Assembly (NCBI GenBank): GCA_963737905.1 | Contig: CAVTUQ010000002.1 | Coordinates: 224,001-288,000 of the forward strand | Origin: an uncultured delta proteobacterium | GTDB lineage: Bacteria; Desulfobacterota; Binatia; UBA9968 | Length of the DNA stretch: 64,000 nt | Reading direction: 5' to 3' | Part shown: positions 1 through 64,000 of the stretch, piece by piece | How positions within the stretch are numbered: position 1 is the first letter of the stretch | Layout: each line of letters starts with the position of its first letter | Translations under genes and position numbers: made by a program | Notes under the pieces: model-generated | What the model saw: only the letters and a program-made list of their open reading frames with translations | Database searches by the model: none | What the model was told of the DNA's origin: nothing

Positions 1-2
1 CC

Positions 3-569
3 GTAGACGGTCAGAAGCAAACCGGAATGGTGTTTCAGGAATTCGCTCTGTTTCCCTGGCGCACGGTTCTGGAAAATATCGTCTTTGGTCCGGAAGTGAG
101 AAGCGTGCCAAGAGTCCAGCGCGAAGCCAATGCTCAGAAACTGATCGAGTTAGTTCATCTGCGGGGCTTTGAGCATCGCTACCCGCACGAGCTGTCAGGC
201 GGCATGCGCCAGAGGGTTGCGCTCGCGCGCGCGCTTGCCAACGATCCCGCCATTTTGCTTTTTGACGAACCGCTCGCTTCACTGGATGCCCAGACCCGCA
301 AGGTGCTGCAAGCAGAGCTCGTGCGCATCTGGCAAGAGACCAAACGGACCTTCATCTATGTGACTCATGGCCTGGACGAGGCGGTCCTGCTCGGTGATCG
401 GGTCGTGCTCTTTACCGCTCGGCCTGGCCGCATCAAAGAAATCGTGCCGGTGCGGCTGCCCAGGCCCCGCAGCATTACGGGCCGCGCCGAAGCCGAACTG
501 CTTGAATACCTTTCGGAGCAAATCCGGGAAGAGGTGGAGCGGTCGTTAAAAGCGGAGGGACTGACGTAA
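3..569 (+). CDS. NitT/TauT-family ABC transporter ATP-binding protein (5' truncated by window edge)
   Basis: Q-loop VFQEFALFPW, signature LSGGMRQRVALARAL, Walker B LLFDEP, H-loop YVTH; frame open back to the window start. Confidence 0.93.
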   Translation, partial: VDGQKQTGMVFQEFALFPWRTVLENIVFGPEVRSVPRVQREANAQKLIELVHLRGFEHRYPHELSGGMRQRVALARALANDPAILLFDEPLASLDAQTRKVLQAELVRIWQETKRTFIYVTHGLDEAVLLGDRVVLFTARPGRIKEIVPVRLPRPRSITGRAEAELLEYLSEQIREEVERSLKAEGLT

Positions 570-571
570 GA

Positions 572-699
572 CAGGCCGCTGAAAAAGACTCATATGCTTC
601 GTTGCGCTCGACCGAATTTCGCGTCAACGTACAAAAAGAGTACGCCTCCGCTCATCGATCTTCGCGCGCCTCGCCTCTGAGGACTTTTTGAGCAACCTG
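572..699. repeat. ~128-bp palindromic intergenic element with imperfect terminal inverted repeats (MITE/REP-like)
   Basis: Left end CAGGCCGCTGAAAAAGACTCA; right end reverse-complements to CAGGTTGCTCAAAAAGTCCTCA; non-coding, between ABC ATPase and permease. Confidence 0.6.
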
Positions 700-802
700 C
701 AATTAAATTTTACTAGAGGAATCGGGCAAGACTGGGGTGAAGGGTGAGAACCAACACTCCAATACTCCATCACTCCAACTGTTTCTTAAGCGGGGGTTTT
801 TT

Positions 803-1555
803 ATGTGGAAACGTTACCGGCCGCTCAGGATCATTTCTCCTATCGTTTTCCTTTTGCTCTGGGAGGGCGCGGTGCGGCTGGGCGATGTCAATCAGCTGAT
901 TATCCCCGCGCCGCTCGCGGTTCTTCGCACCATGATCGACCTGACCCTCGACGGCCGCTTGCCTTGGGCCGTCGCTGTGAGTCTCCAGCGGGTGCTTCAA
1001 GGCTTCATCTACGGCTCACTCCTGGGGATTGGTTTAGGACTTCTGGTGGGATGGTTTCGTGCCGTCGAAGATGCTGTCGACCCCCTTGTTGCCGCCATCT
1101 ACCCGATCCCAAAGTCGGCGCTGTTTCCGCTTTTCATTCTCTGGTTCGGCCTGGGCGAAACCTCCAAGGTCATGACCATCATGATCGGCGTCCTGTTTCT
1201 CGTTCTGATCAACACCGTCACCGGAGTGAAAGCCATCGATCCGGTCCTTCTCAAGGCCGCCCGCGACCTGGGCGCGAACCAACGCCAGATCTTCGCCAAA
1301 GTAGTGATTCCGGGAGCCTTACCCAATATCTTCACCGGCCTCAGGCTGGGAGCCGGTACGGCTTTGATTCTGGTTTTCATCACCGAGATCGAAGCCACTA
1401 AGGCGGGACTCGGATTTTTGCTCTGGGAATCTTATCAGTTGCTTTTGGTGAAGCAGGTGTTCAGTTGTACGATCGCCTTCGGCATTCTCGGGATCCTCGG
1501 CACCTGGCTGCTACAGTGGCTCGAGCGCGTGATGTGTCCGTGGAAACGGGCTTAA
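803..1555 (+). CDS. NitT/TauT-family ABC transporter permease
   Basis: Multiple hydrophobic helices, EAA-like loop LKAARDLGANQRQIFAKVVIPGALP; ATG 803 preferred over GTG 737. Confidence 0.92.
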   Translation: MWKRYRPLRIISPIVFLLLWEGAVRLGDVNQLIIPAPLAVLRTMIDLTLDGRLPWAVAVSLQRVLQGFIYGSLLGIGLGLLVGWFRAVEDAVDPLVAAIYPIPKSALFPLFILWFGLGETSKVMTIMIGVLFLVLINTVTGVKAIDPVLLKAARDLGANQRQIFAKVVIPGALPNIFTGLRLGAGTALILVFITEIEATKAGLGFLLWESYQLLLVKQVFSCTIAFGILGILGTWLLQWLERVMCPWKRA

Positions 1556-1765
1556 AAGGTTTCTGGTTTTAGCTTCAGATCGAAACTGGGAACCCGAAAA
1601 CATAAAGCGATTGAGGCAAAAATACATGAACAAAACATTTCGAATTCGGTTTGGTTCGATTGAGCTTTAGCAGTTACCCTGGCCGCTACGCTACGATCAA
1701 GGAAGCTGTTGAGCCAAACCGCGAGAAGGGAGTATGCTTTCTCGTAAAGACGAGGTGAGCGAGCG

Positions 1766-2074
1766 ATGAAGACGAATCATATCAAAGTCGACCTCCCGAA
1801 GGAGAAGATTGCCGACTTCTGCCGTCGTCATCACATCCGCAAGTTGGCGGTGTTTGGCTCGGCGTTGCGCAAGGACTTTCGCCCCGACAGCGACATGGAC
1901 GTCCTGGTGGAGTTCGATCCGGGTCACACACCTGGGCTGGCATTTTTTGGGATGGAGCAGGAGCTTTCCGAACTGCTGGGACGAAAGGTAGACTTGAACA
2001 CACCGCAGTTTCTAAGTCCTTACTTCCGCGACAAGGTGCTTGCAGAGGCGGAGGTGCAGTATGCCGAGCCATGA
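1766..2074 (+). CDS. Minimal nucleotidyltransferase (MNT/MntA-type antitoxin)
   Basis: GS-x10-DxD motif [25 protein letters not shown] motif, 102 aa, overlaps a HEPN gene. Confidence 0.92.
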
Positions 2075-2405
2075 CACTAACGTACGGTTACGTCACATGC
2101 TCGATGCTGCGCGCGAGGCGGCGCAAATGGCGCAGGGCAAGACTCGCGCAGATTTGGATACTGACCGTCCGCTCAACCTTTCGTTGGTGCGGTTGCTGGA
2201 AATCGTCGGCGAAGCAGCGAGCCGTGTCCCGGTTAGTGAGCGCGCACAATACTCTGGCATTCCGTGGGTGCAAATCGTCGGCCTGCGCAACCGACTTATC
2301 CACGGCTACGACAACGTGGACTTCGACATTCTCTGGGAAATCGTCACCCAAGACCTTCCACCACTCATTGCAGAACTGGAGAGGATACTATCGTCGGAGC
2401 CGTAG
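2061..2405 (+). CDS. HEPN/DUF86 ribonuclease toxin (HepT-like)
   Basis: R-x4-H motif [16 protein letters not shown] and IPW motifs; overlaps end of MNT gene. Confidence 0.92.
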
Positions 2406-2477
2406 CCAAAACAACTTCGTCAAATACTAACCCGTCAAAACAAAGCAGCGAGCAGCAAGAAACGCGGAAGAAAAGTT

Positions 2478-3473
2478 ATGAGAAAAAAACTCATTGGTCC
2501 TACGCTTGCCGCCATGCTCTTTGCACTTTGCTCCCCCGCCCAGGCGCAGCAGCCGAAGAAAGTCCCGCGGATAGGGTATCTATCCGAGGTCGAACGCAGC
2601 TACCTGACTCCGCCCGTACCGAGGCAATTCGGCTGGCTCTGCGCGAGCGTGGCTACATAGAAGGACAGAACATCGCCATCGAGTACCGATATGCGGAGGG
2701 AAAGCGCGATCGGCTCCCTGAGCTTGCGGCCGAGCTGGTGCGTCTAAAGGTCGATATCATCGTGGTAGGAGGGGACCCGACGATCCAGGCGGCCAAGAAT
2801 GCAACCAAGACGATTCCCATCGTGATGGCGGGCCGTTGGGTCCGATCCTGTTGAGGCAGGCTTCGTTGAAAGCCTTGCTCGTCCCGGCGGCAACGTCACC
2901 GGCTTCACAACCCTTGACACGGAACTAGGCGGAAAGCGGCTGGAGCTGCTCAAAGAAGTCGTTCCTAAACTTTCCCGTGTCGCGGTTCTCTACGATCCGG
3001 CCAATCCGGGCAGTGTACGCGAGGTAAAAGAGCTTCTCCCAGCCGCGGCGCATGCGCTAGAGTTGACTATTCAGCCTTGGGAGATACGAGCTGCGGACGA
3101 TTTCGAGAAGGTATTTGCTGCGCTAAGCAAGCGGCGCCCGGATGGACTCTTTGTGCCCGCGGGGCGCGGTAATGACTGCTAACCAAAAACGGATTGTAGG
3201 ACTTTGCGTTAAAGAGCCGGCTACCGTCGATATACAGCAGCAGAGCATCTGTAGATGCTGGTGGGCTCATGTCCTACGGCGCGGACCTCGCGGACGGCTA
3301 CCGGCGCGTAGCATATTACGTGGACAAAATCCTGAAGGGAGCCAAGCCCGCCGATCTGCCGGTGGAACAGCCGACGAAGTTTGAGCTGGTGATCAATCTG
3401 AAAACGGCTAAGCAGATCGGCATGACAATCCCGCAGACGTTGCTGGTATCGGGCGGACAAAGTAATCAAATAG
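2478..3473 (+). pseudogene. COG2984-type (ABC_sub_bind) substrate-binding protein, several frameshifts
   Basis: Pieces in different frames: signal peptide..[62 protein letters not shown]; may be sequencing error. Confidence 0.85.
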
Positions 3474-3670
3474 CCGTAAGGAGTGAACGGTGAGGAGTGA
3501 GGCGATAAAACGAGCGGCTGCGTTGACACTTATTGAATGACAATGTTACATGCGGCTTGAAGCCCGAGTCGGGCGCGGCATGATTTTTCTAGGGAGTGGT
3601 TCATGAGCTTACGCTCGCCCACAGAGTATGAATATGGAGGGACCCCTTCACACGGTCCTCCCCTCGGCTC

Positions 3671-3746
3671 GTCATTCCCGTGCACGCGGGAATCCAGGTT
3701 TGTTCCCCACCGAGTTAGCCTGGATACCCGCTTTCGCGGGTATGAC
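3671..3746. repeat. REP/RPE-like palindrome (GTCATTCCCG..CGGGAATCCAG / CTGGATACCCG..CGGGTATGAC)
   Basis: Two inverted hairpin units forming a larger inverted repeat; contains ATTCCC-N8-GGGAAT. Confidence 0.7.
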
Positions 3747-3801
3747 GTAATCCAAGTAGCCTCTGCAAATCATCCGGCACGTATTTTCAAAGGAGAAAAC
3801 T

Positions 3802-4797
3802 ATGGCGAGCAGAAAAATAGCGGGCAAAAAACTAGGTTGGGCTTTAGCCGGGGCACTCCTTGTTCTGTTGCCATCCATGGCCCGGGCGCAGTCGGAAACA
3901 GTAAAGTTGGGAGATCTGGCGGCGATCTCTAATGCGCCAATTTACATCGCCATCGAAAAAGGATTTTTCAAGGAGCAGGGCGTTAACACCGAAATATCGA
4001 ATTTTGACTCGGCGGCAAAGATGGTTCCAGCTATGGTTGCGGGAGAGCTTGAAGTATCGGTCGGGTCGGCGAGCGCCGGGCTTTTTAATGCGGTAGCTCA
4101 GCAAGCGCCGTTTCGTATCGTAGCGGACAAGGGCCAGACGCGGGAAGGATACGGCTTTTCACTGTTGGCAGTGCGCAAAGACCTGGTCGATTCGGGACAG
4201 GTCAAAACATTCAGGGACCTCAAAGGAAAAAAGATCGCTATTCTGGCTAAGGGAAACATTCAACATTATCTGGTGGGAAAGATGGCTGAAGAAGTCGGGC
4301 TCACGATCAACGACGTTGAGCTAAGCTTTCTAGGCGCTCCCAATCAGGTGACCGCTTTCGAGACCAAAGCTATCGATGCCGCCTATGCGGTGGAGCCGTG
4401 GGTGGCTCGATTCACCGAGCGCGGTGTGGCGGTGCGGTTTCGCACACCGGATCAGGTAAAAGGCTTGGGGCCTGTCCAGGTCGGCGTGATTATTTATTCC
4501 GGGAAATTCATTAACGAGCGCAGGCCAGTGGCGCAGCGCTGGATGAACGCCTATATCAAGGCAGCCGAGTTGTTCCATACAAAGGGGACAAAAGATCCGG
4601 AGATCACGGCCATTCTGGAAAAATACACAAAGGTTCCGGCCAAAGTTATTCAAGCAGCCATTCCGCCCTATCAAGATCCCAACGGTAGAGTCCTCCGAGA
4701 GAACTTGGCGGATCAAGCCCAGTGGTTTGCCAGCAACGGCATGCAGCAGCAGAAAGTTAGTATTGATAGCGCTTTGGATTTGAGCTTTTTGAAGTGA
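3802..4797 (+). CDS. NitT/TauT (SsuA/THI5-like) ABC substrate-binding protein
   Basis: Signal peptide, APIYIAIEKGFFKEQG, DLKGKKIA, IDAAYAVEPW; AAGGAG RBS. Confidence 0.9.
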   Translation: MASRKIAGKKLGWALAGALLVLLPSMARAQSETVKLGDLAAISNAPIYIAIEKGFFKEQGVNTEISNFDSAAKMVPAMVAGELEVSVGSASAGLFNAVAQQAPFRIVADKGQTREGYGFSLLAVRKDLVDSGQVKTFRDLKGKKIAILAKGNIQHYLVGKMAEEVGLTINDVELSFLGAPNQVTAFETKAIDAAYAVEPWVARFTERGVAVRFRTPDQVKGLGPVQVGVIIYSGKFINERRPVAQRWMNAYIKAAELFHTKGTKDPEITAILEKYTKVPAKVIQAAIPPYQDPNGRVLRENLADQAQWFASNGMQQQKVSIDSALDLSFLK

Positions 4798-4985
4798 CAA
4801 ACTTCCACTCCGATTTTTTTAGCCGCAAAGAACGCAAAGGGCACCAAGTTAAAATCGCGGACAGAAAACTCGACACTCGAAATCTAACACGGTTGCAAAT
4901 GATCAAAGATGAAAAAGAGAGAATGTTCCAAATGAACGTGGAATTCGTAATTGTTTCGGCTTCACATTCGGATTTGTCTTACGGC

Positions 4986-5020
4986 TTGAACGATTTGAAC
5001 GACTTGAACCGCTTGAACGG
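4986..5020 (+). repeat. 9-bp degenerate tandem repeat (TTGAACGAT-like x4)
   Basis: TTGAACGAT TTGAACGAC TTGAACCGC TTGAACGG just upstream of the UbiD gene. Confidence 0.75.
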
Positions 5021-5041
5021 TTCTAATCAAGGAAGTGTCTC

Positions 5042-6430
5042 GTGGCGAAAGACCTAAGAGGTTTTTTAAAAGAACTGGAAGCGGAGGAGCCGGACCAAAT
5101 ACTCCGCGTCAAACGGGAAGTTGATCCGCACTTCGAGGTGACCGGTGTTCTCGCCAAGCTAGAAAAGGAGCGACAATTTCCAGTCGTCATCTTCGAGAAA
5201 GTCAAAGGGTCCACCTTGCCGGTTGTAACCAATGTCCACGCCGATGCTCGGCGCCTGTTCCGAGCCATCGGGCTCAAGAATGCCACCTTGCCGGAATTTA
5301 TCCGTGAATACGCCGCTCGCGAGGATTGTCCCAAGCCGCCGGTCATGGTCAAAGAGGCTCCCGTGCAGGAGGTGGTCCTTGCCGGTAAAGATATCGATGT
5401 AACGCGACTGCCCATTCTGACCTACCACGAGAAAGACGCCGGCCGATATATAACCGCCGGCTTTGGCATCATGCGCGACCCCGACTCGGGCGTCCGCAAT
5501 GCCGGTATTTACCGCCTCATGATTCACTCCAAAGATACCTTCGGCATCCAGCTCTCAGAGACAGCTCACGGCCACTACATTTGGCAGACTTATGAGCGAC
5601 AAAATCGACCCACGCCGATGGCGGTGGCCATCGGCCATCACCCCGCTTTCTATATCGGCTGTCTTTCCTTCACTTCTTTGGAGACGGACGAGTTCTCCGT
5701 GGCGGGCGGAATCATGGGAGAGCCCGTGGAGCTGGTGCGCTGCCGGACATTGGACTTGGAAGTGCCGGCCTATGCCGAGATCGTGTTGGAATGCGAGATT
5801 CTTCCCCAGCTCCGCAAAAAGGAAGCGCCGTTTGGCGAGTATCCGGGAACCTACGGGCCGCAGCGCGACAATCCAGTGGTTCAAGTGAAGGCCATTACGA
5901 TGCGTCGCGACGCCCTGTACCAGTCGAGCTTCGTTGGTCACGCCGATAACTTGCTTCTTTCGGGAATCGTCCGCGCGACGACCATCATGAAGACGGTCAA
6001 GATGGCGTCGCCCAAGGTCCGGGCGGTCCATGTGCCGGCCTCGGGCAGGTGCCGTTTCATTTGTTATGTGTCCATTGAAAAGATTATTGAGGGCGAGCCG
6101 AAGAATGCCGCGATGGCGGCATTCGCGGCCGATCCGTTTCTTAAATACGTCGTCGTGGTCGATCAGGACGTCAACATTTTGAACGACGAGGAAGTCCTCC
6201 ACGCGATCGCCACTCGAGTGCGGGCGGACACGGACATATTCATGGTCACACACGCCAAAGGCTCTCCCCTCGATCCCGCGTCCTATGACCCCGCAGCGGG
6301 GTCCCATCTGGTCACCAAGATGGGAATTGATGCCACCCGGAAGTCGAATTATCCAGAGGAGATCAAAGTCCCGGGCTCCGACGACATCAAGCTGGAAAAT
6401 TACTTCCCCGGCTGGCGCTCGGCGAATTAG
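5042..6430 (+). CDS. UbiD-family (prFMN-dependent) decarboxylase
   Basis: DLRGFL N-terminus, RNAGIYRL, EAPFGEYPGTY, VVVVDQDVNI, KMGIDAT. Confidence 0.93.
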   Translation: MAKDLRGFLKELEAEEPDQILRVKREVDPHFEVTGVLAKLEKERQFPVVIFEKVKGSTLPVVTNVHADARRLFRAIGLKNATLPEFIREYAAREDCPKPPVMVKEAPVQEVVLAGKDIDVTRLPILTYHEKDAGRYITAGFGIMRDPDSGVRNAGIYRLMIHSKDTFGIQLSETAHGHYIWQTYERQNRPTPMAVAIGHHPAFYIGCLSFTSLETDEFSVAGGIMGEPVELVRCRTLDLEVPAYAEIVLECEILPQLRKKEAPFGEYPGTYGPQRDNPVVQVKAITMRRDALYQSSFVGHADNLLLSGIVRATTIMKTVKMASPKVRAVHVPASGRCRFICYVSIEKIIEGEPKNAAMAAFAADPFLKYVVVVDQDVNILNDEEVLHAIATRVRADTDIFMVTHAKGSPLDPASYDPAAGSHLVTKMGIDATRKSNYPEEIKVPGSDDIKLENYFPGWRSAN

Positions 6431-6490
6431 CATGCTTCGACACTCGACTTGGCTCAGCGCAGGTTGCCTCGACTCACCGTCCAAAGCCGT

Positions 6491-9028
6491 TCAGCGCCAG
6501 TTATGCTTCGGATACTTGCGCTGCAATTCCTGTTTGAGTTTCGGATAGGTTTCACGCCAGAAAACCGCCAGGTTCTCAGTTATCTGCACCGGACGGTTAT
6601 TTGGCGCGAGCACCTGAATGCGGACGGCAACGCGGCGTTTGGCAATCCAGAGCCCTTCTTTGATGCCGTACAAATCCTGAATGCGCGCCGCAATCGTCGG
6701 TGCCCCATCGACGGAGTAGACGACCTTCAGTGCGCGGCCGTTGGGCAACCCAATCCGCTCAGGCGCGTGATCTTCTATGCAGGCCTGTTGCTGCCGGGAG
6801 AGCCACGACTTCACGACGGGCAAAACAGGCCGGCCTTTGATTTCGTTGTAACTGATTGCACCATGGCAAATGCGCCGGAGCATAGCATCCCGCTCCTCGG
6901 CTCCGATAGCGGGCAATCCGAGTTCCGGCATCCATTCACGTAACCGATTGATCCGCAGGATCCATTGTTCAACCGATTCGTTCCAGTTATCGAGGGCGCA
7001 GCGGCCGCCGGCAACTTCGCGCGCTAGAATACCGGCCGCTTCCTCAGCCGGCGGACTGTCGGAAAGTCTCTCTTCCAGCACCAGATCTCGAAAGCGCGTC
7101 TCGTTCCGGGCAATGACGCGCCGCAATGTCGGGTCGTAGACCACGGTATGGACTTCCTTGAAGTCAGCGGGGAAAAGTTCGCGCAACCACTCTTCTTTGA
7201 TTGCCGTTGCCAGATTCAGCACGACATTCAAGGCACGGTCCCTGCCGCCGCTTTCCACCTCGCGCACCTCGGAAACGACAAAGAGCGGCGCTTTCACGAC
7301 GCTTTCGCGCGCCAACACACCGCGCCGGCCGTGGACCAGTTCGCAACGCCGCGAGGCCGCGTCCAGACGCTTGGCGAGTTGGTCGGAAAACCCAACCAGC
7401 ACGCAACGCTGCACCGCAGCGTTATCGACAGGCTTCTCGCTGACGTCCAGGCCCTCGGCTGCGGCGATCCGCAAGAATTGCTCGAACAACGGTCCGACCT
7501 GACGCGCCGCCTGCGCGTGAACACCCAGCCGGCGGCAGCGGTCGATGTGGTAGCCATTGCGCTCGGCGTAGCGCCAGGCTTGCATCAGCACAAAAAAATC
7601 CGATTCCATCTCTCTATCGAACGGATCATCGCGCGGCTCGTCAATTGGTTTTTCTCGCGAGCGCGTCAACAAGCCCCGCCCTTGTGTCAGGGCGGCGATC
7701 AACGCGACGGGTCGCACACAACCATAGTCGTGGGCGGCCAGGAACATACGCGCGTAGCGTGGATGCGTCGGAAATGCGAGCATGCGTCGCCCGAGTGCGG
7801 TGATGGCACCCGTCGTGTCGTCAATGGCTCCCAAGTCGGTGAGCAGCGTCTCGGCGCGTTCCAGCATGCGAAGGTCGGGGACCTCCAGCCAGCGAAAAGT
7901 CTTTACGTCGTTCACGCCGCTCGCCTTGAGCGTGAGGATTACCTCCGAGAGATCGAGGCGTTTCACTTCGGAAATTTCCTGGGCGCGGCGCGCGCTCTGG
8001 TCATGGGCCGTCCACAAACGCAAGCAGTGCCCGGGCGCCGTCCGTCCCGCGCGACCTGCCCGCTGGTCGGCTGCGGCGCGGCTGATCTTTTCGACCAGCA
8101 GCGTGTTGATGCCGCGATACGGATCATATCGGGGAATACGCGCCAAACCGCTGTCGATTACCAGGCGAACACCGTCGATGGTGAGCGACGTTTCCGCGAC
8201 GTTGGTGGCGACAACGATTTTGCGCCGGTCATAGCGGGCCACCGCTGCGTCCTGATCCATCGGCGGCAATTCGCCGTGCAACGGAAACACGACGAACCGT
8301 TGGCCGAGGGCGTCGCGCGCCGCCTGCACGGTGCGAGTGATCTCATATGCTCCGGGCATGAAAATGAGCGCGTCGCCTTCGGGATCTTCGCTCACCAAAC
8401 GGTGGAGTTCTCTGACCGCAAGTTCCCAGACGGGCGCGTCACCGGCAGGGTTGGAAAGATATTGGACGGCGACGGGGTAAGTGCGACCTTCCGCCGATAA
8501 CACTGCGCAAGGGTGGAGATACTTCTCCACCGTGGCAACATCCAATGTGGCCGACATGACGACGATGATGAGATCGGGCCGTGTCGATTCCTGGATTTCG
8601 AGCGCGCGGGCCAAGGTGATGTCCCCGTAGAGATGCCGTTCGTGAAATTCGTCGAACAGTATGGCGCTGACACCCTTCAAGCCGGGATCAGCCAGCATCC
8701 GGCGCAGCAGCACGCCTTCGGTGACGTAACAAATCCGTGTGGCGGGAGAGGTGACGTTGTCCAGCCGCATCTGGTAGCCAACTTCACCGCCGAGTTTTGT
8801 CTGTCGAGCTTGCGCGACCCACGCCGCGAGCATCCGTGTTGGCAACCGGCGCGGCTGCAAGACCGTCACCTGGCCATCGCGCAGTAAACCCCCGTCGAGC
8901 AGCATCTGCGGCACTTGGGTTGATTTGCCCGAGCCGGTGGGCGCAGTTAGAACCAACCGCTTCTGCGTGGCCAGGGTTTTGAGTAATGACTGCTCTATTT
9001 CGAGGATAGGTAAATCCGGCTTTCGCAT
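6491..9028 (-). CDS. hrpB: ATP-dependent RNA helicase HrpB
   Basis: APTGSGKST, DEFHER, SAT, ATNVAETSLTIDG, QRAGRAGR, C-terminal ELQRKYPKHNW. Confidence 0.95.
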   Translation of the reverse strand: MRKPDLPILEIEQSLLKTLATQKRLVLTAPTGSGKSTQVPQMLLDGGLLRDGQVTVLQPRRLPTRMLAAWVAQARQTKLGGEVGYQMRLDNVTSPATRICYVTEGVLLRRMLADPGLKGVSAILFDEFHERHLYGDITLARALEIQESTRPDLIIVVMSATLDVATVEKYLHPCAVLSAEGRTYPVAVQYLSNPAGDAPVWELAVRELHRLVSEDPEGDALIFMPGAYEITRTVQAARDALGQRFVVFPLHGELPPMDQDAAVARYDRRKIVVATNVAETSLTIDGVRLVIDSGLARIPRYDPYRGINTLLVEKISRAAADQRAGRAGRTAPGHCLRLWTAHDQSARRAQEISEVKRLDLSEVILTLKASGVNDVKTFRWLEVPDLRMLERAETLLTDLGAIDDTTGAITALGRRMLAFPTHPRYARMFLAAHDYGCVRPVALIAALTQGRGLLTRSREKPIDEPRDDPFDREMESDFFVLMQAWRYAERNGYHIDRCRRLGVHAQAARQVGPLFEQFLRIAAAEGLDVSEKPVDNAAVQRCVLVGFSDQLAKRLDAASRRCELVHGRRGVLARESVVKAPLFVVSEVREVESGGRDRALNVVLNLATAIKEEWLRELFPADFKEVHTVVYDPTLRRVIARNETRFRDLVLEERLSDSPPAEEAAGILAREVAGGRCALDNWNESVEQWILRINRLREWMPELGLPAIGAEERDAMLRRICHGAISYNEIKGRPVLPVVKSWLSRQQQACIEDHAPERIGLPNGRALKVVYSVDGAPTIAARIQDLYGIKEGLWIAKRRVAVRIQVLAPNNRPVQITENLAVFWRETYPKLKQELQRKYPKHNWR

Positions 9029-9219
9029 CGTTTGAGGTTACTTTAACACAATCAAAGAAGACTGAACGTCAACGAAGTCTTGCCCCTGATCCCAAATCAC
9101 CCGCGAGTTGTCTCTAATAAGGGATGGGACAGTGGGAAGTCCTGCTGCACCCGACAAAAAAAAGACGATCAGCGCGGAGGCGCGGGGTGGAATAGGTGTG
9201 GCGATTCCAAGCGACTCCG

Positions 9220-9873
9220 CTATGGAAAGATACGGCGATACACGCCCGGAGATCCGGCGGCCATGGTCATAAGTGCGCGCATGCGTCCGGAGCGGGGAGA
9301 GGAATGTTCCCTTTGATGTGACCAATCGGCGCTCTCGGACACCTTATCGTTCACCAGTTCATAGACGGTTGCGAAGCTGCGATCATCTTCTACTGCGCGG
9401 TAGCGCCGCGCATAGATGACGCCGGGGACTTTAAGATACCCGGGGATATACTCGGTATTGTACCACTCGTTCCATTCGGCATCCGCGCTCTCCGGCAAAG
9501 ACATGCGACCGATCTGAAGGGCGGGCGCCATCCCGCGATCGGGATCTTCCAAGGTGCTTGGAAAAATCTGCCGGCCGACGATTCGCGTCACGTTTTTGCC
9601 GGTCACTCGCGGCGACATACGGTTTTCCCAGGGCGTACGTTTGCGTTTGCCGAATTCCGGGCTTCGAATGGCCTCAACACTCGTGAGTTCATAGACGGCC
9701 ATATATTTCGGACCTCCCCGAGTGGCCACATAACGCGCCGCGTCGAGAAAACCCGGTAAAGTCAGCAGTTCTGGCAAATGCTCGGTGTTGTACCAGGCAT
9801 TAAATTCTTCCTCATGCTTTGGATCAATGAGGTCGGTATAGACTAAAAACAATCCCTCTCCCTTTTTTGCCAT
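9220..9873 (-). CDS. Tandem EthD/DUF4286-like dimeric alpha-beta barrel protein
   Basis: Two repeats of E(F/W)N(A/E)WYNTE(H/Y)xP...PG...A(A/R)RY...(A/T)VYEL; ATG at 9873 with GGAGG RBS. Confidence 0.75.
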   Translation of the reverse strand: MAKKGEGLFLVYTDLIDPKHEEEFNAWYNTEHLPELLTLPGFLDAARYVATRGGPKYMAVYELTSVEAIRSPEFGKRKRTPWENRMSPRVTGKNVTRIVGRQIFPSTLEDPDRGMAPALQIGRMSLPESADAEWNEWYNTEYIPGYLKVPGVIYARRYRAVEDDRSFATVYELVNDKVSESADWSHQREHSSPRSGRMRALMTMAAGSPGVYRRIFP

Positions 9874-10139
9874 GGCGGTCCTCCACCGTTTACCCGTATC
9901 ACAGAACGGCCTCATACGTGAATGTAGAGGGTGAGTGTTCTGAATTCCGTTGACTAAGAAAAGTGGTCCAAAGTTACGGCCGCACCCTTGGCCGGCTAGG
10001 CCAGCGAGATCTCCGACCGTTTGATAGACGTTCACGAACACGAAGAATGAAATCAAGCGGTCGGCCTGCGCGAAGGAACAAGGGCCGAATTCGTTGAATC
10101 TTGAACATGGAACTTTGAATAATGGATTGAGCCGGTGCT

Positions 10140-11144
10140 TCAGCCGAACTGTCCGAGGCGCTCGATAACGTTGACGCAGCGGTTGGAATAGCCCCACTCG
10201 TTGTCGTACCAGGAGACCACGCGAGCGTAGCCGTCGCCCTTGGACTGAGTCACCAGCGAATCGAAGATTGACGAGTGCGGGTTGCCAATGATGTCGCTCG
10301 AGACCAGCGGCACCTCGGAGTACTCCAGCACGTTCTTGAGCGGGCCCTCGGCGTTGCGTCTTACCGCCTCGTTGATGGCTTCTTTGTCGGGATGCTTTTC
10401 GAGCTCCACGACGAGATCGACCACCGAGCCGTCGGACACCGGCACGCGTGCCGCGATGCCATCGAGCTTGCCCATGAGCTTGGGCAGCACGACACCCACC
10501 GCTCGGGCGGCGCCGGTGGTGGTCGGGATGATGTTTTCCGCCGCGGCACGGCTGCGCCGGAAGTCTTCGTGGGGCACGTCCGCCAGGCGCTGGTCGTTGG
10601 TATAGGCGTGCACCGTGGTCATGATGCCGTGCTTGATTCCGAAAGAATCGTCGAGCACCTTGGCCAAAGGCGCGAGGCAATTCGTGGTGCACGAGGCGTT
10701 GGACACCAGGCGGTGCTCGGGCTTGAGCTGGTCATCGTTGACGCCCATAACGACCATTTGATCGACATTGTCCTTGGGCGGCACGGTGAGGAGCACGCGC
10801 TTGGCGCCCGCAGCCAGATGCTTCTCGAGATCGGCGCGCGCGGTGAAGATTCCCGTCGACTCGATCACCACGTCGATGCCCAGCTCCTTCCATTTGGCCT
10901 CGGCCGGATTTCTGACGCTGGTCATGAGGATTTTCTTGCCGCCGACGTACAGCGCGTGGTCGTCGTGGGTGACGTCCTGCTTAAGGGTACCCATGATGGT
11001 GTCGTACTTGAGCAGATAGGCCAGCGCTTCGTTCTTGAAGATGTCGTTGATGCAGACCACTTCAATACTCGGATGGTCGCACAGGATACGGAAAACGCTC
11101 CGGCCGATGCGCCCGAAGCCATTGATGGCAACGCGAATGTTCAT
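10140..11144 (-). CDS. gap: Type I glyceraldehyde-3-phosphate dehydrogenase
   Basis: INGFGRIGR, intact catalytic SNASCTTNCL, TTVHAYT, WYDNEWGYS; ATG overlaps upstream stop (ATGA). Confidence 0.95.
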   Translation of the reverse strand: MNIRVAINGFGRIGRSVFRILCDHPSIEVVCINDIFKNEALAYLLKYDTIMGTLKQDVTHDDHALYVGGKKILMTSVRNPAEAKWKELGIDVVIESTGIFTARADLEKHLAAGAKRVLLTVPPKDNVDQMVVMGVNDDQLKPEHRLVSNASCTTNCLAPLAKVLDDSFGIKHGIMTTVHAYTNDQRLADVPHEDFRRSRAAAENIIPTTTGAARAVGVVLPKLMGKLDGIAARVPVSDGSVVDLVVELEKHPDKEAINEAVRRNAEGPLKNVLEYSEVPLVSSDIIGNPHSSIFDSLVTQSKGDGYARVVSWYDNEWGYSNRCVNVIERLGQFG

Positions 11145-12157
11145 TTGAGACCTCCATCGATTTGCGTCATACGCTCGATCAGATCGACGACGCGGTGGGC
11201 GTAGCCCCAGCCGTTGTCGTACCACGCGATGGTCTTCACCATATGCTCACCGAGCATGGTCGTCGCCAGGCTGTCATAGGTGCTCGAGTACGGGCTCATC
11301 TTGACATCGCTCGAAACGATCGGGTCCTGCGCGTACTCAACGTATTTCGCGAATTTGGCGGCGATGCCGGTACGCACGACTTCATTGACCGCTGTCTTGG
11401 TAATGGCCTCTTTGGTAAACATGGTCATGTCGACCAGCGAGCCATTCGGCACCGGCACGTTCAGCGCCATGCCGGTGATCTTGCCCTCGAGATGCGGCAT
11501 CATTTGCTCGAGCACCCGCGCCGCGTTGGTATCGGTGGGAATGATGTTCTCCGAGGCGGCGCGCGAGCGGCGTAAATCACCCGCCGGCACGTCCGCTAGT
11601 CGCTGATCGTTTGTGTAAGCGTGCACGGTAGTAAAAAACATCCGCTCGATGCCGAAGGCGCTGTCGATGATCGAGATGATTGGAGCGGCGCAGTGGGCGG
11701 TGATCGAGCCATTGGAGATGATGCGATGCTCAGCCTTGAGCTGTTTGTCGTTGACCCCCATCACCACGGTGATATCAGGCTCATCGACCGGCGGCACGCA
11801 CAGGATGACGCGTTTGGCACCGGCGTCGAGGTGCTTCTTCAGCTCGGAGCGGCTGCGGTAACGCGCCGTCGCTTCGACCACCACGTCGACACCCAGCTCG
11901 CCCCACTTGACGTCGCCGGGTTCGCGGCCGGAGAGCATCTTCACCTGCCGGCCATACGTGTACAGCGCGCCTTCGCTGACCGATACCACGTCGGGAAAGC
12001 GCCCCATGATCGTGTCGTACTTGACCAAGTACTCCAGGTTCTTGTGATCAGCGACGTCGCTCACCGCCGTTACTTGGATATCGTCCCGCTTATACAGGAT
12101 GCGGAACAAGTTGCGGCCGATGCGGCCGAAGCCCATCAAACCCACCTTTGTAGTCAT
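11141..12157 (-). CDS. GAPDH paralog lacking the catalytic cysteine
   Basis: GLMGFGRIGR, TTVHAYT, WYDNGWGY retained, but active site reads SNGSITAHC; GAGGAG RBS before ATG 12157. Confidence 0.9.
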   Translation of the reverse strand: MTTKVGLMGFGRIGRNLFRILYKRDDIQVTAVSDVADHKNLEYLVKYDTIMGRFPDVVSVSEGALYTYGRQVKMLSGREPGDVKWGELGVDVVVEATARYRSRSELKKHLDAGAKRVILCVPPVDEPDITVVMGVNDKQLKAEHRIISNGSITAHCAAPIISIIDSAFGIERMFFTTVHAYTNDQRLADVPAGDLRRSRAASENIIPTDTNAARVLEQMMPHLEGKITGMALNVPVPNGSLVDMTMFTKEAITKTAVNEVVRTGIAAKFAKYVEYAQDPIVSSDVKMSPYSSTYDSLATTMLGEHMVKTIAWYDNGWGYAHRVVDLIERMTQIDGGLK

Positions 12158-12446
12158 TAGCTCCTCTGCTTTTTCTTGGCCCGTCCGGGTCCCGGTATGT
12201 TTTCCGAACTGCCTGCTTGATCGTAGCCGATCAGGGATTAGTGCCGTCAGCAAGTTTCTAGATGATCGCGGGTCTTGTAGGGTGATAAGATTTTCAGGTC
12301 AGACCGGCGCCGGACAGGCTGGACCCGGATCAACTTCCCTAAATACAACTATCCGACAAAGTGCTGTAAGTCAATTCAGAAACAAGGATTGTAATGATTG
12401 TTATCTCAGACACTAATCGGCCTGTAGATGCTGAGCCACAGATAAA

Positions 12447-13358
12447 TCAATCGGTCGCGCTGCCGCGCATAACGAGTACAGGATCGCCTGAATGGCGCAC
12501 CACCTTCTCAGTAACGCTGCCGAGCCCCCAACGCTTCACCCCTGACCTGCCATGCGTGCACATCGTGATCAGCGGGTTAGGGCTTTTACGCGCATAATCT
12601 ATAATTTCATTCGGACCCAGGCCTTCGATTACGACCGACGATACTGTCTGGACTCCCTCGGCCTTGATCGCTTCAATCCTCTTGTCGAGATAATCTTGGG
12701 CCTGTTCTTTGACACGATTTTTAAGTTCTTCGTAGTTAGGAAGGTAATTCTCCCTTCCATAGTAAGCCGACGCAGGCAAATCATACGCTCTGAATAAAAC
12801 CATTCCAATATTGAACAATCGGGCGAATTTCACTGCGGTCGGCAGGACGGACTCCGCCAGTTCGGAACCGTCGAGTGGAACAATGATAGATCTAAGAACT
12901 GCTTCCCCTTCGGTCGGCGCTTCTTCGTTAGCTCTTACTAAAAGCAACGGGTTGGTTGTAGCACGCAAGACTTTCTCCGCAATGCTCCCTAATAGCCAGC
13001 GGCTCATCCCCGATCGCCCGTGCGTGGCCATGGCGATGAGTGTGGTCTTGTCCGCTGCAGCTTTCTCGATGATCATGTCTTCAGGCCTGCCCCTTTCAAC
13101 TGTGCATCTGACGTTGACATCAGAAAAACTGCTTGCAATCTTTTTCAGGTATTGCTCGCTGCTGCATTCGCCTTCAATGATGACCGTGTCTAGGCGACGA
13201 GCTTTCTCTGCAGCAACATGGCTCGCCATCCCGGCAATATAGAGGACTTCCATGAGCTCCACAGGAATCTGAAAAACCCTTGCCAAGATGCGCCCATAGG
13301 GCAAAACATTTTCTGCCGTTTTCGAACCATCCAGCGGTATCAGCATCCGAGTGTACAT
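12447..13358 (-). CDS. Universal stress protein with two Usp domains
   Basis: Two copies of IxPLDGSxxAExVLP and MxTHGRSGxxRWxLGS(I/V)xEKV. Confidence 0.93.
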   Translation of the reverse strand: MYTRMLIPLDGSKTAENVLPYGRILARVFQIPVELMEVLYIAGMASHVAAEKARRLDTVIIEGECSSEQYLKKIASSFSDVNVRCTVERGRPEDMIIEKAAADKTTLIAMATHGRSGMSRWLLGSIAEKVLRATTNPLLLVRANEEAPTEGEAVLRSIIVPLDGSELAESVLPTAVKFARLFNIGMVLFRAYDLPASAYYGRENYLPNYEELKNRVKEQAQDYLDKRIEAIKAEGVQTVSSVVIEGLGPNEIIDYARKSPNPLITMCTHGRSGVKRWGLGSVTEKVVRHSGDPVLVMRGSATD

Positions 13359-13482
13359 CTTCTCCTCCTCGTGAGTTGTTCCCGCCAAGAACTCTCCCGC
13401 GCGTCAATCGATTCTGACTTTGGCCTTCGCTTCTTCGGTCGTGAGTAATCTTACCTCCAAGATACCGTTTTTGAAACTTCCT

Positions 13483-13707
13483 TTACCTTCTCACTATGAA
13501 CCTCCTTAGGCAAATCAAGGAAGCGCTGATCGGGGCGAAGAGCTCACCTGGTTTCCGAATAACCTGATAGATCCAGTTGAGCCCGAAGAATCCGCCGATC
13601 GCCAGAAGGCCGTACCAGGCAATGGCTTTCTGCCAGCGGGACCGGGAGACCCTTCTGGACCTTTGCCGAAAATATCGCAGCCGGCCGCTATAGACGATCG
13701 CCGTCAC
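13483..13707 (-). pseudogene. Probable truncated N-terminus of a membrane-anchored (SLT transglycosylase-like) protein
   Basis: TM helix followed by NWIYQVIRKPGELFAPIS, recalled from SLT-domain proteins; ORF ends abruptly. Confidence 0.35.
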
Positions 13708-14086
13708 GTCAAACCATCAACCTCTCTCGGTCGTTCTGGACGAAGGCAGTACTTTCTTAACCTGAATGTCAATTAGCGGAAACAATCGCTGAATAACGAA
13801 AAGCTAGCCAAGCCTTTAGATTGCGCTGTCGATGGACCGCAAAATACAAGACCCTCGGAGCGGAGTTAAAGGCAGGTTGCCGCCCCAACCCAACGGCGAT
13901 GACATCGGCGTCTGAACCCGTCAACTGTTTACAGGCGCATTGAGAAAGATACGCAAGATTAGAAAGCACGACCCCATTCAACTTCCCGCAACCATGAGCG
14001 CAACATTGACAGATGAGGAAGCTTAACACCGGTGCTTTTCGCTATTGAAGTTGATAGAACGAAGATTGGCCCGTCCGAGCAGGCAG

Positions 14087-14704
14087 ATGAAACCCGCGCA
14101 CTTCTCCATGCTACGCGCCTATCGTGCCGCCGATTTTTTCACTCTGGCTAACGGCGCGGCGGGAACCGGATCGATTTTCGCCGTCATAAGCTACGTGGAA
14201 GCGCCCGACCGCTGGCGGATCTACCTGGCTCTCTGCTTGGTGCCGCTTGCGCTATTGTTGGACATCGCCGATGGGCGAATCGCCCGGCGGCTGAACGAAC
14301 ATTCGCTCTTTGGCGGCGAGCTCGACTCTCTCGCGGATATCGTGAGCTTCGGCGTAGCGCCCGCGGTGCTCGCCTATGGGTTGGGGATGCGCGGCGGTCT
14401 CGACGTGGCTATCCTGTTGATTTTTGTGGCGTGCGGGATCAGCCGCCTGGCGCGTTATAACATTACCGCCGCCGAGATCGCCGCAGCCGGTGATAAGGTA
14501 AAATATTTTGAGGGAGCGCCGATTCCCTCGAGTTTGCTACTCGTTGCCGTGCTCGCCTTCTGCTTCCATCTGGATCTTGTCGCTGACAACTTTCCGCTTG
14601 GCGTGCTCGAAATCGCGTCCCTCCGCTGGCACCCAATCTCTTTACTTTATCTCGTGAGCGGCTCGGCCATGATCAGCAAGACGCTGCGGATTCCGAAGTT
14701 ATGA
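14087..14704 (+). CDS. pssA: CDP-diacylglycerol--serine O-phosphatidyltransferase-like (CDP-alcohol phosphatidyltransferase), copy 1
   Basis: DIADGRIARR...GGELDSLADIVSFGVAP, SRLARYN, YFEGAPIP; alternative TTG start 14045. Confidence 0.85.
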   Translation: MKPAHFSMLRAYRAADFFTLANGAAGTGSIFAVISYVEAPDRWRIYLALCLVPLALLLDIADGRIARRLNEHSLFGGELDSLADIVSFGVAPAVLAYGLGMRGGLDVAILLIFVACGISRLARYNITAAEIAAAGDKVKYFEGAPIPSSLLLVAVLAFCFHLDLVADNFPLGVLEIASLRWHPISLLYLVSGSAMISKTLRIPKL

Positions 14705-14822
14705 GCTGAGCAGTCAAAACTCGATCACCTGAATCCCGCGACCAGGACATAGGCGCGTGATTCTGAAAGATACGCAAGATTAGGAAGCCCGATCATCCCC
14801 CTGCCTTGATGAACTATGGCCT

Positions 14823-15150
14823 GCTTCAGACGAACTGTCCGAGGCGCTCGATAACCGTTGGAATAGCCCCACTTACTTGATGTCGTCCCGCTTATACAGG
14901 ATGCAGAACAAGTTGCGGCCGATCCGGCCAAAGCCCATCAAACCCACCTTTGTAGTCATTAAGTCCTATGCTTTTTCTTGACCTGTTCGGGTCCCGGTAA
15001 ATTTTTCCGAACTGACTGCCTGGCCGCAGCCGATCGAGGGATTAGTGCCGTCAGCAAGTTTCTAAGAGGATCGCGGGCTTGTAGGGGTGGTAAGATTTTT
15101 CACCAAACCGGCGTCGGACAGAGCAGTTGGACCCGGATCAATTTTCTAAG
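14823..15150 (-). pseudogene. Internally deleted relic of the gap operon, copy 1
   Basis: Matches 10137-10198 (3' end of gap) joined at ~14873 to 12070-12340 (5' end and upstream region of the Cys-less paralog). Confidence 0.9.
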
Positions 15151-15238
15151 TGTTTAAGTGGATTGCTCTCTACCTTAACACCGGTGCTTTTCGCTATTGA
15201 AGTTGATAGAAGGAAGATTGGCCCGTCCGAGCAGGCAA

Positions 15239-15856
15239 ATGAAACCCGCGCACTTCTCCATGCTACGCGCCTATCGTGCCGCCGATTTTTTCACTCTGGC
15301 TAACGGCGCGGCGGGAACCGGATCGATTTTCGCCGTCATAAGCTACGTGGAAGCGCCCGACCGCTGGCGGATCTACCTGGCTCTCTGCTTGGTGCCGCTT
15401 GCGCTATTGTTGGACATCGCCGATGGGCGAATCGCCCGGCGGCTGAACGAACATTCGCTCTTTGGCGGCGAGCTCGACTCTCTCGCGGATATCGTGAGCT
15501 TCGGCGTAGCGCCCGCGGTGCTCGCCTATGGGTTGGGGATGCGCGGCGGTCTCGACGTGGCTATCCTGTTGATTTTTGTGGCGTGCGGGATCAGCCGCCT
15601 GGCGCGTTATAACATTACCGCCGCCGAGATCGCCGCAGCCGGTGATAAGGTAAAATATTTTGAGGGAGCGCCGATTCCCTCGAGTTTGCTACTCGTTGCC
15701 GTGCTCGCCTTCTGCTTCCATCTGGATCTTGTCGCTGACAACTTTCCGCTTGGCGTGCTCGAAATCGCGTCCCTCCGCTGGCACCCAATCTCTTTACTTT
15801 ATCTCGTCAGCGGCTCGGCCATGATCAGCAAGACGCTGCGGATTCCGAAGTTATGA
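15239..15856 (+). CDS. pssA: CDP-alcohol phosphatidyltransferase (PssA-like), copy 2
   Basis: Protein identical to copy 1 from the ATG; alternative TTG start 15197. Confidence 0.85.
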   Translation: MKPAHFSMLRAYRAADFFTLANGAAGTGSIFAVISYVEAPDRWRIYLALCLVPLALLLDIADGRIARRLNEHSLFGGELDSLADIVSFGVAPAVLAYGLGMRGGLDVAILLIFVACGISRLARYNITAAEIAAAGDKVKYFEGAPIPSSLLLVAVLAFCFHLDLVADNFPLGVLEIASLRWHPISLLYLVSGSAMISKTLRIPKL

Positions 15857-15974
15857 GTTGAGCAGTCAAAACACGAGCACCTGAATCCCGCGACCAGGAC
15901 ATAGGCGCGTGATTCTGAAAGATAAGCAAGATTAGGAAGCCCGATCATCCCCCTACCTTGATGAACTATGGCCT

Positions 15975-16249
15975 GCTTCAGACGAACTGTCCGAGGCGCT
16001 CGATAACCGTTGGAATAGCCCCACTTACTTGATGTCGTCCCGCTTGTACAGGATGCGAGAACAAGTTGCGACCGATGCGGCCGAAGCCCATCAAACCCAC
16101 CTTTGTGGTCATTAAGTCCTATGCCTTTTTTTTGGCCTGTTCGGGTCCCAGTAAGTTTTTCTGAACTGACTGCCTGGCCGCAGCCGATCGAGGGATTAGT
16201 GCCGTCAGCAAGTTTCTAATAGGATCGCGGGCTTGTAAGGGGTAATAAG
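15975..16249 (-). pseudogene. Internally deleted relic of the gap operon, copy 2
   Basis: Same junction GAATAGCCCCACT|TACTTGATGTCG as copy 1. Confidence 0.88.
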
Positions 16250-16592
16250 TGGCCGCCCGCGTGAATAACATGACGATGGCGTTAGGAACGTTTGTCCCGA
16301 CGGGAAGCCTCCCTACATTGTGCCACCGCCGTTTGCTTTTCCGGTCAACTAAACATTTCAAGCTTCTACCCAAACTAGGCTTGTCTTCTCTATCCCAGAA
16401 ACCGAAGATTCTCGGCTCAACGTTGGAATTGCCACTTTACTCTAACCTATCATTTTCTCCATATCTGTCATCATGGAAACGTTCGTGCATGGATTGGCGC
16501 TATCGATCGAATTTTAGTTTACCGTGTCGACAGCAGCTATACATGTGCCATGATTGGGTAGGAGCTTCGTTCGAACGGATGGAGGGAATATC

Positions 16593-17474
16593 ATGGCAAC
16601 CAACATACCTGTAGAGGTGATCAAGAAGCAGAACTGGTTAGAGCCGATTGCAGATCGCTTGCAGCCCACTGTAGCGGCAGCACTTGCCGCTGACGGGCCC
16701 ATCGGACCCAAGGTTGCAAATATTCTGCATGGAACGTGGTTGGGACATCCGTTACACGTAGTATTGACAGATGTGCCGCTCGGTTCCTGGACTACGGCGG
16801 CTGTTCTCGACGTCCTCGAGGAAAGGACCGGAAACAGGGCCATCGGCCGAGGAGCGGACGCCGCAATCGCGGTAGGTCTGGTTGGAGCAGCGGGATCAGC
16901 GATCACCGGATTGGCGGATTGGTCCAGGATCGGCGGCGGCCAGACTCGCCGCATCGGTCTGTCGCACGGATTGCTCAATGCTACCGCCACAGCCTGCTAC
17001 ATGACATCACTATTTCTTAGGCGTGCTCACTCCCGAAGCGCCGGCCGGAGATTTGCTTTGCTCGGTTTAATCGTTTCGAGCGTCGCAGCCTATTTAGGTG
17101 GACATTTAGTGTACAAGGAAAAACTCGGCGTCGATCATACGGCCGACTACTCACCGCCGGAGAATTTTGTTCCGGTCTTGGCCGAGGCTGAACTGCATGA
17201 GAATCAATTGCGGCGCGTAAACGCCAATGGCATGCCCGTCCTGCTCGTGCGAAAGAGCCAGCGCATATATGCCATCGCCGAAACCTGTGCTCACCTGGGC
17301 GGGCCTCTCTCGGAGGGAAAGTTAGAAGATACTACGGTTAGGTGCCCCTGGCATGGGTCGCGTTTTTCGCTCGAAGATGGGAGCGTTGTCGATGGTCCAT
17401 CGGTGCACGCGCAGCCGGTATTGGAGGTTCGAGTACGCGATGGTCAAATCGAAGTGCGCAGAGGGGATCTCTAA
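16593..17474 (+). CDS. DUF2231-like membrane domain fused to a Rieske 2Fe-2S domain
   Basis: GTWLGHPLHVVLTDVPLG, TGLADW, HGLLN, YLGGHLVY; Rieske CAHLGG...CPWHGS. Confidence 0.9.
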   Translation: MATNIPVEVIKKQNWLEPIADRLQPTVAAALAADGPIGPKVANILHGTWLGHPLHVVLTDVPLGSWTTAAVLDVLEERTGNRAIGRGADAAIAVGLVGAAGSAITGLADWSRIGGGQTRRIGLSHGLLNATATACYMTSLFLRRAHSRSAGRRFALLGLIVSSVAAYLGGHLVYKEKLGVDHTADYSPPENFVPVLAEAELHENQLRRVNANGMPVLLVRKSQRIYAIAETCAHLGGPLSEGKLEDTTVRCPWHGSRFSLEDGSVVDGPSVHAQPVLEVRVRDGQIEVRRGDL

Positions 17475-17593
17475 CTCTTTGATGAAATCTAGCAGTCTCC
17501 GCCAAAGGGCGGACGAGTCGTTCGAATCCGTTCAATTCAAAGCTATCGGGCCATCTCCCTCGTTCCCCGGGTCTTGGTATGCTAAATTTAGAC

Positions 17594-18016
17594 ATGGCCC
17601 TCAATATCGTTTCACCGGCAAAAGAGAAATCCCTCATAGAGCGCATGCAGGCTTTGGGTGTTCGGGAACAGGACATCGAGGAACAGTTTGTTCGCTCTTC
17701 GGGAGCCGGCGGTCAGAATGTCAATAAAGTCTCCACCTGTGTAGTGCTCCACCACCGGCCCACGGGCATTCGAGTGAAGTGCCAAAGAGAGCGCTCTCAA
17801 GCTCTCAATCGCTTTTTGGCTCGCAGAATCCTGTTGGATAAGGTCGAGGCGAAGCTAACCGGGGCCCGCACGGCGGCAGAGCAAGAGATAGCCAGGATCC
17901 GCCGCCAGAAAAGAAAGCGCTCACAGCGCGCCAAGCTCAAACTGCTCGCCGATAAGCGCCACCGCACGGAGAAGAAATCCCAGCGAGCCGCCGTGCATCC
18001 CAACCACGACGATTAA
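17594..18016 (+). CDS. Short GGQ peptidyl-tRNA hydrolase (release-factor-like, ArfB/C12orf65-type ribosome rescue)
   Basis: [26 protein letters not shown], basic C-terminal tail. Confidence 0.88.
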
Positions 18017-18272
18017 AGCGCTACGGCTGCCGGCAGTTCAAATCTATTTTCCAGTCGATTCGATACTCTCGCAGTCGTCGCCAGAGCTCTTTGCTATCTC
18101 CTCGGCTTTTATTGTAAAGGGAATTTGACCCACTTGTTAATTTCAATACGGTAGTGAAGGAAACATCAGTGAAGCGAGCATTCCTTTTTAGTGTGAGTAT
18201 CATCTTGCTCCTTCACTTCGTCGCGAGCGGAGCGGGGCGAGCGGGTGAGTCTAGACCTACCTGGCAAGTTGA

Positions 18273-18506
18273 GTGGGACAAAACTCCGCCCACTTAAATT
18301 TCCTCCATAAAATATTCAAGCCCGACGCGCGCAGGGAGTTTCTGAGGCACGAAGATCATTCTCCCACTTTCGAAATCGACGAGATGGGCTTCGGCTTTCG
18401 GGTCGCCGCCATCAGGAAAATCGGACCCGACAAGAGTTACGTTCGCATCTCTCAATTTGTCATGCCGTTTATCGGCTGTGTTCCGGTCGGCCGCAATGAG
18501 GGTTAA
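18273..18506 (+). pseudogene. Fragment of Rieske aromatic oxygenase catalytic domain (phthalate dioxygenase-like)
   Basis: AHLNFLH iron-binding-like motif and GFRVAAIR...YVRISQFVMPF; no Rieske domain or proper start. Confidence 0.55.
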
Positions 18507-18558
18507 CTGTCACAATCCGCTGAGCTCTCAGCACGAACTGTCGACGTGGCATTGGTCT

Positions 18559-20076
18559 TTAACTATGCGCCTTGATGAAATCCGCCGCGCGCTCGCCGAT
18601 CATCATGCAGGTCAAATTGGTGTTCGCATGGGCGACCGTCGGCATGATCGAGGCATCGGCGACCCAGAGATTTTCCATTCCATGTACGGCGAGTTTTTGA
18701 TCGACGACCGATCTGGGATCGGAAGCGGGGCCCATTTTGCAAGTGCCGACGCCATGATAGTAGCTCGAGTAGCTTGAGCGCGCGAATTTTTCCCAGTCTT
18801 CATCCGGACCGGGGGATATTAACTCGCCGCAGAATTGGCTCAGGGGCTCGGTATCCATGAGCCTTTGGACGAACCTCATCGCGGCGACCATGCGCCGGAT
18901 ATCTTTAGGGTGCTCTAGCACCTGCGGATCGATCAATGGCAAATCCACCGGATCAGCGCTCGCAAGGGATAAGCGGCCGCGGTTGGTTTGTTCCAAGAGA
19001 TTGCACGAGAAGCCGGTCATGTCGCCCACGCCGGCAATCTGGGTGACCTCCCGCGGGATGATGTGAAAGTCGATAGTGTCGCGCGCCGGATCGCTTTTGT
19101 AGTAGATCTTCAACGTCGAGCGCCCGCGCAATTGAAACTTGGCGTCGTTGTTTTTCGCTTTTGCGGTGACCGTGACCATCGGATGGTCCTGGTAGTTTTG
19201 GCCGATGCCTTCGAGTGCATGGATGACAGGTATGCCATGGCGCGCGAGTTCCGCGCGCGGGCCGATGCCCGACAGCATGAGGATTTGCGGTGAATGATAA
19301 ACCCCGGCGCTGAGCACGACCTTGTCTGCCATGGCCGTGCATTCTTGACCGGCTTTGCGGTAACGCAATCCACGAGCCTTGTTGCCGTTGAGAATCACAG
19401 ACGTCACCTGAGCTTCGTCGATAATCGTCAGATTAGTCCGCTCTCGCGCGGGTTCGAGATAAACTAGCGCGGCAGATTGGCGCCTGCCGTTTTTGATATT
19501 GCTCGCGCGCGGGGCGACACCGTAGGGGTTGGGAATGTTTTGATCTTCGAAGCGCGGAATACCGAGTTTCGTCAATGCCTCCAACATCGCTTGCTCTTGA
19601 GCGCTGATGGGTGCGTCGAACAGATGTTTACGTTTGACGTAAATGGGGCCGGAGTTGCCGTGGATCGGACTGTTGGGGAAATCTTGATCGGACTCCATCC
19701 GGATCAGCACCGGCAAAACTCTGTCCCAAGTCCATTCTGGGTTGCTCTCCGCCGCCCAGGTGTCGAGGTCGGCCTTGATCGGCCGCGGGATTGCCATCAT
19801 GTTGACCGATGAACCGCCGCCGCTGATCCGGCCCGCCAGAGAATAAAATTCGCTGCCGTCGAAATTGCGTCTGGTCGGATACATCATGATGTACGGGCTT
19901 TGAAGCAGAAGCTGGTTGCTCTTCTCCGCGTCCAACACGGTTTCCGGAATCGGCTGCGGATCAGGTCCGGCTTCGAGCAGCAGGACCTTGCGCTTGGGGT
20001 CTTCCGACAACCGAGCTGCGATCACGCAACCCGACGAACCCCCACCGGCGACGATGACATCGTAATGATCAGCCAT
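18559..20076 (-). CDS. GMC-family oxidoreductase (choline dehydrogenase-like)
   Basis: GGGSSG FAD motif, GGGSSVN, SPQILMLSGIGP, YHGVGTCKMG, VADASIMP, ANTNLTCMMIGER. Confidence 0.93.
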   Translation of the reverse strand: MADHYDVIVAGGGSSGCVIAARLSEDPKRKVLLLEAGPDPQPIPETVLDAEKSNQLLLQSPYIMMYPTRRNFDGSEFYSLAGRISGGGSSVNMMAIPRPIKADLDTWAAESNPEWTWDRVLPVLIRMESDQDFPNSPIHGNSGPIYVKRKHLFDAPISAQEQAMLEALTKLGIPRFEDQNIPNPYGVAPRASNIKNGRRQSAALVYLEPARERTNLTIIDEAQVTSVILNGNKARGLRYRKAGQECTAMADKVVLSAGVYHSPQILMLSGIGPRAELARHGIPVIHALEGIGQNYQDHPMVTVTAKAKNNDAKFQLRGRSTLKIYYKSDPARDTIDFHIIPREVTQIAGVGDMTGFSCNLLEQTNRGRLSLASADPVDLPLIDPQVLEHPKDIRRMVAAMRFVQRLMDTEPLSQFCGELISPGPDEDWEKFARSSYSSYYHGVGTCKMGPASDPRSVVDQKLAVHGMENLWVADASIMPTVAHANTNLTCMMIGERAADFIKAHS

Positions 20077-20207
20077 TGAAATCTCCGATAGATTTTAACG
20101 CATAGCGTGTTTAAAATGACTTCAAGGAATTTCTCCCGCTAAGCACGTCCTGAGCAAAGTCGAAGGGGCGCCAAAAGCGCAAGGTACGAGTGCTATAGTG
20201 AAAGGTT

Positions 20208-20245
20208 CCCTCTCCCTTTTGTGGGAGAGGGTTAGGGTGAGGGGT
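20208..20245. repeat. REP-like hairpin CCCTCTCCC..GGGAGAGGG-TTAGGGTGAGGGG
   Basis: 9-bp perfect stem followed by GGGTGAGGGG tail, intergenic. Confidence 0.6.
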
Positions 20246-20305
20246 AGTAACAGGCGTATTACGACATTACACTCGTGGCGCTGAATCTCAGAGTCTTATG
20301 ACCAA

Positions 20306-21538
20306 CTATCCGACCGCCCGCACCTCCTGCCGCCCAAACTCGGCATCAGCCGCCTTTTTGAAATCCTCCTCCTTGAAGGAGTAGAGTCCAGCGCCTCCAA
20401 GAAAAATCTTCGCGGCTATCTCTCTCGGCACGTTCTGAAGCAGGTTGCTTGAGACGTTGGGGAAGTTGGAGTCGAAGTGGGGATAGTCCGTCGAAATACA
20501 CATGTGATCGGCGCCAATGAGGCTGGCCGTGGACGCGATCTCGGGTTCGCTGCCCTCGACTGCAGCCCAGCAGTTGCGTTGAAAGTACTCCTTGGGTGTC
20601 AAGGACAAGTAGGGCGCATGGGAATCCCGGTAGTTCGCATAGTCCCACTCGATGCGGCTGAGCAACCCAGGCACCCACGAGTTCTGCGCCTCCAGGTAGC
20701 CCACCCGGAGCTTGGGGTGGAACTCGAAAACCCCGGAGATGATCTGCGCGATCAAGGCCTGCTGCATCTCGATCCAATGGCTGGCAACGTGCCGGTAAAA
20801 CCGGTTCTCCCCATAGAGCTCGTTCATGTGGGAGTACCAGGCGCCCGTCCCCTCATGGAAGCACCAGGCGACGTCGAGCTCCTCATGAAGGCTGTACAGG
20901 GGATCCCAGTAGTTCGAATGCCAGTAGTGGCCGTTTAGCAGGTTAGGGCGAATAAACGAAGCCACCGCGCCCAGTTCACGAACACAGCGCACCAGTTCCT
21001 GGCAGGCCAGGTTGACATCATGTAGTGGAAGCATGGCAGCGAATTTTAATTGGTTGGGACTGTGCTGGCAGAACTCGTGGATCCAATTGTTGTAGGCCTG
21101 GCTCAGGGCCAGGGAGAGTTGTGGGTCCATTCCGTTCCGAGAAAGGAGGCTGAGACCACCGGTAGGGAACAGGACCGCGATATCGATTCCTTCCATTTGC
21201 ATCCCCATGATTTGGGCTTCGGCGTCATAATCTCGCTCGATGGCGAAGCGCAACCGCCCTGTCGCAGCCGAGCGGGAGGCCGATAGCTGACCCGTGGCAC
21301 TCCCGATAATAGGGCCACTGGCACGCGATGATGCGGGCTTTTTGCGGTGTTGCTGCAGCTCCACGTCCATGGAGGCGGGCAAGCCATCGATGTTCCACGA
21401 CCGGCGGCTTAGTTTCCCGTCCGCGCCTACTGCCGACGTGACCCGGGACTTGAAGGCCGGGTCCAGGTACTTCTCAAAAATATCTCCCGGCTCCTGGACG
21501 TGCATGTCACTGTCTACGAACCTCAGTCCTTCTTTCAT
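20306..21538 (-). CDS. Amidohydrolase_2-family protein
   Basis: DSDMHVQEP, AYNNWIHEFC, CFHEG, VGYLEAQNSWVP, STDYPHFD. Confidence 0.9.
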   Translation of the reverse strand: MKEGLRFVDSDMHVQEPGDIFEKYLDPAFKSRVTSAVGADGKLSRRSWNIDGLPASMDVELQQHRKKPASSRASGPIIGSATGQLSASRSAATGRLRFAIERDYDAEAQIMGMQMEGIDIAVLFPTGGLSLLSRNGMDPQLSLALSQAYNNWIHEFCQHSPNQLKFAAMLPLHDVNLACQELVRCVRELGAVASFIRPNLLNGHYWHSNYWDPLYSLHEELDVAWCFHEGTGAWYSHMNELYGENRFYRHVASHWIEMQQALIAQIISGVFEFHPKLRVGYLEAQNSWVPGLLSRIEWDYANYRDSHAPYLSLTPKEYFQRNCWAAVEGSEPEIASTASLIGADHMCISTDYPHFDSNFPNVSSNLLQNVPREIAAKIFLGGAGLYSFKEEDFKKAADAEFGRQEVRAVG

Positions 21539-21934
21539 GGCATCCTCCGTTTCCGCTGTTAATGGGTTACAAACTCACGAAAGCTTCAACGTCGCGCGCG
21601 CATGTCGTGTCACATATGATTTTGATTGAATAGTGCGGCAGCAGAAAACTAGCACCATCCCTCGAAAAATTTCCGCTTACACTCTTCCGAAATAACCGGA
21701 GTGATTCAATCAAATAAGGTGGTCTTATGTCAACCGTTACAAATAGCACGGTGTAAAGCCACGTGCGAAGTCTAACAGGGTTTCGGAGACAGGAGGTTAC
21801 AGATAATGGCATCAGGGATAAAAGGCAAACTTGAGTGGATGGTAAATTCTTGAGGGGATAGCTAAGCATTGCGTTTTGGACCCGGCGACTAAAGGGTCTC
21901 GTTAAAGCGTTGGATCTAAACGATGGCCAAGAAC

Positions 21935-22200
21935 CCAATCAAAATCCCAATCAGCGCCTTTAACAAGACGCATCTTGCAACCCTCAATCGCGCCGTAAAT
22001 CCAAGCTTCCCTTAATCGTGACTCAACGCGTGAAGGCCTGCTGCGGTCTTGCTGAGTGTAAACGCTTACCAAAAGGGCGAGCAAGAACGTAAGATCCTCA
22101 AACTGCTAGCTCTGGGTGAGAGAGAGATCGCCGTTGGCGAAGGATATGATCTTGACGACGTATTGGCTGAAGCTGACGTGTTCTCTCGAAAGCGTGAGAG
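21935..22200 (+). pseudogene. Degraded Phd/YefM-family antitoxin
   Basis: Frameshifted RKSKLPLIVTQR then AVLLSVNAYQKGEQERKILKLLALGEREIAVGEGYDLDDVLAEAD, typical Phd core and C-terminus. Confidence 0.65.
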
Positions 22201-22275
22201 TACGAGGTGCTCAATGAATCAAGTGAGAAGGGGCGAGTGTCGAGTGTCGCGTGGATCGAGACAAAAGAAAAATAC

Positions 22276-22674
22276 ATGAAGAGAAAAATAACGGTCCTTA
22301 CCCTTTGCGCTATGCTCTTTGCGCTTTGCTATTCTGCGTCGGCGCAGCAGCCGAAGAAAGTCCCGCTGATAGGGTATCTATCGAACGGCGTTCCAGCTAC
22401 TGAGTCCACCCGTGCCGAGACAATTCGGCTGGCTCTGCGCCAGCTTGGTTACATAGAAGGACAGAACATCGCCATCGAGTACCGATATGCGGAGGGGAAG
22501 CGTGATCGGTACCCTGAGCTTGCGGACAGAATCCTGAAGGGAGCCAAGCCTGCCGATCTGCCGGTGGAGCAGCCGACAAAGTTCGAGCTGGTGATTAATC
22601 TCAAGACGGCGAAGCAGATCGGCCTGACGATTCCACAGTCTATGCTGTACAGAGCGGACAAAGTGATCAAGTGA
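22276..22674 (+). CDS. COG2984-type substrate-binding protein with a large in-frame internal deletion (132 aa)
   Basis: [13 protein letters not shown] fused directly to [19 protein letters not shown] at ~22524. Confidence 0.8.
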
Positions 22675-22797
22675 GAAGAGGGGTGAGTGACGAGTGGAAA
22701 GAGTAGAGAAAAACATGAAGTAAATCGACTGTAAATCTGGTGCATATCAGCACTAGACTTGCCAAATTATATGCAATTCGGCAATATACTTGCCGAA

Positions 22798-23939
22798 ATG
22801 TATAAACGAATCTTCAATATCCGGGAAACTGTCAAGCAGAAGTCTCTGTTCCTCTTTGGCCCGCGCCAGACCGGTAAGAGTACTCTGGTGCGTCAGAGCT
22901 TTCCCGATGCCGCCTATTACGATCTTCTCGAAGCCGACACATTTCGCGAGCTGAGCGCCCGTCCAGAGTATCTGCGGCAAACCCTCAGCCCCCAGCAATC
23001 ATTAGTCATCGTCGACGAGATCCAAAACTCCCTGCCCTTCTGGATGAGATTCAACTATTGATCGAACGGAACAAGAAGTTGCGAGTCATTCTAACCGGAA
23101 GCAGCGCTAGAAAACTCAAGCGAGGAGCCGCCAATCTTCTCGGCGGACGTGCCTGGGTCTGCCGCCTGCATCCGCTTGTGTCGGCGGAGCTGGATGGCCA
23201 AAGATTACTCCATCGTCTCAATCGCGGGAGTCTCCCGTCGATCATTGATTCCGAGCACTACAAGGAAGACCTTAAAGCCTACGTGGGCACGTATCTACAG
23301 GGAGAGATCCGCGCTGAGGGATTGACCCGCTCCATTGAGAATTTTTCCCGTTTTCTTGAGGTCGCCGGACTTACGAGTGGTGAGCAGATTAATTTTAGTT
23401 CAGTAGCTGCCGACGCTGGATTCCCGCCAAGAACGGTGCGAGAACACTACCAGATTCTCGAGGACACGCTGGTTGGACACCAGCTCCCGGCCTATCAAAA
23501 GACTGCCAAGCGTAAGCCGGTGGCCACCGCCAAGTTCTACCTTTTTGATGTCGGTGTCGCCAACACGCTCAAGCGAATACCCGGGATTGAAGAGGGTTCC
23601 AACGCCTACGGTCACGCCTTGGAACATCTCATTTTTTTGGAACTTCGAAGCTATCTGGATTACCACAGGCTGGATCATGAGCTCACCTATTGGCGCAGCC
23701 GCTCTCAGTTCGAAGTGGACTTCCTGGTGGGAGACCAGATCGGAATTGAAGTGAAATCAAAGGCGCGGGTATTGCCTCGCGATTACAAAGGACTTAGCGC
23801 TCTAAGCGAGGAAGTTCGACTGAAGCGAAAGATCGTAATCTGTGCGGAGAAGATGCGGCGCCGGGCCGACGATGGCACAGAGATCATGCCGGCAACGCTT
23901 TTTCTCAAAGAACTGTGGGCGGGCGATTTAATTCATTGA
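22798..23939 (+). CDS. AAA+ ATPase with DUF4143 (COG1373-like), one frameshift at ~23025
   Basis: GPRQTGKST, VIVDEIQ, LTGSSARKL, KFYLFDVGV, YWR..EVDF..IEVK nuclease-like C-terminus; one A missing in an A-run would restore DEIQKLP. Confidence 0.88.
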
Positions 23940-24161
23940 TTCATAGCAACCCCAACGCTCGTGTGCAAGACTCAACTGTTAAGCCAAGCAAAGATTTCTC
24001 CCTTCGAATTCAAGGATTTTATCCTGCTTGACAGGTGAACCACTCGCTGGTCTATAGTCCGACGTGAAAGAGAATCATCGCTCTTGATCCAACGAAAATG
24101 AACAGACCAATCTTTATCTCCCAGGGGGCGAGTGTCGAGTTGTAAGAGAGAGCAGGGAAAA

Positions 24162-25152
24162 ATGAAGAGAATAATCAGCGTCCTTACCCTTTGCGCTTTG
24201 CTCTTTGCGCTTAGCTATTCCGCCTCGGCGCAGCAGCCGAAGAAAGTCCCTCGGATAGGCTATCTATCGAGGAGCGATCCAGCTCGTGAGTCCACCCGTT
24301 CCGAGCTAATTCGGCTGGCTCTACGCGAGCGTGGCTACATAGAAGGACAGAACATTGCCATCGAGTACCGATATGCGGAGGGGAAGCGCGATCGGTTCCC
24401 TGAGCTTGCGGCCGAGCTGGTGCGTCTCAAGGTCGATATCATCGTGGTAGCAGGAGGGAACAGGCCAACCCGGGCGGCCAAGAATGCGACCAAGACGATT
24501 CCCATCGTTATGACGGGCCTGGGGTCGATCCGGTCGAGGCAGGCCTGGTTGAAAGCCTTGCCCGTCCCGGCGGCAACGTCACCGGCATTACACTCCTTGC
24601 CGGAGAACTAGGTGGGAAGAGGCTGGAGCTGCTCAAAGAAGCGGTTCCCAAACTTGCCCGTGTCGCGGTTCTCTACGATCCGGCCACTTCGTCCACTGTA
24701 CACGAGGTGAAAGAGGTACTTCCAGCCGCGGCGCGCGCACTGGGGTTGACTATTCAGCCTTGGAGGTACGAGGTGCGGACGGTTTCGAGAAGGTATTCGC
24801 TGCGCTAAACAAGGAGCGCCCGGATGGACTCTACGTGTCCTGGGGCCCGCTAATGCTTGCTAACCGAAAACGGATCGCGGGCCTTGCGTTAAAGAGCCGG
24901 TTACCTTCGATGTACGTCAGGAGAGAATTTGTAGATGCCGGCGGGCTCATGTCCTACGGCGCGGACTTCGCGGACAGCTACCGGCGCGTCGCATATTTCG
25001 TGGACAAAATCCTTAAAGGCGCAAAACCAGCCGATCTCCCGGTGGAGCAGCCGACGAAGTTCGAATTGGTGATCAACTTGAAGGCAGCGAAGCAGATCGG
25101 CCTGACGATTCCGCCCAATGTGCTGGCGAGGGCGGACAAGGTAATTCAATGA
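24162..25152 (+). pseudogene. COG2984-type substrate-binding protein, frameshifted
   Basis: ORFs 24162-24611 and 24760-25152 plus a middle piece together give the full-length paralog. Confidence 0.85.
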
Positions 25153-25247
25153 TGGCAGAAAACCAAGCAGCGATGCCAGGATTGAACTGAATTCTCCATC
25201 TATCAAAACTAAGTCCCGTTTGTTGTCGTCCGTATTCAGTCCTAGAA

Positions 25248-25368
25248 CCGGAGCTAGTGGCACAGATCGAGTTCACCGAATGGACGCCGGACGGTCACCT
25301 GAGACATTCGAAGTTTGTCGGGTTGCGAGAAGACAAGAAGGGCGCGGAAAGTTGTCCGGGAGGATTAG
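25248..25368 (+). pseudogene. C-terminal OB-domain fragment of ATP-dependent DNA ligase (LigD-like)
   Basis: Translates PELVAQIEFTEWTPDGHLRHSKFVGLREDK. Confidence 0.75.
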
Positions 25369-25385
25369 ACGGCTCGTCTATCCAG

Positions 25386-26127
25386 TTACGGATTCTTCTC
25401 GTTCTTCCCTACGACCACCGTGTAGAGAGATAGCTTGGAAAGCTTGTAGATGTCTTCCACGTTAAACTCTGTCGCTTCCAGAAAAGGCTCCAATTTCAGT
25501 TTAGTGCGCCAGCCGAGGTGGCGTGTAACGGGATCGAGCGCCTCCGTTAGCGGGCCAAAAATGGGTAAGTCCGTTGTAAAGTGGTTGACGATCACGATTT
25601 TGCCTCCTGGACGGCAAACGCGCTTGGCCTCAGCCAGCATGCGAATAGGATCCGGAACTACCGTGACCGTATGAAAGGCTGTGACATAATCGAAGCTGTT
25701 ATCGGCAAAGGTTAAATTGAGCGCATCCATTTCGATGACTTGTAAATGAGACCAGTTGTTTGTCGCGATTTTCGCACGTGCCTGGGCGAGCATATCCGCC
25801 GCCAAATCAATGCCAATAACCTTGGAATGGCGCGGGTAGGCCGGAAATGAAGTGCCGGTACCTACGCCGAGTTCAAGCACTTGCGCTCCGGGTGGAATGT
25901 TTAGCGACTCGATCACCTGTCTTATCTGATCATAAAAGATCTTGCCGAAGGTCTTGTCGTAAAGCAGAGCGTACTCTGAGTAAAGCCTGCTCTCGTGGGC
26001 CTGTGGACGATTTCTTTTCCGTCTCGGCGCAAGGCTCCGGATGTTCTTGATGCCACTTCTTAGTTCCCTCAGCTCTTTTGGAAGAGTTCTTTTTACTTTT
26101 TCACGAAAATTCTTGCGAAGCTCCATA
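25386..26127 (-). CDS. Class I SAM methyltransferase (PmtA-like phospholipid N-methyltransferase)
   Basis: YALLYDKTFG, VLELGVGTG, GIDLAADML, KRVCRPGGKIVIVNHF; start uncertain (up to 26195). Confidence 0.8.
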
Positions 26128-26227
26128 GCGTCCATTTTTCTGTCTGTAGGCATTCCAAACGTAACTTGCGCAAAGCGAGAGTTTGTATTCCTCACTCGTT
26201 GTCCATCTTCCGTCTAGGCCGTGAAAA

Positions 26228-26371
26228 TCAGCGAACCGATGGTTCTAACTTCTCCACCTTCTCAAGCTCAAGGGCCAAATCGTAAAGCTCTTTTATGATT
26301 TTCTTGTCGTGTGTCTCGACTAACCTACGGCTCAGTTCATCCATCCGTTCTTCTATCTCTTGAAGGGTCAT
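26228..26371 (-). CDS. Small hypothetical helical protein (47 aa)
   Basis: MTLQEIEERMDELSRRLVETHDKKIIKELYDLALELEKV, amphipathic pattern. Confidence 0.45.
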   Translation of the reverse strand: MTLQEIEERMDELSRRLVETHDKKIIKELYDLALELEKVEKLEPSVR

Positions 26372-26556
26372 AATCATAAAAAAGGAATAATCCTTTGAAC
26401 AGAGGTTGTCTTGACATTGGGCGACATTCTCTTGACACCTCAACGGTGTCCTGGGTTGAAGGGGCAAGAGATTGAACTGAATTCTCCAACGAACAAATCC
26501 TGTGAGATTTGCCTGCGGCAGGCTGATTCTGGCCTTCCCACTCAACTAATCCCTAT

Positions 26557-26616
26557 CGCCTTTCGCCGTGTAAATCACACTTTCCTTTATCTCTATCCGC
26601 GTGATACATAACGCTC
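26557..26616 (+). promoter_or_regulatory. Conserved ~60-bp upstream element of COG2984 genes (also 27890-27948, 29873-29930, 31250-31308)
   Basis: CGCCTTTCGCCGTGTAAATCACA-pyrimidine tract-CGTGA(T/G)ACATAACGCTC recurs four times, always ahead of a paralog. Confidence 0.65.
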
Positions 26617-26629
26617 GAAACGAGGTGCT

Positions 26630-27586
26630 CAAAAGAACTGCGGCGCCATCAATTGGTTGTAGTGGTGTTGCTTGCTTTGGAGTGATAGCGAGGCGAGCAG
26701 CGAGAAAATCCAGGATAGGTTTCCTGGGTGTGACCTCCCTTCACATACAGCTCGTCTTGATGCATTCGACAGGGTCTTCGCGATCTCGGCTATGTGGAAG
26801 GCAGAATATCATCATTGAATATCGCTATGCGGATGGAAAATTGGATCGCGTTCCGCCCTCGCGGCCGAACTGGTGCGCCTCAACGTTGACGTCATCGTCA
26901 CGGGCGGTTCAGCGGCACCGCCCCGCTAAGGAAGCGACGGCGACTATTCATTGTAATGGCACAGGATAGATCAGTTGGCAACGGATTGTCGCGAGCCTGG
27001 CGCGGCCGGGCGGGAATATTACGGGACTGTCCATTGTGGCGCCGGAACTGAGCGGCAAACAACTGGAGCTTCTGAAGGAGACTGTTCCCGAGCTTTGGCG
27101 CGTGGTCGTCCAAGCAATCCCAACGAGCCGAGTTATATGCAATTGCGAAAAGAGACGGAACTCGCGGCGAAAGCGCTCAAAATACAAATTCAATTTTTAG
27201 ACGCACGCAGTGCTAAGGATGTTGAACCGCATTCGTGAGGCAACCAAGAGGCGCGCTGACGCAGTTCTCGTACCGACCATGCCGATCGTTGCCTCCCAGC
27301 GGGCACAGATCGCCGATCTCGCGGTCAAAAACCGCCTTCCGGCGATGTACGGGCAGCCGGAGTATGTGGACGTTGGTGGTCTGATGTTTTACGGTGCCAG
27401 TATTACCGATTTGTTTCGTCGCGCCGCCACTTACGCGGACAAGATTCTCAAAGGCGCTAAGCCTGCCGATCTTCCCGTGGAGCAGCCGATCAAGTTCGAG
27501 TTCATCATAATCTGAAAGCCGCGAAGCAAATTGGCCTGACCATTCCGCCGAACGTGCTGGCGAGAGCGGATAGGGTTATTAAATAA
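26630..27586 (+). pseudogene. COG2984-type substrate-binding protein, heavily frameshifted
   Basis: [54 protein letters not shown] in different frames; many single-base deletions. Confidence 0.85.
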
Positions 27587-27646
27587 TTTCGGATTGCGAA
27601 TTTCGAATTTCGGATTGAGAGGAATAACAATGCGGCAAGTTCGGAT

Positions 27647-27806
27647 CGACGGCTTGAACGCTTTCCAAACTCGGGAAGGCATTTGCCGGAGTTTCCAGAG
27701 TTACCGCATCGAGAGGTCATCGTTTGGCCTTACCGTTTTTTCTATCGGCAGCAGGGGGAAAACAATGGGTCGTTGCTGTCTGGCACGGTGCGCAAATCCC
27801 CAAAGT
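27647..27806 (+). pseudogene. C-terminal fragment of RelE/ParE-family toxin, copy 1
   Basis: RLERFPNSGRHLPEFPELPHREVIVWPYRFFYR. Confidence 0.75.
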
Positions 27807-28018
27807 TCCCTCGGGCAGCTAACACGCCGCTCAAACCTGCTGCGGGTCATTTTTGGGAGAACTCCGGCCTTCCTACGTCACGACTACCGTCGCCTTTCGC
27901 CGTGTAAATCACATTTTTCTTTATCTTATCCACGTGAGACATAACGCTCTAAAGAGGGCGCTGAATCAAGTGAGAAGGGGCGAGTGTTAAGTGACGAGTG
28001 GCGAGAGCAGAGAAAAAT

Positions 28019-29011
28019 ATGAACAGAAAAATCACCGCCTTTACTCTTTGCGCTATGCTCTTTGCGCTTTGCGGCTCAGTTGACGCGCAACAGACGGGAA
28101 AAGTCTTTCGCATCGGCATCCTGGATCCGACCACTGCTTCCGGTAGTGCCGTCGTTTGGGAAACGTTGCGACAGGAACTCAGCAAGCTTGGATGGATCGA
28201 GGGAAAGAATATCGCCATCGAGTACCGGTTTTCAGAAGGAAAAACTGAGAACCTACCTGAGCTTGCGGCGGACCTGGTTCGTCAAAAGGTTGATCTAATT
28301 GTGACCTCAGGGGTACCGCCGGCATTGGAAGCCAAGAAAGCGACCTCGACCATCCCCATCGTGATGGCAGCCGCTCTTGACCCTGTGGCTTTAGGTCTGG
28401 TTGCCAGTTTGGGGCGGCCGGGAGGCAATGTCACCGGGCTCGCGACTTTAGGGCCCGAGCTAAATACCAAAAGGCTGGAGATACTCAAGGACATAATCCC
28501 CAAGCTCGCCCGAGTTGGACTGCTGCGGCGGCCGCCGGGAGTTAACGTTGGGCAAGACCTCCAACTGAAAGAGCTCAGGCTTGCGGCTCTGGCGCTGAAG
28601 CTAAAATTGGAGGAGATCGACACTCAACTCGACGCCAAAGGTTTGGAGAGCGCCTTTCAAACCGCGAAGCAGAAACAGGTCGGTGCGATTATGACGACCG
28701 CCCTTCGCGTCTTTTTCGCCGAAAGGAAGCGAATCGTCGAGCTTGCCACAAAACACCGGTTGCCGGCGATTTACGGCCGGAAGGAGTTCGTGGATGAGGG
28801 TGGCCTTATGTCCTATGGGGAGGACTCCATTGACCAATATCGGCGGGCGGCCGGTTACGTCGACAAGATTTTGAAGGGTGCCAAGCCCGCCGATCTGCCG
28901 GTACAGCAGGCAACGAAGTTTGAGTTCGTGATCAACTTGAAGGCAGCGAAACAGATCGGTCTGACAATTCCACCTGACGTGTTAGCGCGGGCGAATAAAG
29001 TGATCAAGTGA
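28019..29011 (+). CDS. COG2984-type ABC substrate-binding protein (intact)
   Basis: Signal peptide, [57 protein letters not shown]. Confidence 0.92.
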   Translation: MNRKITAFTLCAMLFALCGSVDAQQTGKVFRIGILDPTTASGSAVVWETLRQELSKLGWIEGKNIAIEYRFSEGKTENLPELAADLVRQKVDLIVTSGVPPALEAKKATSTIPIVMAAALDPVALGLVASLGRPGGNVTGLATLGPELNTKRLEILKDIIPKLARVGLLRRPPGVNVGQDLQLKELRLAALALKLKLEEIDTQLDAKGLESAFQTAKQKQVGAIMTTALRVFFAERKRIVELATKHRLPAIYGRKEFVDEGGLMSYGEDSIDQYRRAAGYVDKILKGAKPADLPVQQATKFEFVINLKAAKQIGLTIPPDVLARANKVIK

Positions 29012-29944
29012 TGGAAAAAACCAAGCAGCGGTGGCGGAGTGAATTGAATTCTCCTCACAAATACTGCGGGTCACAGTGATTTGAATGCAATGATGAAAGA
29101 CGTGAGTACTATTTGGTGCGACGTTTTTGTTTGACGCTCTTGAAGGGCCTGCAGGCGCTTGATGGCTCTGCTCGACATTCACAACATGCCAGGATAGAAA
29201 ACGACACCTCTCGACAGGCCGGACAAGTTAGGTGGCCACAGAGTAAACATCTTACTTTAAAAGAGGCCACTCTGGTCGCTTGCTCATTTTTGAATCCGGC
29301 TATTCTTAGTTTCATTGCCGCTATCGTGAGTTTGAGCGGTCATCAGGGGATGTAGACGAATGTTACGCCGCCGATTAGAGGGCCGCGCTCTTTGTTTTCC
29401 TTGAGCAAGATTCTTAGTATTGGATGCGGACTTTACTCTCTCAATCTCTTCTGACATCCTGCTTTAACTCAACGATTTCTTTCTTCTGGGTTCATAGGGG
29501 ACTCCAAATCGCAGATCCCTCAAACTCTGCCCCAATTTGCTCAAGGAACAGTCGATGACTACGGAGACCGCCAATTTTTTCTTGAAAGATTCCATCAAAG
29601 CCCACTCCTCTAGTCACAAATAGTAGATCACCTTTGGCGCAAAGATGATGCCGGGTAAAGTCGTCACGTCTTGTACTGAAGTAGCCTTAGATGGAAACTC
29701 TTCTACCGGGTCTTGCCAGTCGTGAGGGAGACGTTTGACAACTTGACAAAAGCCGGGACTCGGAAGACTGAAATGAATTCCCCGACCTAACCAGTTCACT
29801 TCTTGTTCAACTGACGCGCCGTACAATTCAATCTCAGGCTGATTCTGGCCTTCCCACTCGATGAACTCCTGTCGCCTTCCGCCTTGTAAATCACACTTTT
29901 CTTTATTTCCGTCCGCGTGATACATAACCTCGAAGAGGTGTGCA

Positions 29945-30942
29945 ATGAAGAAGAGCTGGTCTGTCATCAATCCTGGTTGCAGTGGTACTGCTTGCTGTTG
30001 TGGTCATAGCCGAGGCGCAGCAGCCAACGAAATTCCCCGGCTAGGACGCCTAAGCTCCTGGCTCCCCGTCCGCTTAACACGGCCCGCATCGAGGCATTCC
30101 GCCAAGGTCTGCGCGAGCTTGGGTACGTCGAGGGGAAAAACATTGTCATCGAAAGGCGATCTGTAGAGGGAAGACTCGATCGCCTCCCCGCGCTCGCGGC
30201 CGACCTAGTGCGTCTCAAGGTCGACATCATCGTCACGGCTGGTCAGCCAGCAACGCGCGCCGCCAAAGAAGCAACTTCGACGATTCCCATTGTCATGACG
30301 CAATGATGACGATCCTGTTGCCAACGGGTTCATCGCCAGCCTTGCGCGACCCGGCGGGAACATTACTGGATTGTCCACGCTTTGCCCCGGAGCTAAGCGG
30401 AAAACAACTGGAGCTTTTGAAGGAGATCGTTCCTACGCTATCCAGCGTGGCCGTCCTGGGGACTTCGACCGTCCCCAAGCAACGTGCTAATGCGTAAAAG
30501 AGATAGAACTCGCCACACGAGGCGTTTGAAAGTGAAGTTTCGATTCCTAGACGTACAAAATCCCGAGGAAATCGAGAGCACATTCCGAGCCATAAAAAAG
30601 GAGCGTGCTGAAGCAGTCCTTTTGCTGAGTGGACCGGACCTTTGGCTTCTCAGCGAACACAGATTGTAGACCTCGCGGTGAAGAACCAACTTCCGGCGGT
30701 GTACCCCTCTTTAGATTTTGTCCAAGACGGGGGGCTTATGAGCTACGGCACGAACTATGCACGACTTAGACCGGCGCGTCGCTACCTATGTGGATAAAAT
30801 CCTGAAAGGCAGAAAGCCCGCTGACCTGCCAGTAGAACAGCCAACGAAGTTCGAGCTCGTCGTCAATCTGAAAGCCGCAAAGCAGATCGGCTTGACGATT
30901 CCGCCGAATGTGCTGGCGAGGGCGGATAGGGTTATTAAATAA
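29945..30942 (+). pseudogene. COG2984-type substrate-binding protein, frameshifted
   Basis: GAGGTG RBS plus ATG; LSGKQLELLKEIVP and [28 protein letters not shown] in different frames. Confidence 0.85.
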
Positions 30943-31002
30943 TTTCGGATTGCGAATTTCGAATTTCGGATTGAGAGGAATAACAATGCGGCAAGTTCGG
31001 AT

Positions 31003-31165
31003 CGACGGCTTGAACGCTTTCCAAACTCGGGAAGGCATTTGCCGGAGTTTCCAGAGTTACCGCATCGAGAGGTCATCGTTTGGCCTTACCGTTTTTTCTA
31101 TCGGCAGCAGGGGGAAAACATATGGGTCGTTGCTGTCTGGCACGGTGCGCAAAATCCCCAAAGTT
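31003..31165 (+). pseudogene. C-terminal fragment of RelE/ParE-family toxin, copy 2
   Basis: RLERFPNSGRHLPEFPELPHREVIVWPYRFFYRQQGENIWVVAVWHGAQ. Confidence 0.78.
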
Positions 31166-31392
31166 CCCTCGGGCAGCTAACACGCCGCTCAAACCTGCTG
31201 CGGGTCATTTTTGGGAGAACTCCGGCCTTCCTACGTCACGACTACCCGTCGCCTTTCGCCGTGTAAATCACATTTTTCTTTATCTCTATCCACGTGAGAC
31301 ATAACGCTCTAAATGAGGTGCGCGCTGAATCAAGGGAGAAGGGGCGAGTGTCGAGGGTCGAGTGACAAGTGGATCGAGACAGAGAGGAGCAG

Positions 31393-32379
31393 ATGAAGGA
31401 AAAAATTAGGGTCCTGACGATATGCGCCATGCTCTTTGCGCTTTGCCCGTCCGCCGAGGCGCAGCAGCCGGGAAAAGTCTTTCGCATCGGCATCCTGGAT
31501 CCGACCACTGCTTCCGGTAGTGCCGTCGTTTGGGAAACGTTGCGACAGGAACTCAGCAAGCTTGGATGGATCGAGGGAAAGAATATCGCCATCGAGTACC
31601 GGTTTTCAGAAGGAAAAACTGAGAACCTACCTGAGCTTGCGGCGGACCTGGTTCGGCTAAAGGTTGATCTAATTGTGGTCTCGGGGGGGCCACCGGCGTT
31701 AGCGGCCAAGAGCGCCACCACAACAATCCCCATCGTGATGACGACCTCTGGAGACCCCGTAGCTCAGGGTCTGGTTGCCAGTCTAGGGCGGCCGGGAGGC
31801 AATGTTACCGGGCTGTCGAGTTTAGTGCCTGAGCTAAATAGCAAGAGGCTGGAGATCCTCAATGATGCAGTCCCCAAGCTTGCCCGAGTTGGATTTTTGC
31901 GGCCGTCGAGAAGCGGGTTAGGAGACCTCTCAATGAAGGAGATCAGGCCTGCGGCTCTGGCACTGAAGGTAAAATTGGAGGAGATCGAGACTCAGGTCGA
32001 CGCTAAAGGCTTAGAGAGCGCCTTTCAAACCGCAAAGCAAAAGCAGGTCAACGCGATTATGGTGACCGCCGGTCGCACCATTTTTGGCGAACGAAAGCGG
32101 ATCGTCGAGCTTGCTGGCAAATACCGTTTGCCGGCCATTTACTTCCAGAAGGAGTTTGTCGATGAGGGCGGGCTGATGTCCTACGGGGTGGATTTCGATG
32201 ATCTCTATCGGCGCGCGGCTGTTTACGTGGACAAGATTTTGAAAGGTGCAAAACCGGCTGATTTGCCGGTGCAGCAGGCAACCAAGTTTGAATACGTCAT
32301 TAACCTTCAGGCGGCGAAACAGATCGGTCTGACACTCTCGCCGGAATTTCTCTCGCGGGCGAATCGGGTGATTAAATAG
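31393..32379 (+). CDS. COG2984-type ABC substrate-binding protein (intact)
   Basis: Same motifs as 28019-29011; GAGGAG RBS. Confidence 0.92.
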   Translation: MKEKIRVLTICAMLFALCPSAEAQQPGKVFRIGILDPTTASGSAVVWETLRQELSKLGWIEGKNIAIEYRFSEGKTENLPELAADLVRLKVDLIVVSGGPPALAAKSATTTIPIVMTTSGDPVAQGLVASLGRPGGNVTGLSSLVPELNSKRLEILNDAVPKLARVGFLRPSRSGLGDLSMKEIRPAALALKVKLEEIETQVDAKGLESAFQTAKQKQVNAIMVTAGRTIFGERKRIVELAGKYRLPAIYFQKEFVDEGGLMSYGVDFDDLYRRAAVYVDKILKGAKPADLPVQQATKFEYVINLQAAKQIGLTLSPEFLSRANRVIK

Positions 32380-32579
32380 CCCAAAGGCAATGGGCAACGA
32401 GAATGATGCGGTAGAATACTTTTTTCGAGTGACAAGGGGAGTGTTGGGAGGTCGAAGTCCACTCGATTCGGCACTTTTAAGGAATGTCTGGGGCCTGATA
32501 TATTTGAGTTTGTCGGGCAGAACGTAACGCGACGCAGATACTTCAGTCAGTCGAAATTGAAGTAGAAGGAATCGTAGTC

Positions 32580-32795
32580 ATGGCTAAAGCCGCCAAGCGA
32601 CCAAATGGAAACTACATCGAAGCTGGTTACAAGGATAAAATTGTTTTCAGGCGTAAGAAGTCGCTTAAAGCTAGTCGTACTGTCGTGGCAAGCTGGCGGA
32701 GAAGCCAGGGCCTTTGGGCCGCGCATCCTGTGTTCCAGGGTATGACCGTTCGAGAGGTCGTCGAGTGGCTCAGGGGCGAGGACCGTGGCGTTTAA
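32580..32795 (+). CDS. Putative antitoxin partner of the PIN toxin
   Basis: 71 aa, overlaps the PIN gene start; GLW...EVVEWLRGE C-terminus resembles VapB tails. Confidence 0.6.
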   Translation: MAKAAKRPNGNYIEAGYKDKIVFRRKKSLKASRTVVASWRRSQGLWAAHPVFQGMTVREVVEWLRGEDRGV

Positions 32796-33228
32796 GATTA
32801 GCCGCGATTCAAGCGTCATCATTTCTCACCTGTCAGGCGATATTCACAAAGACGACGTGCTTGCCTGCGTCGATCGGTTAGCATCGAGCAGAGTCGAGGT
32901 ATTCATGTCGCTGGTCTGCTACGCCGAGGTATGGACTGGGATTGAGCTACAAGCCAAAGACAACGCGGCCCGCGCGGCAGTGGAACTACAGCGGTTACTC
33001 CAGGCAAGTGGCATCATGCTAGTTGCCGACAACGTCTCGATTGCTCGGGACGCGGCCAGAGCCCAGGCCGACTACAGACGTCACGGCGGTCGTCGCGAGG
33101 TCTTGATTCCGGATTTTCTAATCGGAGCCAATGCGGCCCACTATTCAGGCCGTTTGCTCACCACCAATCCCCGGGACTTTTTTGGAAATTTTCCTCGGCT
33201 CAAAGTGGTTACGCCAAAACTTTCTTGA
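32785..33228 (+). CDS. PIN-domain (VapC-like) ribonuclease toxin
   Basis: DSSVII, YAEV, LIPDFLIGANA, LLTTNPRDF acidic tetrad. Confidence 0.88.
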   Translation: MAFKISRDSSVIISHLSGDIHKDDVLACVDRLASSRVEVFMSLVCYAEVWTGIELQAKDNAARAAVELQRLLQASGIMLVADNVSIARDAARAQADYRRHGGRREVLIPDFLIGANAAHYSGRLLTTNPRDFFGNFPRLKVVTPKLS

Positions 33229-33267
33229 CCGAAGGCGGTGTTTAAGAATCATCAATTCTTCATAAGA

Positions 33268-33340
33268 CTGAAAACCGTCAAACAGATTGGAGTGACGATT
33301 CCGCCGAATGTATTGGTAAGAGGGGATAAGGTCATTAAAC
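33268..33340 (+). pseudogene. 3'-terminal remnant of another COG2984 gene
   Basis: Translates LKTVKQIGVTIPPNVLVRGDKVIK. Confidence 0.8.
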
Positions 33341-33504
33341 AATTTTGGATTGGGCTTGGGGCGACAAAAACATGACCAAAACATTTTCGAGCCGACTTCC
33401 GGCCTCTTCGTCCGACAATCGGAAATCTATGAATCGTAAAATCAATTTTCCCGCCAACGGCTTTCTCACTTCTCACTGATGCTCTCGCGTCCGCGTCTCA
33501 CGGC

Positions 33505-33785
33505 CATCTGTAGGCACGCTGAGTAGCGATATTGCTTGCCGGGGATTTTGTTATTCGGCGCCGTCATAGAATTTACCGAGACGTCGCGGGGATCGCTTCG
33601 AGTTGTGATCTAAGGTAGCGGCGTATCTCCGGTTATCCCGGATGAAGGCACGAATCATCTACTATTGAATCGAGAAGTGGGTGCCTCATAAGCGGTGCCA
33701 GTTCCATCGAGCTGCGCTTCAGGTTCAAAGCGAACCACCATAACGCCTGCGTTTAGCAGTTCGTCGGTATCAAATCCGGGGCATG
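33505..33785 (+). repeat. Diverged direct repeat of 36380-36660
   Basis: Shared blocks CCCGGATGAAGGC.CGAATCATC, CCATCGAGCTG.GCTTCAGGTTCAAAGCGAA, CAGTTCGTC.GTATCAAATCC.GGGCAT. Confidence 0.85.
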
Positions 33786-33960
33786 TAGGACCGCTCCAAC
33801 AGTTCAGGCCGTTCTAGTGCGTTCAATTGATCTCGATTCCCGGATCATCAAGCTGACCGTCTAGTTTTGCTTTCTTTTTGGTTTATTTTTTCCCGCGCTC
33901 CCGCGGTTTGACGCCGCCTCTGATCATCTGATATCGAGGCGACAAAAGGAGGTAGAAAAT

Positions 33961-35001
33961 ATGGCTCGGACAGAACAAGGCCTAGGGAGCCGGCAAAGAC
34001 AACGTCGGATTTGGCTTGCTGTTATTTTTACCTTCTTTGCTTTTCCACTCTCCGGCGCCGCGCAGGTCGACGGAAAACCGGAAAAAAGCGACTTTACGAT
34101 CTCCTATACCCAGGCGAGCGGCGCATTCACTCCGTTGTGGGTCGCACAGGAAGCCGGTATTTTTAAAAAACACGGTCTCGATGTAACCTTAAAGCTTCTC
34201 AACTCACAAGTCGCAGCCCAAGCACTGATCGCCGGCGAGGTCGATGTGATTTCGGTGGGTCCGGAGTTTGTCAATGCGCGGCTGAAAGGGGTTCCGGTCA
34301 AATACATCGGTGCCACCTTGCAACGATTTATCTTTCAACTGTGGGGAGCTAAGGGTACCAATACAGTTGCCGACCTCAAGGGCAAGACCGTCGCCGTGAC
34401 AACTCCCCGGACCTCGACTGAAATCGCCACACGCGAGGCGCTCAAGAAAACCGGTGTCATCTCGGATAAAGATGTGAGTTTCATCTACGTGCAAACCATT
34501 CCCGCCGTCCTGGGTGCGGTGCTGGGCGGTAAGACCTCCGCCGGGACCCTGTCTGCGCCGAACACACTGAAGGCGCGCGACGCCGGGCTCAATCTTTTGG
34601 TGGACATCGCCCAAGTGAACGTACCGGGCCTTCATCTCGCTTACGGCACTACCGAAAGGGTCATCAAAACCAACCCGAACTCGCTTTATGCGTTTCTCAA
34701 GGCCATCGCGGAAGCCACGGTCCTGTCGAAACAGAATCCTTCTGTGGCCAGGAAGGCGATCGCTAAATACACCAACACGGACGACTCCAAGATGATCGAC
34801 GGTACCTATGACCAATTCTCGCCCTATTGGGACGCGAACCTCGCCGTTCAGAGCGACCCAATTCAGGGGCAATTGATCTATCTTGACGAAAAAGAGTTTC
34901 CGCGCGCCAAAGATGCTCACCCCTCGGATTTTATCGACAACTCCTTCGCGGAGAGTCTAAAAAGCTCGGGCTTCTTACAGTCCCTGGGTCTGACAAAGTA
35001 G
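33961..35001 (+). CDS. NitT/TauT-family substrate-binding protein
   Basis: AGGAGG RBS, signal peptide, PLWVAQEAGIFKKHGLD, DLKGKTVAV, FIDNSF. Confidence 0.9.
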   Translation: MARTEQGLGSRQRQRRIWLAVIFTFFAFPLSGAAQVDGKPEKSDFTISYTQASGAFTPLWVAQEAGIFKKHGLDVTLKLLNSQVAAQALIAGEVDVISVGPEFVNARLKGVPVKYIGATLQRFIFQLWGAKGTNTVADLKGKTVAVTTPRTSTEIATREALKKTGVISDKDVSFIYVQTIPAVLGAVLGGKTSAGTLSAPNTLKARDAGLNLLVDIAQVNVPGLHLAYGTTERVIKTNPNSLYAFLKAIAEATVLSKQNPSVARKAIAKYTNTDDSKMIDGTYDQFSPYWDANLAVQSDPIQGQLIYLDEKEFPRAKDAHPSDFIDNSFAESLKSSGFLQSLGLTK

Positions 35002-35220
35002 CGAAACCCACATTCGCTTTTATGCAATTCATGGTCTGGCGCTCTCAACTGGAGTGGCCGTTTCCGCTCCAGCGTTTTGATTCGAGACTGCCGATTAAGC
35101 AGAAAACTGCATTCATGCGTATTTGACAATTCGAGAAGGAGTACGAGAGAAGCAGGTATCCACCGTAGGACGGTGAGAATCGCAAGACTTGCGAAATTTT
35201 GAATTTGAGGAAAACGAACC

Positions 35221-36231
35221 ATGATTATCGATATACACGGTCACGTTTCGGCTCCAACCGAATTATGGGCATACAAGGCGAACTTACTCTCGGCCCGCGG
35301 CGCTCACGGGCGTGGGGGCGTCAACGTATCGGATGACGACATCCGTGCTGCGGCCAATCGCAAAGAAAACTGGGCGAAGGGCCATCTGGATTACATGCGC
35401 GACCACGGCACGGACGTCCAGCTCATTTCCCCCCGGCCGTTTCAATTAATGCAGTCGGAAAAGCCGGCGAAGCTCGTCCACTGGTTCACCGAGGAATGCA
35501 ACAACATCATCCACCGCCAGATGAAACTTTTCCCCGGCAAGTGGATCGGCGTCTGCGCCCTGCCGCAAACGGCAGGCGATCCGATTCAGAATGCGATTCC
35601 CGAGCTCGAACGTTGCGTGAAGCAGCTAGGTTTTGTCGGTTGCCTTTTGAATCCGGATCCCTACGAAAACAGCGGCACCGAAGCACCGCCGCTCGGCGAC
35701 CGCTACTGGTATCCGCTCTATGAAAAGCTCTGCGAGTTGGACGTACCGGCGCATATTCACGGCACGGGCTCGCGCTCGGAACGGAGTCCGTATTCCGTAC
35801 ACTTCATCAATGAAGAATCCATCGCCGTATTCGGCCTGGTCAACTCGAACGTGTTCAACGATTTTCCCAATCTTAAAATCGTCATCAGTCACGGCGGCGG
35901 CGCGATTCCCTATCAGCTAGGCCGTTTTGAAGCGCCGTCACTCCGTCGTGGAACCGGCGGACGATTTTCGGATGGCATGCGCAAGCTCTACTACGATACC
36001 GTGCTGTATACCGAAGACGCGTTGCGTCTCCTGATCAAGACCGTCGGCATTGACCGATGCCTATTCGGCACCGAGTGCCCCGGCGTGGGGTCTTCCGTCG
36101 ATCCGGCGACCGGCCGTTCCATGGACAACGTAAAACCGATGATCGAGAGCATCGAGTGGCTGAGCGCGTCGGATCGCAAGAAAATTTTCGAAGACAACGC
36201 TAGGGCGGTGTTTAAACTGATGATTGAATGA
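35221..36231 (+). CDS. Amidohydrolase_2 protein, LigJ (4-oxalomesaconate hydratase)-like
   Basis: MIIDIHGH, QLISPRP, LNPDP, PPLGDRYWYPLYEK, SHGGGAIPYQ, LFGTE. Confidence 0.85.
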   Translation: MIIDIHGHVSAPTELWAYKANLLSARGAHGRGGVNVSDDDIRAAANRKENWAKGHLDYMRDHGTDVQLISPRPFQLMQSEKPAKLVHWFTEECNNIIHRQMKLFPGKWIGVCALPQTAGDPIQNAIPELERCVKQLGFVGCLLNPDPYENSGTEAPPLGDRYWYPLYEKLCELDVPAHIHGTGSRSERSPYSVHFINEESIAVFGLVNSNVFNDFPNLKIVISHGGGAIPYQLGRFEAPSLRRGTGGRFSDGMRKLYYDTVLYTEDALRLLIKTVGIDRCLFGTECPGVGSSVDPATGRSMDNVKPMIESIEWLSASDRKKIFEDNARAVFKLMIE

Positions 36232-36252
36232 GAGTGCGGGCACCGCTTGGGG

Positions 36253-36329
36253 GTTCAAATCGTTCAAGCAGTTCAAGCGTTCAGATCCTCGGGCCGTTCA
36301 AGTTCAAGGTTCAAAGTTCAAAGTGTTCA
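36253..36329 (+). repeat. GTTCAA-core degenerate tandem repeats
   Basis: About eight GTTCA(A) units at 6-9 bp spacing after the amidohydrolase stop. Confidence 0.7.
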
Positions 36330-36530
36330 TCGAGACTTGGATTCACAGATTATCGATATATCGGCTGTCGTCGAGGGCCATCTTTAGGCATGCCAAGTCG
36401 GGATATTGTTTGCCGAAGATCTGTGGTTTGGTGGCGTCATAGGATTTACCGGGACGTCGCGGCAATCGCTTAGAGTTTTGGTCTGACGTGACGAGGATGA
36501 TCTACGAGTTACCCCGGATGAAGGCGCGAA

Positions 36531-36821
36531 TCATCGTGTTTCGAATCGAGAAGTTGGTGCTTCATGATCGGTGCCTGTGCCATCGAGCTGTGCTTCAGGT
36601 TCAAAGCGAAACACCGTAATGCCTGCTTTGGTCAGTTCGTCAGTATCAAATCCTGGGCATTTCTGAATCGTAATGGTTTTTTCTGCAAAATTGCCGCGAC
36701 TTTCGGTGTTCACCAGTGCTTGAATCTGCTCGGGCGAAGGCTCCTGGTTGTGTTCGGCAAAGAAACTTTTTCTCGATTTGGAGCTGGCATGTTTTTTCCT
36801 GTAGCTGACTAAAAAAAGCAT
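36531..36821 (-). CDS. Hypothetical protein (96 aa)
   Basis: AAGGAGGTGA RBS before ATG 36821; a decayed copy of its 3' half lies at 33650-33785. Confidence 0.6.
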   Translation of the reverse strand: MLFLVSYRKKHASSKSRKSFFAEHNQEPSPEQIQALVNTESRGNFAEKTITIQKCPGFDTDELTKAGITVFRFEPEAQLDGTGTDHEAPTSRFETR

Positions 36822-37156
36822 GCAGATCACCTCCTTAGGGTTGCGCTGAGGACTCAAGCCTAGCTTTGTGCGCGCGGATTTTTGCGGAGCAAGGGCAGTG
36901 CCAGGATGCCTGCGACAGGACAAATTAGGACACCATGATTTGATCGATGACAGCGTTTCCACCCAAAGCATCGAGCTTGGTTTTGTTTCGTCCACGAGAG
37001 GTTCACCAGAAAACAAATGTGCTGACTGGGCTCGGAGTTCGTATGGGCGAAGGGCGAGAGAGTGGAACCGCTGACGGGCACTTCTAAGGTCAGGGCGGAG
37101 ATTGTCCTCCTTTGGTTCCTCTATGCTAGATTGAAACCAATGAAAGGAATTTGGTC

Positions 37157-37906
37157 ATGACGAATCAAAACTTTTCGAAGCGGACTCCTCGCTATATCGT
37201 TGGAATGATCGCCCTCCTTCTTGTGTTAGCAACATCGACCGGGGCAGTCTTCGGTCAGCCGGCGACCGGCGCGTCCGGAGTAAGGATTGGGATCATCGGA
37301 TCCGGCAACTTAGGCGGCACGTTGGGAACGCTGTGGGTCAAGAGCGGCCATCCGGTGATGTTCTCTTCCCGGCATCCAGAGGAACTCAAAAAATTAGCCG
37401 ACAGTCTGGGACCCTTGGCGCGTGCCGGTACGGTGCGCGAAGCCCTGGCGTTCGGCGACGTTATCTTCCTCGCCGTGCCCTATGCAGCCTATCCGCAGAT
37501 CGGCAAGGATTATGCGCAGGAGTTCAAAGGCAAGATTGTTATCGATGCCGGCAACGCGGTTCCAGCGCGTGATGGCGAGATCGCAAAGGAAGCGCGTGAG
37601 AATGGAATCGGCGCTACGTCAGCGAAGTACTTGGCAGGAGCGCGGATCGTCCGCGCGTTCAACACACTCAACTATCGGCGGCTTGCCAACGCCTCCAATC
37701 GCCCGGAAGCCCGCATTGGCATTCCCATGGCAGGTGATGACAAGGATGCATTGGCGATCGCGTCGACCTTAGTGCGAGATGCTGGATTCGATCCGGTGAT
37801 CATCGGCCCGCTCGAACGGGCAAAAGACTTTGCCCAAGGAGCGCCTTTGTACGGACAAGAGATCACGGCCCAGGAGATGCAACAGCGCGCGAAATCGCTC
37901 CGATGA
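37157..37906 (+). CDS. NADP oxidoreductase, F420_oxidored/COG2085 family, with N-terminal signal-like segment
   Basis: IGIIGSGNLGG, FLAVPY, VIDAGN, IVRAFNT, AGDD, GFDPV. Confidence 0.88.
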   Translation: MTNQNFSKRTPRYIVGMIALLLVLATSTGAVFGQPATGASGVRIGIIGSGNLGGTLGTLWVKSGHPVMFSSRHPEELKKLADSLGPLARAGTVREALAFGDVIFLAVPYAAYPQIGKDYAQEFKGKIVIDAGNAVPARDGEIAKEARENGIGATSAKYLAGARIVRAFNTLNYRRLANASNRPEARIGIPMAGDDKDALAIASTLVRDAGFDPVIIGPLERAKDFAQGAPLYGQEITAQEMQQRAKSLR

Positions 37907-38105
37907 GGCCCTATTCTAAATAAATGGAACTTCAGGCATTCCTGTGAATAGACTCGGAGATTGCACCGCGAAGGCGCGGAGTAAAGAGTTCTTGATTAAA
38001 CAATTTCCGATCTCTGCGAACTCGGCGGCTCTGTGGTGAATACTTCTTCACAGAAAACCCGGAATAACCAAATAAATAATAGCCGCCTGCGCGCCACTCC
38101 GTGAA

Positions 38106-39212
38106 TTAGTTAGCCTCTGCCTGCGGTTCAGCTCTTGGGTAATTCAACGCGTCGATTTCGAACTTTTTTAGTTCCGGCATGACCTGATCCGTAAAGAGGC
38201 GGAGTGAGTTCATCACTTTCGAATGTTCTAACGCGCCAAAGGCAAATTCACCCAAGAACGTATCGGCACCGGCCTGCAAAGCGATCTTCCGGATCTGCCG
38301 GGTCACGGTCTCAGCCGAGCCGCAGATAAAGGAGCCGTCCGTAATCGAATGGTCGATATCCAGAAGTTCTTTCTTGCGCTCGCCATCGAGTATCGTCGTG
38401 AGATTCTCATGCCCGTACCCGCCGTAGGCTCGGCCACCACCGCGTCGCTGCCAAAAATGGACCCAGTGATCTTTAGCTTCATCGCGGGCTTGCTTGTCGC
38501 TCTCCGCGACATAGACTTCTCGCATCAGTCCGATATGGGGTTTTCCGCCTGACGGCTGGGCGCCTTTGTAAGCATCCCGATAATGGTCGAACGCGGCTCG
38601 AATGACTTTCATCCTTGGCGGCACCCACTGGATCGTACTTACGCCTAAGGACGCGGCCTCCTCGAGGGATTCCCGGCTTCGTGTCGGCATCCAGAGCGGG
38701 GGATGGGGTTTCTGTACCAGCGGAATGCCCAATTCGACATTTTTGCATTTAAAGTATTCACCTTCGTAACTGTAGGATGCGTTAGCCCAGATTCCCTTTA
38801 TCATGCGCAACGCCTCCCAGGCCATTTTTCGTTTTTCGTCCCAAGGCACGACATAGGCGGCGAAGGTGAAAGGCCCTACTCCGGCGCCGAACCCGCACTC
38901 CAAACGCCCTTGAGTCAGGTTATCGAGCAGGGCCACTTCTTCAGCGACCCGGATGGGGTTCCACAATGGCAGGACGTAAACGAGAGGGCCCAAGCGAATT
39001 TTCTTTGTCCGCTGCGAAGCGGCGCCGAGAAACGTCCCGGGACTCGGACACTCGGAGAAGCCCAGGTCAAAGTGATGTTCCGCGACAAAATAAAAGTCCA
39101 GGCCGGCTTGATCGGCGAATTCCAGCGTTTCCAGATGACTTGCGTAAATGTCCGCATAGGAGCGTTCCGGTTTGTCGTTCTTCTGCATGTGGTCAAAGAT
39201 TCCAAGCTTCAT
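38106..39212 (-). CDS. LLM-class (luciferase-like) flavin-dependent oxidoreductase
   Basis: MKLGIFD, VAEHHF, RTKKIRLG, PIRVAEEVALLDNLTQGRLECGFGAG, QKPHPPLW. Confidence 0.92.
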   Translation of the reverse strand: MKLGIFDHMQKNDKPERSYADIYASHLETLEFADQAGLDFYFVAEHHFDLGFSECPSPGTFLGAASQRTKKIRLGPLVYVLPLWNPIRVAEEVALLDNLTQGRLECGFGAGVGPFTFAAYVVPWDEKRKMAWEALRMIKGIWANASYSYEGEYFKCKNVELGIPLVQKPHPPLWMPTRSRESLEEAASLGVSTIQWVPPRMKVIRAAFDHYRDAYKGAQPSGGKPHIGLMREVYVAESDKQARDEAKDHWVHFWQRRGGGRAYGGYGHENLTTILDGERKKELLDIDHSITDGSFICGSAETVTRQIRKIALQAGADTFLGEFAFGALEHSKVMNSLRLFTDQVMPELKKFEIDALNYPRAEPQAEAN

Positions 39213-39224
39213 GGTCGATATCCT

Positions 39225-40217
39225 TCATTTTATCGGCGAGACTTCTTTCTGAATTTCCTGCAACAGGGAGTTGTCGTACATCTTTTCTAACGCAAGCTTT
39301 TTGACCTCGGCGGTTCCTTCTCCGCGAAAATCAACGATCGAGACCAGGCCCTTGAGCGAAACCCAGGGGATGCGTTGCGCATACTCTTTCACGTTTTCCT
39401 TATAAGTCGCGTCCAAGATTTCCGGGTCCGTGGTGCGCGTGTATTTGGCCACTGCTCTTTTGGCGATCTGGGGTTCCTGAATCGCCAGGTCGTAGGCAGC
39501 AATGGTTGCCTTTAGCATCCTTTTTAGCTCTTCTCGTTTGGCGCGGAGCTGAGCTCGCTTGACGATGAAACAGCCGTAGTCGAATGGCAGCCCGATAGTT
39601 TCAGTCGTCATCAACTCTCTAAACCCTAGTTGCTTGGCATTCAAGGAAAGCGGGAGTGATATCGAACCGCCCTGAACCAGGTTTTTTTGCATAGCGGCGA
39701 TGATCTCCTGGGTTCCGCCGACTTGCAAAATAGCCACATCTTTGACGGGCTGGAGCCGGTTTTTTCTCAACAGGTAGCGCGCGACAAAGTCCGAGAACGA
39801 GCCGAAGCGTGATACCCCAACTGCTTTTCCTTTAAGCCCGCTGATGCTGGTGATGGAAGCAGTGGTGAAGAATGATGTTTGTCCCTGATCGTATTGGCAA
39901 CCAATCATGACCAGATCGGCCCCCGCGAGATTGGCATCCACGACGGCACCCGCTGCAGAATACACAACGTCGATGTCCCCGCCGAGCAAGGCCTGAACCG
40001 CCCTCGTACTCGAACCGATGAAGAGGAGTTCCAGCTCTACGCCGTTTTGCTGGTACAAGCCCGCTTCGTGTCCTACCCATAGGATCGTGAAGGTTCCCGC
40101 GAAAGCGGTATAGGCGACACGTAACTTCTCCGCGAATGCCGCCTCGGTGCGCGTGAGGGTGATTCCGATAAGGAAAAGCAGCGTGACCATGGCTCGGGGC
40201 TTTCTGGGATCTCTCAT
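39225..40217 (-). CDS. NitT/TauT-family substrate-binding protein
   Basis: Signal peptide, AVQALLGGDID, LKGKAVGVSRFGSFSD, MYDNSLL. Confidence 0.9.
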   Translation of the reverse strand: MRDPRKPRAMVTLLFLIGITLTRTEAAFAEKLRVAYTAFAGTFTILWVGHEAGLYQQNGVELELLFIGSSTRAVQALLGGDIDVVYSAAGAVVDANLAGADLVMIGCQYDQGQTSFFTTASITSISGLKGKAVGVSRFGSFSDFVARYLLRKNRLQPVKDVAILQVGGTQEIIAAMQKNLVQGGSISLPLSLNAKQLGFRELMTTETIGLPFDYGCFIVKRAQLRAKREELKRMLKATIAAYDLAIQEPQIAKRAVAKYTRTTDPEILDATYKENVKEYAQRIPWVSLKGLVSIVDFRGEGTAEVKKLALEKMYDNSLLQEIQKEVSPIK

Positions 40218-40389
40218 CGCTTACCTCTCGCTCGACTTGGCAGTTCCCGTAAATCATGTTTTTCAACGTCTCTGTCAAGGTTCGCGGCGCGGATTTGAAT
40301 TTGGGAGCGTAATCATTTCCCGCTCGACGATCAGGCAAGATCACGAAGTTCAGTCATACATGTGTTCGCCGTAAATTCTTGAAGGTTGT

Positions 40390-40761
40390 TTAAATCATTT
40401 TTCCGACTACAAAGCCGAGAACTACTGCCAGCATCCCCACTAACAGACTCCCAATGATGTTGCCGAATCCGAGCAGGAAACTGCCGTCTTGCAAGAGCCG
40501 AAGTGACTCATAAGTCAAAGTCGAAAACGTTGTGTACGCACCGCAGAACCCGGTGGCGAAGAACAATCGGTAATTGGGGTGGATAAAGGCTCGATCCTGA
40601 AGGAACGCCATGAAGAAGCCCAAAAGTAGGCTACCGCTGATGTTGATAATAAACGTGCCATAGGGAAAATCCGCTCCCAAACGTTGAGCCGCCCAATTGG
40701 CGACTAAAAAGCGCGCGTTGGCGCCCAGAATTCCTCCAATACCGATCATTAGATACTCCAC
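40390..40761 (-). CDS. crcB: Fluoride efflux channel CrcB/Fluc
   Basis: GGILGANAR, FPYGTFIINISGS, TGFCGAYTTFST. Confidence 0.96.
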   Translation of the reverse strand: MEYLMIGIGGILGANARFLVANWAAQRLGADFPYGTFIINISGSLLLGFFMAFLQDRAFIHPNYRLFFATGFCGAYTTFSTLTYESLRLLQDGSFLLGFGNIIGSLLVGMLAVVLGFVVGKMI

Positions 40762-40783
40762 TCTCTAAGATTCCCCTTTGTCC

Positions 40784-42092
40784 TCACTCTGCTTTAGCCG
40801 GGAGGTCACCGACCAGCGCGGTCAGTAACTCGCCGCGTCCTACAATGCCCACCAGTTTTCCCGCATCATCGACCACCGGAAATCGTTTGATGCGTTTTTC
40901 GGCAGACATCGCAAGCGCTGTACCGATTGACTCATTCGCGCGAAGAGTTGTTACCGGCTGCGTCATCAAGTCCGCGGCAGTTTTTCCGCGGGCTTTTTGA
41001 AGATGGCTGCGTGCTTCCACGCTGCGAGACCCCAGAGGCAGTTTGCTGACAAGTTGTTCCAGAATCCCCGGATGCGTTTCCGGACTCATCCGCGCCATCA
41101 GATCGGTATCCGAAATAATCCCTCTGACATGACGATCCGTATCGACTACCACCACCCGTTGCGATCTGTCACTGGTCAAAAGCGTGAGTACCTCGGTGAG
41201 CACGGCTTCGGGCGATACAATAGAGACCGACTGATCCATCACGTCGGCAACCGTTCGCACGCTCGCGTAAGGATGGCCCGTCTCTCGTCGAGACGCCAAC
41301 TGAGGCAGATGGCCCGCTGCAAGAGCCCTCAGAATATCAAACCGGCTAAGCATCCCCACCAACCGCCTTTGAGGCATCGACCACGGGCAGCCGCTTGAAA
41401 TTCTTCTTGGCCATCAAGCGCGCGGCCTCGCTCAGCGAAGCTTCGGGGAAGACAGTAATCGGGTCTGAGGTCATCACGTCAGCTACAATGCGCGTGTTTT
41501 GCCGCAACCGGGTGATAAGCGACCGCGCCAAATCCGGGTCCGTGGCTCTCTTGAGGCTGAGTCTAACCTCCATGTCGCCGCGTTCGAGCAAATCGGTGTC
41601 GCTGATGATGCCGACCAGGAGGCCTCCCGTATTGACTACGGGAAGCGCCGTGTAAGGTTTGTCTAATAACTTTTCAACGACTTCGGCCAAAGGCACCTCC
41701 GGACCCACCGTTGCGACTTCGCGCGTCATGATCTCTTCAACCTTCACGTCAGGCAATCCTTCCCGTAATGTTGAAGAGTATTGATAGATTTGAATGTCTT
41801 CCACCGTGATCAGACCCGCCGGCACCATTTGCGCCAATTGTGGGAGAAGCCGTTCGACGCGATCAGGACGATCAACCCAGGTGACAACCACGGGCAAGTC
41901 CATGGAAAGCTCCAGGAGCGAAGTCGTCTTGATTCGACTATCGGCGCCGAAGCCGGCGATGCCGCGTTCTACAGTTGCACCGGCGCAACCTTCGCGGCGC
42001 AAAAACTCTAGGATCGCCATGTACAGCGGCTTGTGATACCACCGGTCGGTCTCACCGATAAAAATCGTCACTCTTTTTCCCTGGCCATTCAT
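40784..42092 (-). CDS. DUF190 (PII-like) domain plus multiple CBS domains, one frameshift at ~41370
   Basis: RVTIFIGETDRW..GATVERGIAGFG..DLPVVV, then CBS repeats; LPVVDASK continues as RLVGMLSRFDIL in the adjacent frame. Confidence 0.85.
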
Positions 42093-42111
42093 AGATTCTC
42101 TCGCATGGCAA

Positions 42112-42143
42112 TAAAAAAACCCCTACTTCTCACGAAGTAGGGG
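42112..42143 (-). terminator. Intrinsic terminator, expression platform of the fluoride riboswitch
   Basis: Minus strand CCCCTACTTC-GTGA-GAAGTAGGGG-TTTTTTT, overlapping the aptamer 3' end. Confidence 0.9.
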
Positions 42144-42192
42144 TCATCAATCCGCCCGGGCGGATGGTTTACACGGCGAACCCCATCGCCTC
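42135..42192 (-). ncRNA. Fluoride riboswitch (crcB motif)
   Basis: Minus strand GGCGATGGGGTTCGCC-GTGTAAACC-ATCCGCCCGGGCGGAT-TGATGACCCCTAC, upstream of DUF190-CBS/crcB. Confidence 0.93.
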
Positions 42193-42322
42193 TACAGTTA
42201 TCCTGAAACTACCGCATCCGCAGTCGACTTGCAATGCCAGCGAAGCCGCATATAGCCGCCTCGCGTACGCCCGCGCCTCTAGCGGTTGACCCACCAAGGC
42301 AAGATGGGTAGATTAGAAACCC

Positions 42323-43501
42323 ATGCCATTGGCAACTATTGAAGCGGCCATCGAAGAGATTCGACGGGGCCGGATGGTCATCCTGATGGATGACAAAGAC
42401 CGCGAGAACGAGGGTGATCTCTGTATGGCAGCGGAGAAGATCACTCCCCAGGCCATCAATTTCATGGCCACCTATGGGCGGGGGCTCATCTGTCTTCCAC
42501 TAACGGAAGAACAGGTGAAGCATCTGCAGATCGCAATGATGGTTTCCGAGAACACCTCTCCCTTCGGCACGGCTTTCACAGTATCCGTTGACGCGACGTC
42601 GGGAATTACCACCGGTATTTCCGCGGCCGATCGCGCGAAAACGATTCTCGACGCCATTGCCGACGATGCAAAGCCGCAGGATCTCGTCACCCCCGGTCAC
42701 GTCTTTCCCCTGCGTGCTCGAAACGGCGGCGTTTTGGTCCGAGCGGGACAGACCGAGGGTTCCGTGGATCTAGCCCGTCTTGCCGGTCTTAAACCGGCAG
42801 GCGTCATTTGTGAAATCATGAAGGACGACGGCACCATGGCGCGCCAGCCGGATCTCATGAAGTTTGCCAAGAAACACAAGCTCAAAGTATGCACCGTTGC
42901 GGACCTCATCCAACATCGGCTTAATTATGATTCGCTGGTTTATCGGGCAGCGACCGCGCCGCTGCCGACCCGCTTGGGCGGAGAATTTCAAGCGATTGTC
43001 TACAACACCCATGTAGACCATAGCGAGCACCTGGCATTGATCAAGGGCGATATCTCTCCCCGAGAGGAAACCCTGGTCCGGGTGCACACCAAGTACGTTC
43101 CCGGCGACGTATTCGGTTTTGCGCTTCTCAACACGGGCGCCGTCATCGAGCGCTCCATGGAAATTATCGCTCGCGAAGGCAAGGGGGTAATTCTCTATCT
43201 CCAACCCGAGCGCAAAGGCGCGCATCCCTCCATGGTCGCCTACCCCAGAGTCGAAGGTAAACAACAAAAGGATATGAATCTTTCCTTTGTCTACCGCGCC
43301 GACTTCAAGGAGTACGGGATCGGGGCGCAAATATTGCGGGATCTGGGAGTGGGCAAGATGCGGCTACTGACCAACAACCGCAAGCATCTCGTGGGGCTTC
43401 GTGGCTATGGGTTGGAAGTCACTTCGTTGGAGTCCATTCCACGAGATAATCCGCTTCGTGAAGTTGCAAAGCAAAAAAAGACCAAAGCTAACAGTGCATA
43501 G
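42323..43501 (+). CDS. ribB: 3,4-dihydroxy-2-butanone 4-phosphate synthase fused to a degenerate GTP cyclohydrolase II domain (RibBX-like)
   Basis: [41 protein letters not shown]; C-terminal domain lacks the Zn cysteines. Confidence 0.9.
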
Positions 43502-43563
43502 GCTTGGGATGCCAATCGTGCTCTGATATTTTGGGTTTGAAATTTCGATCGCAGTGAGGATCT

Positions 43564-43773
43564 ATGCCGATTTTCGAATACAGCTGTCGCCGTTGCCAAC
43601 ATAGTTTCGAGACCATCCTTCTTTCCGCAGGAGAAAAAGTCAGCTGCCCAAAATGCGAGAGTTCCGCAGTGGAAAAACAACTCTCGGTTTTCAGCTCACC
43701 GGGTTCCCAGTCGGAAAAAGCCGTTGCCGGAGGGGGTTGTGGCTGCACACCGCAAACTTGCGGCTGCCATTAA
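43564..43773 (+). CDS. FmdB-family zinc-ribbon protein
   Basis: MPIFEYSCRRC...CPKCES, Cys/Gly-rich tail. Confidence 0.88.
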   Translation: MPIFEYSCRRCQHSFETILLSAGEKVSCPKCESSAVEKQLSVFSSPGSQSEKAVAGGGCGCTPQTCGCH

Positions 43774-44294
43774 TCCGAATTCACCGGGCTCAGATACCTG
43801 GGAAGATCGGGCCGGATCCGTTTAAGCGCTTCGCCGATATTCGAAAAGACTCTCTCCTCCACCAATTGACCGTTCACCCAAAAGTCCAATGACGGAGCAT
43901 CGGTAAAATTGATGTCGACGTAACGTTCCCCTGGCGGTTCGGCCGTGATTACCACTCTAACGGAGTAGCCGGCATCGACGATCAACCCGCGGGCGCCGGG
44001 AGGCAAAAGAAGACTGTTCTTGATCTTGGCGAGCCTTTCAGGAGGATAAGAGCCAACCTCGAGAGAAAAGTATCCCCATTCCCCCGGGGCCACGGAGAGT
44101 TCCTTAAGCATTCTCGGATTGATATCAACGAGATTTTTTGCCGCTTGGTCTTGATTGTACCCCTTGAGCAGCTCGTAGGCCCATTTTTCAACGATGCCCT
44201 TGATCGGCGCGGCCGGCTTCTCGCGCTCTTTGACCGGCCCGCGGTCGATCCACCACTTGGTTTCTTCAAAGGGCGCTGTTTTTTCGTCTGCCAT
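43770..44294 (-). CDS. Hypothetical protein
   Basis: 174-aa ORF with normal composition, collinear with upstream gene. Confidence 0.7.
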   Translation of the reverse strand: MADEKTAPFEETKWWIDRGPVKEREKPAAPIKGIVEKWAYELLKGYNQDQAAKNLVDINPRMLKELSVAPGEWGYFSLEVGSYPPERLAKIKNSLLLPPGARGLIVDAGYSVRVVITAEPPGERYVDINFTDAPSLDFWVNGQLVEERVFSNIGEALKRIRPDLPRYLSPVNSD

Positions 44295-44334
44295 AAAAAC
44301 CTAGGAACAGATTCTCCGCCTGCTTATCATCGCG

Positions 44335-45327
44335 TCAAACCTTGAAATCTTCCAGCGTGTTGGGAGCGAAGAGAGATTTTAATTCCGGGAATTTCTTAAT
44401 CAATCCTTGCTCATGCGAATATTGAATGAGCGTTTCCAAAACGTGGCGATTGGCCTCCAATCCGTAGGGCCAGAAGGCGTCTCCAAAAAGTTCCTTTTCT
44501 TCCTCGACATCCGCAAAGGACCAGGCAAGCATATATTTAAGCGCCGAATACTTATACAGCGACTCTTCGCAAATCCTTTTCGATTCCGCGAAGGCCTTGC
44601 ACAGGCTTTGAGCCACCCAAGGAAACTTTTCGTACACTTCCTCGCGCAGCACAATCGCGTGCATAATTGGAAATATCTTTGTCCGCCGGTAGTAATCCTT
44701 TTCCACCTCACGGAAGTTTGCGAACAGTCTCTTCACCTTGGGAGACCGCCGAACAAATGGAGAAGGAATGTGGGCGCAGATCAAGCCATCGAGCTCGCCT
44801 TGCTCGAGCATGCTTGACAGCGTTCGATCCGGGCCAATCCATCGAATATCGATGTTTTTGCCCAAGTCGGGCTTGAGTTTTTCTTCACGGCCCGCATCCT
44901 CAGCGCCTCCGGTAAACCATTTTACTTTTTCCGGCGCGACCCCGTAATCATGCTGCAAAATACCCCTGATCCATACGGCGGCAGTGATCTGGTACTCAGG
45001 CACGCCCACACGCCGTCCGATCAAGTCCTTCGGCCCCTCAATGCCGGAGTCCGTGTTCACAAAAATAAAAGAGTGCCGAAAGAATCTCGAGGGAAAAACC
45101 GGTAGGGCGATCAATCGCGGATGACCTCGGTCGCGTGCCATCAGATAGGAGCTCATGGAGCACTCGGCGGCGTCGAACTCCTGATAACGAAGCATACGCC
45201 AAAACGTCTCTTCGACGTGGAGCGGCAAATAAGTCAACTCCACGCCTTCGACCTGAACCCTCCCCTCCTGGAGTGCGCGGGTACGGTCATACTCCCAACA
45301 TGACAAAGTCAGAGGAATTTTCCCCAT
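44335..45327 (-). CDS. 4,5-dihydroxyphthalate decarboxylase-like protein (periplasmic-binding fold, no signal peptide)
   Basis: YDRTRAL.EGRV, PVFPSRFFRHS, GVPEYQITAAVWIRGIL, IFPIMH, WPYGLEANR. Confidence 0.82.
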   Translation of the reverse strand: MGKIPLTLSCWEYDRTRALQEGRVQVEGVELTYLPLHVEETFWRMLRYQEFDAAECSMSSYLMARDRGHPRLIALPVFPSRFFRHSFIFVNTDSGIEGPKDLIGRRVGVPEYQITAAVWIRGILQHDYGVAPEKVKWFTGGAEDAGREEKLKPDLGKNIDIRWIGPDRTLSSMLEQGELDGLICAHIPSPFVRRSPKVKRLFANFREVEKDYYRRTKIFPIMHAIVLREEVYEKFPWVAQSLCKAFAESKRICEESLYKYSALKYMLAWSFADVEEEKELFGDAFWPYGLEANRHVLETLIQYSHEQGLIKKFPELKSLFAPNTLEDFKV

Positions 45328-45370
45328 GATGTTCTCCTTCTCGAAGGTCGTGGCACGCGAGTGCAATTTG

Positions 45371-45568
45371 TTAACTTATTCCGGCAAGAAACTTTGCGGC
45401 GCCGATAACGAATTGCTCCCTCTCACCCTGCAGCACAACCGCGGCTTCGCCGGAAGCCAGTGTCGTCCGGCGTTCGATCGTATAAGGCTTGCCTTGGAAT
45501 CTGACTTGCTGCCCCGGGTTGAATCGACTGAGTTTCAAGTGATCCGGTTGCGGATCGATTTTCTCCAT
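45371..45568 (-). CDS. Small hypothetical protein
   Basis: 65 aa, beta-rich pattern FNPGQQVRFQGKPYTI. Confidence 0.55.
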   Translation of the reverse strand: MEKIDPQPDHLKLSRFNPGQQVRFQGKPYTIERRTTLASGEAAVVLQGEREQFVIGAAKFLAGIS

Positions 45569-45719
45569 AGCAATGTTGTTTAATATCATATCCGTGATGA
45601 AAGCTTAAACTCCGGGTGGCCGAACCCAATTGCTCAGCGGCGCCCATGGGTTATCGACCGCACGGAATTGACAGCCTGAAAACTGCAGCATAAAGTTCCG
45701 TTGATCGAGGAGAACTGAA

Positions 45720-46649
45720 GTGCGCATTGCCATAATGGGCGCCGGGGCGGTGGGAGGTTACTTTGGTGCACGACTGGCGGCTGCCTCTAACGATGTTGCG
45801 TTTATCGCGCGTGGCCTGCATTTGGCGGCGATGCGGCGGGAGGGACTCAATCTCGAGAGTCCTCAAGGCAACCTGCAGATTCGTGACGCTCTCTTCACCG
45901 ACGATCCTACCCAGATCGGCGTCGTCGATCTTGTGCTCTTCTGCGTCAAGTCCTACGACACGGAAGAAGCGGCTGCAAAACTGGCACCGCTGATCGGCCA
46001 CCGGACGATCATTTTATCGCTGCAAAACGGCGTCGACAACGCCGACAAGATCGCACAGCGATGGGGTAACGAGAAAACCCTGGCGGGCGTGGTCTACCTT
46101 GGCTCGCAACTGCTGCAGCCGGGAAAGCTCAAACATTCGTCGGGAGGCAGAATCGTGTTCGGCGAGTTGGACGGCAAACTCCATGAGACAACCCGAGTTG
46201 TTGAGCGGGTTCTCTCTTCGGCGCAGATTTCCTGCGAGGTGAATGCGGAAATTCGAAGCGTTCAATGGCGCAAGCTGTTGTGGAATGCCCCCTTTTGCGC
46301 AATCAGTTGCCTGACCCATGCCAATGTGAAAGAAATCGTGGAATCCGACTCGCTCACAAAACTAGCGTTGGATTGCATGACGGAGGTCCGAGCCGCAGCC
46401 AAAGCGCAAGCCATTGATCTCGATCGCGCGTTGTTCGATGAAACGCTTAATTTTTCCAAGAGCCTCGGAGACTTCAAACCTTCGATGCTTCAGGATCTCG
46501 AAGCGGGCAAACCGCTTGAGTATGAAGCGTTCAATGGCATAGTAGTCGAATTGCTGCGCCGAACCGGGAAGGAAGCACCGACGAACCAAGTTTTCTACGG
46601 CGCACTAAAATATCTGGACAAGAAAATAAAAACGGAAAGGTCGCAATAA
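45720..46649 (+). CDS. panE: 2-dehydropantoate 2-reductase (ApbA/PanE family)
   Basis: IMGAGAVGG, CVKSYD, LQNG, WRKLLWN, SMLQDLEAGKPLE. Confidence 0.9.
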   Translation: MRIAIMGAGAVGGYFGARLAAASNDVAFIARGLHLAAMRREGLNLESPQGNLQIRDALFTDDPTQIGVVDLVLFCVKSYDTEEAAAKLAPLIGHRTIILSLQNGVDNADKIAQRWGNEKTLAGVVYLGSQLLQPGKLKHSSGGRIVFGELDGKLHETTRVVERVLSSAQISCEVNAEIRSVQWRKLLWNAPFCAISCLTHANVKEIVESDSLTKLALDCMTEVRAAAKAQAIDLDRALFDETLNFSKSLGDFKPSMLQDLEAGKPLEYEAFNGIVVELLRRTGKEAPTNQVFYGALKYLDKKIKTERSQ

Positions 46650-46673
46650 CGATCTGCGGTAGAACTGAATCTT

Positions 46674-47552
46674 ATGACAAGAATATTTTTATTGCTGCTT
46701 TTGGTCGGTTCGATCCCTGGGGTATCCGCCACGGCACAGGCCCAAACTGAGAAGGAGCTTGTCGCCAAAGGCCAATACATCTTTGCTCTCGCCGGCGGCT
46801 GCGCCTGTCACAGTGTCCCGAAAGAGACTCCGCACGCCGGCGGCCGCGCCTTTCCAATTCCTTTGGGTACAGTCTACAGCACGAATATCACACAGGACAA
46901 AGAAACCGGTCTTGGTAATTGGACCGATCAGCAAATTTACGACGCCATGGTTAAAGGCATCCGGCCCGACGGCAGCCGGATCTTACCCGTCATGCCCTAC
47001 GAAGGGTATTCCGGGATGGCTCAAGAAGACCTCAAAGCGCTCATCGCCTACTTAAGGACCTTGAAGCCCGTGAAGAAAGCAACGCCTCCCCTGAAAAGTT
47101 GGGCGCCCTTCGCCCGTAGCTTGGGGACGCCCGTTTATTTAAAAGTCTTTGGTCGGTTCTCCAGTTCGCCGGCGCAGGCACCGAAGAGTGGAATCGAAAG
47201 GGGGCGTTATCTGGTCGAGCACGTGTCGCTTTGCGTCGACTGCCACACGCCAAGGAATTTTATTGGGGCGCCGAAGCGATCTCTTTATCTCGCCGGCGCC
47301 GACAAAAAAATCGGCCCTTTAGGTCAGGCGGTGCCGAACATCACACCGGACAAAGAGACAGGTATCGGAGATTGGAAACGGGAAGATATCGTGGAGCTGT
47401 TAATAAACGGCAACAAGCCGGACATGGACAACGTTCAAGGTCTCATGGCCGAGGTGATCGAGCACGGGTACAAAAGCATGACCAAGGAAGATGCTCTGGC
47501 CGTCGCCGACTATTTGAAATCGATCCCGCCAGTTAAGAATAAAATCGAGTAG
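46674..47552 (+). CDS. Exported two-domain cytochrome c (GADH/ADH cytochrome subunit-like)
   Basis: Signal peptide, NITQDKETGLGNW and NITPDKETGIGDW repeats, motifs CACH and CVDCH. Confidence 0.88.
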   Translation: MTRIFLLLLLVGSIPGVSATAQAQTEKELVAKGQYIFALAGGCACHSVPKETPHAGGRAFPIPLGTVYSTNITQDKETGLGNWTDQQIYDAMVKGIRPDGSRILPVMPYEGYSGMAQEDLKALIAYLRTLKPVKKATPPLKSWAPFARSLGTPVYLKVFGRFSSSPAQAPKSGIERGRYLVEHVSLCVDCHTPRNFIGAPKRSLYLAGADKKIGPLGQAVPNITPDKETGIGDWKREDIVELLINGNKPDMDNVQGLMAEVIEHGYKSMTKEDALAVADYLKSIPPVKNKIE

Positions 47553-47571
47553 CTTTCGCCTTCACGCGCAT

Positions 47572-48558
47572 CTAGGCCCGCGGAACTTGTTTCACGACCT
47601 CGGCGAGGATCTCATCGGTATTGACATTTTCCGCTTCCGCCTGAAAATTGAGGATAATGCGATGCCGCAGAGCGGGGTAAATTACCCTGGCGACATCCTC
47701 GTAGCTCACATGGATTCTACCGTCGGCCAGTGCGTTGCCCTTGGCTCCCAGAATGACGGCTTGGGCGCCGCGCGGGCTGGAACCAAAGCGGAGATATTGT
47801 TTGACTGGAGAGCCGGAACCGTGACCGTTGCTCAAATTGGGCTGCGTCGCATGTACAACGCGCACGACATAATCCTCGATGGGTGGAGCAATCAACACCT
47901 GGCGCAGAAGTTGTTGCATTTGGCTGATCAGCTTTCCGCCATCGTCCGGGAGCACTTTTCCCGTATCGCCGATCTCCATGCCAGTGGTCCGTTTAAGGAT
48001 TTCCCTCAGCTCCACCGGTGACGGTGGTGCCACCATGAGTTTGAAGAAAAATCGATCCAGCTGCGCCTCGGGGAGCGGATAAGTTCCCTCGAGCTCGATC
48101 GGATTTTGGGTGGCCAGCACTATGAACGGGGATGCCAAGATGTGGGATTCGCCAAAGACCGTCACTTGCTTTTCCTCCATCGCTTCCAAAACTGCGGATT
48201 GGGTCTTCGGCGTCGCGCGGTTGATCTCATCCGCGAGGACCACATGCGCAAATATCGGTCCTTTTTTGAATTGAAACTCGCGGCGGCCATTGGCTTCGGT
48301 CAGGACTTCTGTGCCTACGATATCGGAGGGCATTAGATCCGGCGTAAACTGAATACGCTTGAATGAAACTCCCAGGGCATGACTCAAGGATTTCACGAGC
48401 AATGTTTTGCCCAAACCCGGCACCCCCTCCAGCAAGACATGCCCGCTGGCGAAAAAAGCGATCAATACTTGCCTGATGACTTCGTCGTGGCCGACGATAA
48501 CTTTTCGTACCTCAGCTTCCAACCGTTTGAAGACTTGCTGAAATTTCTCTGGCTCCAT
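47572..48558 (-). CDS. MoxR-family AAA+ ATPase
   Basis: HVLLEGVPGLGKT, RIQFTPDLMPSD, LADEINRA, ATQNPIE, YPLPEAQLDRF. Confidence 0.95.
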   Translation of the reverse strand: MEPEKFQQVFKRLEAEVRKVIVGHDEVIRQVLIAFFASGHVLLEGVPGLGKTLLVKSLSHALGVSFKRIQFTPDLMPSDIVGTEVLTEANGRREFQFKKGPIFAHVVLADEINRATPKTQSAVLEAMEEKQVTVFGESHILASPFIVLATQNPIELEGTYPLPEAQLDRFFFKLMVAPPSPVELREILKRTTGMEIGDTGKVLPDDGGKLISQMQQLLRQVLIAPPIEDYVVRVVHATQPNLSNGHGSGSPVKQYLRFGSSPRGAQAVILGAKGNALADGRIHVSYEDVARVIYPALRHRIILNFQAEAENVNTDEILAEVVKQVPRA

Positions 48559-48575
48559 CAGGTTCCCTTTCTGGT

Positions 48576-49958
48576 TCAACGAATAATGCCGCGGTACTCC
48601 AAGGGCAACTGTTGTTTTTCTGTCGGGGCGTCGGGCACGTGAGCAGGCAACGGAACATTGCTCGCCGGTGATTTCGGATAGGCCTGGCTTTCTTTTGACT
48701 GCTTGCTGATACTCCCTTCGCCCTTCGAATCGGCGGCCAATTCTTCCGGCAATTGCACGGTTATATAACCCGCCCCTTTGACTCCCCCTTTACCCTGCTC
48801 GCCCGGCTTATAAAACCGCTCCGCCGGTGGCACCCCCTGAGGGATCTCCTCCGACCGACTCCTCCCTGGTCTATCCTGCGACCCACCTTGCGTCTTCCCT
48901 GTCAGCTCCTTACCTGTATCTTTATCGGACTTGTTGCTGGAGTCCGGTTGATTGCTTTTTCCGTCAGGCTGACTCTGTTGGTTTTTTTCTTTGCCTTGCT
49001 GTTTCGGATCGCCCCGAGCACTTTGTCCCTGTGGGCTATCTCTGGTTTGTTCAGCGTTCAACTCGGTTCCGCTATCGCCGCCCCCCTGACCTTGTTTCCC
49101 CTTTCCTTGTCCTTCCTGGGAAAGATTGCTTTTCACCCCTCCATCGCCTTTTTCTGAGTCTTTTTGTTCACTACGACCGGACGGCTGTTCCAGCCCTTGA
49201 AGCGTGCTCGAAGTCTCCCCTAAAAGATCGCGGCTTTCTCTCTCTTTTTCTTTCTCTTGTTGCTTCTTTACCTGTTCCAAGGTTTCGTGAATCAGCGCCT
49301 GCTTCTCCGGCCCCGATACGGCCGGTTGCTGGAGTTTCATTGCGAGGGTTTGCAGATCATGGGCCAATGCCGACAACGCCGGTTTCTGCCCCATTTTTTC
49401 CGCGAGCTCACTAATCTTCTCGTAGGCCGGAGCCTGGCGTCGCGTTGATCCAATCAGTGGCATCGAGAGATGAAACAGGACCGCCGCGACGAGAGAGCCC
49501 AGGAACGACCAGTAAAAGGACCGCTTTATGCTATAGGGAAACTCGCGGCGAAAATCGATCCGCTCCAGGAGCGCTGCGGCCTCGCCTCGCAAACGCCCTA
49601 CCCAGGCGGCAGGCCAGAGGGCCACGTCGATCGTTGCCAAGGTGAGGAAGCGGTCTTTCGCCCCGGTCTTGTCGTCCACCAATCGAGCAGCGGAACCTAC
49701 CGACGGGATCAAAGGACGGATGCGAAACATCACCGCAAGCAGACCCACTCCGATAATTGCGCTGCAGAGTAGTAGAAACGTCAGCGATGCGATCCAGGCG
49801 GCGCGGTAGAGATAAGCCGCGAGGTAGATGGCAGCCAGCAGCGGCGGCGAGCAAATCAGGAGAGAATCCCAGAGCGCGTGATGGCGTAACTGCGCTACCA
49901 ACCGACCCACTTGCTGTTCCGGCGACCCTCCAGTCTGTGCATCCGTGGACGTCGTCAT
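48576..49958 (-). CDS. Hypothetical membrane protein with coiled-coil and Q/G/K-rich tail (MoxR-associated)
   Basis: Three TM segments, low-complexity C-terminal half, ends LPLEYRGII. Confidence 0.75.
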   Translation of the reverse strand: MTTSTDAQTGGSPEQQVGRLVAQLRHHALWDSLLICSPPLLAAIYLAAYLYRAAWIASLTFLLLCSAIIGVGLLAVMFRIRPLIPSVGSAARLVDDKTGAKDRFLTLATIDVALWPAAWVGRLRGEAAALLERIDFRREFPYSIKRSFYWSFLGSLVAAVLFHLSMPLIGSTRRQAPAYEKISELAEKMGQKPALSALAHDLQTLAMKLQQPAVSGPEKQALIHETLEQVKKQQEKEKERESRDLLGETSSTLQGLEQPSGRSEQKDSEKGDGGVKSNLSQEGQGKGKQGQGGGDSGTELNAEQTRDSPQGQSARGDPKQQGKEKNQQSQPDGKSNQPDSSNKSDKDTGKELTGKTQGGSQDRPGRSRSEEIPQGVPPAERFYKPGEQGKGGVKGAGYITVQLPEELAADSKGEGSISKQSKESQAYPKSPASNVPLPAHVPDAPTEKQQLPLEYRGIIR

Positions 49959-50002
49959 GCCGGCTAACTATAACATGTTAGCAGGACGCCATAAATGCGT
50001 CG

Positions 50003-51058
50003 CTAATCGCGACGTGGCGCGTGTTTGCGGCGGGACGCAGCGGCATCGTTGCGTGGCTGATAGGTTTTGACTGCCTGGCTGTGCGCCTCCAAGTTTTCCG
50101 AGAAAAGGTGGGTGCCGTCGTTTTTTGACACAAAATAAAGAAATGGCACTGAAGCGGGATAGAGTGCGGCTCTTAGAGATGAGAGGCCCGGGTTGCAAAT
50201 CGGCCCCGGCGGAAGGGCAGGAATGCGGTAGGTGTTGTAAGGGCTCGAAGCGTGCAAATCTTTCCGGGTCAAATTACCATTAAAGTCTTTGATACCGTAG
50301 ATAACCGTCGGATCACTTTGCAGCGGCATTTTAAGCTTCAGCCGGTTGTGAAATACAGCCGACACCAGGGGTCTCTCGGCTTCGACACCGGTTTCCTTCT
50401 CAATAATCGAAGCCAGGGTCACGACTTCATGCGGCGATAGACCGTTATCATCGTTTCGCTGTCCGGTCAGGGGTTCGACGCTCTTGCGAAACTGCTCTGC
50501 CATCTTCAGGATGATTTCTCGGGGTGGTGTTTCTGGAATAAAGCTATAGGTGTTTGGAAACAGATAACCTTCGAGACTCCTACCTTGCAGGCCGAGAGAC
50601 GAAAGCAGTTCGGGATCACTGGCGGCGGCAAGGAACTGCTCCTCTCGGACAATACCCATTTTGGCCAACAAATCTGCGACTTCTTTGACCGTCAGTCCTT
50701 CAGGAATTGTAACCCTCTGGAATATCCCTTTGCCGAGCACCATATGGTCGAGAACTTCTGACGGTGACAAAGGCAACTCGAAGCGATAGAGTCCCCAATG
50801 AATTTTTTTCTCTAATCCCGAGTAGCGTGCCCACAGCGAGAAGAGTCTTTCGTTGGTGACGACCTTGTGGTCCCGCAGTTTGCGGACCACCGTAGAAAAT
50901 GATTCTCCTTGTTCGATGCGGATTTCGACGGTGCCGGACCGCGGGGAAGCACCCAGGAAAATGTAGGAGAAAACAAATCCTGCAAAAAGTACAGCCGAAA
51001 CAAAGACGAGGCAAAGAGTAATGAGAAAAGACTTCATCCCTAAAAAGCGAAAGGACAC
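50003..51058 (-). CDS. mltG: Endolytic transglycosylase MltG
   Basis: VTIPEG, LEGYLFPNTY, LASIIEKE, LQSDPTVIY, SPYNTY..LPPGPICNPG. Confidence 0.95.
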   Translation of the reverse strand: MSFRFLGMKSFLITLCLVFVSAVLFAGFVFSYIFLGASPRSGTVEIRIEQGESFSTVVRKLRDHKVVTNERLFSLWARYSGLEKKIHWGLYRFELPLSPSEVLDHMVLGKGIFQRVTIPEGLTVKEVADLLAKMGIVREEQFLAAASDPELLSSLGLQGRSLEGYLFPNTYSFIPETPPREIILKMAEQFRKSVEPLTGQRNDDNGLSPHEVVTLASIIEKETGVEAERPLVSAVFHNRLKLKMPLQSDPTVIYGIKDFNGNLTRKDLHASSPYNTYRIPALPPGPICNPGLSSLRAALYPASVPFLYFVSKNDGTHLFSENLEAHSQAVKTYQPRNDAAASRRKHAPRRD

Positions 51059-51088
51059 GGAAACAAAGACCCGGGTTGCGCAAACGCG

Positions 51089-51661
51089 CTAATTTTCCGT
51101 CAAATTAACTTTCATCCAGCCCTCGATTTGACGCAGGAATCCGGCGAAGGGGTCCTCACCCGGCTCCGCGGCAAAATAAGCTTTGCGGGTATAATCCAGT
51201 GCGCCGGAATAGTATTCAAACTTCTTCGAAAGTTCTTGAAACAGAATGAAGCCGGTACGGTAAAGGGACAGATCGAGCTCGGAAACCGTCCAGTACGACC
51301 GGCTTCCTTCTTCAAGGTAGTAGCCAAGAAACCCTCTCCCCTCTACGTGACTACGAAAAATTCCGCTCATGAACAGCGCATAGTCTCCGAGGTATTTGCG
51401 CAAGGACCTTTCTTTGAGGAGTTGAGTTTCGTCGACCGGCGCGGAGGGTTGCTCCGAGAGAATTTCAACCATGCTCTCCATGCGTTTGCCCTTTCGCGAG
51501 CGAATTCGATAAAGATTCTCGCTCTTGGCAAAATCGGTCAGCACGTCCGCCATATAGCGCGTCACGGTTGAGTCGTAGATGCCTAATTGCCGGAAGCTTT
51601 GGCGAATGACATCATGAAAGAAGCTATGTAGTTTGGTATTGGGTGCGCGTTTTTCCATCAT
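51089..51661 (-). CDS. Conserved hypothetical protein
   Basis: 190 aa, RKYLGDYALFMSGIF..YYLEEGSRSY; collinear with mltG. Confidence 0.75.
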   Translation of the reverse strand: MMEKRAPNTKLHSFFHDVIRQSFRQLGIYDSTVTRYMADVLTDFAKSENLYRIRSRKGKRMESMVEILSEQPSAPVDETQLLKERSLRKYLGDYALFMSGIFRSHVEGRGFLGYYLEEGSRSYWTVSELDLSLYRTGFILFQELSKKFEYYSGALDYTRKAYFAAEPGEDPFAGFLRQIEGWMKVNLTEN

Positions 51662-51824
51662 GCTTTTATGATACCAAAGTTGTGTTTTCTTGGGAAGATT
51701 TTGCTTTTGGGCAAGGGTGGGGTCGCGAATCCGCCGGCTATTATCACTCTAGCCATTTTTTGCATGAAAGCTATAATAGCGCAGCGTTCTCCACTTCTGG
51801 CACTTCGCTAACCCGGAGGAAACC

Positions 51825-52346
51825 ATGGCAAGGGACCTCAAAGAGGAGTTTTTCCGACTTGATGGCGCATGGGCATCGTTTGAGCTTATGTCGATTCGCC
51901 GGCGTGACGATTACTTAAAGCCCTTTCGCGTGCTCCGTTGTAAGATCGATGACCAGGTTGACTTCCAAGCTCCAGAGACGCGGCGCAGTGCCACCGAAGC
52001 TACGGTCTTGATCGAGATTTTCGGCGAGGAGGAACTTGTGGCCGCCAACGGTCGAGGTCCGGTGCAGGCCGTTGACAACGCCATGAGAAAAATCCTTGAG
52101 AAGCATTACCCGCAACTATCTGAGGTCAGTTTGGAGGAGTTCGACGTTCGATTGCTGCACCATGGTGCCATCATCGGGGATGACGAAGACAGGGGTGCCG
52201 GCGCGTTGGTTAGAGTTCTGGCTATTTTTTCAGATGGCGCTGACCGATGGGGCACCGTGGGCGTGGCAGCGGACATCCTCCAGGCCAGCGTCGAGTGCAT
52301 CATTGACGGTCTCGAGTGGAAACTTCGCGGCGAACATAAGCACTAG
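51825..52346 (+). CDS. Stand-alone LeuA/CimA allosteric (dimerisation) domain protein
   Basis: EATV, GRGPVQAVDNAMRKIL..YPQL, VRVL, WGTVGV..DILQAS; GGAGG RBS; no catalytic TIM barrel. Confidence 0.82.
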   Translation: MARDLKEEFFRLDGAWASFELMSIRRRDDYLKPFRVLRCKIDDQVDFQAPETRRSATEATVLIEIFGEEELVAANGRGPVQAVDNAMRKILEKHYPQLSEVSLEEFDVRLLHHGAIIGDDEDRGAGALVRVLAIFSDGADRWGTVGVAADILQASVECIIDGLEWKLRGEHKH

Positions 52347-52400
52347 AATTAACGCGTAGATCTATACTAGTGGAATGACACACGGCCAGGAGCGCTTGGT

Positions 52401-54131
52401 TTACGGTAGAGGAAGTCCGGAACCGGAGCCGGGAGCATAAGCGTTTCGCAGATACTGCGACACCATGCGCTGGGTGTTAAAGAACGAGCCATTGAGCGCG
52501 ATGGCGAACCGCATGACCTCGGTAAACTTGGGGGTTTCTTTGTAAAAGAGGGGGAGAATGATTTGCTCGAGCTTCTTGTATAGGGACTGGACTTCCGCCT
52601 CCGAGTCGTTATCCATTACGTTCGGCTCACCGATGGACCAGCCGGTCACACCCTCAACGTGGCCTTCGATCCACCAACCATCCAGAACACTAAAGCTCGG
52701 CACGCCGTTCAGAGCGGCTTTCATCCCGCTGGTACCCGACGCTTCCTGCGGTCTAAGCGGTGTATTGAGCCAAACATCGACCCCGGAACAGATGAGCTTT
52801 CCCAATGCCATATCGTAATTTTCCAAGTAGACAACACGAACGTCGTTCGCCAAAGCAGCCGCCGCTTCGAAGATTCGGCGAATAATGGCTTTGCCGCCTT
52901 CGTCTCGTGGGTGGGCCTTGCCGGCGTAGACCAACTGCAATGGACCCCCATTGAGCGCTATCTGCTTTAAGCGATCTACCTCCTTGAAGAGCAGGTCGGC
53001 GCGTTTGTAGGCCGTGGCGCGCCGGGCAAAGCCAAGGGTGAAAATGGACTCATCGAGCTGAATACCCGTGAGCCAGCGTACTTGCTGGAACAGCTCTTTC
53101 TTCGCTTGCGCGTGCGCTTGACCAATTTCGTACAAGGGGATTCCAACGGCGTAGCGGAGGTAGCAGTTATCGCGGCGCCATTCTGGTATCATGCGATCAT
53201 ACAGCGCGCAAAATGGCGCTGACGTCCAAGCGACGGTGTGGACACCATTGGTAATTGCGCCGATGTCGTAGTCCGGGAACATTTTGCGCGAAACCTCTCC
53301 GTGACGCAAAGACACCCCGTTTGCATAGTGGGAGAGCCGAAGCGCCAGCTCGGTCATATTGAGGTCGCCGTTCATCACCCCCAGCTGACCGAGAATCGCA
53401 GCACACTGCTCACCCAGCACCTGACGAATCAGGTTGGCATCAAAACGGTCGTGGCCAGCCGGAACCGGAGTGTGGGTTGTAAAAACGCATTGCTGCCGCA
53501 CCGCTTCTATTTCAGCTTCTGACACGCCCTGCATTATATGCGGGCCCGCCCGCTCCTCCAGCAGCGCAACCGTGATGAACGCGGAGTGCCCCTCGTTCAT
53601 GTGGAAGACGCGCACGTTTGCATATCCGAGGGCGCGGAGCACCGCCAAACCACCAAACCCTAAAATCGACTCCTGGCACAAACGATAATGTTCATCGCCG
53701 CCATACAGATGGTCGGTGAGAACGCGATCTCGGGGATCGTTCTCATCCAAGTCTGTATCGAGAAGTAATAGCGGTACCGCGTGTCCGGAGATGCCGCGAA
53801 AGAGATACCTCCAGGCACGCACGATTACATTTCGCCCTTCAATTCCTATCGACACCCGCTGCGGCAAGGGCTCAAGACGATTTTCCGGCGACCATTTGGA
53901 TGGGCTCTCTAGCTGATTGCCTCGGGCATCGAGCCGCTGGTCGAAGTAGCCCTTGCGGTGAAGCAGAGTAACGGCGACCATCGGCACTCCAAGATCCGCC
54001 GCTGAGCGCAACATGTCGCCAGCTAATATACCCAGTCCGCCGCTATAGGTGGGGATATCGGAGTCGATTGCCACGTCCATGGAGCAATAGGCGATTGTAC
54101 CGGTCGAAAAAGAGGTCAGCAATGGGTTCAT
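52401..54131 (-). CDS. glgP: Alpha-glucan phosphorylase (short form)
   Basis: YSGGLGILAGD, HMNEGH, FTTHTPVPAGHD, FARRATAYKR, PLP site EASGTSGMKAA. Confidence 0.93.
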   Translation of the reverse strand: MNPLLTSFSTGTIAYCSMDVAIDSDIPTYSGGLGILAGDMLRSAADLGVPMVAVTLLHRKGYFDQRLDARGNQLESPSKWSPENRLEPLPQRVSIGIEGRNVIVRAWRYLFRGISGHAVPLLLLDTDLDENDPRDRVLTDHLYGGDEHYRLCQESILGFGGLAVLRALGYANVRVFHMNEGHSAFITVALLEERAGPHIMQGVSEAEIEAVRQQCVFTTHTPVPAGHDRFDANLIRQVLGEQCAAILGQLGVMNGDLNMTELALRLSHYANGVSLRHGEVSRKMFPDYDIGAITNGVHTVAWTSAPFCALYDRMIPEWRRDNCYLRYAVGIPLYEIGQAHAQAKKELFQQVRWLTGIQLDESIFTLGFARRATAYKRADLLFKEVDRLKQIALNGGPLQLVYAGKAHPRDEGGKAIIRRIFEAAAALANDVRVVYLENYDMALGKLICSGVDVWLNTPLRPQEASGTSGMKAALNGVPSFSVLDGWWIEGHVEGVTGWSIGEPNVMDNDSEAEVQSLYKKLEQIILPLFYKETPKFTEVMRFAIALNGSFFNTQRMVSQYLRNAYAPGSGSGLPLP

Positions 54132-54311
54132 AAGGGTTTGGAATTACGAGGATTTTCTTTGATTAGTATCAAACCTCTGGCAGTGAAAAGTGTAACACAG
54201 ATCAGCGGTTCCATCAATTAATTAACGTTGGCCTCGTTGGCCTGGAGTGAGATCTAACTTATCAGGAAATGCGCCGAGATTGTCTCCGAGTCGGTCGCAC
54301 CGTATAGTCCG

Positions 54312-54650
54312 GTGATGAAACTTCAAGATGGATCAAGCATGGTCGCGGACTTGACCACCATCGGGCGCAAAAGCGGCGAGCGGCGGACCGTCGAGCTCCG
54401 TTTCATCTACTATCATGGGTGCTTTTACGCCTCGTCGAGTAAAGTGGAGGGAAAGCACTGGTGCCAGAATATGCTCAAGACTCCTACCGTGGAAATAAAT
54501 GCCAAAGGCGAACGGTTCTCATGCGCAGCGACGCAGGTGAGGGATGAGAAACTCCGCCGGCACATCCTCACACTGCGCGATTCATCGCCGCTGATGGATC
54601 GCGTGGTTTTTGAAATCAAGCCTAGCCCCCTGACTTCGTCCGGAGAATAG
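54312..54650 (+). CDS. Deazaflavin-dependent nitroreductase/quinone reductase-like split-barrel protein
   Basis: LTTIGRKSGERRTVEL, WCQNMLKTPTVEI. Confidence 0.7.
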   Translation: MMKLQDGSSMVADLTTIGRKSGERRTVELRFIYYHGCFYASSSKVEGKHWCQNMLKTPTVEINAKGERFSCAATQVRDEKLRRHILTLRDSSPLMDRVVFEIKPSPLTSSGE

Positions 54651-54690
54651 ACGTTACAACCGTTCAAACACTTTGCCGAAAAAGTGATTT

Positions 54691-54906
54691 TTATTTCTTT
54701 GGCTCTTCCTTCTGCTCTTGCATCTTTTTTTCCAGGTTCTCGGCGCCTTTTTGCATTCCCTCGTACATCTGCTTTTCCTTCTGCATCCCTTCTTGGATCG
54801 CCTTCTGCGCTTCTAGATTTCGATCCGCTGAATCTTTTTTATCTCCGCAGGAGCCAAGAGCACATGCCAAGATGGGGATAATCACCAAGCGTTGCAACAG
54901 TTTCAT
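54691..54906 (-). CDS. Small lipoprotein
   Basis: Lipobox-like ALGSC after hydrophobic signal; helical charged tail. Confidence 0.65.
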   Translation of the reverse strand: MKLLQRLVIIPILACALGSCGDKKDSADRNLEAQKAIQEGMQKEKQMYEGMQKGAENLEKKMQEQKEEPKK

Positions 54907-55034
54907 CAGTGGGTTCCTTCTTTCTCTCGTGTAATGAGTTTAGTTAGCAGGAAAGGACACGGACACGCAACTCATTCGGCGTTCATGACCGAATGAATTC
55001 CATGGTTTTTCTTCCATGACGATTCTGATATTTT

Positions 55035-55874
55035 ATGGCCATGGCCCGCCTCGCGATAACCATCGCTCTTGTGGTGCTGCTCTCCTCATCTTCCATCTCG
55101 GTTTCCTCTCAAGCTCCTGCGACGAGATTAAAAACCAACCCCGCTCTGACCGTGACCGACGCGGGAAGCTGGAAGACGATTCAAAAGGGAGTTGAAGTCC
55201 GCAAAATGACCCTCGAACGTTCCGAACCGAGTCACGGCATCGACCTAAAGCTGCTTCGTTTTGATCGGCAGTGGATCGTCCCTCGGGTCCTTCGCAGCGC
55301 CCAATTTCAACTGAAAGGCGCCAATGCGAAAACGTTCGCTGAGAAGAGCGGCGCCCTCGCAACGATCAACGGCAGCTATTTCGACACCGACGGAAAACCC
55401 CTCGCGTTTCTCAAAGTAGCCAGCCAGGCATTCAATGCGCGAGTTGCCAAGAACTCTCTCTATACCGGAGTTTTCAGTATCAGGGATCAGCAGCCACTCA
55501 TTTCGCACCGCGACGATTTTCTTCCCGAGCAGGCGGACGAGGGGCTTCAGTCAGGCCCTTTGCTCCTCCTCCATGGAACCGCTCAGGCGGTGACGGGGGT
55601 ACCGAACCGAGCCAACCGACGCGCCTTGATCGGCGTCGACCAGGAACAACGATTGGTTATCGCGGTGGCGGACAGTTTGCTCGGCGGCCTTCACTGGCCG
55701 GAACTTCAAGAAATCTTCTCAGCGCCGCCTTGGCAAATCCAGGTTACGGATCTATTGAACCTCGACGGCGGCGGCTCCGCTCAACTGTATGTCAAAACGA
55801 GTAAGTTTGAGGACCTCGTGGCGGGGACTGCAGAAGTTCCCGTCGCCATCGGCTTCTTCAACCGGGCTAATTAG
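55035..55874 (+). CDS. Phosphodiester glycosidase (NAGPA/DUF2233) family exported protein
   Basis: INGSYF, QSGPLL, RALIG, LNLDGGGS. Confidence 0.87.
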   Translation: MAMARLAITIALVVLLSSSSISVSSQAPATRLKTNPALTVTDAGSWKTIQKGVEVRKMTLERSEPSHGIDLKLLRFDRQWIVPRVLRSAQFQLKGANAKTFAEKSGALATINGSYFDTDGKPLAFLKVASQAFNARVAKNSLYTGVFSIRDQQPLISHRDDFLPEQADEGLQSGPLLLLHGTAQAVTGVPNRANRRALIGVDQEQRLVIAVADSLLGGLHWPELQEIFSAPPWQIQVTDLLNLDGGGSAQLYVKTSKFEDLVAGTAEVPVAIGFFNRAN

Positions 55875-57310
55875 TCGAGGGAGAAAAAAGCAATACGGCT
55901 CCAATCGAGTACCCTGGCTGGAAGGATTCCCAGATAAACGGTTCCAAAGACCGCCAGCGCTACCGCAATGTAGAGGTAACGCGATTGGCGAAAGCTTTTT
56001 CCTTCGACGCCACCCTCCTCCATATACATCGCCACGACGACGCGCAGGTAGTAGACAACCGACAAGAGACTGTTAAGAACGCCGATGATCGCCAAATTCG
56101 TATGACCGGCAAGTATCGCGGAACGAAAGATATAAAACTTTCCCGTGAACCCCGCGAGGGGAGGGAATCCCGCCAGCGATAACATGAAAAGCGACATGGC
56201 GGCGGCAAGAAAAGGCCGTTTGAACCCCAGTCCGGCAAAATCACTGTAGTTGTCACGAGGGCCGTCCGAGTCCGTCAAACTGGTGAGCACGGCGAAGGCA
56301 CCGACGGTCATAAATGTATACGTGACCACATAAAATAGCAGCGGGGGTCCTCCCCACTCCTCTCCCACAACCAGGGCGATGAGTAGATATCCTGCATGCG
56401 CGACGCTCGAATAGGCAAGCATCCGTTTGACGCTCGCTTGCGACAGCGCGAGCAAATTCCCTACCGTCATGGTTGCGATCGCCATCAGCCATAACGGACT
56501 GGCCCAATCGCTATCGAAAGGCGACAGCTTGTGCATCAGAATTCGCGCCCAAGCGGCGAAAGCGGCGGCCTTCACCGCGACAGACATGAAACCTGTGACC
56601 GGCGTCGGCGCGCCCTCATAGACGTCCGGAATCCAAAAATGAAACGGCACTGCTCCGACCTTGAAAGCGAACCCGACTACCAACAGTAAGACTCCGCCGG
56701 CGAGATAAAGCGGCCGCTCGGTCATGGGCTCGACCAAATGAGCGGAGATTTCGTTGAGGTTGGTTGAGCCGGTGGCGCCGTAGATCAACGCGATGCCGTA
56801 AAGCAGAAAGCCGGTGGCGAAAGCGCCCATTAAAAAATACTTCATGGCGGCTTCGCTGGACCGGCTGCTCGCGCGCCACATGCCGGTCAGAATATAGACG
56901 GCCACGGACATGGTTTCGAGGCCGAGAAAAAAAACGATCAGATCGTTGGCCGCGGCCATGACAATCATGCCGACCGTGGCAAAGAGAATCAGGGCATGGA
57001 ATTCGCCTTCGTGGATTCTTGTTTCCCTCACATAGTGAATCGACGCCAGGATCGTCAGCCCGGCACCGACCAGGATAATCTGTGTAAAGAAGAGCGCAAA
57101 ATTATCCAGCAAAAGAGTGTCGCCGAAGGCACCGTCCTGACTCCCCCACAAAACTAAGGTTTCCACACCGCACAGCACCAAACCCAAAAGCCCGATCCAA
57201 GCCAAGAGCCCCTTTTCATTTTCTTTGAGAAAAAGATCCAACAACATCACGACTAACGCCGTCAGCAAAACTTGCGCCGCAGGGAGAAGTGGGATGAGAT
57301 TAACGTCCAT
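55871..57310 (-). CDS. nuoN: NADH-quinone oxidoreductase subunit N
   Basis: EAAMKYF, FKVGAVPFHFWIPDVYEGAP, KRMLAYSSVAH. Confidence 0.96.
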   Translation of the reverse strand: MDVNLIPLLPAAQVLLTALVVMLLDLFLKENEKGLLAWIGLLGLVLCGVETLVLWGSQDGAFGDTLLLDNFALFFTQIILVGAGLTILASIHYVRETRIHEGEFHALILFATVGMIVMAAANDLIVFFLGLETMSVAVYILTGMWRASSRSSEAAMKYFLMGAFATGFLLYGIALIYGATGSTNLNEISAHLVEPMTERPLYLAGGVLLLVVGFAFKVGAVPFHFWIPDVYEGAPTPVTGFMSVAVKAAAFAAWARILMHKLSPFDSDWASPLWLMAIATMTVGNLLALSQASVKRMLAYSSVAHAGYLLIALVVGEEWGGPPLLFYVVTYTFMTVGAFAVLTSLTDSDGPRDNYSDFAGLGFKRPFLAAAMSLFMLSLAGFPPLAGFTGKFYIFRSAILAGHTNLAIIGVLNSLLSVVYYLRVVVAMYMEEGGVEGKSFRQSRYLYIAVALAVFGTVYLGILPARVLDWSRIAFFSLD

Positions 57311-58850
57311 CGTTCTGATTTTGTCCGCCGGCAGCGTCGTTGACGGCTGTAGGTGTCCCTTGAATGGCGAAGACTCTCTTGAGCGTCACATCAATGGATG
57401 GCTTCATCCGGCTCAAAAACGGTTGCGGATAAAGTCCCATCACGATGATCAATGCCACCACCGGCGCGAGGATAAGGATCTCTCGGCCGTCCAGGTCTTT
57501 GAGTTTCTGGTTTTCCGGATTGGCCAGCGGGCCAAAAATCACGCGCCGAAACATCCATAGCATGTAGATCGCGCTCAGGATCATACCGGTGGCCGCGGCA
57601 ACCGCCCACCCCGGGATGACAGCGAAGGCGCCCAGCAAGATCAGAAACTCCCCGACAAAGCCGTTCAGTCCCGGCAATCCGATGGACGAGAAAGTCACGA
57701 CGAGCAACAGAACGGAAAAGATCGGCAGCTGCTTCCACAGGCCGCCAAAATCTTCGATCATACGGGTATGGCGGCGGTCGTAAATCATGCCCACCAGCAA
57801 AAAGAGTGCACCGGTGGAGAGCCCATGGTTCAGCATCTGGTAGATGCCGCCCTGGACTCCTTGCAAATTGAACACGAAAAGACCCAGCATGACAAAACCA
57901 AGATGACTGACGGATGAATAGGCAACCAGCTTTTTAATGTCGGTCTGCATCATCGCCACCAAAGCGCCATAGATGATACCGACCACCGCCAGCGCAATGA
58001 TGACCGGCGCCGCGGCCAGCGCGGCTGCCGGGAACAGGGGAATCGCGAAGCGCACGAAGCCATAGGTGCCAAGTTTGAGGAGAATGGCGGCAAGGATAAC
58101 CGAGCCTGCAGTGGGCGCCTCCACATGGGCATCCGGCAGCCAGGTATGGAACGGAAAGAGCGGCACTTTAATGGCGAAGGAAAGCGCGAATGCCAGAAAG
58201 AGCCAGACCTGCTCATGGAAAGGCAAATGCAGATTATAAAGTTGGAGCAGGTCGAAAGTCAGGACTTGGGTCTGTTGCGCGTGACGGGTTGCGATGTAGA
58301 TGATCGCCACCAGCATCAGTAAGCTCCCGGCCATGGTATAGAGGACAAATTTAACCGCCGCATAGATCCGGCGCGGTCCGCCCCAGACGCCGATAAGAAA
58401 ATACATGGGGACCAGCATGACTTCCCAGAACACGTAGAAAAGAAAGAGATCCAACGCGACGAAGGCGCCGAGCATGCCGGTTTCTAAAATCAGCATGAAA
58501 AACAGATACTCTTTGATCTTGTCCTTTACAGACCACGACCCCAAGATCGCGATCGGCATGAGAAAGGTTGTGAGCAAGACCAGAAACAGACTGATACCGT
58601 CAATGCCAACGAGGTATTCAATCCCATAAAAGCGCATCCATGGCACGCGTTCGACCAACTGCATCTCCCCATTGCCGCCGTCAAACTGGTTTAGGATGTT
58701 GAGCGACCAAAGAAATGCCAGGCTGGTGAAAAACAATGCCCAGACGAATAGAGTCCGCGTGCTTCGCCGGGAGATCAGCATAAGTCCCAGGGCGCCGATA
58801 ACCGGGATGGCGAGCAGCACGCTCAAATTTCCTAGGGCTAACGCAGGCAT
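57300..58850 (-). CDS. nuoM: NADH-quinone oxidoreductase subunit M
   Basis: FWEVMLVP, KVPLFPFHTWLPDAHVEAP, DIKKLVAYSSVSH. Confidence 0.96.
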   Translation of the reverse strand: MPALALGNLSVLLAIPVIGALGLMLISRRSTRTLFVWALFFTSLAFLWSLNILNQFDGGNGEMQLVERVPWMRFYGIEYLVGIDGISLFLVLLTTFLMPIAILGSWSVKDKIKEYLFFMLILETGMLGAFVALDLFLFYVFWEVMLVPMYFLIGVWGGPRRIYAAVKFVLYTMAGSLLMLVAIIYIATRHAQQTQVLTFDLLQLYNLHLPFHEQVWLFLAFALSFAIKVPLFPFHTWLPDAHVEAPTAGSVILAAILLKLGTYGFVRFAIPLFPAAALAAAPVIIALAVVGIIYGALVAMMQTDIKKLVAYSSVSHLGFVMLGLFVFNLQGVQGGIYQMLNHGLSTGALFLLVGMIYDRRHTRMIEDFGGLWKQLPIFSVLLLVVTFSSIGLPGLNGFVGEFLILLGAFAVIPGWAVAAATGMILSAIYMLWMFRRVIFGPLANPENQKLKDLDGREILILAPVVALIIVMGLYPQPFLSRMKPSIDVTLKRVFAIQGTPTAVNDAAGGQNQNDGR

Positions 58851-58853
58851 GAT

Positions 58854-60791
58854 TTATTGTTGATTGAGAAAGTAAGCCAACAGCGCGAGGGTCGCGGCCA
58901 GGAAACCCGCCAGGTAATGCTGAACATTGCCGGTCTGGGCTTCACGCCAAATCAGGCTTAAACCTTTGGCTCCTTTCGCAACGCCGTTGACCAACCCATC
59001 GATAACCGCGGGGTCGAAAACCTGAGCCAACCACCGGGAACAGGTGGTGAACGGCCGCACGATAAGAATGTCATAGAGTTCGTCGATATAGTATTTGTGA
59101 AGCAAGAGACGGTAGGGACCGCCGCCGGCCAGCGAAGCGAGTCGATCGGGCAGTTTGCTCGCCCTGCCGTATGCAAAATAGGCGAGTAGAAATCCCAGCC
59201 CGCCGATCGCGAACGTGAGCAAGGTCAAATTAATTTCGTCGGTCGAAGAACCCTGCGCCGCCTCGTGGACACCACCAAACATCGGTTGGAGCCAGCGGTC
59301 CCAAAGACTTCCCCACAGATAGTCGGGAGCGCCCAACCAACCCGCAAAGATGGAGCCGGCCGCGAGGACGACCAGGGGCACGATCATGACCGCGGGCGAT
59401 TCATGAATATGGGCCTTCACATGTTCGTCTGCCCGACACTCGCCATGAAAAACCGTAAAGAGCTGTCGAAACATGTAAAATGCCGTCAGTCCCGCCGTTA
59501 GCCAGCCGATAAACCAGAGTCCAGTCGAGCCATGAGGGCTGCTGTAGGCTTGCCAAAGGATGGAATCTTTGGAGAAAAATCCGGCGGTAAACGGGGCTCC
59601 CGCGATCGCCAAAGTCGCAATCGCATAAGTCCAATAAGTCGCCGGTAGATAGGCCTTGAGACCGCCCATCTTGCGCATATCCTGTTCGCCGTCGAGGGCA
59701 TGAATCACGCTGCCGGAGCCCAGAAAAAGACACGCCTTGAAAAAGGCATGGGTAAAAAGATGAAAGATCGCCGCACTGAACGCCCCGACTCCCAAAGCGA
59801 CAAACATATAGCCAAGTTGGCTCACCGTGGAATAGGCCAGGACCCGTTTAATGTCGTTTTGCGTGACCGCCACGGTGGCGGCAAAAAAGGCCGTCGCCGC
59901 GCCGATGGCCGCGATCAATGACAAGATCTCGGGCGCCAGGACGAAGAGAAAATGGAGCCGCGCGGTCATGTAAGCGCCGGCCGTGACCATGGTCGCTGCA
60001 TGGATCAGCGCGCTGACCGGCGTCGGTCCCGCCATCGCGTCCGGCAGCCATACAAAGAGCGGAATTTGCGCTGACTTTCCTGTGGCACCGACAAAGAGCA
60101 ACAAAGTGATGAGCGTAATTTTTTCCGGGCTCAATAGATGCACATGCTTCTGCAGCTCCATGAAGTCCAAGGTCCAGATACCCTGGCGCCCTAGCTCCGT
60201 AACGATAAGCAGGATTCCCAATACAAAACCAAAATCGCCGATGCGGTTGACGATGAATGCCTTGTTTCCCGCGATCGTATTGGCGTGATCCTGGTACCAG
60301 AAGCCGATCAGGAGATAGGAACAGAGACCCACACCTTCCCAACCGATGAAGAGCACAAGAAGATTATCTCCCATCACGAGCACGAGCATGAAAAAGATAA
60401 ACAGGTTCAGATAGACGAAAAAACGAACCATTCCTTCATCGTGGCCCATATAGCCGAGCGAATAGATATGGATCAAAAAGCCGATGCCGGTGACGATGAG
60501 CAGCATCACCGCGGTCAGGGCATCGACTTGAAAAGAAAGTTTGACCTGAAATGAGCCCGACTCGATCCAGGTATAGAGGGTATCCCGAAACACCCCGGTG
60601 GCCGGGAGGAGCCAAAAAATGTACAGGGCAATGGCGAAGGAGGCCAAGACGGCCGCGCATGCCAACCCGCCGGCGGTCTTTCTTCCCAGGCGAGTCCCAA
60701 AAAATATATTGATCAAGCTCGCCAGCAGTGGAATCAGCGGCATCCAGCGGAGGAGCTCAACCGTCGCAACGGTTTGGGTGGGGGCTACCAT
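58854..60791 (-). CDS. nuoL: NADH-quinone oxidoreductase subunit L
   Basis: [40 protein letters not shown]; ATG 60791 overlaps nuoK end. Confidence 0.95.
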
Positions 60792-61087
60792 TTCAGCAAC
60801 TGCATCTCCTGAGGATCCAGGCTCTGTCGATGGCGAAACACGGAAATGACGATCGCAAGACCGATCACCGCTTCGGCCGCAGCCACCGCCATGACAAAAA
60901 ATACGATGACCTGCCCTTCCATGGACCCCAGGTAGCGCGAAAACGTGATGAAGGTCAGATTCACCGCGTTGAGCATGAGCTCGATGGACATCAAGACCAC
61001 GATCAAATTTCGCCGCACCAGGACGCCGATCACGCCGATGGCGAATATCACCGCGCTGAGAATCAAGTAGTAGTCGAGCGGCACCAT
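60785..61087 (-). CDS. nuoK: NADH-quinone oxidoreductase subunit K
   Basis: [28 protein letters not shown]. Confidence 0.96.
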
Positions 61088-61092
61088 ATTCG

Positions 61093-61587
61093 TTAAGACT
61101 CCCTCTTGGCCAGAACCACGGCGCCGACGATAGCCACCAGCAACAAGACAGAAGCGATCTCAAAGGGCAGGACAAAGTCAACGAAAAGGCTCTTCGCCAA
61201 CATCTCGGGACTGCCGAATATTTCGGTTGCCGCAACCGGATCCACGGGCGGCTCGCCATTGGACAATAAAGCCGCCAAGCTGCCCGCGAGAAGAAGCGCA
61301 ACCAGCGAAGCGAATCCCCACCATCCTTTGCGCCGCGGCTCCGCAGTGGTGGGATTTAAGAACATGATGACGAAGAGAAAAAGGACCATGATGGCGCCGG
61401 CATAGATCAGAATCTGCAGCACCCCGACCATGGGCGCATGCAGCATGAGAAAAAGAATCGCGATCAAGAAGAGCGCCGCCACCAAGGCCAATGCACAATG
61501 GACCACATTGCGCAGCAAGACGACCATCAACGACGAGAGCACCAGCAGCACAGAAATCAAGTAGAAAGGGATGGCTGAAGCGTCCAT
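61093..61587 (-). CDS. nuoJ: NADH-quinone oxidoreductase subunit J
   Basis: [35 protein letters not shown]. Confidence 0.95.
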
Positions 61588-61602
61588 GAGTCGAGCGAAA
61601 GG

Positions 61603-62733
61603 CTATTGTGTGGCGATCATTACAATCGCGGTTACGATCACATTCAAAAGAGCGAGGGGGAGCAGCATTTTCCAACCCAGCCGCATCACCTGGTCGTAGC
61701 GAAATCTCGGCACACTCCAACGAAGCAAAATTTGCAGCCAGCAGAAAAAGAGGACTTTAAGGGTAAACGCCGCCACCTGCAGAACGGTCACCGTTAGCTG
61801 CGGGAGCAAGACGGTTTCTCCCCAGGGAAAGTGAAACCCGTCGCGCATGAGATAGGGCACCTGCCATCCGCCGAAGAACAGCGTCGTGACCAGGCCCGCG
61901 GCTGTGACGATCTCGGCGAACTCACCGGCGAAAAACATCAGGAACTTGCCGCCGGAGTATTCCGTGTGATAACCGGCAACCAATTCCGACTCTCCTTCCG
62001 GGAGATCGAATGGAATCCGTTTGGTCTCCGCAACCGCCGCAGTGAAAAAAAGCAGAAACGCCAGCGGCTGTAGTAAAATGCCCCAAGCCGGCAGCCAGCC
62101 GATAGTGGACTTCAGGAATCGCGCCGATTCCGGCAGCATGTCTCGGATCAGAATTCCCTGACCACGCGCGATATCCTGCAAATCCAGCGTGCCAAAAACC
62201 ATGAGGATTCCGATTACGGAGAGACCCATGGCGACTTCATAAGAGATCATCTGGGCCGAGCCACGAACTCCCCCCAATAAGGAGAACTTGTTGTTCGAAG
62301 CCCAGGCGCCGATGACGATGCCGTAGACGCCCAAAGATCCCATGGCAAAGACATACAGAATGCCGATATTGAGATTGGCGACCTGCAGATTGATCACCCG
62401 CTCGCCCAGCACCAAGACGTCGCCGAACGGGATCACCGCAAAAGTTACCAACGCGGTAAACAACGCCATACAGGGCGCCAGGGTATGAAGGAATCTGTCT
62501 CCCTGAGGGGGGACGAAATCCTCCTTGGTCAAAAACTTGAGGGGGTCGGCGATGAGGGTATTGACGAGGCCCATCCCGGCAAAGCCGAAAATCGAGGCGC
62601 GATTGGCCCCGATACGATCCTGAATGAGGGCGCTGCCTTTGCGTTCGATCCAGCCGAGAATACCGGCAAGATTTAAAACCATGAAAAGGACAAGGAAAGC
62701 CTTAACCGCGACGATCCCGATATCAACGATCAT
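61603..62733 (-). CDS. nuoH: NADH-quinone oxidoreductase subunit H
   Basis: ERK..QDRIGANR, AQMISYE, RIPFDLPEGESELVAGYHTEYS, PRFRYDQ. Confidence 0.96.
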   Translation of the reverse strand: MIVDIGIVAVKAFLVLFMVLNLAGILGWIERKGSALIQDRIGANRASIFGFAGMGLVNTLIADPLKFLTKEDFVPPQGDRFLHTLAPCMALFTALVTFAVIPFGDVLVLGERVINLQVANLNIGILYVFAMGSLGVYGIVIGAWASNNKFSLLGGVRGSAQMISYEVAMGLSVIGILMVFGTLDLQDIARGQGILIRDMLPESARFLKSTIGWLPAWGILLQPLAFLLFFTAAVAETKRIPFDLPEGESELVAGYHTEYSGGKFLMFFAGEFAEIVTAAGLVTTLFFGGWQVPYLMRDGFHFPWGETVLLPQLTVTVLQVAAFTLKVLFFCWLQILLRWSVPRFRYDQVMRLGWKMLLPLALLNVIVTAIVMIATQ

Positions 62734-63998
62734 GACTGTCCTACATCGCCGCCCAGTTGCACTCCCAGCGGTCCGATCGCAGCATAGTTGAGTCCCTGGT
62801 AACCCGTCACTTCTTTCGCCAGCCCATCGAACACTTCCGACGGGGTGGAGTAGGAAACTCTTTCCCCTAAGGCATCCAGCAACCGACCGAAGATTTCACA
62901 ATCCTGCATTGCGCCCTCTGGAGCGATGGTCGCAGCATTCAGTTTCTGCACCCGCCCGTTTCTGTTGGTGTAAGTTCCTTCTTTCTCCGCGAAATGCGTC
63001 GATGGAAGAACAACATGAGCCAGCTCGGCCGTCGCGGTCATGCGAATGTCTTGAACCACCAGGAAGGAAAGTTTCTTTAGCGCCTGGTAAATCCTGTCTT
63101 TATCCTTGTCTATGCCCGTCAAATCCTCACCGACGACGTAAGCACCGGAAAAATAGCCCTCCAATAGTTTGCCCATGAGCGGTTCAAAGCCGCCGTTGGA
63201 GCTTACACCCATTTCCCTCGCGCCGCGAAAATTCGGCGAACGGTCCGGGCTCATCAAGATTTTCTCAACTTCCGTAAGCTCTCGCTCCTGGTAGAAAACT
63301 TCGAGAGCGCAGTCTTGGGAAAGCCGTTTCATCAGCTTGGCGAACAGAAAAGCCTCTTCGTTCGTGCCTCTTCCCGAAAGTATTCCCGCCAAAGGGGTAG
63401 CACCACGCAAACCGTTCAGCACAACCTCGAGCGCTCTGTCCCACGTCGTCGGGACCAGCCCGCCTTCTTGGCGAATCAGGGGCGTGGTTAACCGTTCACC
63501 GCCGGTCAAATCATGAAAACAATAGCGCCCTTCGTCGCAGAGCCAGTGGCTATTCACCGCTTCGTTGATCCGCGGCTTAAAACGAGCGATGCGGTTTTGA
63601 TACGTTTCGACGCTTACGTTGCAGCCGGTGCTGCAGCCGGGGCAGATGGACGGCGTTTTCTGTAAATACCAGACCCGAACTTTAAAGCGAAAATCGCGAT
63701 CCGTGAGCGCGCCCACCGGACAGATATCAACGACGTTACCGGAAAGCGGGTTATCGAGAACCGTGTCGGGAAACAATGCGATGGTCGAATGATCGCCGCG
63801 ATTGACCACCGCCAGCTCGTTGGTGCGAGTAATTTCCTGAAAAAAGCGCACACAGCGCGTACACTTGATACAGCGCTCGCCGTCGAAGACAACGTTGGGA
63901 CCGAAAACTTCCCGCTTGCGGTCGTGCTCCTTTCTCTCCTCAAACCGGCTCCCCTGCAGATCATGCTGCATGTAATAGTCCTGCAGCCAGCACTCCCC
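62730..63998 (-). CDS. nuoG: NADH-quinone oxidoreductase subunit G (5' truncated by window edge)
   Basis: ECWLQD, RCIKCTRCVRF, DICPVGAL, CPGCSTGC..WLCDEGR, EKEGTYTN. Confidence 0.9.
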   Translation of the reverse strand, partial: GECWLQDYYMQHDLQGSRFEERKEHDRKREVFGPNVVFDGERCIKCTRCVRFFQEITRTNELAVVNRGDHSTIALFPDTVLDNPLSGNVVDICPVGALTDRDFRFKVRVWYLQKTPSICPGCSTGCNVSVETYQNRIARFKPRINEAVNSHWLCDEGRYCFHDLTGGERLTTPLIRQEGGLVPTTWDRALEVVLNGLRGATPLAGILSGRGTNEEAFLFAKLMKRLSQDCALEVFYQERELTEVEKILMSPDRSPNFRGAREMGVSSNGGFEPLMGKLLEGYFSGAYVVGEDLTGIDKDKDRIYQALKKLSFLVVQDIRMTATAELAHVVLPSTHFAEKEGTYTNRNGRVQKLNAATIAPEGAMQDCEIFGRLLDALGERVSYSTPSEVFDGLAKEVTGYQGLNYAAIGPLGVQLGGDVGQS

Positions 63999-64000
63999 CG

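Follow-up and report, generated by a model that had tools for sequence, protein, structure and literature searches.

A Conserved GAPDH Paralog with an Altered Active Site, Encoded Directly Upstream of a Canonical GAPDH, as a Candidate Non-Catalytic Partner Subunit

Organization of the gapXY Locus

Within the window (i.e., the whole 64-kb stretch of DNA analyzed in this work), the minus strand carries two genes encoding glyceraldehyde 3-phosphate dehydrogenase (GAPDH) proteins, gapX and gapY, in a head-to-tail arrangement. The upstream gene, gapX (12157..11141; ATG beginning at 12157, stop codon at 11143-11141), encodes a 338-aa GAPDH paralog, and gapY (11144..10140; ATG beginning at 11144, stop codon at 10142-10140) encodes a canonical type I GAPDH of 334 aa. 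The two genes share an ATGA sequence (11144-11141, minus strand), composed of the gapY start codon (11144-11142) and the gapX stop codon (11143-11141). A GGAGG ribosome-binding motif for gapY (11155-11151, minus strand) is localized in the 3' end of gapX, 6 nt 5' of the ATG, while a GAGGAG motif (12166-12161, minus strand) is found 5' of the gapX ATG. With this arrangement, both proteins would be made from one transcript by coupled translation.

The gapX reading frame is open and of full length, and its product contains the motifs GFGRIGR, TTVHAYT, SNGSITAHC, and IIPTDTNAA. The gapY protein carries SNASCTTNC and IIPTTTGAA, and both Arg231 and Glu314 are present in it. The two proteins share 50% identity over 333 residues with zero gaps. 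The initial annotation of this DNA, which described a full-length GAPDH paralog devoid of the catalytic cysteine and overlapping a canonical gap gene, was thus confirmed with regard to the SNGSITAHC and TNAA sequences and the ATGA overlap.

The Pfam domains Gp_dh_N and Gp_dh_C match both proteins and, in the case of gapX, both scores exceed the gathering score (102.2 bits for PF00044 and 163.8 bits for PF02800). At the same time, gapX does not reach the cut-off of any NCBIfam model for GAPDH or E4PDH, including TIGR01534 (type I GAPDH, EC 1.2.1.12; cut-off 367.2), for which it scored 340.7 bits vs. 430.3 bits for gapY (above the cut-off), the E4PDH models TIGR01532 (293.5 vs. the cut-off of 530.55) and NF010058 (294.7 vs. 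539), and the ArsJ-associated GAPDH model NF033735 (276.5 vs. 450). As gapX-type genes are labelled "glyceraldehyde 3-phosphate dehydrogenase" in the source annotations, counts of functional gap genes are inflated.

A scan for promoters and terminators gave four promoter-like and four terminator-like sites (vs. 2.5 and 4.9 expected by chance), none of which was usable. Both genes are covered by contigs of RNA libraries from four soil runs (three studies), and three contigs bridge the junction; RNA-library contigs may include DNA, and a single transcript is not demonstrable from them. A universal stress protein gene is located upstream of the pair in the window, and the gene downstream of it (9220-9795) has no match in locus L009.

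Two further canonical gap genes, each localized beside phosphofructokinase genes, are present in the genome, and the gapXY pair is accessory in the window organism (a soil bacterium), not its housekeeping GAPDH. Moreover, two remnants of a second gapXY operon were recognized on the minus strand. The first one (14822..15120) consists of the gapX upstream region with the ~29 first codons, fused to the last ~63 nt of gapY, and its gapX-derived part is 88% identical to positions 12316-12070. The second one (15974..16249) has the same structure and is part of the second unit of a 1152-bp tandem duplication. These deleted remnants, 2.7 and 3.8 kb from the pair, indicate that gap duplicates do decay at this locus.

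Active-Site Residues of gapX and the X Family

The residues were numbered by alignment to the Geobacillus stearothermophilus GAPDH 1GD1 (for gapX, one gap of one residue, E 3.8e-95). Four active-site positions are replaced in gapX (all codons on the minus strand): Cys149 by Ile (ATC, 11704-11702), Gly209 of the phosphate-binding loop by Asn (AAC, 11527-11525), Arg231 of the substrate-phosphate (Ps) site by Asn (AAC, 11461-11459), and Glu314 by Gly (GGC, 11212-11210). Arg231 is described as part of both the Ps and Pi phosphate sites (PMC12041015), and Glu314 is not named in the GAPDH "proton relay" literature that was searched for its role. The Cys149 and TNAA changes had been recognized earlier, including the fact that the ATC codon is two changes from TGC; the replacements of Arg231 and Glu314 had been missed.

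For comparative purposes, a family of X-type proteins was defined in this analysis by Asn (or another residue that is not Arg) at 231, any residue but Gly at 209, and Gly at 314, in combination with a preserved NAD site and His176. The gapX product shows all of these residues and is placed inside the X clade (tree support 99-100). The tally of active-site positions comprised 78 X proteins, gapX of the window included, and 76 Y proteins. Arg231 is absent from all 78 X proteins (75 of them have Asn) and present in all 76 Y proteins, which are canonical at each catalytic position checked. Glu314 is Gly in 78/78 X proteins, Thr151 is Ala in 74/78, and Gly209 is replaced in 77/78, with a diverse set of substitutes (N, D, W, Y, R, H, E, K, S, and A). 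On the other hand, the three Gly and the Arg of GxGRxG, as well as Ser148, Thr150, His176, Tyr311, and Asn313, are kept in all 78 X proteins, the Asp32 position is invariably D or E, and Thr179 and Thr208 are likewise kept. Cys149 itself is kept in 62 X proteins and lost in 16 (V in six, I in five, G in two, S in two, and A in one). The family-wide mark of X is therefore the change of the phosphate site (Arg231, Gly209) and of Glu314, not the loss of Cys149.

At least seven changes of Cys149 are needed on the tree, and at least six are forced by well-supported branches (all 98 rows counted). Cys149 is dispensable in the X family, its loss being a repeated secondary event. The idea that Cys153 stands in for Cys149 as a general mechanism was rejected because the X proteins of loci L072 and L076, and the representative P0124, have neither cysteine.

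With respect to function, gapX would be unable to perform at least the phosphorylating GAPDH chemistry and, judging from the conserved residues, may still bind NAD(H). The conservation of the active site in X exceeds the need of a purely structural subunit, which suggests that the pocket may have retained some catalytic or ligand-binding capacity.

Distribution, Pairing, and Selection

Among the 80 loci examined, 77 hold an X-type gene, and in 75 of these a canonical GAPDH gene is located directly downstream on the same strand; the other two end at a contig edge. The tandem gap pairs that the initial annotation had suggested looking for in related genomes were thus present in all 75 loci with downstream sequence, and no X without Y was found among these judgeable loci. 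An overlap between the stop and start codons was recorded for 58 of these 75 loci (-4 in 11 and -1 in 47, with start codons picked heuristically).

Loci bearing the labels of many different phyla contain the X-Y pair, and gapX shares 62-96% identity with 120 protein clusters. In the taxonomic family of the window organism, the pair is present in 4 of 25 genomes, and three related genomes share the Cys-less state of gapX. In a sample of 120 other genomes of its own phylum no further close X ortholog was detected (the best match was 47% identical); one genome of this sample (G062) carries a canonical gap overlapped by a more distantly related paralog that is also Cys-less. Elsewhere, the pair was found within central-carbon operons (iPGM-X-Y-PGK-FBA and PPDK-X-Y-GlgC), and Y is the sole canonical GAPDH in two of five complete chromosomes checked, one of them with a Cys-less X. 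Neither a conserved third gene nor a DNA-binding feature was recognized across the loci, the flanks being conserved only within lineages, and a search of a protein atlas returned generic GAPDH clusters only. Fused X-Y proteins were also considered as a sign of association and rejected: only two single-member cases were found, P0273 (677 aa) and P0274 (673 aa), and as they do not have the C-terminal WYDNG of X and have an odd linker, the fusion looks like a frameshift near the overlap.

The dN/dS values for four Cys-less, Binatia-type gapX copies ranged from 0.059 to 0.088 (six pairs), and those for gapY from 0.040 to 0.088 (three pairs). Cys-less gapX is under purifying selection as strong as that acting on gapY. 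The retention of the cysteine by orthologs, combined with relaxed selection on this copy, had been named beforehand as an outcome speaking against a dedicated role of gapX; the former holds for the majority of X proteins, but the latter is not seen. The X-X and Y-Y distances are strongly correlated (r=0.92, 71 pairs; 0 of 999 permutations reach this r), showing that gapX and gapY are co-inherited. The median dX/dY was 1.25 for Cys-less and 1.12 for Cys-keeping X proteins (non-independent pairs), i.e., the Cys-less ones evolve somewhat faster relative to Y.

These data bear on two alternative explanations. The neighboring operon remnants could favor regarding gapX as a decaying duplicate (pseudogene) or a sequencing/assembly error. 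This is refuted by its open, full-length frame and low dN/dS, by the 120 clusters of similar proteins and the spread of the pair over loci of many phyla, and by the three related genomes with the same Cys-less state, in agreement with the earlier statement that the cysteine change is not a single-base error.

According to the second explanation, gapX would be a separate enzyme, forming its own oligomer and acting in the same pathway as gapY on a changed substrate (an aldehyde without the C3 phosphate, or through another NAD-linked reaction), with the activity secondarily lost or changed in the Cys-less lineages. The common retention of Cys149, the invariance of His176, Ser148, Thr150, and Asn313, and the central-carbon enzymes encoded next to the pair fit this proposal, and the uniform Arg231 to Asn change (75/78) looks like a specific requirement and not like decay. 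Nevertheless, we consider it unlikely, as the nucleophile was lost at least seven times while the gene, its coupling, and purifying selection persisted, and so many unlike residues at position 209 (N, D, W, Y, R, H, E, and K) misfit a defined new site. That X never occurs without Y in the judgeable loci, and that gapX falls below the cut-offs of all NCBIfam GAPDH/E4PDH models, also argues against it.

Interfaces and the Predicted gapX-gapY Complex

The columns of the predicted oligomer interface are conserved in X to nearly the same degree as in Y (0.82 vs. 0.84). The S-loops of gapX and gapY, described in the initial annotation as nearly identical, indeed match in 24 of 28 positions. Across the family, the S-loop identity of X with its own Y has a median of 0.75, compared with 0.64 (95th percentile 0.75) for canonical GAPDHs at equal overall divergence. 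For all 46 predicted interface columns the X-Y identity (0.57) does not exceed the values obtained for Y vs. unrelated canonical GAPDHs (0.52-0.63); this test therefore does not distinguish a hetero- from a homo-oligomer.

The structure model of gapX with gapY reproduced the usual GAPDH dimer interface, with a score of 0.78 vs. 0.00 for the best of three controls; at least 98% of the contacts were shared between model runs, with a partner pLDDT of at least 92. Of 157 solved complexes, 116 attained the mark applied to such models, as did 2 of 215 mismatched pairs; these counts are only rough because own alignments were used. As GAPDH homotetramers have already been solved, the result may reflect likeness alone and not binding, and probably any two GAPDH paralogs would pass.

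A heteromer could also be real and have no added function. In such a scenario, one copy of a homotetrameric GAPDH lost catalysis after the duplication, the other copy became dependent on it for assembly or stability (constructive neutral evolution), and selection keeps only the interface and the fold. Such entrenchment is reported as a general phenomenon in the sources consulted (PMC11066126, PMC10888846), and the conserved fold, interface, and NAD site, accompanied by a degenerate position 209 and a dispensable cysteine, would agree with it. However, His176, Ser148, Thr150, Tyr311, and Asn313 are invariant in X, and the uniformity of Asn231 and Gly314 points to constraint acting on the pocket itself. 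Furthermore, entrenchment alone hardly accounts for an accessory pair that persists alongside two stand-alone canonical GAPDHs, which makes this scenario quite unlikely.

It is even less probable that gapX plays a role without binding gapY, e.g., as a nucleic-acid-binding or NAD(H)-sensing regulator that is co-expressed for co-regulation only. GAPDHs are known to moonlight, the NAD-binding residues of gapX are intact, and the universal stress protein gene upstream of the pair may be counted in favor of such a role. Against it, the frequent start/stop overlap points to matched synthesis of both proteins, the oligomer-interface columns of X are as conserved as those of Y, and the loci share no third gene or DNA-binding feature that was seen.

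Proposed Function and Its Significance

Taking all this together, we lean, with some reserve, towards gapX being a non-catalytic, NAD(H)-binding subunit of the GAPDH fold that assembles with gapY. As the pair is found in many bacterial groups, gapX probably represents a previously undescribed partner subunit of GAPDH that is non-catalytic. The co-assembly would proceed via the ordinary GAPDH subunit interfaces and give a mixed tetramer, most simply X2Y2. We infer that such an enzyme would have altered properties instead of a new reaction, the candidates being fixed half-of-sites behavior, changed cooperativity or NAD(H) response, and oxidant tolerance.

A bolder version of this proposal, which we find rather doubtful, is that many different bacteria rely not on the textbook homotetramer but on an obligate mixed tetramer as their working GAPDH, with gapX contributing two permanently silent, NAD(H)-binding sites out of four. 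Half-of-sites behavior and cooperativity would then be hard-wired into a dedicated regulatory subunit sensing the NAD+/NADH ratio or a triose-phosphate ligand, and the variable Cys149, present in most lineages and lost in at least seven, would separate lineages with an oxidant switch based on this thiol on the silent subunit from those without one.

Few enzymes have been studied as thoroughly as GAPDH, which in bacteria is regarded as a homotetramer with four identical, active subunits. Against this background, a paralog that is conserved, under selection, catalytically crippled, and invariably encoded together with a normal GAPDH would come as a surprise. If the proposed reading is true, many uncultured lineages use a two-subunit GAPDH in their central carbon metabolism. 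The X-Y pair also provides a natural series for studying pseudoenzyme evolution, with the phosphate sites lost first and the nucleophile lost repeatedly afterwards.

Comparison with Known Systems

A search of the literature outside subscription journals returned no description of a GAPDH paralog that is devoid of the catalytic Cys or of Arg231 and forms a pair with gap. With type I GAPDHs (GapA, 1GD1), gapX shares the same two Pfam domains, the same length, the NAD-binding GxGxxG, His176, Asn313, the S-loop, and the interface regions. It differs from them in the absence of Cys149 and, along with the whole X family, of Arg231 and Glu314 (and of Gly209 in 77 of 78 proteins), in scoring below the TIGR01534 cut-off, and in the constant localization of X genes directly upstream of a true GAPDH gene (75/75 judgeable loci).

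Epd (GapB) of E. coli, represented by TIGR01532, is described as a GAPDH paralog with altered phosphate sites that catalyzes a different reaction (PMC12041015). In contrast to gapX, devoid of Cys149, Epd keeps the catalytic Cys and His, and its gene shows no pairing with gap of the gapX kind. In a broader sense, non-catalytic paralog subunits of metabolic enzymes, such as the paralogs of the mammalian PRPS complex, exemplify how a duplicated enzyme gene may turn into a partner within the enzyme's own oligomer (as presented in PMC12238573); this is an unrelated eukaryotic family, and the analogy to gapX concerns the mechanism only.

The chloroplast GAPDH of land plants offers a parallel in architecture, and plant GAPDH entries such as 2PKQ were among the structure-search matches of gapX. 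In plants, both GapA and GapB are catalytic, and GapB regulates the enzyme through a C-terminal extension. The GapA/GapB enzyme is reported as an A2B2 hetero-tetramer (bioRxiv 10.1101/2021.11.21.469434). As in the proposed gapXY enzyme, two GAPDH paralogs form one enzyme in which the second subunit confers regulation; however, gapX has neither the extension nor the catalytic residues of GapB, and the X-Y assembly is here a predicted one.

The gapX–gapY gene pair

On the minus strand, gapX (ATG at 12157, stop at 11143–11141; 338 aa), a GAPDH paralog, and gapY (ATG at 11144, stop at 10142–10140; 334 aa), a canonical GAPDH gene, are arranged in tandem, gapX first. They overlap in four bases, ATGA (11144–11141, minus strand), which contain both the gapY start and the gapX stop, and, as read from the sequence, GGAGG lies on the same strand within gapX, 6 nt ahead of the gapY start, and GAGGAG ahead of the gapX start. 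Their products align gap-free over 333 residues at 50% identity, and both contain the two Pfam GAPDH domains. With the NCBI type I GAPDH model (cut-off of 367.2 bits), gapY scored above the cut-off (430.3), whereas gapX scored below it (340.7) and was also under the cut-offs of all remaining models for GAPDH and erythrose-4-phosphate dehydrogenase.

Residue equivalences were set by alignment to Geobacillus stearothermophilus GAPDH (1GD1), whose numbering is used here. In gapX, Cys149 is replaced by Ile (codon ATC at 11704–11702), Gly209 by Asn, Arg231 by Asn, and Glu314 by Gly, while GFGRIGR, Asp32, Ser148, Thr150, His176, Thr179, Arg195, Thr208, Tyr311, and Asn313 are retained. This alignment, the gene reading, and the model scores thus bear out, in every observed detail, the initial annotation of a Cys-less gapX coupled to a canonical gapY. 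Of the active-site changes, it had recognized the loss of Cys149 and the altered TGAA motif, but had missed those of Arg231 and Glu314.

Conservation of the two-gene unit

A protein search returned 120 clusters at 62–96% identity to gapX, and a scan at one genome per species gave 201 relatives, the best 80 of which were examined as loci. An X-type gene was present in 77 of the 80; the other three (L032, L055, and L059) encode an ordinary GAPDH alone (43–44% identity). The search for tandem gap pairs in related genomes, proposed in the initial annotation, revealed a canonical GAPDH (SNASCTTNC, TGAA, Arg231) directly downstream of X on the same strand in 75/77 loci, the remaining two (L007 and L040) stopping at a contig edge. 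With start codons chosen heuristically, the X–Y spacing, counted from stop to start codon, was −1 in 47 loci, −4 in 11, and between +2 and +51 in the other 17. The loci are labelled Binatia (including those nearest to the window's pair, Candidatus Binatia), Desulfobacterales, Thermoanaerobaculia and other Acidobacteriota, Bdellovibrionota, Polyangiaceae, Gammaproteobacteria, and others.

X–X and Y–Y distances were strongly correlated (r = 0.92 over 71 pairs; reached in none of 999 permutations), therefore X and Y are inherited or transferred as a unit. No universal third gene was found in the flanks of the related loci; within lineages, the neighbors are central-carbon enzymes, in the order iPGM-X-Y-PGK-aldolase in Desulfobacterales and pyruvate phosphate dikinase-X-Y-GlgC in Thermoanaerobaculia, with glycerate kinase, PfkB kinase, or amylase beside X–Y in other lineages. 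Among five complete chromosomes, X and Y are the sole GAPDH-domain genes above the cut-off in one of Thermoanaerobaculia and one of Bdellovibrionota (the X of the latter being Cys-less), and three of Desulfobacterales carry an additional canonical copy.

Another type of tandem gap pair, with copies about 50 nt apart, was observed in two loci (L093, G067:C34; L096, G028:C187). Both copies have Cys149, Arg231, and Glu314, with SSASCTTHC beside SNASCTTNC, so some tandem gap pairs are not of the X–Y type.

Signature of the X family and history of the cysteine

A residue census covered 78 X proteins (77 loci and the window) and 76 Y proteins. Arg231, which according to the consulted part of a review belongs to both phosphate sites (PMC12041015), is found in no X protein (Asn in 75; Lys, Ser, and Thr in one each) and in all 76 Y proteins. 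Glu314 is Gly in 78/78 X and Glu in each of the 72 Y proteins that no contig end truncates; Thr151 is Ala in 74/78 X and Thr in all Y; Gly209, present in all Y, is replaced in 77/78 X by unlike residues (N in 43, D in 11, W in 10, Y in 4, and others). Cys149, present in all Y, is kept in 62/78 X and lost in 16 (V6, I5, G2, S2, A1). It follows that what marks X as a family is missing phosphate sites and a missing Glu314, not a missing nucleophile. The NAD-binding loop keeps its three glycines and its arginine in all 78 X proteins, which likewise all have Ser148, Thr150, His176, Tyr311, and Asn313; only five columns are fixed differently between the families (A42E, T151A, R231N, E314G, and S320A).

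A FastTree phylogeny was built from 264 rows: 78 X, 72 Y (≥300 aa), five other GAPDHs from the loci and the window's genome, and 109 representatives (those of 325–352 aa among 150 library representatives). X and 13 more divergent representatives formed one clade (support 100), and most of these 13 also lack Cys149 and Arg231. An IQ-TREE quick tree (98 rows, LG+G4; the Cys column, one of 341, retained) likewise recovered the X side as a single clade (support 99). The Cys/non-Cys state changed at least seven times among the 78 X rows, and at least six changes were forced by well-supported branches alone over all 98 rows. The window's gapX falls within an eight-row subclade with Cys in 0/8, in which codon 149 is GGG, GTC, ATC, or ATT; these codons fit a putative path of single-base steps that leads from TGC via Gly and Val codons to Ile. 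The window adds that the cysteine is polymorphic in its branch of the family, against universal changes at the phosphate sites. The second cysteine is not a general substitute, since the X proteins of L072 and L076 have Cys at neither 149 nor 153.

These data bear on the main rival explanation, in which the X proteins are enzymes whose substrate has changed. It is favored by the retention of Cys149 in most X proteins and by the invariant His176, but the cysteine was lost repeatedly while the gene and its coupling persisted, and the residues at position 209 are unlike one another; we regard it as unlikely.

Two further arrangements were noted. In L087 (G062:C7; 467–1498 and 1486–2496, plus strand), from a genome of the window's phylum, a distant Cys-less paralog (SCGSSSVQA, Trp at 209, WFDNG) overlaps a canonical gap, and the combination of a Cys-less paralog with gap therefore reaches deeper branches of the X-like clade. 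The top match of the representative search, P0123 (2089 aa), has four GAPDH-like stretches, SNASCTTNC alternating with SAASCTTNA.

Selection and expression

The dN/dS comparison suggested in the initial annotation (Nei–Gojobori) gave 0.059–0.088 for Cys-less gapX (six pairs among four close relatives: the window, L007, L008, and L009) and 0.040–0.088 for gapY (three pairs only, because L007 has no Y), with dS near saturation (1.2–1.9) in the most distant pairs. Across the family, X evolves at about the rate of Y; the median dX/dY was 1.12 when both X have Cys versus 1.25 when both lack it, the pairs being non-independent. In four soil RNA libraries (three studies), contigs matching at 90–99% identity cover both genes, and three contigs bridge the junction (11141–11144), although such libraries may include DNA and a single transcript cannot be proven from contigs. 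That gapX represents decay or error is a practically negligible explanation.

Genomic context and operon remnants

Besides the pair, the window's genome (87% complete, 6.7% contamination) carries two canonical gap genes (in the regions G000:C30:9832–12162 and G000:C11:60031–62731), each adjoining a 438–442-aa phosphofructokinase-family gene; pgk is located elsewhere. Glycogen phosphorylase, PEP carboxylase, and alpha-amylase genes lie near one of the two. Within the taxonomic family, only four of 25 genomes (this one included) contain X, and a sample of 120 further genomes from the phylum yielded no close X gene; the pair is therefore an accessory unit here, which shows that X–Y can be accessory beside stand-alone GAPDHs. 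Directly upstream of gapX is a tandem-domain universal stress protein gene (12447–13388, minus strand) and downstream of the pair a DUF4286-like gene, neither being conserved in related loci.

The window also carries, close by, deleted remnants of a second gapXY operon copy. A 1152-bp tandem duplication (14022–16325; copies ~99% alike over 300 nt) contains in each copy a CDP-alcohol phosphatidyltransferase gene (219 aa; 14045–14704 and 15197–15856, plus strand) and a remnant (14822–15120 and 15974–16249, minus strand), in which the gapX upstream region and ~29 codons, 87–88% identical to 12316–12070, abut the last ~63 nt of gapY. This looks like an operon copy that was internally deleted and later duplicated; the duplication with its remnants may be an artefact of the MAG assembly.

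Possible association of X with Y and comparison with known systems

Binding of X to Y would be consistent with the structure model of X+Y, which scored 0.78 versus 0.00 for the best of three controls; the mark was reached by 116/157 solved complexes versus 2/215 mismatched pairs, which are only rough figures because our own alignments were used. Contact agreement between runs was at least 98% and partner pLDDT at least 92, and the modelled contacts map to the large dimer interface typical of GAPDH (residues 172–178, 195–207, 225–247, 279–283, and 295–310). Since solved GAPDH homotetramers exist, the pass may reflect mere likeness. Interface columns are similarly conserved in X (0.82) and Y (0.84), and X–Y interface identity (0.57) is not above that of Y with unrelated GAPDHs (0.52–0.63). 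The S-loop of X resembles that of its own Y more closely (median 0.75; 24/28 in the window) than the S-loops of canonical GAPDHs at equal overall divergence resemble one another (median 0.64, 95th percentile 0.75), a modest signal that could also stem from shared ancestry. Two apparent X–Y fusion proteins, considered as a sign of association, were rejected as resembling frameshift artefacts.

The most economical reading, which we favor with modest confidence, is that gapX serves as an NAD(H)-binding subunit without catalytic activity, which would be produced in step with gapY and would join it in a mixed tetramer. That such a heteromer arose by neutral entrenchment we consider decidedly improbable, and a role of gapX independent of gapY very improbable. 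Full-text searches of literature that includes few subscription journals gave no description of such an X–Y pair. Among described systems, the chloroplast GapA/GapB heterotetramer comes closest, and there both subunits are catalytic.

Follow-up and report, generated by a model that had tools for sequence, protein, structure and literature searches.

Chromosomal integrons and superintegrons carry toxin-antitoxin (TA) cassettes, and a stabilisation of integron arrays by TA modules has been proposed. In an integron, the tyrosine recombinase IntI is encoded next to the array, and the co-oriented cassettes are bounded by attC sites, which are imperfect inverted repeats. The Bug/TctC proteins of Bordetella are an expanded family of orphan binding proteins, with dozens of paralogs per genome that lack adjacent transporter genes. 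TA islands, as outlined by Makarova, Wolf and Koonin (2009, PMC2701414), consist of closely spaced TA pairs of different classes, and preferential incorporation into one chromosomal region was suggested there as their cause. Intergenic tandem heptamers have been described as TAACTGA repeats in Beggiatoaceae and cyanobacteria (PMC4679880) and as heptanucleotide elements in Geobacter metallireducens (PMC2700814).

The region described here, which belongs to a window of 64,000 nucleotides (the whole stretch of DNA that was analysed), consists of orphan PF04392 binding-protein genes in a tandem array, most of which has decayed, with TA and other selfish genes lodged between the copies. As in the TA islands outlined in PMC2701414, several different TA classes occur within 12 kb; in contrast to that outline, the scaffold consists of tandem copies of a single paralogous binding-protein gene, cargo has been copied along with array units and most of the TA genes are relics. 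The array resembles chromosomal integrons in having small co-oriented cargo, including TA modules, between repeated sequences. However, it has no IntI, attI or attC, its repeat is a whole gene of ~1 kb rather than a recombination site, and movement, where seen, occurs by homologous recombination. Orphan binding-protein paralogs without adjoining transporter genes are shared with Bug/TctC of Bordetella, whereas membership of PF04392, the strict same-strand tandem order, the heavy pseudogenisation and the interleaved selfish genes are not. Like the heptamers presented in PMC4679880 and PMC2700814, three to five tandem 7-nt units stand just before start codons and are possibly regulatory, but here the unit sequence varies between junction classes and the repeats lie between tandem paralogs. 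The arrangement, which is shared by other uncultured soil bacteria related to this one, is of interest chiefly as a hotspot of genome change. A literature search found no account of PF04392 arrays with TA genes.

Seven PF04392 copies, c1 to c7, all on the + strand, occupy 22264-33339 (tblastn with the two intact copies, and Pfam), while an eighth and broken copy, c0, lies outside the array beside an MNT-HepT pair (about 1.7-3.4 kb). The features are as follows, related loci being designated by L and a number:

1766-2074, + strand: MNT (Pfam NTP_transf_2, 7e-14; PADLOC PDC-S09; NCBIfam MntA, below cutoff)
2040-2405, + strand: HepT (Pfam HepT-like, 5.6e-24; NCBIfam HepT, below cutoff)
2463-3445, + strand: c0, frameshifted PF04392 copy (tblastn matches in two frames; 84.5% nucleotide identity to c2 over 975 nt)
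22034-22276, + strand: relic of a Phd/YefM antitoxin, C-terminal half only (PF02604, E=3e-3, 17.7 bits, below cutoff)
22264-22671, + strand: c1, internally deleted copy, residues ~5-95 (5' ~95 codons) fused to ~273-337 (last ~65) (tblastn; Pfam C-terminal match)
22672-22724, + strand: heptamer-repeat junction after c1, ending ATGAAG-TAA (sequence read directly; lag-7 match 0.61)
22735-23936, + strand: AAA_14 and DUF4143 ATPase pseudogene (Pfam), one frameshift near 23030 (PADLOC PDC-S01, 5.7e-44)
24147-25149, + strand: c2, PF04392 pseudogene over three frames (tblastn)
25191-25430, + strand: fragment of a LigD-type ATP-dependent DNA ligase, last ~32 residues (PF04679, E=5e-10)
25386-26195, - strand: intact class I SAM methyltransferase, PmtA-like (Pfam Methyltransf_11, 1.5e-22; NCBIfam PmtA, 127 bits, below cutoff)
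26519-26672, + strand: conserved long leader before c3 (72-88% nucleotide identity to leaders in 10 other loci)
26673-27583, + strand: c3, degraded PF04392 pseudogene with stops and a frame change (35% amino acid identity to c4)
27584-27997, + strand: spacer 1, with a heptamer junction (27585-27616; period 7, TRF), a ParE relic (27587-27904; Pfam, E=0.02) and a chimeric leader with a binding-protein 3' stub
27998-29011, + strand: c4, intact PF04392 binding protein of 337 aa (E=3.4e-50, 171 bits against a cutoff of 25.9)
29012-29834, no strand assigned: unannotated stretch, present only after the first unit
29945-30939, + strand: c5, degraded PF04392 pseudogene, start in one frame and body in another, several stops
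30940-31368, + strand: spacer 2, a copy of spacer 1 (ParE relic 30943-31263, E=1.1e-7)
31369-32379, + strand: c6, intact PF04392 binding protein of 336 aa (E=3.1e-47, 162 bits against a cutoff of 25.9; 79.6% amino acid identity to c4)
32580-32795, + strand: putative VapB of 71 aa (no Pfam, NCBIfam or PADLOC family match)
32785-33228, + strand: VapC/PIN (PIN, 1.1e-10; NCBIfam VapC, 26 bits, below cutoff)
33253-33339, with trailer to 33352, + strand: c7, 3' remnant, last 29 codons only (tblastn residues 309-337; repeat family D6)

An earlier note on this DNA had described a row of same-strand COG2984 paralogs with a 3' remnant, and an MNT-HEPN pair beside a further copy near 1.7-3.5 kb; both are found where it placed them, the latter in the order MNT, HepT, c0. 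Its description of the paralogs as a mixture of intact, frameshifted, deleted and mosaic copies also holds, but only two of the seven array members (c4 and c6) are intact, the others being internally deleted (one), frameshifted (one), badly broken (two) or reduced to a 29-codon stub (one). The frame break of c2 near 24515 is a 2-nt indel and not a homopolymer. The nearest relative of c3 is the intact copy L014_12102, and c7 matches the ends of both c3 and c5 at 78-80% nucleotide identity. The copies split into three subfamilies, each shared with other genomes, and the paralogs are therefore older than the species. The stretch at 29012-29834 gave no Pfam match at E<=0.05 except a weak one, below cutoff and at chance level, and has no relatives in the compared loci apart from a 55-nt trailer and one 31-nt match.

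Both c4 and c6 are full-length PF04392/COG2984 matches above the Pfam gathering score, and the N-terminus of c4, read by eye, contains a signal-peptide-like segment. PDB relatives of the PF04392 copies are 3lkv (1.3e-34), 3lft (7e-27) and, for c4, 6hni. The two proteins are only distant relatives of TrpX, the scores of 136 bits (c4) and 146 bits (NCBIfam) falling short of the cutoff of the TrpX equivalog NF041285 (390 bits). With an overall dN/dS of 0.26 between c4 and c6 (dS 0 to 1.2 along the gene), the intact copies are under purifying selection overall; positive selection was considered and rejected, given this value and a maximum of 0.66 in any 40-codon window. As previously noted, no permease or ATPase accompanies the paralogs: Pfam detects neither a PF02653 nor a PF00005 gene, nor a complete ABC importer operon, within 21.5-33.9 kb. 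Among 46 sampled flank regions of relatives, only that of L011 has an ABC ATPase next to the array. c4 and c6 may still work as secreted binding proteins that feed a transporter or sensor encoded elsewhere.

The cargo listed in the earlier note is present, with two amendments: its two ParE genes are one relic copied twice, and the VapB member of the VapBC pair lacks a family match, being proposed from an ORF that precedes the PIN gene and overlaps it by about 10 nt. Most of the cargo is dead (Phd, LigD, two ParE relics, the frameshifted AAA_14-DUF4143 gene), and only the methyltransferase and the VapC pair look intact within the array. Six of the seven items are on the + strand, like the array. 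The Phd relic, the two copies of the ParE relic and the VapC pair, all within 11.5 kb, make up a TA island in the sense of at least two closely spaced TA loci of different classes. The type VII TA pair formed by MNT and HepT, directly upstream of c0, has 72% and 58% amino acid identity to a pair adjoining a binding-protein copy in L027. The LigD fragment matches the C-terminal end of an intact ligase, located in one of the array gaps of L024, at 70.6% amino acid identity over 34 aa. In L070 an intact Phd is present, and the Phd relic corresponds to its residues 35-86 (BLASTP, E=8e-7); the ATPase pseudogene is 37.5% identical in amino acids to the intact L015:7446-8648. The PADLOC matches, PDC-S01 for this frameshifted gene and PDC-S09 for MNT, denote candidate families only. 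The methyltransferase is of the PmtA-like, phospholipid N-methyltransferase type and not a DNA methylase.

Duplication is evident from a two-gene unit, 26519-29007, which recurs in tandem at 29835-32375 (self-BLAST, 79% over 2557 nt) with the ParE relic included; over 412 nt the two spacers have 97.8% identity. The degree of identity varies widely along the repeated unit, between 52% and 100%. It is 52-80% between c3 and c5 and 95-100% over about 420 nt between the spacers. Within c4 and c6 it is 85-100% along a tract of about 240 nt, mostly 70-88% in the remainder of these genes and 60% in the last window. Because it is mosaic in this way, the identity pattern points to gene conversion, the ends of which fall inside the binding-protein genes, and the ParE relic was co-converted together with parts of the flanking genes. 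Between c4 and c6 the longest identical run is 187 nt, in 957 aligned columns with 164 differences, and the maximum chi-square value was reached by 0 of 1000 permutations. Their nearest relative also switches along the gene: in columns 406-540 it is c4 that is closer to L001, in columns 676-855 it is c6. Homologous recombination among the copies, as the earlier note had it, is thus well founded.

Repeats of 240-420 nt at 97-100% identity are of the kind that confuses short-read assemblers, the organism appears to be uncultured and its closest relatives are all MAGs. Dispersed paralogs might thus have been misjoined into one array, with near-identical tracts arising from consensus collapse. We consider this extremely unlikely, since every copy is linked by unique sequence, the rest of the window contains long intact genes and the same architecture is found in 74 loci, including contigs of 0.1-1 Mb.

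These 74 related loci, mostly from Binatia-type MAGs, hold 247 PF04392 copies or fragments, all but one of them (246/247) on the strand of the query, in arrays of which the largest has 15 copies within 21 kb. None shares the flanks of the window; the best match is 79% in amino acids. Broken and intact copies number 40 and 89 in short-contig MAGs versus 80 and 46 in the MFD MAGs, which we take to be long-read assemblies and in which some breaks may be sequencing errors. The inter-copy gaps are bimodal, 154 of 210 being shorter than 250 bp and 53 measuring 250-5000 bp. Among these 53 wide gaps, which contain 105 ORFs, 12 have TA modules, four have AAA_14/DUF4143 or Uma2, and four a transposase, RT or integrase with IS91. 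Across arrays the cargo comprises PIN, HEPN/MNT, ParE, MazF, Phd, DUF433/DUF5615, ATPase, nuclease and transposase genes, and 10 of 12 TA modules and all three AAA_14 genes match the array strand. A 3' stub occurs in 10/53 wide versus 9/154 tight gaps (p=0.008); that one follows every cargo was rejected, stubs being enriched but in the minority.

The pairing of PF04392 paralogs with TA and defence-type genes, described for this DNA in the earlier note, recurs in other genomes. Counted per junction and set against flank ORFs of 100 aa or more, selfish genes of all classes number 20/207 versus 4 per 216 (odds ratio 5.7, p=4e-4), and TA modules 12/207 versus 3 per 216 (odds ratio 4.4, p=0.013). 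These counts are small, and loci that come from one MAG or from related species cannot be treated as independent; the HEPN cargo of L021, for example, looks orthologous to that of L027. Per kb of whole array span, the excess is 3.2-fold for all classes together (p=0.017) and 2.6-fold, not significant, for TA alone (p=0.10). The flank sample, 236.8 kb from 46 of 96 flank regions, comprises 300 ORFs and includes eight TA modules, five of them within 1 kb of a binding-protein copy, i.e., 5 in 46 kb at array edges versus 3 in 191.5 kb at a greater distance (p=0.009). It yields only about 10 NMT1-NMT1 junctions as a NitT/TauT comparison set.

The designation of the array as integrase-free is upheld. 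A tyrosine recombinase (PF00589) is absent from 76 ORFs (>=55 aa) and 120 stop-to-stop segments of 21.5-33.9 kb and from the 114 ORFs scanned elsewhere in the window. In 21500-33400, an inverted-repeat scan found 15 pairs at most 140 nt apart, of which the sole recurring one is inside the c4/c6 coding sequence; no recurrent pair borders cargo and no attC-like site was detected. Of the integron features, only co-orientation is thus present, IntI and attC being missing. No tRNA or integration site was found.

Could the binding-protein gene, with its leader and trailer, nevertheless catch foreign cargo by homologous recombination and move it between arrays and genomes, with TA modules as stabilisers? 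The co-conversion of the ParE spacer, at 95-100% between genes at 52-88%, is consistent with such a platform, as are the co-orientation of cargo and the excess of TA modules at junctions and array edges. The AAA_14/DUF4143 gene, moreover, directly follows the c1 junction, which resembles the c4 leader (family D18) and whose closing ATGAAG-TAA is the start of a next copy, now lost, of which two codons are left. Between L033 and L040 the AAA_14-DUF4143 cargo is 92.2% identical and the flanking binding-protein genes 67-72%. For two pairs of genomes, no compared stretch is more similar than the cargo (92.2% versus 86.5% for the best binding-protein gene, and 91.2% versus 82.3%). This is a hint that cargo may be transferred and not only passively resident, but 92% versus 86% could also result from stronger purifying selection on the cargo. 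The idea of a slot, in which cargo is enclosed by two junction repeats, was rejected, since a strong heptamer junction stands on the left only in 6, on the right only in 9, on neither side in 35 and on both sides in none of 50 wide gaps in relatives. Furthermore, the gene ends on either side are complete in 38 of 53 wide gaps, as expected of simple intergenic residence, and the initial capture of a cargo gene was never observed. Present-day stabilisation of the array by TA modules would be at best weak, because only one TA pair in it, VapBC, looks intact. Of the recombination platform proposed in the earlier note, recombination among copies thus stands. The evidence goes as far as the copying and deletion of cargo already present, and we regard the platform, with its dedicated capture of new cargo, as rather unlikely.

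Same-strand copies, pseudogenes, segmental duplication and mosaic identity are what is expected of a tandem paralog array with birth-and-death evolution and gene conversion. The region is probably such an array that also acts as a TA island and plasticity hotspot, without a dedicated recombinase or attachment sites. It would be a chromosomal array of a kind typical of Binatia-like soil bacteria, whose units duplicate in tandem, whose copies swap segments by gene conversion and many of which decay to pseudogenes or stubs. Small selfish genes (type II and type VII TA pairs, a PDC-S01-type ATPase, a ligase) would settle between the copies, mostly on the array strand, their insertion presumably being tolerated because the paralogs are redundant. 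The same paralog recombination would then duplicate, truncate and delete the settled cargo, which may be why most of it now consists of relics.

If the pattern is genome-wide, redundant binding-protein arrays in this little-studied soil phylum would be recognisable sites at which TA and defence genes land and are copied. They would be the counterpart, working without a recombinase, of integrons and of the defence hotspots that lie between core genes. A bolder and quite doubtful extension is that PF04392 arrays across Binatia-like bacteria form an integrase-free cassette system, in which gene-length homology and heptamer junctions copy TA and defence genes between positions, arrays and genomes, and addictive cargo protects direct-repeat arrays from recombinational collapse. 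The arrays are also marked as sites of fast turnover of uptake specificities, and annotators should be aware that pseudogenes and stubs account for many of the PF04392 "genes" called in such MAGs.

The leader and trailer motifs noted earlier as common to the copies are real (repeat families D6, D11, D14, D15 and D19). A 16-mer from the leader occurs four times in the array with at most one mismatch, and a fifth match, with three mismatches, lies outside it at 42163; the expected number of matches is 0.55. The leader before c3 recurs at 29835-29944 upstream of c5. A conserved leader of about 170 nt ahead of some copies, together with cargo that is close by and co-oriented, might suggest that TA and defence genes are regulated with the binding-protein genes or act on them, e.g., in stress control of uptake. 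This is very unlikely, as the cargo classes are heterogeneous, with no consistent partner, and most of the cargo in the window is dead. A scan for sigma-70 promoters gave 4 sites versus 8 expected. A minus-strand gene in the leader was rejected, there being no long open frame and the tblastn matches being explained by the 72-88% nucleotide identity. A structured RNA was likewise rejected, RNAalifold predicting no pairs on 19 leaders and Rfam giving no match there at gathering thresholds; the sole Rfam match at these thresholds is a fluoride riboswitch elsewhere in the window.

The region at 22.0–33.4 kb is best read as an array of redundant orphan binding-protein genes, evolving by birth and death, which doubles as a toxin-antitoxin (TA) island. 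Using tblastn with the intact copies c4 and c6 as queries, together with Pfam scans, seven PF04392 (ABC_sub_bind, COG2984) copies, c1 to c7, were mapped here, all on the + strand and, by Pfam, with no permease or ATPase gene among them. The earlier note had described the copies accurately on each of these points, and the copies and the cargo (the other genes and relics between copies) lie where it had placed them. Its pairing of MNT-HEPN with a COG2984 gene at 1.7–3.5 kb was likewise recovered, with an eighth copy, c0, outside the array.

Binding-protein copies and cargo in the window
1766-2405: MNT-HepT pair, followed by c0
2463-3445, + strand: c0, frameshifted
22034-22276: Phd relic, weakly matched by Pfam; it aligns with an intact Phd at the related locus L070, over that protein's C-terminal half
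22264-22671, + strand: c1, internal deletion
22735-23936: AAA_14 + DUF4143 gene with one frameshift, matching PADLOC candidate family PDC-S01
24147-25149, + strand: c2, split across three frames
25191-25430: LigD-type ligase fragment, comprising the final ~32 residues (Pfam)
25386-26195, - strand (opposite to the array): methyltransferase, intact
26673-27583, + strand: c3, badly degraded
27587-27904 and 30943-31263: two ParE C-terminal fragments (Pfam)
27998-29011, + strand: c4, intact
29945-30939, + strand: c5, badly degraded
31369-32379, + strand: c6, intact
32785-33228: PIN/VapC gene, its start overlapped by a 71-aa ORF without family assignment
33253-33339, + strand: c7, a 29-codon stub

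The two intact copies, c4 and c6, share 79.6 % amino acid identity, and c0 is 84.5 % identical to c2 at the DNA level. One frame shift in c2 is a 2-nt indel, not a homopolymer slip. Two of the cargo units look intact and the other five are relics; the 826 nt 3' of c4 (29009-29834) carry no annotation. The methyltransferase looks metabolic rather than defensive, because its top NCBIfam match, which falls below the cutoff, is the phospholipid N-methyltransferase PmtA.

Self-comparison aligns 26519-29007 with 29835-32375 at 79 % identity over 2557 nt, and reveals a unit that occurs twice in tandem: a long leader, a degraded copy, a spacer with a ParE relic and an intact copy. The ParE fragments, both present but previously counted as separate items, therefore represent a single relic that was duplicated along with its unit. 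Identity along the unit is strongly uneven, with 52–80 % in the c3/c5 segment, 95–100 % in the ~420 nt of the spacer, 58–72 % in a patch of ~100 nt at the leader and signal-peptide start, 85–100 % over ~240 nt within c4/c6, and mostly 70–88 % in the remaining c4/c6 sequence (60 % in the last alignment window). A single duplication with uniform divergence thereafter is ruled out by this pattern, since neither c3 nor c5 nor the ParE relic is functional; what the pattern needs is a later conversion tract with an end inside the binding-protein genes. Between c4 and c6, dS is 0 at codons 41-80 and reaches 1.1–1.2 at codons 241-320, and the overall dN/dS of 0.26 indicates that both genes are still under purifying selection. 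Their nearest relative also changes along the gene when the closest copies from other genomes are included: c4 and c6 are identical early in the alignment, then c4 is the closest to L001 at columns 406-540 and c6 at columns 676-855. In a maximum chi-square test of c4/c6 mosaicism, 0 of 1000 permutations reached the observed value. The uneven identity, the dS range and the maximum chi-square result all back the homologous recombination among paralogs that the earlier note had proposed. Inside the window, cargo does move, via co-conversion of the ParE relic, and recombination between array copies would both duplicate and erode the sequence between them.

In a tree of the window copies with 135 intact copies from other genomes, c0, c1 and c2 group in a single subfamily and c4 with c6 in another; c3 and c5 belong to further ones. 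Every subfamily has foreign relatives closer than some of the home copies, and the paralog types are thus older than the species.

A search with c4 as query, one genome per species and the window's own genome outside the set, returned 74 related loci (L001-L074; best 79 % amino acid identity), all in MAGs and mostly titled Candidatus Binatia, uncultured delta proteobacterium, Deltaproteobacteria or Syntrophobacter(aceae), with a few others such as Verrucomicrobia. They hold 247 copies or fragments, 246 of them on the query's strand, in arrays of up to 15 copies (21 kb). Broken copies are frequent: short-contig MAGs have 40 broken and 89 intact ones, while MFD MAGs, which we take to be long-read assemblies and in which sequencing errors may inflate the broken count, have 80 and 46. 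The arrays are nearly always orphan: an ABC ATPase adjoins one at L011 only, among 46 sampled flank regions. Amidohydro_2 lies directly 5' of a single PF04392 gene, the copy in the middle of the locus, at six loci (L042, L067, L070, L007, L030, L059) and a molybdopterin hydroxylase gene 3' of one at L042, L070, L016, L051 and L058; this conserved catabolic setting may be a hint to the ligand class.

Gaps between copies are bimodal, 154 of 210 being shorter than 250 bp, 53 measuring 250-5000 bp (wide gaps, modal size 700–1500 bp) and 3 longer. A Pfam scan of the 105 ORFs in the 53 wide gaps (64.5 kb) found TA modules in 12 gaps (PIN in 4, HEPN and/or MNT in 5, and ParE, MazF and DUF433+DUF5615 in one each), with Phd and HicB/CopG next to two of the PIN genes. 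AAA_14/DUF4143 or Uma2 occurs in 4 gaps, and 4 carry a transposase, reverse transcriptase, or an integrase with IS91. One gap contains an intact DNA ligase, and the window LigD fragment matches the C-terminus of this ligase at 70.6 % identity. About 9 further ORFs are ordinary genes, and some 67 lack a Pfam match. Ten of the 12 TA modules lie on the array's strand, as do the 3 AAA_14 genes. Some ORF families without Pfam or PADLOC match recur in array gaps of different genomes (L014:2384-3793, L015:1454-2056, L025:11143-11610 and L041:11057-11812; pairwise, L052:872-1501 with L062:11298-11913 and L006:2667-3335 with L041:14174-14710); no relatives of these were found in the window.

As a control, 300 ORFs from 46 randomly chosen flank regions of 96 (236.8 kb) yielded 8 TA modules, 5 of them at most 1 kb from a binding-protein copy, one TIR gene and no transposase. 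Counted per junction, the pairing with TA modules is enriched: they occur at 12/207 junctions, against 3 per 216 flank ORFs when only ORFs of 100 aa or longer are taken (odds ratio 4.4, p=0.013). Counted per kb, the whole array span has a 2.6-fold excess of TA modules over flank lying beyond 1 kb, which is not significant (p=0.10). For all classes together the values are 20/207 against 4 per 216 such ORFs (odds ratio 5.7, p=4e-4) and 3.2-fold per kb (p=0.017). The association of PF04392 arrays with TA and selfish genes is thus supported but moderate, the events being few and the loci non-independent, as the apparently orthologous HEPN cargo of L021 and L027 illustrates. Literature searches turned up no account of TA genes in PF04392 arrays; TA islands are already known as a class (PMC2701414).

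Transfer of cargo between genomes is only suggested by sequence comparison. L033 and L040 share AAA_14-DUF4143 at 92.2 % identity over 1213 nt, the most similar stretch compared between these two genomes, against 67–72 % for the flanking binding-protein genes and 86.5 % for the best binding-protein pair; a cargo ORF without assignment shared by L014 and L015 shows 91.2 % against 82.3 %. Stronger selection on cargo, rather than transfer, could produce such high identity. A slot in which a junction repeat flanks cargo on each side fitted 0 of 50 wide gaps: a strong heptamer junction lies on the left in 6, on the right in 9, on both sides in 0 and on neither in 35. Complete gene ends bound 38 of the 53 wide gaps. 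The interpretation in the earlier note is partly supported: recombination and the selfish-gene association stand; dedicated cargo capture and stabilisation by TA modules are conjecture. The array is not an integron. In keeping with its description as integrase-free, the window ORFs scanned include no tyrosine recombinase, and no recurrent inverted repeat was found at cargo borders.

The leader and trailer motifs reported as common to the copies are real. A leader of ~170 nt lies 5' of c3 and c5, shares 72–88 % identity with leaders of ten other loci and has an invariant CGTGAT ~35 nt upstream of the start codon. It yielded no consensus RNA fold, and we therefore infer that it is promoter or operator DNA. 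The leaders of c1, c4 and c6 contain terminal binding-protein codons (ATCAAGTGA) and a tight-junction spacer, and are leftovers of an older gene-to-gene junction. The c1 stop is immediately followed by a junction of this kind, then by ATGAAG-TAA and the AAA_14 gene.

Spacers between tandem binding-protein genes, in the window and at the tight junctions of L001-L074, consist of 3–5 tandem 7-nt units, which vary by junction class (CGAGTGT, TTTCGGA, CAGCGGT, CAGGCAA and others). Those in the window lie at 22675-22715, 27585-27616, 30941-30972, 22227-22270, 27974-28015 and 31338-31380. The lag-7 match is 0.49 in junctions (n=101) against 0.27 in control intergenic stretches (n=144), and is at least 0.6 in 44/101 against 6/144; some long junctions carry complementary heptamer repeats further downstream. 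Heptamer repeats of similar kind and unknown role are reported from Beggiatoaceae (PMC4679880) and Geobacter (PMC2700814). In c1, c2 and c4, the stretch that encodes the signal peptide is likewise a repeat of period 7 (CTTTGCG, 3–4 copies; 22303-22330, 24189-24216, 28044-28073).

The window is ordinary chromosome, with complex I genes, ribBA, the HrpB helicase gene and two GAPDH genes, a G+C content of ~55 % and no tRNA found. The GAPDH genes are tandem paralogs (10140-11225 and 11141-12253, - strand; 66.5 % nucleotide identity over 499 nt). A fluoride riboswitch (42131-42199, - strand, 43.7 bits) lies upstream of a gene run of DUF190/CBS, CBS and CrcB. A CDP-alcohol phosphatidyltransferase gene is tandemly doubled (14022-15094 and 15174-16249; 97.8 % identity over 1076 nt), and a further ~270-nt segment, including 12070-12336, is present three times at ~87 %. 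Finally, an apparently non-coding repeat of ~285 nt (33502-33784 and 36376-36660; 80 % identity) brackets an NMT1 binding-protein gene and an Amidohydro_2 gene.
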